Below, in pieces: positions 1 through 38,954 of a DNA stretch of 38,954 nucleotides. Under the pieces are notes generated by a model. The model was not told the origin of the DNA. It was given only the letters and a program-made list of their open reading frames with translations, and searched no databases. Every line of letters starts with the position of its first letter. The stretch's first letter is position 1. The DNA lies in the NCBI RefSeq assembly GCF_006345805.1, contig NW_021835227.1:1-38954 (forward strand), written 5' to 3'. Both the position numbers and the translations under genes were made by a program. This DNA is from Octopus sinensis (taxonomy: Eukaryota).

Positions 1-1935
1 TACAAATTTCGTGTGGCATTTTCCAGGGTGACTCACTGTCACCACTCCTCTTTTGTTTAGCCTTAATACCTCTCTCAAAGCTGCTCAATGACGCGCAGTA
101 CGGGTATAAAATGTTTGATAAAAATATAAATCATCTCATTTACATGGATGATTTAAAGCTTTTTGCAAAAAATGACCAACAACTCAAGGGCTTACTAGCG
201 ATAGTCAAACAATACAGTGACGACATCAGAATGCAATTCGGCCTCGATAAATGTGCAAAAGCTACCTTTATCAAAGGAAAAATGACAGAAACATCTAACG
301 TTAACCTTGACCAGCAGAATGTCATAAAAGAACTAGACCCAGCGGAGAGCTACAAGTACCTAGAGGTAATTGAAGGGAACGGAATAAGGCATTCAGAGAT
401 GAAGGAAAGGATCAGGAGAGAATGCTATCGAAGAGTGAGAGCAATACTCAAGACAGATCTGAATGCAAGAAACAGGATCGAAGCGATCAATGCATTAGCC
501 ATACCAGTCGTGACTTACAGTTTCATTATTGTTAACTGGTCAATTACTGAAATATGTCAGCTCAACAGAAAAATAAGGAAACTGTTGACAATGCATAGAA
601 TGCACCACCCTAAGGCAGATACAAAACGACTCTATCTGCCAAGAAAAGAGGGAGGCCGTGGTCTTTTACAACTGGCAATATCAATGAAGATTGCTACAAT
701 TAGCCTAGACACCTACCTGAAAAACTCTGAGGACTGGATGTTAAAACTTGTCTCAAAACATGAAAACAAGAAAGCATCATACTCAGGCACAAAACAGGCA
801 AAGGGATATCTAAGTGAATTCCGAATACAACCAATTTCGGAATTAGAGATAGACATAGAAGAAACAAGCACAGAAAAAGCTAGGCGCATGAAAACCCGTG
901 CCAAGACTGTGGCCTTAGATATTCTGAATAATAAATGGCAAGAAAAACCTCTCTCTGGCAAATACCCAAAGAGAGCGAATAATGCAGATATTGACAAAGC
1001 CCTGACCCATCAATGGCTAATGGCCTCTAGCTTAAAATCTGAAACAGAAGGGTTTATCATAGCAGCTCAAGATCAATGCCTACCAAAAGAAACTACCAGG
1101 CCAACAATTTAAAAACGGCAGTAGCCCAACATGTCGTGTATGCCGACAACAAAATGAAGCCATTGATCATGTTGTCTCCAAATGCAGTCTTCTAGCGCCT
1201 ACAGAGTACGTCAGTAGGCATGATAGAGCTGCACAATATATTCACTGGGTAATTTGCAAAAACCTGGATTTGCCCCATGAAAAAACTGGTGCGAACACAA
1301 TCCACCTCCAGTGCTTGAAAATGACCACATCTCAATCCTCTGGAACTTCACCATTCAAACTGACAGGAAGACAGATGCAAATAGGCCAGACATCATATTG
1401 ATAGACTTCAGACAAAGAACATGCCTCCTCATTGATATGACTGCCCCAATCGATATAAACGTATCTGTCAAGACCTACCAAAATCTGAGCAAATATAAAG
1501 ATCTTAAAATAGAAATCAGCAAAATGTGGAAACTGAAGACTAAAACAATACCTGTTGTCATAGGTGCCCTGGGAATGATAGGGAAAGGGACTGATTGCTA
1601 CCTAACTCAGATACCAGGAAACCCCAAAATGGCAGAAATTCAAAAGATAGTGTTCATGGGAACTGCTCATATCCTACGCAAAATACTCTCTATGTAATCC
1701 CAAGGTTAAAAACAAACTTTTATTTATTTATTTATTTATCTTTTAATTTTTAAAAAAATTTTATTTTTATGTATTAGACATTCACTTGTACAACACCAAA
1801 AAAACCCCCAAATATATGGCACAGAACTTCCAGCCTGTTGTCTCTTGAGTTCTCTGGGTGAGACATGGAGCCAACTTGTACAGACATAAAGCAAAAGACA
1901 AACATAGAATAATAATAATAATCATCATAATAATA
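1..1935 (+). mobile_element. 3' portion of an RLE-type non-LTR retrotransposon (R4/Dong-like): RT, CCHC finger, restriction-like endonuclease, 3' UTR and (TAA)n tail; frameshifted
   Basis: The frame from nt 3 reads GIFQGDSLSPLLF...HLIYMDDLKLF (RT motifs) and is continuous with ORF 111-1112. C-X2-C-X8-H-X4-C lies at 1132-1185. NRPDIILID...KYKDL (RLE) lies in ORF 1311-1697. Frameshifts fall near 1088, 1110 and 1283. An AATAATAAT tail is at ~1908-1935. The clade call comes from motif resemblance. Confidence 0.88.
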
Positions 1936-1984
1936 TAGCAACAACATCGTAAAAATACCTTAGGAATGTAAGGTTTTTCCCCAA

Positions 1985-2030
1985 GACACCTCATAAACGC
2001 TGGAGTGTATACCAGCCGAAACGTTGTGTT
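1985..2030 (+). ncRNA. Degenerate minimal hammerhead-like motif (probable PLE terminal-repeat fragment)
   Basis: GACAC-CTCATAA-AC-GCTGG(AGTGTATA)CCAGC-C-GAAA-CGTT-GTGTT. Stems I and II pair, but the core has two changes from CTGANGA. Confidence 0.4.
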
Positions 2031-2603
2031 AACAACAATCAATATGAGGACAATTATTCGCCAAATGTAAATGATATGAATAATGTACATTTCTGAACAT
2101 ATGAAACAGAAACAAATGGTATGCAGAAGAGAGAAACAAAGAGAAAAAGAAATATGTTTACAGGTATTAAACTCATAGTTTTATTGTTCTCGGGTAAAAT
2201 GGCGTTGTAGAATGTAACTTTCGAGCGTAGAGATGTAGAACAATTATCCGAAATGATTATATTCGACACTTCAGTGTCCTGGTGTTCGTACAGAACCAAA
2301 TTATATTTTGCTGAACTCATTTCCGTAGAAGGAAAAAAAAAATTCATATCGGAACATGTTAAGACAAAAAATAACTTACATCAAAAAGGTGCTTTTTTTT
2401 CTATGAAAATCCCTATTTTGTAAAAATTCTTGACTGCTGTTTCGCCCTTTATCGATATATTTCAACCAGAAAAATGTTAATTTAAAGAGAATAACAAGTT
2501 ACCTAGTGCAAAATTTTTACATTTCAAAAAAGATTGAAACTATGCCAAACCTTTGTTAACGCGACACCAAAGTCTGCCGTTTTAAGTGCAACTAAGAAAC
2601 AAA

Positions 2604-2632
2604 CCCGAGCAACGCCTGGCTATACTGCTAGT
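2604..2632 (+). mobile_element. Helitron-like 3' terminus
   Basis: CCCGAGCAACGCCTGG (imperfect GC hairpin) followed by CTATACTG-CTAG|T. The 5' end was not located. Confidence 0.5.
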
Positions 2633-3085
2633 ATTATATATAAAAAAGAAATACTCACATTAAGCTGTTATCGCTGTAAGAAAAACAATGAAATTCCAGT
2701 ATCAAATATAGTTGTATATCACATAATAATAATTTTTCTGAAAGTCACATTGCCTGTAATGTTGGGGGAGGGACTAGGCATTTACATCGGCCTCTACTCC
2801 TCTGGTAGTTGTGTAATCTACCAAGAGAGAATACAAAGTCAAATTCCATCTCTGGGGAATTTTAACCCGAAATGTTAAGACGAATGAAATGTCGTTAATC
2901 ATTTTGTCCTTCGCAGTAACGATTCAACATGCTCATTGACGTATGTAGCAAATATATCGTAAATGATATGACACTGTACTTACAGTAAGAAAAGCCTATA
3001 GTAATGGCAATAATTCTAATGCGAGCGAGATTAAGAATGATAACATAGCAGTGTCAATGATATTCTAATCCTTTCTACTGTATTT

Positions 3086-3240
3086 ACAATGCCTGAAATT
3101 TTGGGAGAGGTGTCTAGTCAATTTCATTGACCCTAATACTATACTGGTACTTATTTTATTAACTTCGAAAGGATGAATGGAAAGTCGACCACCGTAGAAT
3201 TTAAACTGAGGTAGTAGAGCCGGACGGAATACCGCTAACC
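3086..3240 (-). mobile_element. Decayed tRNA-derived SINE, same family as 37875-38292
   Basis: Aligns by eye with 37880-38040 (ACTGGTACT...CGAAAGGATGAA..AAGTCGACC..GAATTT.AACT). Confidence 0.75.
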
Positions 3241-3479
3241 TAAAATTATGTTTTGTGAACGAGTAATAGTTCACAAAATCATTGCAGATGATAGAGGGCG
3301 ATACATGTGGTTTATATAAAGGAGCATGTAAAAGCAGAGAAGCAACAACCGTAAATTTAAACAATGAATAATTTGCCAAACCAAAACGAGACTTACTCAT
3401 GGCTATACAAAACAAACCTAGAAAACCGCGGTGACACCGGCTACTCGGGTAAGTGTCCTTACTTCATACTTATGTTGCA

Positions 3480-4090
3480 ATCCTCGTAACAGGCCCGAAC
3501 CATCGGACTATATTTTCAACATAAACACACGTTTCAACAAATTTGTAGACGTCACCAGTTCATATTCCATGCTCATTTTCCATTTGAAATGGTAATTGAA
3601 TACATTCATGAGATCTTGCCAAAATCTGTCCCTCGTCAGGAGTATCAATCTGGTACATTAGACCCCTTTTTCGCCATTATACCGATAATCACATCCTGTC
3701 TTTTCGAGCCAAAGGAAGGCTGCTAAACAATCTTGCCGAAGGACGCAACCGATAACCGGATCCGTTCTACACGGGACAGGTGTTCGACATAAGTCTATAA
3801 GGCAGCACGAGTACAAACCAGATTTGTCTTTCTGATTACATATCTGGCAAATCCGTTTGATGGTCGGTACGTCTACCAGGACATTGATTTCTGGAAATTA
3901 TACATTGACGTTAACCTGAAATTCCACCAGAAGGGACCAGCTAGCTAGTTCTCGTCGGCGCCCTGGGTCTCCTCCAAAACATGGTCGGCCTTGCCCGCCA
4001 CTAAACATCTATAAAACATCCAAAATCGAACTTATACTGTCCGTATTGCCCGACTGTTAGACGACTGTATGCATTTAGTAACGGGCCCCA
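3480..4090 (-). pseudogene. Decayed 3' end of an L1/Tx1-like LINE ORF2
   Basis: Broken minus frames read FQKSMSW*, YVEHLSRVERIRLSVASFGKIV*QPSF and LMNVFNYHFKWKMSME, resembling Tx1-like C-termini. Many stops. Confidence 0.5.
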
Positions 4091-4419
4091 AACAGCAGTC
4101 TAGGCTTGACCCAAAATTGCAAATAAAGAGGAAAAGCTAGGGAAAAGTGAGTGTAACAAATAGCGAAGGCATACCCGGTCTTCTATTTAGCGTATGTTGA
4201 TAATAAATATAGATTCTCAGAAGTGAAAGGTGATATTTCCACAGAATTAAGAGAAATAGTCACTTCAACTCGTTCAAAATTAGCCAAAGGGGAGTATCGA
4301 GATCAACAAAACAGATTGCAATTTGTGCTATGTGTAGAAGGTGACGGTAAAAGTGGAAGAATCTACCTATGATATCCTTATCTACTTGTCTGCCAATTAT
4401 TTTATCTTCAGACTACTTA

Positions 4420-4915
4420 GGTAGCCCGATCAAGTTGTCACCATCGACGTCGTCACATTCAAGAAATCAAGTCGGTACTTGTCAGAGACCTGAGGAGGTT
4501 GACTGAACCTATGCTGTTTTTGCAATTCCTTCATTATCAGCTAACTATACCCAAACGTACCCATCGTCCCAGGGTATTTTCAGATGTCTGAAGAAAGTCG
4601 GCTGCCCCACTCACGTCAAAGCATAAACAGGTACTAGATTGCTGGAACCCTCTCCGTTACTGCTCAAATCCAGAAAAAACTGCCTACCTCTTATGGGCAA
4701 GAAATTGATCTGTTCCATGAGATCTATACTTTCCAACATTCAGCGCCTCTTCCCAATCCCTGCACACATGATGATATGTAGATCTTGTATCTACTGCATA
4801 CTGGCAGGAGGGCTTGTAAGTGCAAACAGATAGCTCTCTGGTAGCCATCATATCTATAGGTAGAGATTTGGGGCATTGAGCTTCCAAATCGACCTCGGGT
4901 CACGGGTACTGACAA
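4420..4915 (-). pseudogene. Possible second LINE fragment (end of an APE domain)
   Basis: GC-richer block with a minus-strand SIWKLNAPNL (L1-type WKLN motif). The rest is unreadable. Confidence 0.3.
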
Positions 4916-5329
4916 ACTTTAATAACAAAATGGACATACATATTAAGAGAGGAGGAGAGAAGAAATATTTTATTACCGTCTTCGGAGGAGCAGATGTTCC
5001 CTGTCTTTGGCTATATGTGTATCTCTCCTTTAGAACTTATTTGGGATCTTTTCTAAAAGAAGGCCAGATTTTTCTAGTTAACTAAATAATTTGAAACTTC
5101 GTATAGTGGTAGAATGTGTCAAAAGAAAACATTAATTTCAACTAGTTTTCAAATGTATTTTATAAGTTTAAACGTAGTTTAAATCTGCGAATTTTAACCA
5201 ATCGTATTGTCTGTTTTGATCTGAAATTATAATCTGCATAGTGTTACTGCGACGTAGACAGCTATTTTGTGAAAATTTTAAACAGCGTGGGTAAGAAGTA
5301 AGCAAACCGCTGTGGTAGATGTGGTTATC

Positions 5330-5450
5330 ATGGTAGTGGTGGTGGTGGTGGTGTAGTGGTGACAGTGGATGTGTATGATGACAGCAATTATAGTGTTGGT
5401 GTTTTGAAGAGGTGGTGGTGGTGGTGGCAGTGGATGATGATAGTAGTAGT
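5330..5450. repeat. (GGT)n/(GAT)n trinucleotide low-complexity tract
   Basis: Visible GGTGGTGGT/GATGAT/GTAGTA runs. Confidence 0.9.
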
Positions 5451-6006
5451 GACATCGGATAGGTTAGGATGTCTCAGTGGTGGTTGTGAAGATGATTCTG
5501 ATATTTATAGTCTTTGCATTGGGGTGGTGGCAGAGTCAGAGTAAATAATAAGAGCCCAGTTAACACAAGATTCTTAAATTTCGGAGATCATAAGATAGAG
5601 AGCAAGAAGTTAAAACTTCCAATACTGGCCCTATTCCTACACCCCAGATTCTTCAACTATTTTGTAAGAAAGGGGTTAATGGCAGGATAGGGATTCAGCT
5701 TTAAAATAAATTGTATAACAAAATATGCATAAATAAATTACTGTTCCAACGATGTAATTTTAGTATGTGTGTATGTATGTATGTATGTATGTAGGTGTGT
5801 GTTTGTGTATGTATGCATCAAAACAGTTTTATTCAAATTCTGTGGTACTTATATATTCATACATACATATACATGTAGATGTATATAACATATATATATA
5901 TTGTATGTAAACGTCTTTTATATATATATAACGTATGCATCTATAATACACACACATTATAAATATACACATATATATGCATATGCATTAGAATATGTGT
6001 GTCTAG

Positions 6007-6009
<3 letters not shown>

Positions 6010-6058
<49 letters not shown>
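6010..6058. repeat. (TA)n microsatellite
   Basis: Direct reading. Confidence 0.95.
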
Positions 6059-6063
<5 letters not shown>

Positions 6064-8318
6064 CATACGGTTGTATACATGTGTGTGTAGCTATTTAGGA
6101 TCAACACAAATTTTATATATACTCCACGAAGTTTGAAAATGTTTAGTTAGAAAAAATATTTTTTTAAATCTGTAGGTCAAAATGCAAAGATCCGGTATTT
6201 TAAATTTTTGTTGCATTTCTAATCTTTCTGATGTCTAAGGATGGATATTTATGCGTATGAATCTTTTTCTTTTTATTTTGTTTCAAATATAATTCTAGGA
6301 AACTGAAAATGCTGAGTACGATGCCAAGCGAATTTAGCTGTTCACGATAAGCGGATGTTTACGTTTTAGCTATTTAAATGTTTACGTTAAGTACGTCACA
6401 AAATAGCTGTTTACGTCACAGTAACGATATTTTGAGATGCAGTAAATGATATGAGGTTGCAACAAAGAATACCATTGGTTAAAATTCGAATTGTTAAACA
6501 ACGTTAAACTTAGAAATTACAATTCCGTTTTCATTTTGATTTACAATTATGTTTTCTTTTGACACATTCTACCAGTATACGAAGTTTCAAATTGTTTAGT
6601 TAACTAGAAAAATCTGGTCTTCTTTTAGAAAAGATCCCTTATTTACAGATGTTTTGTTTATGCTCGCATGGGATTCTTTCAATTCCCAGGGATATTCTAT
6701 TTGCAGTTTGTTGCATGTTACATTCTTAGTTAATATAATCAATATATGTTTACGAGTGTTAAGTGTAGGTCGGATGGGTTTATTTAGATAATTTTGCTTA
6801 TTGATTGCCATCTTTCATTAAGTCTCTGTTTATTGCTATTATTATATCTTCGGTTTCATCTTTGCCGGATCATGAGCGCAACGCTACTTAATCTCCTCCA
6901 ATTGTTTTACTGTTCAAGTATGAAGCTTGCAGTGGGTCACATATAATGACTGACGTTGTAGGTAAATGCATGTCTTCGGAGATTCTAGCAAGTTCCGCAT
7001 TTGTCTCGGGTTTAGTGTGAGTAAAAAATTAATTCAGTGCGTCTCTTCTAAAATGCATCAAGGTAACGAAATGTACATTTATAGCGAAAAGTACGATTAT
7101 ATACAAATCATTTTAAAAGCTACAAAAGGTATCAGCAAATTGTTGAATCATATACTACAATATCATATTTGAATCTCTTGTGGCGGACGTCACCAGGCGA
7201 GAAGTGGGATGGTCCACTTCTACTAACTAGTTGACTTACACAGTCAGTAGGGAAGTCGGTCTATCGATTCGACATGTTAATATTCCTTCTTTGTTTAATT
7301 CCTGTAATCAATGACTTATTTCAAATATATAGGAAAAGGTATTGAAATATCTAACCTGATTCGAATTGTCTGCTGCATGTCAAAAGGATCACTAAGAACT
7401 TCGTGAAAACATTTGAACGTTTTCCCAATTGTAATATGCTCTGAGTATTTGAAGTCGTAAATCGGAAAAAATAGTAGAATCTTCATATACCTGTAGAAAC
7501 ATTATGGAAATTAATATTAATCCTCTTATACAACATTCCTTTTGCATGCCCCCTCCCCATCGACTAATAAATACAACTGAATAGGCAAAAAGCCAGTTTA
7601 ATCCGATGGCCGAAGCTAAAACTTCCCTCGAGGAGCTACATGAAATATATGCTGGAGAAAACGGGAGACTTTATACGATTAACGTTGACTATGAATTGTT
7701 TTTGAGAGTGGAAACACAATATAATATGAATGTGAAAATGTTGGTTAAAAAACCGGCAATAATACTCTGTATAACAAGGCTATATCAAGAATTGAATTAG
7801 ATCTGCTATAAATATTTAAAACATATGCGAAATTTGTTCTACATCGCCCAAATTGAACTGAATATGTCGACATAGAGCAGATACGTTTCATTTTACATTT
7901 ATTCTTACGCCATACTTGTTACCAGATAAAACGTCGGAAAAATTAAAACAAATATATATGAAATATGTATGACTTAGTCCAACCGGTCCTAATGATCTCG
8001 AATTCAAACATTGAGAAGCAATACAAAATGTTGTTTATAGTTTAGGATGCCAGGATACTACATATATTTAAAGAAAAAGACTAAGTGAAGATTGACCAAC
8101 ATGGACTAGCCATTTTATGTTTGATCAGAGAATTAATATTAGAGAAAAAAATAACAATGTTCAGAATAAATGCATTTTCTTATTCATATTATTGTGTAAC
8201 CATTTTGCAAGGAATTGTTTCGCAGAATAAAATATAGTTTCAGATTCAATCAATTCGAAATAGCAGATGTTTATTCTTTGACAACTCAAATTCTATTAAT
8301 GGAGTAGTTTGGATTTTG

Positions 8319-8430
8319 TAGCATCTCGTCCACCTTTACGCTCTGACTTGAAATTCTGTCGACATTGAATACGCAATTCATACTTGCCGGTTGCCAGTAA
8401 AACACTGGGGTCGATGTAATTAATTCATTC
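8319..8430 (+). mobile_element. Highly decayed SINE remnant
   Basis: CTTTACGCTCTGACTTGAAATTCTG...CCAGT..AACACTGGGGTCGATGTAAT matches the reverse complement of the 37875-38292 SINEs. Confidence 0.6.
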
Positions 8431-11400
8431 ATTCCAAAGACAGGCATTTACATTTTTGTTAGAAATCTGCTCCTTCCTCAAAGGCAGTGTTTAAGAAGCG
8501 ACAAAAACAACAGAACATATATACAAGCATTGTATATAAGAAAGAATATGTGTGTGTATGTATGTATGTTTGTGTATGTGTGCATATATTCCAATATAGA
8601 TAAGAATACATACTGCAGACACAAAAACATGCATACATAAACTCACATGCAGTCAGGTAATGATGTCATAAACAATCATCATGTAAATAAAAAATAAAAT
8701 TAAAACTCCACCTACGGTTCGTCCCAAAACTTGTCCATGGATTGAATCATTATCGAACGAGTATATAGCAATTTCGCCTTGAAGAGCTTATTGCCGGAAC
8801 ATATACTCAAACTTAAAAAGGAAAAAAAATAATGTAATGAATATCCTGGAATAATATTAAGTATGTTTTTATAGCTTTATTTACAATATGCTTGTGTGTT
8901 AAGCAAAGTTTAAGTTTAAATTGTTTGGAATGTTACATGAGGGAACAAATATGTTTTACAGGCATGTCACATCATTTGATTTCATTCAGAAAATCAAGGT
9001 GGTCAGGGTACACTGAAACATTGTTCTCACAGAATGGGTCTGGTATATGTTTAGCGAGGCTTTCGCAATGCTGACGCATTCAAATTCACGAATGCGACGA
9101 ACCTATATTCACCAAGAGAATTATGCTCTACTGCACCATTTTCGTCATCTCTAGTTTTATAAAAAGGGTTCCAAACAATTCCGAAACTTAAAATGCAGCA
9201 CATTTATTTTGCATATATGTTGTCAAAAATATTCTCTGTAGAGCTAGAAACACCGTTTCAAGTTACTCATCAGTATGAAGGATGACCAAATATTAGAAAA
9301 TATTTGATTGAGACAATGGACTTGCCATCGTAATAATTATAGCATGAGTAGGTTCCTACAAAGTAAACAACTTCTTTCAACATGAAATTAATCCTATTAG
9401 TAAATTTTGTCATTGATATTTTAAATATTCTTGCTAAAATAATTATTAAGCGTTCAAATAAAGGTTATGGGAAAAGCATAGTGTTAGTCTCCCTTATATT
9501 AATGATTTACATGCTATTACATCAACTGCATGAAAGATATAAATTCATACAAATTTTAACGTTCATTTTCTATCCTAATCTGCGTGATATTCAGCATACA
9601 ACAGTGCGAAAATACCTTAAATATATTTTGACAATACAAATGGATAATTGATTAAAAGCTACCGACGTAAAAACAAATAGAGTGGTAACAATCTCTCGTC
9701 AGGCAAGTACTTCAGCCCTTTACGTCTTCCAAACTAGTGGGAAAGATCCGAAACTAAATCATGATTCCTGAGTGCGCTACTACTGATATACTCTAGTTTG
9801 AAATCGGATATTCGTTCATCCCCTGTGCAGTATTTTTCAATCCATCTGGCCTGGCATATTGAGCAATCATGGTTCCCACTTTGCCAGAATAGACAGATAT
9901 AGGAACCTGCTCTTTACAAGTAAACCTTAGCTAAGACAACACACATACATGCATACAAATATACGCACACACATAATAGCTACAAGTGTTAAATATAACT
10001 GATCCTCATCTAAAAGACAACACACTTTTATGCGCTTAGGAAAATTACAACCGTATGCTTAATGTTGTATGGTTTCCACTAGTATTCCTTTCAATGTAAA
10101 AATAAATGAATATTATTTTTTGAACTTTGTTAATGTATAGCTTACATGTAATTAAACACAACACACCTTGCAATCTTCAATAATTATACTGCTTCTTTAT
10201 GAAAAGGAATCGTTAACTCTAAAACTCGCATCACTAATGTATATCTGTAATATCGCTTAAATTTTTTAGCCTAGCATTTATGTGCAGTAAGTATGTTGAT
10301 TCTTACTTTAATATAACTTCGATTGAGAAATTACAATTTTTTTCTGAGAATAAGTAATCTGTGAAATTTAACATTTACAAACCTATTAAAATTAAACGAT
10401 GATATGTTCAAGCATATCTACATAATCTACATATGTCCAACAAATACCTTTGCGTTTTAAAGAAAGAGCCGGGAGAACAAATCTGATGTGACTCTAATCT
10501 AGGTGTTTGCATCTATGTATATAAAATGAAAATGCAACCTACCTCATGAAGAAGAATTCCCAAGCGTGTTCCCTGCTTTTAAAGTGTACGAAAGGATCGT
10601 TTACACCCGGAAGCCTGTGATATAATTAGTATGAGTAGAAATTATGTTAGCTTCGTAGAATGATTAGATATTGTATATATTACCAATTTGATGTCAAGAA
10701 AAATAAAATAATAATAAATCTCAGAGCGAGTTATAAACAGTAGCTACAACACATTGTGACGTACATCTGTCAATTAAATATGGCTAACACCTAAGATTGG
10801 ATGCTAATGTAGTTTGTAGCCCCAGGAGGACACCTCCTACAGCTGGCCATAGAGACAATTTCTGTGCCCTATCAGTGTTTGCAAAGGGAAGCCATCCTTC
10901 CCGTCTTAAACTTATGATACACACGGACTCAAGGTTCTGGTTATTGATCAGTCATCGGCGTGTGACAATCATAGTTGTCGATGAGATGCAGGTTCCCTTC
11001 AAAAACACTTATACTTTTTCCAGTATTGATAGACACTGATATGGAAGAAAAGGAAAAACAAAATAATGTTTAAAGGAACGAAACACATGACTTGAAAATG
11101 ATTGACCGAAGACGTTAAAGCACGTACAAAAATATCATGTGGATTTTGTAACCGATAATCCAATTTCCGACATTTGAGGAGTAATCATGTTCAATATATC
11201 TATACAACTATCAATATTAAATGTTCAACTTCATATTCAGAGTTATTTTACTTTATCTACGCTTGTGAATATTTAAATTGTTTTAAAATCACAAATATCT
11301 TCTCGCATATTGATATTTTGAAGTTATTTCGTTACCATGATTTTTCGCCAAAACACGCAGACCCTATTTTAAATGGTTTGAAAATGATGCAAAATATAGA

Positions 11401-12796
11401 AAAAAGAATAGGAATAGTGCATATAACCTACATTAACAGGTAATTTTGATGGAAGGATAAACTCTGTAGCACTTTCAAAATGGAGTGGGTATCATAAAAC
11501 TAAAAACGTTATTTGGAGGCTTTTTATCAAAAAAGGCATTTCAAATGAAAGAGCTCGGAAAAAATCCATATTGTTTTTATATCCTTTTAATGGTTTCGGT
11601 CATAGGACTGAGGCCATGCTGGAGCACCACACAAATTTTCTATCAGTATTTAACGCCTTATGCTTGGAGGTTATGATTGAGTTGAACTTTTCTCGGTGTA
11701 TCCATGGACGATGGGCTGCTCCGGTAATGTCGTTAGGCCTTTATTCAATACGTGCTTTTTATTTTAAGATTTCCATTAGGGATTCGTTCTATATTCACAT
11801 TTCTGATTTGTAGGTTTTGCCTACTTTGAAAACTCGAGGAAGGTATAAATGCTAACATTGAAAACGATTTATTCAAATTACGGAAATACTTTCAGACAAC
11901 TGAAAAAAGTCTATTTCGCACCGAAATATTTCTTCAGATTTCATTTTTTTAAATATATCGGATTTCTATGATTCCGCAAAACATTGTGCGCAAATATTAA
12001 TTTTTTTCTATTCCCCAAATTTTATTTAACGATTATTATAACAATGACCTGTAGAACTCATTCTACGTGTTTACAGCAAAATGTTGCCCTATATCCTATA
12101 TGTGAGGTAAGGCCTTATCTGAAGACTGTAAGCTTTGATGTCTCTCTAAACCCTAAACTTTACCCATGATTGATAACCTACTCTTAAATCCTAACGCTAA
12201 TCGATTATTTCTTTGTGGGTTGATTAGCTATCTGCTACGTTTCAAGTATATACTTTTGGAAAAAGCAGGAATATCAATAAGTACCACAAGGTCCGTACTT
12301 TGAGACGAATTAAACAAAAATTACATTTCCTACTACCAGTCGTGCAATTTTTTTTACCATACTTACTTTCATTGCCCCTTCTTTCCTCCGTCCGGCATAT
12401 CTGTTCTGATTCTCTTCACTCCAAATATTACGGTCTTTCCACTCCCTCTCGCCGCCTTATGTTGCTTCTCGCCCTTCGTCTAGATCTCCATTCCACGCTT
12501 GCCCGCTTTCATGCTGCTTTTCCTTAATGATTCGTTTTTCTCTTCCTCAAATTGCTTCAAAATTTAAATCAGTCGCTCTACTATGTGAGCTGGTTTTGCT
12601 ATTTATTTTCTCTTCAAGACGGATATCGTTCTCATGGCAATATATCTTTGCAACTATTGAGTAGGATCATATGCATGACGTTTTGCACATTCCGTCTGGT
12701 AATTGGGAATATAACGATAGTTAACTAATTTTAAGTTTCTAAGAAATAGCTATTTATTAAAAACATAATGCGTCCTCAACTTCATATTTTAAACTA

Positions 12797-12923
<127 letters not shown>

Positions 12924-13374
12924 AATAAAAAACTGTTTCAATTTGAAAAATACAGAATACGTCATAATATGCACATATACCCAATTTTTATCTTTTTGCA
13001 TATTTCACTTCACGATTACATCACTGTACATAAATCCCTTCACTAAACAAGGTTTTCGAAACTTGTCTATGTCTGTGCACATATATATTCTCCGCATTAC
13101 CGAAAGCTGAACAGTTATCACTCTTACCAACAAAAATAACAATAATAGCGATAACGAATTACATCCCTGTATTCATCTACTTTTGAATTTCATCACACAC
13201 AACATGAACAAAATTTCTTCTTAAGAAAAAATACATATTCAAATAAGTAAAATATATGTTCATGAATAGCGATAGCGAATCCGGTCGATAGATTAAAAAT
13301 TATATTAAAACTATGCAATTGTGCGTATTTTCCTTATTTAATTTCTTATATATATATATATGCATGTATATACA

Positions 13375-13408
<34 letters not shown>

Positions 13409-13429
13409 ATATATTATATATATATATAT

Positions 13430-13461
<32 letters not shown>

Positions 13462-13710
13462 CATACATACGTACATATATACCATATATATGCATACATA
13501 CGTACATATATATGTATATGTATATATATATATCTAATTATGCATATATATACACACACACATATATATATATATATATATCTATATTGTATAGAGGGCA
13601 TTAATACACTTAATGCCTCACACTAAGAGGGACAAAGTAATTACTACCGAAATTACACTAATCATACCTAAATGGAGTTCTTCAAAGCAAGACATTTAAA
13701 AAATTAATTT

Positions 13711-13768
13711 AGTTCTGTATCACCGTGATTTCACATTTAACTTACGTCTTATGATCCTCAGCAAAACT
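13711..13768 (-). ncRNA. Hammerhead ribozyme-like motif (left arm)
   Basis: Exact reverse complement of 13959-14016. Confidence 0.55.
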
Positions 13769-13958
13769 GATAAGAAGTTATCCTTAATTGTTAATTTTAT
13801 TCCGAAATACTTTTCCCATCCGACATGCAGTTCGAAAAAGCCCGCCATTTACCGAATATATGATTTATAAACATCCCATGTGCTTGGCCGGAGTGAATAG
13901 ATGTCTGTTCGTCTTCGCTAGGTAAGGTTGGTGGTTTATTTATGATGTGTTCAGAATC

Positions 13959-14016
13959 AGTTTTGCTGAGGATCATAAGACGTAAGTTAAATGTGAAATC
14001 ACGGTGATACAGAACT
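13959..14016 (+). ncRNA. Hammerhead ribozyme-like motif (right arm)
   Basis: AGTTTTG-CTGAGGA-TCATAAGAC(GTAA)GTTAAATGT-GAAA-TCACGGTGA-TA-CAGAACT. Intact core, 7-bp stem I, palindromic stem III, eroded stem II. Confidence 0.55.
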
Positions 14017-14391
14017 AAATTCATTTTTTAAATGTCTTGCTTTGAAGAACTGCATTTAGGTATTATTAGTGTAATTTTGGTAGTAATGACTTTGTCCCTC
14101 TTAGTGTGAGACATTTATGTGTATTAATGCCCTCTATACAATATAGATATAATTAATTTGTTCAACATAAAAAAATTATTTTCGAATTCTTTTCTTTTAT
14201 GAGGTTTTCACGCTAACTACCTGATAATTTCTTGTTATGATTCCTTATTAAGAAGTTATCCTTAATTGTTAATTTTAATTATATATATATATATATATAT
14301 ACATACATACGTAAGTATATACCATATATATGCATACATACGTACATATATATGTATATGAATATATATATATATCTAATTATGCATATAT

Positions 14392-14463
<72 letters not shown>

Positions 14464-14480
14464 GCGTGTGGGTGTGTGTG

Positions 14481-14940
14481 TACGAGGGCTAATTATTGAG
14501 TATCTGGAATGTTGCCATGGTAACAAACTGAAACGCGAAAAGTGAAGTCACTTGGCCAAACTCTGCCTGCGAATAAATTTCTTATATTCTTACCATTTTC
14601 CGCGTTGTGCAGCAGTGCTTCCATGGCAGGTGTGTAACATGCGATCGTCGCCTTGCTAATGACAGAGTATCTGCATCATATTTAGGCAAAAGCTTGGCGA
14701 TATGTTCAAAAAAGTTTCATAGTTATCGATAGATTAAAGCAGATAATGTGATGATAATGATCTGAACTCAACCGTATATAATCTGGATAACTCGCGTATT
14801 GTAATTTTGTGATTTCTCCTCAAAGCTGTACGAATGGCTGCGATGTTTTTATCAGTACGGTTGGTTGCGGTTCTTCGAAAACGTTCCACATCATCGACAT
14901 TTTACGGCCATCTTGGAAACAATCCCACATTATATCAATT
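14481..14940 (+). mobile_element. Mariner remnant A, copy 1 (5' TIR, transposase start, inverted internal block)
   Basis: TA|CGAGGG terminus and ATGACAGAG start. The minus strand reads STDKNIAAIRTALRRNHKITIRELS. Confidence 0.75.
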
Positions 14941-15136
14941 CGACTATCAAACCCCACACAACATACATCCAAGTAGTGCAGTAAACAGCGGAGGTAAGCT
15001 AGAATGTAAACCTTAGTGCGGATGCACAGCAGTATTCAGGGACAATATGTACCTATCGGCTTTATTCTACGTTCTTTTGCTTCATTACTTTTGCATCATT
15101 CCGGATACAAATTCATCAGCCATTATATATATGCCG

Positions 15137-16615
15137 CAAATATCCATCAGGTAAAGAAAATGATCGCACATGCACTAGGAGCTAGTATAAGAGTTACTGT
15201 AAAAGGCCACACATTTAAATTTAATAATAAATATATGCACAGGACGAGGGGGGGGGCAGCCATCGGTGTTAGTATCGCTGGTGATGTGGCCAACTTTTTC
15301 ATGGTATAGTGGAACAGAAGCTTAAAGAACGCCTACTGCAGAAATCCATACTCGTAAACATGTGCGCTCGCTATGTTGATGATATCAACATAGTAGTAAA
15401 AGCATCCCACAAGAGTAAGTTGATGATTGTTAATTAATAATAGAAACTATATATGGAGAGCATCCAGCAAATAGCTAACTCCATCCACAAGAGTATTAAA
15501 GTCACAATAGACTACCCAACTAAACACCCCAACCATAGACTACCAGTACTAGACACTGAACTCTGGCTAGAAATTGTGAAAAATAAAACCCAAATCCTTC
15601 ATTCATACTATGCAAAACCTATGCCTCAAAATACCTGATCCACGGAACTCAGCCATTGCGGCAATGCCAAATTCAATATTTTGATGGCAGACCTTGTCAG
15701 AATAATGAGAAATGTGCACGATGTGCGAGCCTACAGAATTAAAGAGACACATACAGTATTTCATTCACCACATGCAGTTCTCAGGTTACAGCCATAAAGA
15801 AAGGATCAGAGTATACAAAGGAGCCATGAAGAAATTTGATAATATATTATGTAATGATAGGAATGGGATTTGCCCAGTCTATAGGAACAAGTCATGGAAC
15901 ACTATAGAAAGGACAAAAAAGAAAATAGGGAAGGCCAACTCTTGGTATGATAGCCATAAATACCTGAGTGTCATGTTCGTTGACACCACCCCGGAGGTGA
16001 ACTGGCGTACCGCTTAGAAGGACCCTAGATAAACTTAAACTAAGAATTAGGTTGTTGAAAAGCCAGGCAACCCTCCTATCAAATCTATAATCGGTAGAAC
16101 CTATCCTTTTAGTAGAACCCTCTGTACAGGTAATTATTGCACTGTATGTAGATTTAGCCCACAAACAAAATGTAAAGCCAGAAATGTAGTCTATAGTATA
16201 AGATGTATAGAGGGACGATGCAGTAACAAGACAGTAACATACGTAGGGGAAACAGCAGAAGATAGAGAGCGAGAAGGGGAGAATGAACATTGGAGACAAC
16301 TCAAGGAGGTAAAAGCTCATCGATTCTGTACCAACACGCCGAACAGGAACATGGGGATCAATCAATAACATAGATTAAGATATTGTCCACACATAGAACA
16401 GATGCAACATTTAGACAAATTACAGAAGCTACACATATAATAGAAAATAAACCTAGCCTGAATAGAAAACGAGAATGGAGCAATAGCACACACCACAACA
16501 TATGACGATAGAGGATTCCAAAACATAATAAATACACAGATAAATAAACAAATATAAATTAATAACTATATATATGTATATATATATTTGTATGTATATG
16601 TATGTATATATATAT

Positions 16616-16648
<33 letters not shown>

Positions 16649-16650
16649 CG

Positions 16651-16689
<39 letters not shown>

Positions 16690-17270
16690 ATGTGTATGTA
16701 TGTGTGTATATTGTCTATATATATTTTTTTTTTCGGTTAGATTTATTATTATTATTACTAATATTGTTGTTATACATACATACAAGCATATGTAATGATA
16801 ATAATGGGTGGATGTAAACACGGGAACAAAATTAGAACAAAAGCAACAACAACAAAATCAAAATACAAATTACATGAATGTATATAAACAGAAGATACAA
16901 ATATTACAGGCATCCCCCACACACACACACTAAATTAGCATAGACGCACATAGAGATATGAGCATGCGCAAATGAAGACACACAATATATATATGAAGAC
17001 ACACAAAATGGCCGACGGTTAGTAAGGAGAGACACAAATAAGTGAGAAGAAACAAAGGACCACTGATGCGGTCACAGGAGTGTAACGAAAGAAATCTGGC
17101 CGAAATAAGATTATGATTAATGTAAAAAATAAATATCAAATAACACCAAAAATAACACCAAATATATAGTACGTGTGTTTTTATTGGCTAAACTGGCAAT
17201 ATGATCATTCCGAAATATAACAATATCTGTTTCAACAAACGACTTCACATAAAAAATATGGGAACAACAA
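15137..17270 (+). mobile_element. Decayed, 5'-truncated Penelope-like element (RT plus C-terminal GIY-YIG), Neptune-like
   Basis: GGAAIGVSIAGDVANFFM (~15247), RYVDDI (15369-15386), DYP...RLPVLD (~15510-15555), C-X4-C-X2-C linker CTGNYCTVC (16123-16149), NVVYSIRC...YVGET (16186-16254) and [19 protein letters not shown] (~16413-16469). The 3' boundary is approximate. Confidence 0.9.
17057..17101 (+). ncRNA. Degenerate hammerhead-like motif in the 3' region of the PLE
   Basis: GGACCA-CTGATGCG-GTCAC(AGGA)GTGTAAC-GAAA-GAAATC-TGGCC. The core A9 is changed and the stems are eroded. Confidence 0.4.
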
Positions 17271-17278
17271 TATATAAC

Positions 17279-17320
<42 letters not shown>

Positions 17321-17383
17321 ATATTATATAATATATATATATATATATATGTCTATATATACATGTATGTGTTTGTGTGTGTT

Positions 17384-17830
17384 TACGAGGGCTGATTATT
17401 GAGTATCTGGGCTGTTGCCATGATAACAAACTGTAACGCGAAAAGTAAGTCACTTGGCCAAACTCCAGCACTTGCGCATAAAACTTTAGTATTCTAGCCA
17501 ATTTCCGCGTTGTGCAGCAGTGCTTCCATGGCATGTGTGTAACTTGCGATCATCGACTTGTAAATGACAGAGTATGTGAGCAAACAATCTGCATCAAAGC
17601 TTGGCGATTTGTGCAAAAAATATTCATAGTCATCGATAGATTAAAGCAGATAACGTGATGATAATGATCTGACTCAACCGATATAACCTGCATAACTCGG
17701 CGTATTGTGATTTTGTGATTTCCTCAAAGCTGTACGCATGGCGCGATATTTTTGTCAGTACTGTTGGTTGCGGTTCCCGCATATCGACATTTTTCGGCCA
17801 TCTTTGAAACAATCACACATTATATCAATT
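17384..17830 (+). mobile_element. Mariner remnant A, copy 2
   Basis: Paralogous to 19886-20349. Confidence 0.75.
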
Positions 17831-18113
17831 CGACTATCAAACGCCACCACACCTTAATCAAGTAGTGCTTAAACAGCGAGAGTAAGCTATAGTTTAACCT
17901 TAGTGCGCATACACAGCAGTATTCGGGTTCAATATGTTCCTATGGGCTTTATTCTAACTCTTTTGCTTCATACTTTTGCAACATTCCGGATACAAATTCA
18001 TCAGCCATCATATATATGCCGCCGAATAGAGAGAACTTGAAATACTCAGAATAGAAAACATGAATGAGTGGTGCAATCATTTCGAATTTAGTTTCATTGA
18101 GGTCTAGACTTAC

Positions 18114-18197
18114 AGGATCGAGAGCAGCGATAAGAGATAATCCAGATGAGCTGATATGGAGATAGTGACGCAGATAAGCATGCTTAGTCTTTATATA
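18114..18197 (-). promoter_or_regulatory. Candidate TATA box, initiator and 53-nt non-coding exon, copy 1
   Basis: TATATAAAG starts at 18197, GTCACT has its A at 18166 (31 nt downstream), and a GTAAGT donor lies at 18113-18108. Confidence 0.4.
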
Positions 18198-18255
18198 AAT
18201 ACATACAATAACACACATACACAATGACGCACTCGCACGCATGTATATATATATA

Positions 18256-18287
<32 letters not shown>

Positions 18288-18622
18288 TTGTGAGTGTGTG
18301 TATGTGTGCGTGCGTGTGTCTCCGTATGAGTCTGTGTCCATGCTTGTGTATATATATATCGAGAGGATCTCTTAATTTTTTAGAAGGATCGAGACCTGAA
18401 TATATGTCGTATATCACTGCGGATATTCATTTTCTTTTACTTAGAAACAAATGGGTAATGTGTTGCATCCTTCATATTTGGAACTGCAAATCTGTATATG
18501 TTAAAAACAAAATAATGTCCAACGTTTTGCTAAACAAATTTCAAACGTGGAACCAACGATTCACGGGTACATAGATGTTGCAAAGGAATATGACAATATC
18601 CATTGTAATGAGGTGTACATAC

Positions 18623-18766
18623 CGAAGATTTGGCGTAGTCCTATGGTACTTGTTACCTCGTCTTGCAGAATTGTTTTGGTGTCATTTTGAATCTCCTCCG
18701 CTGTAGTGGAATTCAGTGCATTACTGGCATTAAAGAAAAAAAGGTCGTACATTTTATCCATCATTG
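18623..18766 (-). CDS. Candidate coding exon MMDKMYDLFFFNASNALNSTTAEEIQNDTKTILQDEVTST..., copy 1 (144 nt)
   Basis: TGTAG|CA ATG ATG G...CG|GTATGT. Stop-free. It has a 1-nt deletion near the 3' end relative to copies 3-5. Confidence 0.35.
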
Positions 18767-18974
18767 CTACAGACACCAGCAGCATAATTAAACAATAATT
18801 GCTTTAAACAAAGTATAGATGGTAGATTGTAATTAGCATTGGCAATGATTAGTCACGTACAAAATATAAAACTTAAGTATTTAGAGCAGCAAATATCAAA
18901 ACCCCACTTTAAAAATTCGTTCAATTTCTATGGATATCGGAAAATTCCATTCATAATCTTCCTTACAAGTGGTG

Positions 18975-19381
18975 CTATCAACGCGTTATGTACCTAGGTT
19001 TTAACATCATATACTTCGAGTCACCTTGCTCAGACACACACTGATCCCAGGGTCTCTGCCACTTTTGGAATTCGACCTGGAATACGTCGTCCGTACGTGT
19101 CGAGGACCTTCTGCTATTAACTGTGAATCTCGACAACGGTTTTGAAACGGTGATCTTTGTTCTACTTTTCATTGATGTGAATTGATGGAAGCTCGAAGGA
19201 GATAAATCTTACAAATGGCATTGTTGAAACAGCGATAACATTTTAGTTTTGACCAGAAACTCACGAGACAGATGTGGTGAAAAATACAATTCTTTGCACT
19301 GCAAAACACGGTCGATTTCGCCGAATGTCCTATTTCAAAACATCGCAATCGCACCCTCTATTAACAGTTTGGATCAAGGTA
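18975..19381 (-). mobile_element. Mariner remnant B, transposase C-terminus, copy 1
   Basis: DDVFQVEFQKWQRPWDQCVSEQGD and HSAKS motifs across broken frames. Confidence 0.8.
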
Positions 19382-19646
19382 TCCGTTATCACCTTTACCA
19401 ACAAAAATAACAATAATAGCGATAACCAATTACATCACTGTACTCTCTACTTGTGAAGACATTCACTCGTGAATTTCACCAAACACAACATGGACAAAAT
19501 TTCTTCTGAAGAAAATACATATTCAAATAAGTAAAACATAATATCTTGAATAGCGATAGCGAAACTTGTCGATATATAAAAATTATAATAAAACTATGTA
19601 ATGTGCGTATTTTCCTTTTTTATTTCTCATACATATATATCTATAT

Positions 19647-19703
<57 letters not shown>

Positions 19704-19749
19704 TAGTATATATATTTATATATATATATGTATCTATATACATATATCG

Positions 19750-19794
<45 letters not shown>

Positions 19795-19830
19795 ATATAT
19801 ATATATTTATGCATATGCATATATACACAA

Positions 19831-19863
<33 letters not shown>

Positions 19864-19885
19864 AATGTACATGTGTATGTGTATT

Positions 19886-20349
19886 TACGAGGGCTGATTA
19901 TTGAGTATCTGGGCTGTTGCCATGGTAAGAAACTGTAACGCGAAAGTGAAGCCATTTGGGAAAACTCTACTGCGCGCGCATACATTTTAGTATTCTAGCA
20001 CAATTTCCGCGTTGTGCAGCAGTTCTTCCATGGCATGTGTGTAACTTGCGATCGCCGTCTTGTAAATGACAGAGTATGTTGAGCAAACAATCTGCATCAA
20101 AGCTTGGCGATTTGTGCAAAAAATGTTCATAGTCATCGATAGATTAAAGCAGATAACGTGATGATAATGAACTGAACTCACCGTATATAATCTGGATAAC
20201 TCACGTATTGTAATTTTGTGATTTCTCCTCAAAGCTGTACGAATGTCTGCGATATTTTTATCAGTACTGTTGGTTGCGGTTCTTCGATAACGTTCCACAA
20301 TATCGACATTTTACGGCCATTTTGGAAACAATCACACATTATATCAATT
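19886..20349 (+). mobile_element. Mariner remnant A, copy 3
   Basis: TA|CGAGGG. The plus strand from ATG 20066 reads MTEYVEQTICIK (mariner M..EQR.CIK). The minus strand reads FQNGR..NVDIVER..TATNSTDKNIADIRTALRRNHKITIRELS. Confidence 0.8.
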
Positions 20350-20637
20350 GGACTATCAAACACCACACAACATACATCCAAGTAGTGCAGGAAACAGCGG
20401 AAGTAAGCCAGAACGAAAACCTTAGTGCGGATGCACAGCATAATTCAGGGACAATATGTTCCTATCGGCTTTATTCTAAGTTCTTTTGCTTCATTACTTT
20501 TGCAACATTCCGGATACAAATTCATCAGCCATCATATATATGCCGTCGAATGGAGAGAACTTGAAATACTCACAATAGAAAACATGAATGAGTGGTGCAA
20601 TCATTTCGAATTTAACTTAATGGAGGTCTAGACTTAC

Positions 20638-20720
20638 AGGATCGAGGGCAGCTATAAGAGAAATCCAGATGAGCTGATATGGAGATAGTGACGCAGACGA
20701 GCATGCTTAGTCTTTATATA
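20638..20720 (-). promoter_or_regulatory. Candidate TATA-Inr-52-nt mini-exon, copy 2
   Basis: TATA at 20720, Inr A at 20689, GTAAGT at 20637-20632. Confidence 0.4.
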
Positions 20721-21121
20721 AGTATATACAGCAACACACATACACAAATACGCACTCACACGCATATATATATATATATATATTTGTGAGTGTGTGTATG
20801 TGTGCGTGCATGTGTCTCCGTATGAGTGTGTGTACATGCTTGTGTATATATATCGAGAGGATCTCTTAATTTTTAGAAGGGATCGAGATCTGAAGATATG
20901 TCGTATATCACTGCGGATATTCATTTTCTTTTACATTAGAAACAAATGGGTGATGTGTTGCACCCTTCATAATTTGGAATTGCAAATACTGTATATATTA
21001 AAAACAAAATAATGCCTAACGTTTTGCTAAGCAAATTTGAAACGTGGAAACAACGTTTCACGGGTACATAGATGTTGCAAAGGGAATATGACAATATCCA
21101 TTGTAAATGAGGCGTACATAC

Positions 21122-21265
21122 CGAAGCTTGGAGTTGTCCTTATGGTATTTGTTACCTCATTTTGCAGAATTGATTTGGTGTCATTTTGAAGCTCCTCCGC
21201 TGTAGTTGAATTCAGTGCATTACTGGCATTAAGGAAAAAAAGGTCATACATTTTATCCATCATTA
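21122..21265 (-). CDS. Candidate MMDK exon, copy 2 (144 nt)
   Basis: TTCTGTAG|TA ATG ATG...CG|GTATGT. It has a different 1-nt deletion (CCAAG versus CCAAAG). Confidence 0.35.
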
Positions 21266-21477
21266 CTACAGAACACACCAGCATCATATTAACAATAATT
21301 GCTTTAAACACAGTATAGATGGTAGATTGTATTTAGCATTGACAATGATTAGTCACGTACAAAATAAAAAACTTAAGTATTTAGAGCAGCAAATATCAAA
21401 ACCCCATCTTAAAAATTCGTTCAATTCCTATGGATATCGGAAAAATTCATATATAATTTTCCTTACAAGTGGTGCTA

Positions 21478-21878
21478 TCAATGCGTTATGTACCTAGGTT
21501 TTAACATCATATACTTTGAGTCACCTTGCGCAGAAATACACTGATCCCAGCGTTCCTGCCACATTTGGAATTCGACCTGGAATACGTCGTCCGTACGTGT
21601 CGAGGACCTTCTGCTATTAATTGTGAATCTCGACAACGGTTTTGAAACGATGATCTTTGTTCTACTTTTCCGAAGTTATTGGATGGAAGATCGAAGGAGA
21701 TAAATCTTCCAAATGGCATTGGTGCAGCAGCGATAACATTTTGGTTTTGGCGAGAACAACAGGTCAGATGTGGTGAAAAATCCATTTCTTTGCACTCCAA
21801 AAACACGGTCGATTTTGCCGAATGTTCTATTTCAAAACATCGCAATCGAACCCTCGATCAACAGTTTGGATCAAGGTA
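21478..21878 (-). mobile_element. Mariner remnant B C-terminus, copy 2
   Basis: Paralogue of 28975-29383. Confidence 0.8.
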
Positions 21879-22172
21879 TCCGTTATCACCCTTACCAACA
21901 AAAATAACAATAATAGCGATAACCAATTACATCCACGCATTATCTACGTGATAAGACATTCACTCGTGAATTTCACCACAGACAACATGGACAAAATTTC
22001 TTCTGAAGAAAATATACATATTCAAATAAGTAAAACATAATATCATGAATAGCGATAGCGAAACTTGTCGATATATGAAAAATTATAATAAATCTATGTA
22101 ATTATGCGTGTTTTCATTTTTTTAATTTCTGATATATATATATATATATATATTTGTATCTCTCTCTCTTAT

Positions 22173-22220
<48 letters not shown>

Positions 22221-22247
22221 GCATATGTATATAGGCAAACATACTAT

Positions 22248-22285
<38 letters not shown>

Positions 22286-22317
22286 ATATATATATAATGT
22301 ATGTGTTTGTGTGTGTT

Positions 22318-22771
22318 TACGAGGGCTGATTATTGAGTATCTGGCTGTTGCCATGGTAACCAACTGTAACGCGTAAAGTGAAGTCATTAGGCCAAACTCT
22401 ACTGTGCCTGCGCATAGAACTTTAGTTTTCTAGCCAATTTCCGCGTTGTGCAGCAGTTCTTCCATGGCATGTGTGTAACTTGCGATCGCCGCCTTGTAAA
22501 TGACAGAGTATGTTGAGCAAACAATCTGCATCAAAGCTTGGCGATATTTGCAAAAAATATTCATAGTTATCGATAGATTAAAGCAGATAATGTGATGATA
22601 ATAATCTGAACTCAACCGTATATAACCTGCATAACTCGCGTATTGTGATTTTGTGATTTCCCCTCAAAACTGTACGCATGGCTGCGATATTTTTGTCAGT
22701 ACTGTTGGTTGCGGTTCCCAGCATATCGACATTTTTCGGCCATCTTTGAAACAATCACACATTATATCAAT
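22318..22771 (+). mobile_element. Mariner remnant A, copy 4
   Basis: Paralogue, closest to copy 2. Confidence 0.75.
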
Positions 22772-23060
22772 TCGACTATCAAACCCCACACACCTTACAT
22801 CCAAGTAGTGCTGTAAACAGCGAGAGTAAGCTACAGTTTAAACCTTAGTGCGCATACACAGCAGTATTCGGGTTCAATATGTTCCTATGGGCTTTATTCT
22901 AACTTCTTTTGCTTCATTACTTTTGCAACATTCCGGATACAAATTCATCAGCCATCATATATATGCCGTCGAATGGAGAGAACTTGAAATACTCAGAATA
23001 GAAAACATGAATGAGTGGTGCAATCATTTCGAATTTAGTTTTATTGAGGTCTAGACTTAC

Positions 23061-23144
23061 AGGATCGAGAGCAGCGATAAGAGATAATCCAGATGAGCTG
23101 ATATGGAGATAGTGACACAGATAAGCATGCTTAGTCTTTATATA
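23061..23144 (-). promoter_or_regulatory. Candidate TATA-Inr-mini-exon, copy 3
   Basis: TATA at 23144, Inr A at 23113, GTAAGT at 23060-23055. Confidence 0.4.
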
Positions 23145-23187
23145 AATACATACAATAACACATATACACAATGACGCACTCGCACGC

Positions 23188-23234
<47 letters not shown>

Positions 23235-23550
23235 ATATTGTGAGTGTGTGTATGTGTGCGTGCGTGTGTCTCCGTATGAGTGTGTGTCCATGCTTGTGTA
23301 TATATATATCGAGAGGATCTCTTAATTTTTAGATGGGATCGAGACATGAATATATGTCGTACATCACTGCGGATATTCATTTTCTTTTGCATCCTTCAGT
23401 ATTTGGAACTGCAAATACTGTATATGTTAAAAACAAAATAATGTCCAACGTTTTGCTAACCAAATTTCAAACGTGGAAACAACGATTCACGGGTACATAG
23501 ATGCTGCAAAGGGAATATGACAATATCCATTGTAAATGAGGTGTACATAC

Positions 23551-23695
23551 CGAAGATTTGGCGTAGTCCTTATGGTACTTGTTACCTCATCTTGGAGAAT
23601 TGTTTTGGTGTCATTTTGAATCTCCTCCGCTGTAGTGGAATTCAGTGCATTACTGGCATTAAGGGAAAAAAGGTCGTACATTGTATCCATCATTG
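23551..23695 (-). CDS. Candidate MMDK exon, copy 3 (145 nt; MMDTMYDLFSLNASNALNSTTAEEIQNDTKTILQDEVTSTIRTTPNL)
   Basis: AG acceptor, ATGATGG, 47 open codons, CG|GTATGT donor. Confidence 0.4.
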
Positions 23696-23904
23696 CTACA
23701 GACACCAGCAGCATAATTAAACAATAATTGCTTTAAACAAAGTATAGGTGGTAGATTGTAATTAGCATTGACAATGATTAGTCACGTACAAAATATAAAA
23801 CTTAAGTATTTAGAGAAGCAAATATCAAAACCCCACTTTAAAAATTCGTTCAATTTCTATGGATATCGGAAAAATCCATTCATAATTTTCCTTACAAGTG
23901 GTGC

Positions 23905-24310
23905 TATCAACGCGTTATGTACCTAGGTTTTAACATCATATACTTCGAGTCACCTTGCGCAGACACACACTGATCCCAGCGTCTCTGCCACTTTTGGAAT
24001 TCGACATGGAATACGTCGTCCGTACGTATCGAGGACCTTCTGCTATTAATTGTGAATCTCGACAACGGTTTTGAAACGGTGATCTTTGTTCTACTTTTCA
24101 TCGATGTGAATTGATGGAAGCTCGAAGGAGATAAATCTTACAAATGGCATTGTTGAAACAGCGATAACATTTTAGTTTTGACCAGAAACTAACGAGACAG
24201 ATGTGGTGAAAAATACAATTCTTTGCACTCCAAAACACGGTCAATTTCGCCGAATGTCCTATTTCAAAACATTGCAATCGAACCCTCTATTAACAGTTTG
24301 GTTCAAAGTA
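23905..24310 (-). mobile_element. Mariner remnant B C-terminus, copy 3
   Basis: DDVFHVEFQKWQRRWDQCVSAQGD. Confidence 0.8.
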
Positions 24311-24654
24311 TCCGTTATCACCCTTACCAACAAAAATTAAAATAATAGCGATAACCAATTACATCACTGTACTTCTCTACTTGTGAAGACATTCACTCGT
24401 GAATTTCACCAAACACAACATGGACAAAATTTCTTCTGAAGAAAAAATACATATTCAAATAAGTAAAACATAATATCTTGAATAGCGATAGCGAAACTTG
24501 TCGATATAATAAAAATTATAATAAAACTATGTAATTGTGCGTATTTTCCTTTTTAATTTCTCATACATATATTATATATATATATATATATATAAATATA
24601 TATGTATGTATTAGTATATATATTTATATATATATGTATCTATATACTATATCG

Positions 24655-24686
<32 letters not shown>

Positions 24687-24721
24687 AATATATATATTTA
24701 TGCATATGCATATATACACAA

Positions 24722-24758
<37 letters not shown>

Positions 24759-24763
<5 letters not shown>

Positions 24764-24913
24764 TATTCGAGACAAAACCACTATTTTGCAAAACAAACAA
24801 GGAAAGACTTAATTAATACATAAATTTTAATAAATAGTAAAAAAACCGCCACTACAATCGTTTCTTGTCTTGATCGACAATCTTCAGGTGGACTTCCAAT
24901 AATTCAGTGTCAA
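24759..24913 (-). mobile_element. ~155-bp insertion in a (TA)n tract, probable PLE terminal fragment
   Basis: Absent from the paralogous site at ~19835-19865. Flanked by TA runs and carries a hammerhead. Confidence 0.75.
24849..24891 (-). ncRNA. Minimal type I hammerhead ribozyme motif
   Basis: CCAC-CTGAAGA-TTGTC(GATCAA)GACAA-GAAA-C(GATT)G-TA-GTGG. Intact core, 4-bp stem I, 5-bp stem II, GUA triplet. Confidence 0.75.
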
Positions 24914-24950
24914 ATATATATATATATAAATGTACATGTGTATGTGTATT

Positions 24951-25418
24951 TACGAGGGCTGATTATTGTGTATCTGGGCTGTTGCCATGGTAACAAACTG
25001 TAACGCGAAAAGTGAAGCCATTTGGGAAAACTCTACTGCGCCTGCGCATAAAATTTTAGTATTCTAGCCAATTTCCGCGTTGTGCAGCAGTTCTTCCATG
25101 GCATGTGTGTAACTTGCGATCGCCGTCTTGTAAATGACAGAGTATGTTGAGCAAACAATCTGCATCAAATCTTGGCGATTTGTGCAAAAAATGTTCATAG
25201 TCATCGATAGATTAAAGCAGATAATGTGATGATAATGAACTGAACTCAACCGTATATAATCTGGATAACTCACGTATTGTAATTTTGTGATTTCTCCTCA
25301 AAGCTGTACGAATGTCTGCGATGTTTTTATCAGTACTGTTGGTTGCGGATCTTCGAAAACGTTCCACAATATCGACATTTTACGGCCATTTTGGAAACAA
25401 TCACACATTATATCAATT
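24951..25418 (+). mobile_element. Mariner remnant A, copy 5
   Basis: Paralogue, closest to copy 3. Confidence 0.75.
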
Positions 25419-25706
25419 GGACTATCAAACACCACACAACATACATCCAAGTAGTGCAGTAAACAGCGGAAGTAAGCCAGAACGAAAACCTTAGTGCGGA
25501 TGCACAGCATAATTCAGGGACAATATGTTCCTATCGGCTTTATTTTAAGTTCTTTTGCTTCATTACTTTTGCAACATTCCGGATACAAATTCATCAGCCA
25601 TCATATATATGCCGTCGAATGGAGAGAACTTGAAATACTCACAATAGAAAACATGAATGAGTGGTGCAATCATTTCGAATTTAACTTAATGGAGGTCTAG
25701 ACTTAC

Positions 25707-25790
25707 AAGATCGAGGGCAGCTATAAGAGATAATCCAGATGAGCTGATATGGAGATAGTGACGCAGAGGAGCATGCTTAGTCTTTATATA
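25707..25790 (-). promoter_or_regulatory. Candidate TATA-Inr-mini-exon, copy 4
   Basis: TATA at 25790, Inr A at 25759, GTAAGT at 25706-25701. Confidence 0.4.
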
Positions 25791-25833
25791 AGTACATACA
25801 GCAACACACATACACAATGACGCACCCACACGC

Positions 25834-25869
<36 letters not shown>

Positions 25870-26207
25870 TTGTGAGTGTGTGTATGTGTGCGTGCGTGTG
25901 TCTCCGTATGAGTGTGTGTCCATGCTTGTGTATATATATCGAGAGGATCTCTTAAATTTTAGAAGTGATCGAAACCTGAAGTTATGTCGTATATCACTGC
26001 GGATATTCATTTTCTTTTACATTAAAAACAAATGGGTAATGTGTTGCATCCTTCAGTATTTGGAATTGCAAATACTGTATATATTAAAAACAAAATAATG
26101 CCCAACGGTTTGCTAAACAAATTTCAAACGTGGAAACAACGATTCACGGGTACATAGATGTTGCAAAGGGAATATGACAATATCCATTGTAAATGAGGCG
26201 TACATAC

Positions 26208-26352
26208 CGAAGCTTTGGAGTTGTCCTTATGGTATTTGTTACCTCATTTTGCAGAATTGATTTGGTGTCATTTTGAAGCTCCTCCGCTGTAGTTGAATTC
26301 AGTGCATTACTGGCATTAAGGAAAAAAAGGTCATACATTTTATCCATCATTG
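26208..26352 (-). CDS. Candidate MMDK exon, copy 4 (145 nt; MMDKMYDLFFLNASNALNSTTAEELQNDTKSILQNEVTNTIRTTPKL)
   Basis: AG acceptor, ATGATGG, 47 open codons, CG|GTATGT donor. Confidence 0.4.
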
Positions 26353-26561
26353 CTACAGACACCAGCAGCATAATTAAACAATAATTGCTTTAAACAAAGT
26401 ATAGATGGTAGATTGTATTTAGCATTGACAATGATTAGTCACGTACAAAATATAAAACTTAAGTATTTAGAGCAGCAAATATCAAAACCCCATCTTAAAA
26501 ATTCGTTCAATTCCTATGGATATCGGAAAAATTCATACATAATTTTCCTTACAAGTGGTGC

Positions 26562-26968
26562 TATCAATGCGTTATGTACCTAGGTTTTAACATCATATAC
26601 TTTGAGTCACCTTGCGCAGAAATACACTGATCCCAGCGTTCCTGCCACATTTGGAATTCGACCTGGAATACGTCGTCCGTACGTGTCGAGGACCTTCTGC
26701 TATTAATTGTGAATCTCGACAACGGTTTTGAAACGATGATCTTTGTTCTACTTTTTATCGAAGTTATTGGATGGAAGATCGAAGGAGATAAATCTTCCAA
26801 ATGGCATTGGTGCAGCAGCGATAACATTTTGGTTTTGGCGAGAAACTAACAGGTCAGATGTGGTGAAAAATCCATTTCTTTGCACTCCAAAAACACGGTC
26901 GATTTTGCCGAATGTCCTATTTCAAAACATCGCAATCGAACCCTCGATTAACAGTTTGGATCAAGGTA
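26562..26968 (-). mobile_element. Mariner remnant B C-terminus, copy 4
   Basis: HQCHLEDLSPSIF and DDVFQVEFQMWQERWDQCISAQGD. Confidence 0.8.
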
Positions 26969-27216
26969 TCCGTTATCACCCTTACCAACAAAAATAACAA
27001 TAATAGCGATAACCAATTACATCCATGTATTTATCTACGTGATAAGACATTCACTCGTGAATTTCACCACAGACAACATGGACAAAATTTCTTTGAAGAA
27101 AATATACATATTCAAATAAGTAAAACATAATATCATGAATAGCGATAGCGAAACTTGTCGATATATGAAAAATTATAATAAATCTATGTAATTATGCGTG
27201 TTTTCATTTTTTAATT

Positions 27217-27254
<38 letters not shown>

Positions 27255-27270
27255 ATCTCTCTCTCTCTAT

Positions 27271-27322
<52 letters not shown>

Positions 27323-27342
27323 GCATATGTATATATAGACAA

Positions 27343-27374
<32 letters not shown>

Positions 27375-27405
27375 CTATATATAAATGTATGTGTTTGTGT
27401 GTGTT

Positions 27406-27872
27406 TACGAGGGCTGATTATTGAGTATCTGGGCTGTTGCCATGGTAACCAACTGTAACGCGTAAAGTGACGTCATTAGGCCAAACTCTACTGCGCCTGC
27501 GCATAGAACTTTTGTTTTCTAGCCAATTTCCGCGTTGTGCAGCAGTTCTTCCATGGCATGTGTGTAACTTGCGATCGCCGTCTTGTAAATGACAGAGTAT
27601 GTTGAGCAAACAATCTGCATCAAATCTTGGCGATATTTAGTAAAAATGTTCATAGTTATCGATAGATTAAAGCAGATAATGTGATGATAATGATCTGAAC
27701 TCAACCGTATATTACCTGCATAACTTGCGTATTGTGCTTTTGTGATTTCCCCTCAAAGATGTACGCATGGCTGCGATATTTTTGTCAGTACTCTTGGTTG
27801 CGGTTCTCAGAAAACATTGCACAATATCGACATTTTTCGGCCATCTTTGAAACAATCACACATTATATCAAT
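27406..27872 (+). mobile_element. Mariner remnant A, copy 6
   Basis: Paralogue with its own diagnostic variants. Confidence 0.75.
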
Positions 27873-28161
27873 TCGACTATCAAACGTCACACACCTTACA
27901 TCCAAGTAGTGTTGTAAACAGCGGGAGTAAGCTAGAGTCTAAACCTTAGTGCTCATGCACAGCAGTATTCGGGGTCAATATGTTCCTATCGGCTTTATTC
28001 TAAGTTCTTTTGCTTCATTACTTTTGCAACATTCCGGATACAAATTCATCAGCCATCATATATATGACGTCGAATGGCGAGAACTTGAAATACTCACAAT
28101 AGAAAACATGAATGAGTGGTCCAATCATTTCGAATTTACCTTAATGGAGGTCTAGACTTAC

Positions 28162-28244
28162 AGGATGGAGGGCTGCTATAAGAGAAATCCAGATAAGCTG
28201 ATATGGAGATAGTGACGCAGACGAGCATGCTTAGTCTTTATATA
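28162..28244 (-). promoter_or_regulatory. Candidate TATA-Inr-mini-exon, copy 5
   Basis: TATA at 28244, Inr A at 28213, GTAAGT at 28161-28156. Confidence 0.4.
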
Positions 28245-28641
28245 AGTACATACAGCAACACACATACACAAATACGCACTCACACGCATATATATATATA
28301 TACATTTGTGAGTGTGTGTATGTATGCGTGCGTGCGTCTCGTATGAGTGTGTTTCCACGCTTGTGTATATATATCGAGAGGTTCTTCTAATTTTTAGAAA
28401 GAATGGAGACCTGAATATATGTCGTATAACACTATGGAAATTAATTTCTTTTTCATTAGTAACAAATGGGTGATGTGTTGCATCCTTCAGTATTTGGAAT
28501 TGCAAATACTGTATATATTAAAAACACAATAATACCCAACATGTTGCTAAACAAATTTCAAACGTGGAAACAACGATTCACGGGTACATAGATGTTGCAA
28601 AGGGAATATGACAATATCCATTGTAAATGAGGCGTACATAC

Positions 28642-28786
28642 CGAAGCTTTGGAGTTGTCGTTATGGTACTTGTTACCTCATGTTGCAGAATTGTTTTGGT
28701 GTCATTTTGAATCTCCTCCGCTGTAGTGGAATTCAGTGCATTACTGGTATTGAGGAAAAAAAGTTCATACATTTTATCCATCATTG
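28642..28786 (-). CDS. Candidate MMDK exon, copy 5 (145 nt; MMDKMYELFFLNTSNALNSTTAEEIQNDTKTILQHEVTSTITTTPKL)
   Basis: GCTGTAG|CA ATG ATG G, 47 open codons, CG|GTATGT donor. Confidence 0.4.
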
Positions 28787-28974
28787 CTACAGCAGCATAA
28801 TTAAACAATAATTGCTTTAAACGAAGTATAGATGATAGATTGTAAATAGCATTGACAATGATTAGTCACGTACAAAATATAAAACTTAAGTCTTTAGAAC
28901 AGCAAATATCAAAACCCCCTTTACAAAATTCGTTTAATTTCTATGGATAATGTAAAATTTCATACATAATTGCT

Positions 28975-29797
28975 ATCAACACGTTATGTTCCTAGGTTTT
29001 AACAGCATATACTTCTAGTTACCTTGCGCAGAATATACACTGTTCCCAGCGTCCCTGCTCCTTTTGGAATTCGGCCTGGATTTCGTCGTCCCTACGTGTA
29101 TCGAGGACCTTCTGCTATTAACTGTGAATCTCGACAACGGTTTTGAAACGGTGATCTTTGTTCTATTTTCATAGAATTGAAGGGATGAAAGCCCGAAGGA
29201 GATAAATCTTGCAAATAGGACTGGTGAAAAAACGATAACAGATTCGTTTTCGCGAGAAACTCATAGGTGAGATATGGTGAAAAATCCAATCCTTTGCACT
29301 GCACAGACACGCTCGATTTCGCTGAATGTCCTCCCTTCAAATCATCGCAGTCGAACCCTCGCTTAACAGTTTGGATGAAGGTAGGCTAGATCAAATCTCA
29401 TTGCACAGTAACACATTTCCAGCTGTGATACTTGCGGTAGGTTTTTTTAGAAGGTTAATTGTCTTCCAGGGATGTTTCCCCGCTTTTGTACAGCACGTCA
29501 CATTTGAAATATTGCGTAAAACACATTGCTTGGTGGCTGTAAGCTTGCCGAATAATGTGCAATCTCTCTGAAGCAGAATTGTCAAGTTTAATACAAGATT
29601 TCACGTAGGCTCTTTGTTCCGTATTCCTTCCCATGGCAGAATCGCAGACTACTGCATATACGCGACCGCATAAGGACAAAGTTCAGACGTCGGGAAGTAA
29701 ACACTGTGATGTTATACGGTACGTTGGTTCATGATGGTCACTTCACCCTGCTGGCGCGTAGACAGCTACTCCGTGGATATTTTCATACAACCTCATA
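28975..29797 (-). mobile_element. Mariner remnant B with 5' TIR, HTH N-terminus and C-terminus (internally deleted)
   Basis: TIR-like TA|TGAGGTTGTATGAAAATATCC at 29797. MGRNTEQRAYVKSCIKLDNSASERLHIIRQAYS...KSGETSLED is joined at ~29390 to FLAKTNLLSFFHQSYLQDLSPSGF (third catalytic Asp region). Confidence 0.85.
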
Positions 29798-31436
29798 CAA
29801 CAGTTAGATTAGAAGTGGAATACCGACATTCTGGCGTTTGATATTAAGGGTATAAGTCTGCGAACTGATGGATAAATGTCAGTTCATTACAACTGTTTCT
29901 TACACACTTTTTAGAAGAAAATTAGAATATGTAAATTCAAAACAACGTAATAGTCGGATGTAACATAATTCCAAGCGATAGGATATCCCAAGAACACAGT
30001 GGAAACATGCCTTAGGTCAGCCGAAGGTGACCGTGAAATAGGAGCAAGAAGAAAAAAAAAGGCTGTTACGGTCATTAGGAGGTGGAGTGAGAATGTTTAA
30101 TATGACATTTATGGTCCGTGTGCCTTCAAGCTAAATGCACAATATACATATTAATACAAAAGTCAAGTTTGATGTTTGATTAAATATACATAAAGATTAG
30201 ATCGAAAGATAAGCTGTAACGTTTTATATATGTATATTTTGATTTTATTTTTCTAATTTATGCATGTTGTACAAATATAAACGTTTGTTCAAGCAAAACT
30301 GGAATGACAGAGAATATGTGTCTTGACTAAGCAATTGTAAATGAATGTACATATTTTTTTAGGACTTTGAACTTTAAAATCATTTTTTCATTGTTTAACG
30401 ATTTGCATTTCCTCCACTATTTTCCTATCTTTTCCATCCTAATTAACCAAATTGACATCTAAAAATGTTTCTTTGTGAGAAAATGTGTTTATTAGCTAAT
30501 ATGTTGATAGGTATACAATAAAAAGGAAAAAGAAAATAAAAATCATTTGTAATGAAATTTCCAAGGATTGTTAACATCAAATTCAAAACAAACTCTCTCT
30601 CTCTCTATTCATCTATCCTTTCTCCATCATTTATTATTTCTTGATTGTCATGACACCTCTCTCTCTGCCTATTCCCTACTCTTTCTTTTTTTCTTTCTCT
30701 CCTTTTTGTCTTTCCCACCTTTTCCCCAAAAAGAAAACTACTTCGCTCTAGTATTAAACAAATTCAAAAAGCATCGGATACATATAAATGCACGACGAAA
30801 TTTTCTATTTTTAACGTTTTGATTTTGATTTTGTTGTGACGAGTTAGATAGACAAACGAAAGCGCTAGTAAAATTACGACTACTTCCTTTTTCTCAATAT
30901 ACAATATCTATAAACTACTTTAAATACTCAAAGCCTACACGCACAAACACACACACTCACAAACACACACAAACATATGTATACACTCAAGCCCACACAC
31001 ACATACATACTTATATATTTACTGTGGCTGTGTGTTCAGTGCTTATATCCTCAACACCACTTCATAATTGATGTTATTTTGTTTACGTTCAAGTAACCTA
31101 GAGTTTCGTTATAAGAGGCCAATAACAAATGGACCAGGAATAAACAAAAAGTATAGGTGTCGCTCTGTTCGATAAAATTTCTTCAAGCCTGTGCCCAGTG
31201 TAATTGCGGTCTGATGACTGAAACTTTTAAGAGAACCACTGAACTCCGTAGTAAAAATTTGAGCTAAGGGAGATAACACTTATTCGACTTTCACACTAAT
31301 ATTTTAACCTTGGAAACTCTCGCAGCTAATTTACATGTTAGAAATAACAACCGAAATGGTTTTAAATCAGATGCCAATTCTCCATATTCGAGAAGCAAAT
31401 TAATTCCTGATTTTTAAACCCCGATCATCCAGATTT

Positions 31437-31439
<3 letters not shown>

Positions 31440-31523
<84 letters not shown>

Positions 31524-31601
31524 GTATATATGTATATATATATATTATATATATATATATATTATTATATATATATATATATATGTATAATAATGTATAT
31601 A

Positions 31602-31644
<43 letters not shown>

Positions 31645-31669
31645 TATATATGTATATATATATATGTAT

Positions 31670-31701
<32 letters not shown>

Positions 31702-31789
31702 ATATATATATATATATATGGGTGTATGTGTGTGTGTGTGTGTGTAGAACAAATTTAGGCAAAATTCAATTTGTACTAAATATATATAC

Positions 31790-31826
<37 letters not shown>

Positions 31827-31857
31827 GTACAAATTGAATCTTGCCTAAAGTTGTTCT

Positions 31858-31926
<69 letters not shown>

Positions 31927-31935
31927 TATATATAC

Positions 31936-31987
<52 letters not shown>

Positions 31988-31997
31988 GTATATATAT

Positions 31998-32050
<53 letters not shown>
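31440..32050. repeat. Large compound (TA)n/(TG)n/(CA)n tract with an internal palindrome
   Basis: Direct reading. Inverted 37-bp arms at 31744-31780 and 31823-31859. Confidence 0.95.
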
Positions 32051-32051
<1 letters not shown>

Positions 32052-33384
32052 AGCAGAGTTACACGGCGTTGCCCGTGTTACATGCAATTGAAGAATTGGA
32101 CTTTTTGTCGTATATATTCTATAGTTAACTGGAATACTTTTGTTTCGTAATTTCATTGCAAATGGAGGTTATTTCCCTCTTTACACGCCCGAAAAAGATT
32201 GTAATCGTTCCACATGTATCCCATACCACTGACTGTTTATGCGCATCTTCCAAAATTCCAGTCTTTAAGAACCTGTTAAAAGGATTTTGCCCCTGAAAAA
32301 TGAAGGCCACTGAGCTCTAAAATGTGAGATTTAAGACCCATATTGGAGGTGGGCGTCATAATTCCAACCTGAGGTGTTGAATAGTAGAAAATCTTTTTTA
32401 AATTGGGTCTTATATCAATTGTTTCAATTTCTTTGAAATAGGAAATATATGTTCACTGGGTTTGTAAAAGAGAGCAAAGCTACAGGAAACCAAAAGACGA
32501 ATTATCACAAGCAGTCACCTAGAGTGACCTAGTCGTTACCACTCTCAATGTAGGATTCCTCACCATACAGGTGACAGGTACAGCCGTAAGATGCATTATG
32601 AATCTATTGCAATTGGAAGGGTGCGAACCAACTGAAATATACATTAACAACTGTGTGACGTGAGGGCTAAGGGGAAATAATAGTTGGAGTTTGCGAATGA
32701 CCCCTCTACTGATACGTAACTGGACAGAAAAAAATTACAATCTATAAATGTCTTTGACTAACCAGTCACTCATCTGGGAAGGCCTTCAAATAATTGTTAC
32801 CATCTGGGGACTATGTGTGACACAATGATAATAAAAAGACTGAAAGTGTGTCTGCAATCAAATAACTTTACTCAACACTTTGCAACTGAATCAGCGGAAA
32901 TAAAGATGCCTCTCATTTACTTAACAATTTATGCCGAAATCACAAACTAAGTGTATGTCAAAGCAAACTCTTACATTGTTGTACCATTGAATTGCAAATA
33001 ATTCTCATACTTTATGCTCGGGTGACCCTACACCTTCCTAGAGCACAAGTGTATTCGTCTTTGCTTAGATAAAATGGTGAAATTGCGGGCATTACGTCTC
33101 CATGAAGGGGTCTTTCTAACTCGTAAGAAGATAAAATTTTATAAATATTACTTCATTTGTACCTTACATGTATGGTTAAAATTTCATGAACAGCAGAAAT
33201 ATATGAATTTTCGTGGTGTTTATGGCCTTTATGCATAGAATATAATTTCCAAATTTCCTAAAATCCATTCAGTACTTTTGCCCTAGTTTTGGATGATAAA
33301 AGAAATGACTAAAAGTTGGGAGTGCAAACCAAACATATTGCGTTATACCTGCCCTTATGCATTGAATCTAAGTTTCAAATATCA

Positions 33385-33555
33385 TCAGGATACATTCAGT
33401 AATTTTGGTCCATGAAATTTTATGAAACGCACAGCATTACCCTTCTCAATAGGCTTGGATTTTGTGTTCCAAATTTCATTATGATCGGTGCAGTCAGTTT
33501 CGAATGTATAAGTAACACTCGAACACATAAAGACATTAACTTTGATATAATAGAT
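33385..33555 (-). mobile_element. Helitron-like non-autonomous 5' end remnant
   Basis: The minus strand starts A|TCTATTATATCAAAGTTAATGTCTTTATGTG, a style seen in microsatellite-bearing non-autonomous Helitrons. Resemblance only. Confidence 0.35.
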
Positions 33556-33624
33556 ATAAATGAGCATTATACATACATCTATATATATGTATATATTATA
33601 TCTGTGTGTGTGTGTGTGTGCTTT

Positions 33625-33664
<40 letters not shown>

Positions 33665-33884
33665 AAGATAATAATTTGATAGATAAAAGTAAGTGGGCAA
33701 GCAAAAATATGAGACACAGCCTAGTGCTTTTTTTGTTGATACGCCTGGTACTTATTCTATCAGATTCTTCTTATGAAACTAGTAATTTATGGGGCTGTAA
33801 TTAGACGAGCAGCAGTTTTGAAGCGGTGACGAGGGAGAAACACAAATACACACACATAGTCTTACATATATACATATAAATACG

Positions 33885-34038
33885 ATTGATTTCTTTCAGT
33901 TTCTCTCTACAAAATCCACTGACAAGGTTTCGGTTGGTCTGAGGCACGAGTCAAATGCCAAGTCACCACCCAGTGGGACTGAACCCGGGACCATATGTTT
34001 TGGAACAACGTTTGTTACCAGACAACCACACCTGCACT
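33885..34038 (-). mobile_element. Decayed tRNA-derived SINE (second family)
   Basis: Minus strand GTGCAGGTGTGGTTGTCTGGTAA (A-box-like)...GGTCCCGGGTTCAGTCCCACTG (B-box-like)...GTGGATTTTGTAGAGAGAAACTGAAAGAA. Confidence 0.7.
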
Positions 34039-34099
34039 TATGTATGTGTGTCCGTGTATGTATAAGTGTAATAGTTTCACTTTAATAGTTTCGGTATTA

Positions 34100-34372
34100 A
34101 AGTGAAACTATTAAAGTGAAAGCATTTGACATTACAACAGTGAGATGTTTCGTTTCACTTTTGACACATAATACTGAAATAGTGGAAGAGATATGATATT
34201 GCTGTGGGCTCGCTCTAGGCAAGAAGTTAAAGTGTTATTGCCCATTACATTACATGGACCCTAAGTAAGGCATGTATAAACTTTGAATGAAATTGGTTGA
34301 GTAGTTCTCAAGTAATAGGAATTCACACAGACACACAGACAGACACACATTCGCAGTTTTATATATATATAG
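34100..34372 (-). mobile_element. Interspersed repeat (Helitron-like), paralogous to 37246-37637
   Basis: Shares AATACTGAAATAGTGGA..AGATATGATATTGCT.TGGGCTCGC..TAGGCAAGAAGTT and a (CAGA/CACA)n...CAGTTTTATATATA end. Confidence 0.7.
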
Positions 34373-34488
34373 TATATATGAACATGTAAACAAACACACA
34401 TATACATATTCGTGATATGAGAATGTGTATGCGCACGATTATATATATATATATATGTATATATGTGTGTTTGTGTGTGTGTGTGTGC

Positions 34489-34532
<44 letters not shown>

Positions 34533-35804
34533 GAAAACATACATAAATACACGTATATGTGTACGCTTGTCTGTGTTGGTAAGTATAAGTTTATGACGAT
34601 AAAAATATGTCGTAAAACGTAAAACCCTGATGAAAAGTTTTGTTATAAGAAGCAAACTGAAACTTTTCTCTCTCCCTAAAATGTAAACTTATGTATTTGA
34701 TATGTTTGTGAAAAGATATTAAAAAGTTAATAATGCGTTTAGAATAAAATGAAGATGTGATTGAGTTAAAATTTTGTCAGTATGAGATTTTCAATATGTA
34801 GAACAATAAATTAAAGGCATTGGTTGCAACAAGTACAGAAATCAATGTGTATACTATCAAGTGTATTTATTTCTGCATAAGTTCTACTCAAAATATACGA
34901 ATTTTCTTCGAAAAGGCAATAAAATTAGTAGTCGTTATATATGTGCCATAAAAGGACGAATTAAACATTTGTGCTAACCAGACTTTGATTAATAAGAAAG
35001 CATGTCACACAAATGTTAACTTCGTATAATTAGAAATTACGCAATAGATTTGAAATATTTACGGTAGAAGGTTTTGAAGTATATAATTTGATGAAGTCTT
35101 CAAATTTTGCAATATAATTCTAACAGACTTATCTAAAACTATATTTATCTTGGCTTTATTTATTCACTCATGAGATTCAGGATGTACAAAACAATTACTA
35201 CAGGAAATTTCAGATCTCCTGAGTTAATATTTTCTCGACATGTGTAGATATATAAAACAATAATCTCCGTAATAATATTTATATCGAATGCATTAAAACA
35301 TTTTATATCAAATGGGAACATTTTATATCAAATATAAAAAAAATATCATAGTTTACTTACATAAGAGAAACGGAGAGAATGAGCACGAAAATTATATTTC
35401 GCATACTTTTTTATATTTCTCGTTTTTCAGCAATTCAAATTTCAAATATCTCAATCAGATTTCTTCATGAAATCCCAATGCTTGTCAAAGTGGAGCAGAA
35501 GGACTTATGGGTATTTAGTAATAAGAAACAGCTCAAATATCATTCATGTAATATACATAAAATGACTAATAATCGTTATGCTTCGGTGTCGAACAAAGGC
35601 TTTAAATCAAATGGATCTCAATGACGCTGCATGATAATTGTTGTAAACTTGAAATCCTGTATCGTAGTGCACATACCTATGCACATAGACACACACATAC
35701 ATATACACAGAGGAAAAACCCACACAAGTTGGTCGAGGAAGTTAAGCGTATGGAGCTGCTTGCAATGTATATCTGATATCGATTGCATCGATAACTAGCT
35801 ACTG

Positions 35805-35807
<3 letters not shown>

Positions 35808-35854
<47 letters not shown>

Positions 35855-35872
35855 ATAATATATATATATATA

Positions 35873-35903
<31 letters not shown>
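35808..35903. repeat. (TA)n microsatellite
   Basis: Direct reading. Confidence 0.95.
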
Positions 35904-35904
<1 letters not shown>

Positions 35905-36402
35905 CAACTTATAAACGAAAGCAAAAGAAAAATTATTTGCATGCTTAAATGCTGATAACAGACTTAATTCGTCAATTTCCACATATTCATATCATTAAGC
36001 ACTAAAAATATACGTAGTGCTGAAAACGGGAAACTAGCCAAAAGAATTTTTTTTTAAATGTTTGTTATTTCTATATTAAATCATTTTCGGAATTAAATCC
36101 CATGGATTTTGTTACTCTTCAGTCGAAAATACGAGAAGAAATAAATGAAATACTTACATGCACCCATGGAAAAAGAGTAGAAGCACAAGTCATGTGTACA
36201 TATAAGTATCCCAGTTATATCTAAATATACGATTCTATGTTATCAACATATTGGCATGGAAATAACTTTTCTTGTGCCCTTGTTTATAAGCTGTGTATAA
36301 TTTTTAACCTTTAAAGGTATTTTAATATGCTGCTACTTTTTGATGAAATTTTTTTCTGAAAAAGATTTCATCCTATATTAGTAAAATATTTTTTACTGAC
36401 AA

Positions 36403-36640
36403 CATACAAGGTCTTGGGATGCAATATGATCATAAAAATCTACTTGTAGAACTCTAACCTCAACTACAAATCTTAGGTCTGTCAGGGATGAGCAGGGAGT
36501 GAGGTTTCAACAGGACATTCTGAATATCGAAACCCTGTACAAAGAATGTGAAGCTCTGTTATGTTGGTTGATTACTAGTTGTTCCTTAAAAAGGGCGTTT
36601 CCAGAAGCTAAATACAGACGAAAATCTTACTCTTCTATGT
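36403..36640 (+). pseudogene. DNA-transposase C-terminal remnant (probably CMC/Chapaev3-like)
   Basis: YKVLGCNMIIKIYL* then NLRSVRDEQGVRFQQDI...SLKRAFPEAKYRRKS, matching the recalled motif LGCNMSLKIHFL..NLGAVSDEQGERFHQDI. The superfamily assignment is from memory. Confidence 0.65.
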
Positions 36641-36963
36641 TATGGGTAAGTTTCCTTGTGATATTAACCTAATATTTTTCATGAAATACAATTGTTTAAC
36701 ATTTTATATATGCTATCACCGAAAAACTATAACCTATGGAAAAACTGAAAAAGCACATTGCAGATCAAATTCTATTAAGTTCGCGTACTTTTGTTTCTGC
36801 AATAGAACTTTTCATTAATTATTTTGACCAATTTTTATTATCAACCGTATTTCTGCATCAATATAGTACATTTATTTTATGAGTTAACTTGCATTATGAC
36901 AAGTCTTTGCCGGGTCATAGTGCTAGTGCATGTATATATGTGTATATATATATGTGTACGTAT

Positions 36964-37013
<50 letters not shown>

Positions 37014-37245
37014 CACATAAAATACAAAATACAAAGTTATATCTTGATATCACTTGTGATAACAATACTCAAAATATATAACAGACTGAAATTGTAGGAC
37101 TATTCAATTTCTGCACGCTAATTTTATTTTTAATCTACTCCCATTTTTACTTTTGTTATGTTACGATTATATTATACTTTAGTTTGATTTTAGTTATTAC
37201 TTACTACATATAATTCAATTGTTATTATTACCTCAAACTTTCATT

Positions 37246-37637
37246 GTTAAAGTGAAAGTATCTGACATGAAATGGAGAAATGTTTTTGATTCACTTTTAA
37301 CACGTAATACTGAAATAGTGGAGAAGATATGATATTGCTCTGGGCTCGCCTTAGGCAAGAAGTTGAACATTTGGTGCCCATGAAACTAAGTAAGGTAGGT
37401 GTAAAATTTGAATGAAATTGGTTGTGTAGTTCTCAAGTTTTAGGGAATCGTAGTGGAGAAGATATGATATTGCTGTGGGCTCGCCCTAGGCAAAAAGTTA
37501 AAGATTTTTTGCCGATGACACTCCCCGGACTCTAAGTAAGGCTTGTGTAAAATTGGTTGTGTAGTTCTCAGGTTTAGGGAAACAGACAGACAGACATACA
37601 CACAGACACACATTCTCAGTTTTATATATAGAGAGAT
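37246..37637 (-). mobile_element. Helitron-like repeat with an internal ~134-bp tandem duplication
   Basis: The minus 5' end reads A|TCTCTCTATATATAAAACTGAGAATGTG(TGTC)n. TAGTGGAGAAGATATGATATTGCT occurs at ~37317 and ~37451. Confidence 0.6.
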
Positions 37638-37874
37638 TACTCTTTTACATAAAACCCATGCCTGATAGAAACTTCTAAAATCAGATTCGGAAAGTTCACT
37701 TTCGTGGGACAAGAAATAGTTCGAATTTTGTTGACCAGTGTTATCAAAGATAACAGAATATTTGAACATAGTCCATTATAAATATCAGTCACTAAACTGG
37801 AGATACAAAAGTTTGAGAAATTCGAGAAATTAATTATATTATTCAGCTTAGTAGAATATATTTATTCTACTCTA

Positions 37875-38078
37875 AGCACAAGGCCCAAAATGTTGTGGGG
37901 ATGAATGCTAGTCTATTAGATTGACCCCAGTACGCAACTGGTACTGAATATATCGACCCCGAAAGGATGAAAGGCAAAATCGACCTCGGTGGAATTTGAG
38001 CTCAGAATGTAAATACAGACGAAATACTCCTAAGCATTTCACCTGGCGTGCTGAATTTTCTTATTTCTGTACCGCCAA
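37875..38078 (-). mobile_element. tRNA-derived CORE-type SINE (octopus OR-like), tail type 1
   Basis: B-box-like GAGCTCAAATTCC and core TTTGCCTTTCATCCTTTCGGGGTCGAT. Confidence 0.85.
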
Positions 38079-38079
38079 C

Positions 38080-38292
38080 AACGGGCTACACACAGAGAGG
38101 ACACACAAGGACAGAAAAATGGATAAAGTCGATTATATCGACTCCAGTGCGTAACTGGTACTCATTTAATCGACACCGAAAGGATGAAAGGCAAAGTCCA
38201 CCTCGGTGGAATTTGAACTCAGAACGTAGCGGCAGACGAAACACCGCTAAGCATTTCCACCGGCGCGCTAACGCTTCTGCCACCTCACCGCG
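38080..38292 (-). mobile_element. tRNA-derived CORE-type SINE, tail type 2
   Basis: A box TGGCAGAAGCG, B box GAGTTCAAATTCC, the same core, and a different tail. Confidence 0.85.
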
Positions 38293-38954
38293 TTTAGGTC
38301 TATATATTGATATAGCATAATATATATTTAATCTCGATAAATCTAACTCCTAGTTAACACAGAATAGAAAAAGGGAAGAAATCGGTAATCGTATAAAAGA
38401 GCAAAAATAGGGCTATATCTTTGTTGCCTATTGGCATAATTATGATGATATTATTATTTTTATCATAAATATTACACATATAGGGAGTTTAATCTTGGAT
38501 TATAAATTAAATAAGTATAGATGTAAAGATAAATGTAATATTATGTATGTTTGTAGTGTAGGAAATATTTTCATTTTACATCCTGGCATCTTGTAATTAG
38601 TTCCTCTTATCGTTGAATCATAATTGATTTAGATTTACTATTTTAATTACAATGGAATGCGTCAGGTCCACATAGCTCACACCATCTATTGCTACCCTTA
38701 TACGGTTTTGCGTTATGTTCCATGAATCAAGCAATATTATATTCATTATTCGTATGTATAAGAGAGTGTGTGAATTTGCCAACAACCGCATAATTAGCCT
38801 TGTTTGTATAACTCAATGTATATTTCTGATCATTCCTTCGAAGTTTGAATTACGAAGAGGATGCACCATTAGAAACATGTCATCTATAAGAGACATGCCC
38901 ACTATAAGAGCAGTAATAGAATACTAAAACCTTGTTTCTGAATGGGACACATTG

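What the first reader, a model, noticed from the sequence alone, without database searches (positions are those of the whole stretch)
18108..28786. Tandem cluster of candidate promoter/mini-exon/first-coding-exon cassettes (possible variable-N-terminus locus)
Seen: on the minus strand, four consecutive stretches read TATA-Inr, an ATG-free 52-53-nt exon, GTAAGT, ~1.8-2.0 kb of mariner/microsatellite DNA, AG|CA-ATGATGG, a 47-codon exon and GTATGT (28213->26352, 25759->23695, 23113->21265, 20689->18766). The second ATG has A at -3 and G at +4. The peptide variants differ (I/L, T/S, D/N/H, S/N). Known: clustered protocadherins and UGT1A use tandem promoter-plus-variable-exon cassettes spliced to shared exons. 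Inference: this may be a young alternative-first-exon cluster whose constant exons lie towards lower coordinates, outside the window or unrecognised. The unit ends imply that in the single-copy ancestor the coding exon lay upstream of this promoter, so duplication itself would have created the promoter-to-exon order.
Basis: partly seen in the sequence, partly recalled or inferred. Interest (0 to 1): 0.78.

Follow-up and report, generated by a model that had tools for sequence, protein, structure and literature searches.

The report
Tandemly duplicated internal exon in octopus gene
The repeated "cassettes" are five copies of a 2.5-kb intron segment carrying one 102-base internal exon of an already annotated, uncharacterised Octopus sinensis secreted-protein gene, so this is ordinary tandem exon duplication and not a cluster of promoters with alternative first exons.

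Summary
The repeat is real. A tandem array at 13114-29383 (minus-strand sense) has five full units of 2.43-2.66 kb and one truncated unit.

The window is Octopus sinensis contig VCDQ01000990.1. It carries the RefSeq gene LOC115231167 on the minus strand (CDS 35404 to 2655). The repeated ORF is that gene's exon 2:
- It is 102 nt long and in frame at both ends.
- It follows a shared signal-peptide exon 1 at 35404-35361.
- Constant exons 3-6 lie at 10614-2655.

NCBI isoforms X1-X4 join two or three of the copies in series. My exon coordinates reproduce X1 exactly, with GT-AG at every intron.

Two single-copy paralogous loci, one in O. sinensis and one in O. vulgaris, show the pre-duplication state.

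The TATA...GTAAGT combination is one occurrence copied five times. Chance predicts about 0.9 per window.

The oldest units differ by 9-15%, against 3.5% between the two species, so the array is not young.

Verdict: a known kind of event (tandem exon duplication giving an internal 34-residue repeat), low interest. No RNA data were available here.

The parts
13114..29383 (-). Tandem array of a ~2.5-kb segment. Units: U1 29383-26971, U2 26970-24313, U3 24312-21881, U4 21880-19384, U5 19383-~16900, and truncated U6 15137-13114. All junctions read ...GGTGATAAC+GGA+TACCTT...
   Evidence: Self-BLAST and repeat families. Unit alignment, 85-97% identity. Identical junctions with a 3-nt filler. A single copy of the unit in paralogue L001 13633-16207 and L002 26271-28780.
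35361..35404 (-). Exon 1 coding part of LOC115231167: ATG plus signal peptide MRNIIFVLILSVSL(I), donor AT|GTAAGT
   Evidence: tblastn of P0001. Exact peptide mapping. The spliced CDS equals isoform X1. The CDS start in the record is 35404.
28642..28743 (-). Exon 2 copy U1, 102 nt, intact. Acceptor ...CCTCAATACCAG|T, donor CG|GTATGT. Used in isoforms X1, X2 and X4.
26208..26309 (-). Exon 2 copy U2, 102 nt, intact. Used in X1, X2 and X3.
23551..23652 (-). Exon 2 copy U3, 102 nt, intact. Used in X1, X3 and X4.
21122..21222 (-). Exon 2 copy U4, 101 nt (1-nt deletion in an AAA run). Splice sites are intact. It is in no annotated isoform. Inclusion gives a stop 3 codons into exon 3.
18623..18723 (-). 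Exon 2 copy U5, 101 nt (1-nt deletion in AA). Splice sites are intact. It is in no annotated isoform. The same copy is intact in the twin contig L003.
10543..10614 (-). Exon 3 (constant), 72 nt
8716..8811 (-). Exon 4 (constant), 96 nt
7356..7490 (-). Exon 5 (constant), 135 nt
2655..2673 (-). Last annotated coding exon (DNSLM-stop). The TGA overlaps a GTGAGT donor that the paralogue models use, so the model is probably cut short by the contig end.
   Evidence: Downstream exons of P0005 map to L003 28461-36587, beyond the part of L003 that matches window position 1.
28156..28242 (-). TATA-like motif plus 'mini-exon' plus GTAAGT. Further copies at 25701-25788, 23055-23142, 20632-20718 and 18108-18195. 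It lies in the intron downstream of each exon 2 copy, at the edge of a degenerate (TG/TA)n tract. No evidence of function.
15138..17270 (+). Non-array DNA that replaces the exon-bearing first ~1.36 kb of unit U6. By eye it has reverse-transcriptase-like and GIY-YIG-like motifs (Penelope-like?), not confirmed by Pfam. It is also present in L003.

Best explanation
A ~2.5-kb piece of the gene LOC115231167 (Octopus sinensis, minus strand) was duplicated in tandem. The piece carried the gene's 102-nt exon 2.

How the array formed:
- There was one founding end-joining event. It left the same 3-nt filler, GGA, at every junction.
- Unequal crossing-over then expanded the array, including a two-unit 5-kb step, to six units.
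- Five units still carry the exon.

Why the copies can be spliced in series:
- The exon is a multiple of three in length and keeps the same phase at both ends.
- Every copy keeps the same acceptor and donor.
- So copies can be joined one after another between the shared signal-peptide exon 1 (35404-35361) and constant exons 3-6.

The product is a protein with one to several tandem 34-residue, N-glycosylation-rich repeats (NALNSTTAEEIQNDTKTILQ.EVT.TI.TTP.LR) directly after the signal peptide. NCBI's four isoforms are U1+U2+U3, U1+U2, U2+U3 and U1+U3.

The TATA-like motif, the 'mini-exon' and the upstream ATGATGG are intronic sequence copied passively with the unit.

Shown here: the array structure, the single-copy pre-duplication state, exon identity and phase, splice-site conservation, and identity with the RefSeq models.

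Inferred: that the copies are really spliced in series or as cassettes in vivo; that the protein is a secreted or type I membrane glycoprotein, as suggested by the signal peptide and by a relative's C-terminal transmembrane segment; and that the repeat number only lengthens or varies an N-terminal glycosylated spacer.
For: - The 48-aa peptide hits P0001 (E 2e-7). P0001 maps colinearly to the window minus strand as exon 1 (35404), the array exon, and exons at 10616, 8819 and 7489.
- P0003, P0006, P0007 and P0008 are LOC115231167 isoforms X4, X2, X1 and X3, on a contig of 38954 bp. That contig is the window reversed, CDS 35404-2655.
- The spliced CDS from my coordinates equals X1, with GT-AG at all introns and an exon 2 of 102 nt.
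- The isoforms hold 2-3 copies in series.
- Only one of the three frames of the 102-nt exon is open. It is open in all 8 copies and paralogues apart from the two 1-nt deletions.
- L001 and L002 hold one copy of the unit with colinear flanks.
- All junctions are identical.
- The motif combination is expected 0.91 times per window by chance.
- dN/dS is 0.46 against the paralogue (Fisher p = 0.02).
Against: - No RNA evidence could be reached. The isoforms are Gnomon models, and none of these proteins was found on any other contig.
- Exons are no better conserved than introns between the paralogues: 32/468 against 117/1686 mismatches.
- There is no homologue outside O. sinensis and O. vulgaris and no Pfam domain. 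The AlphaFold model is unusable, pLDDT 39. Protein-coding status is therefore only moderately supported.
The in-frame ATG was also seen in L003, and L003 carries the TATA-like motif. Lineage-specific use cannot be excluded.
- U4 and U5 have intact splice sites but shift the frame. Plain serial splicing would therefore give premature stops, unless those copies are skipped or the deletions are assembly errors.
Confidence: 0.8

Rival explanations
1. Each unit carries its own TATA/Inr promoter and a non-coding mini-exon. The mini-exon splices to the next unit's ATG-bearing first coding exon. This would give alternative N-termini joined to shared downstream exons, as in clustered protocadherins or UGT1A.
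For: All motifs are present in five copies. Constant exons do lie downstream.
Against: - A shared upstream exon 1 with a signal peptide, and a stronger acceptor 41 nt downstream, explain the annotated CDS exactly.
- The ATG frame is broken, and the mini-exon donor GT is absent, in both single-copy paralogues.
- The motif set is one independent occurrence, against 0.91 expected by chance.
- It is no better conserved than neighbouring DNA.
- The proposed N-terminus MMDKMYDLFFLNAS has no hydrophobic signal core, although the exon carries NxS/T sequons.
- In the ancestral order the TATA-like motif sits downstream of the exon, inside an intron.
Confidence: 0.04
2. Neutral or decaying duplication. 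The array is a passive segmental duplication inside an intron of a fast-evolving or barely functional orphan gene. The extra exon copies are included haphazardly, skipped, or trigger nonsense-mediated decay. The multi-repeat isoforms have no selected function.
For: - Substitutions among exon copies are about 12 non-synonymous to 7 synonymous, and there are two frame-shifting deletions.
- Exons are not more conserved than introns.
- Family membership is restricted to two Octopus species, with no domain and no confident fold.
- One unit has already been destroyed by an insertion.
Against: - The ORF of 155 codons and all splice sites are kept in four loci of two species, with dN/dS about 0.5 (p = 0.02).
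- Three, possibly five, copies keep exact length and phase after up to 10-15% divergence.
- The two deletions sit in A-runs of a long-read assembly, and one is absent from the twin contig.
Confidence: 0.15
3. Mis-assembly. The array is an artefact: falsely repeated copies of a single unit on an unplaced long-read contig.
For: The contig is unplaced. A near-identical contig, L003, ends inside the array.
Against: - Units differ by 2.8-15.6% and have a mosaic history, far more than read error would give.
- L003 independently contains the U4/U5 junction, the insert and U6.
Confidence: 0.01

Closest known systems
Tandem exon duplication that creates internal protein repeats. The closest analogue from my own knowledge is the LPA kringle-IV-2 array. 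The general phenomenon is reviewed in PMC9013439.
   Same: A genomic unit of a few kb containing exon(s) is repeated head to tail inside one gene. The copies keep length, phase and splice sites, and are spliced in series, so protein length scales with copy number. The array then expands by unequal crossing-over.
   Different: The unit holds a single 102-nt exon that encodes a 34-residue glycosylation-rich segment with no recognisable domain. There are only 5 copies. The gene is an orphan known only from two Octopus species. In vivo splicing has not been verified.
Variable-first-exon clusters (clustered protocadherins, UGT1A).
   Same: Tandem homologous exons lie upstream of shared constant exons and give variant N-terminal peptide segments.
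   Different: Here the copies are internal exons with functional acceptors, preceded by a shared signal-peptide exon. Several copies are joined in one transcript model. There is no evidence for a promoter in each unit.
Mutually exclusive exon clusters derived from tandem exon duplication (Dscam1 and others; PMC9013439, PMC6071210)
   Same: The origin is tandem duplication of an internal exon, and the copies have equal length and phase.
   Different: The annotated isoforms include two or three copies together. The exon length is a multiple of three and the introns are about 2.3 kb, so neither frame nor steric constraints enforce exclusivity. No docking/selector system was looked for.

Membership tests
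Variable-first-exon cluster (Pcdh/UGT1A type) | Each variable exon is a first exon carrying the start codon, and the signal peptide where the product is secretory | tested here: not met
A shared exon 1 at 35404-35361 carries the ATG and signal peptide.
Variable-first-exon cluster (Pcdh/UGT1A type) | Each variable exon has its own promoter | tested here: inconclusive
   Only a TATA-like motif exists. It is one independent occurrence against 0.91 expected by chance, it sits at the edge of a (TG/TA)n tract, and it already lies in the intron of the single-copy paralogues. Transcription starts cannot be tested with these tools.
Variable-first-exon cluster (Pcdh/UGT1A type) | One variable exon per transcript, spliced directly to the constant exons | tested here: not met
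   RefSeq isoforms X1-X4 hold 2-3 copies in series. These are models, not reads.
Variable-first-exon cluster (Pcdh/UGT1A type) | Shared constant exons downstream | tested here: met
   Exons 3-6 lie at 10614-2655. Further exons lie beyond the window end, as shown by L003.
Tandem exon duplication / internal repeat expansion | Adjacent homologous exons of equal length and phase within one gene | tested here: met
   There are five copies. Three are 102 nt and two are 101 nt. All share the same phase, acceptor and donor.
Tandem exon duplication / internal repeat expansion | Exon length is a multiple of three, so serial inclusion keeps the frame | tested here: met
   102 nt. Exon 1 plus U1, U2, U3 and exons 3-6 translates to the 223-aa isoform X1. 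Skipping all copies also stays in frame.
Tandem exon duplication / internal repeat expansion | A single-copy state exists in relatives | tested here: met
   L001 (O. sinensis chromosome) and L002 25530-36946 (O. vulgaris) have one unit with colinear flanks.
Tandem exon duplication / internal repeat expansion | Transcripts that contain the duplicated exons | not testable with these tools
   Only Gnomon protein models are available. No transcript contigs were found for any isoform.
Mutually exclusive exon cluster | Exactly one exon of the cluster in every mature mRNA | tested here: not met
   All four annotated isoforms carry two or three copies. This is model-based.
   No Pfam hit. No PDB hit. 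No protein-database hit. No terminal inverted repeats were found. Only a by-eye resemblance remains.

The most novel reading that the evidence does not exclude
The array is a working diversification device in a lineage-restricted octopus secreted or membrane glycoprotein family. The three to five near-identical cassette exons would be included combinatorially, possibly tissue-specifically. This would vary the number and sequence of N-glycosylated 34-residue modules at the mature N-terminus. The faster divergence of exons 2-3 than of their introns between paralogues would reflect positive selection. A weaker variant is that the window lineage has additionally gained internal starts that yield isoforms without a signal peptide.
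Probability: 0.1. Interest if true: 0.45.

Novelty: new member of a known kind. Interest (0 to 1): 0.22.

Why it matters
The finding corrects a tempting but wrong reading. Motif cassettes that recur with a duplication are not independent evidence for promoters.

It also documents a clean example of how a protein gains an internal repeat:
- the pre-duplication state is preserved in a paralogue;
- the founding junction is identifiable;
- later expansion by unequal crossing-over can be traced.

Biologically it concerns an uncharacterised orphan gene family of Octopus. The impact is therefore small unless the repeat variation proves to be regulated or selected.

Tried and rejected
- The word-indexed protein search with the 48-aa peptide found nothing. 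The exhaustive HMMER search was needed.
- Pfam on transposon-like ORFs and on the gene family gave nothing except RVT_1 at 3-1109.
- Mariner identity was tested five ways and never confirmed.
- I considered that the duplication arose by recombination between two mariner-like copies flanking the unit. I rejected this. The lower flank (13113 downward) has no homologue of the upper element. The junction is a non-homologous join with a 3-nt filler.
- The AlphaFold2 model of isoform X1 had mean pLDDT 39, so I ran no fold search.
- Rfam and tRNA scans were empty. No paper mentions the three LOC identifiers.
- My own error, corrected: I attributed hits to L002 that belong to L003, because the file /data/L002.fa holds both records. 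The mismatch showed up and was fixed. The 97% match to window 20053-1 is therefore an O. sinensis contig, not O. vulgaris.
- The O. vulgaris locus fetched ends about 3.5 kb short of where its array would start, so the array's state in that species remains unknown.


Full report
**1. The observation**

The window is AT-rich eukaryotic DNA full of (TA)n tracts. Self-comparison shows a head-to-tail array from 13114 to 29383 with periods of 2423-2657 bp.

Read on the minus strand, the units are:
- U1 29383-26971
- U2 26970-24313
- U3 24312-21881
- U4 21880-19384
- U5 19383 to about 16900
- U6, a remnant at 15137-13114. Its first ~1.36 kb is replaced by unrelated DNA at 15138-17270.

The peptide variants are as described.

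Three qualifications apply:
- The recurrence follows from the duplication and is not independent evidence. TATAAA-N70-100-GTAAGT occurs only in these five copies, and 0.91 occurrences are expected per shuffled window.
- A sliding conservation profile across units shows the ORF and the TATA/donor region at 0.92-0.96. That is the same as several plainly non-coding stretches.

**2. What the ORF is**

The word-indexed search found nothing. An exhaustive HMMER search of the 48-residue peptide hit P0001 (E 2e-7, 71% identity). P0001 is an uncharacterised Octopus sinensis protein.

tblastn of P0001 against the window gave a colinear series on the minus strand:
- residues 1-13 at 35404-35366
- residues 16-49 on each array copy
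- residues 49-72 at 10616-10545
- residues 71-105 at 8819-8691
- residues 106-156 at 7489-7337

A search with P0001 returned four isoforms, X1-X4, of LOC115231167. They lie on a contig of exactly 38954 bp. The look-up of X1 shows that contig, VCDQ01000990.1, is the window reversed, with CDS from 35404 to 2655.

The exons in window coordinates, minus strand, are:

| Exon | Coordinates | Note |
|---|---|---|
| 1 | 35404-35361 | ATG and signal peptide |
| 2, copy U1 | 28743-28642 | 102 nt |
| 2, copy U2 | 26309-26208 | 102 nt |
| 2, copy U3 | 23652-23551 | 102 nt |
| 3 | 10614-10543 | constant |
| 4 | 8811-8716 | constant |
| 5 | 7490-7356 | constant |
| 6 | 2673-2655 | last annotated |

Joining these gives X1 residue for residue, with GT-AG at every intron.

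The isoforms combine the copies as follows:
- X1 is U1+U2+U3.
- X2 is U1+U2.
- X3 is U2+U3.
- X4 is U1+U3.

So the repeated ORF is an internal, in-frame exon.

**3. The pre-duplication state**

L001 is the O. sinensis chromosome CM016863.1 and encodes P0001. It is colinear with the window from about 35.8 kb to 1.9 kb but contains one unit only, at L001 13633-16207.

L002 is the O. vulgaris chromosome OX597818.1 and has the same single-copy paralogue at 25530-36946. About 25 kb further on it holds the orthologue of window 38954-34848 at 92.6-96.9% identity. The locus ends before the array would begin.

L003 is an O. sinensis contig. It matches window 20053-1 at 96.9%, or 0.9% substitutions in ungapped unit columns, and begins inside the array. 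It is probably the other haplotype.

All four internal junctions read ...GGTGATAAC + GGA + TACCTT.... The two single-copy flanks meet these ends exactly. This points to one founding non-homologous join followed by unequal crossing-over. A 3.4-kb stretch at offset 5065 is 94.9% identical, which indicates a two-unit step.

Inter-unit divergence is 2.8% for U2/U4 and 8.5-15.6% for the other pairs. Divergence from the paralogue is 11-12%. Divergence between the two species is 3.5%. The oldest duplications therefore long predate the species split.

**4.

That frame then ends after 16 codons (MMDKMYDLFFLMPVMH*), while the 102-nt exon stays open in its annotated frame, and in that frame only.
- In both paralogues the "mini-exon" donor reads CTTTAAGT, not CTGTAAGT.
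- The TATA-like motif adjoins a degenerate (TG/TA)n tract. In the ancestral order it lies downstream of exon 2, inside the intron.
- Exon 1 supplies a classical signal peptide.

None of this excludes a lineage-specific gain in the window locus, where the ATG is in frame and GTAAGT is present in all units. Nothing requires such a gain either.

**5. Is it a working coding gene?**

The evidence is only moderate:
- The 155-codon frame and all splice sites are kept in four loci of two species.
- dN/dS against the paralogue is 0.46 (20.5 non-synonymous, 11.5 synonymous; Fisher p = 0.02).
- Exons as a whole are no better conserved than flanking intron: 32/468 against 117/1686 mismatches.
- Exons 2-3 are actually more diverged than their flanks: 19/174 against 31/597, p = 0.013.
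- There is no Pfam domain and no relative outside these two species.
- The AlphaFold model is unusable, pLDDT 39.

Relatives continue downstream of the window's last exon. One of them (P0004) ends in a hydrophobic segment followed by YHYRRK. The corresponding exons of the twin contig lie beyond window position 1. The window's gene model is therefore cut short by the contig end: its TGA overlaps a GTGAGT donor.

**6. Mechanism and caveats**

Most likely the array lengthens and varies a glycosylated N-terminal spacer by serial or cassette inclusion of exon 2 copies.

U4 and U5 keep perfect splice sites. If they are included, translation stops three codons into exon 3. Either they are skipped, or they cause unproductive splicing, or the two single-A deletions are long-read consensus errors. 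L003 has the U5 copy intact.

No RNA data could be reached, so in vivo splicing is inferred from the RefSeq models and from comparative evidence.

**7. Comparison and verdict**

This is tandem exon duplication, a well-described route to internal repeats and alternative splicing (PMC9013439). The closest analogue is serially spliced repeat arrays such as LPA kringle IV-2 (from my own knowledge). It fails the defining tests of a variable-first-exon cluster and of a mutually exclusive cluster.

The locus is already annotated, though uncharacterised. Interest is low.

Noticed in passing
window 3-1109 (+), continuing to about 1694: A reverse-transcriptase ORF fragment (Pfam RVT_1, E 4.9e-11) runs off the window start. 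It is probably a non-LTR retrotransposon. A related copy lies in L001 at 37790-38560 (87%).
   Followed up: partly
window 15138-17270 (+): About 2.1 kb of non-array DNA replaces the exon-bearing part of the sixth unit. By eye the ORFs show RT-like (..GGAAIGVSIAGDVANFFM..) and GIY-YIG-like (..VVYSIRC...YVGET..) motifs, suggesting a Penelope-like element. Pfam found nothing. It is also present in the twin contig L003 and absent from L001.
   Followed up: partly
window 13577-13771 and 13956-14151: A 196-bp inverted repeat, 96% identical, with arms about 185 bp apart. It is inserted in the truncated unit U6 and absent from the other units.
   Followed up: no
L003 3-19964 versus window 20053-1: A second unplaced O. 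sinensis contig, VCDQ01000984.1, carries the gene LOC115231142. It is a near-twin of the window: 0.9% substitutions in unit columns, 96.9% identity counting gaps. It starts inside the array. It is probably an uncollapsed haplotype, annotated as a separate partial gene.
   Followed up: partly
window exon 2 (28743-28642) and exon 3 (10614-10543) versus L001: These two exons are about twice as diverged from the paralogue as their flanking 150-bp intron stretches (19/174 against 31/597, Fisher p = 0.013). This may indicate fast or positively selected evolution of the N-terminal part. Exon 3 of the window differs from L001, L002 and L003 alike.
   Followed up: partly
window 2655-2673 (-): The annotated stop TGA overlaps a GTGAGT donor that the paralogue models use (DNSLI|PPLTS...). 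The remaining exons map beyond the window end in L003 (28461-36587). The RefSeq model of LOC115231167 is probably truncated at its 3' end by the contig end.
   Followed up: yes
window 37316-37581, 34148-34252: A 135-bp unit is repeated twice in tandem (79% matches), with a third related copy 3.1 kb away. It may be a short interspersed element. No Rfam or tRNA match was found.
   Followed up: no
window 5043-5272 and 6396-6638: An inverted pair of about 240 bp at 80% identity, in the intron between exons 5 and 6. Both arms end in the same ORF tail (...KEGQIFLVN / ...KEDQIFLVN), suggesting two copies of one repeat family.
   Followed up: no
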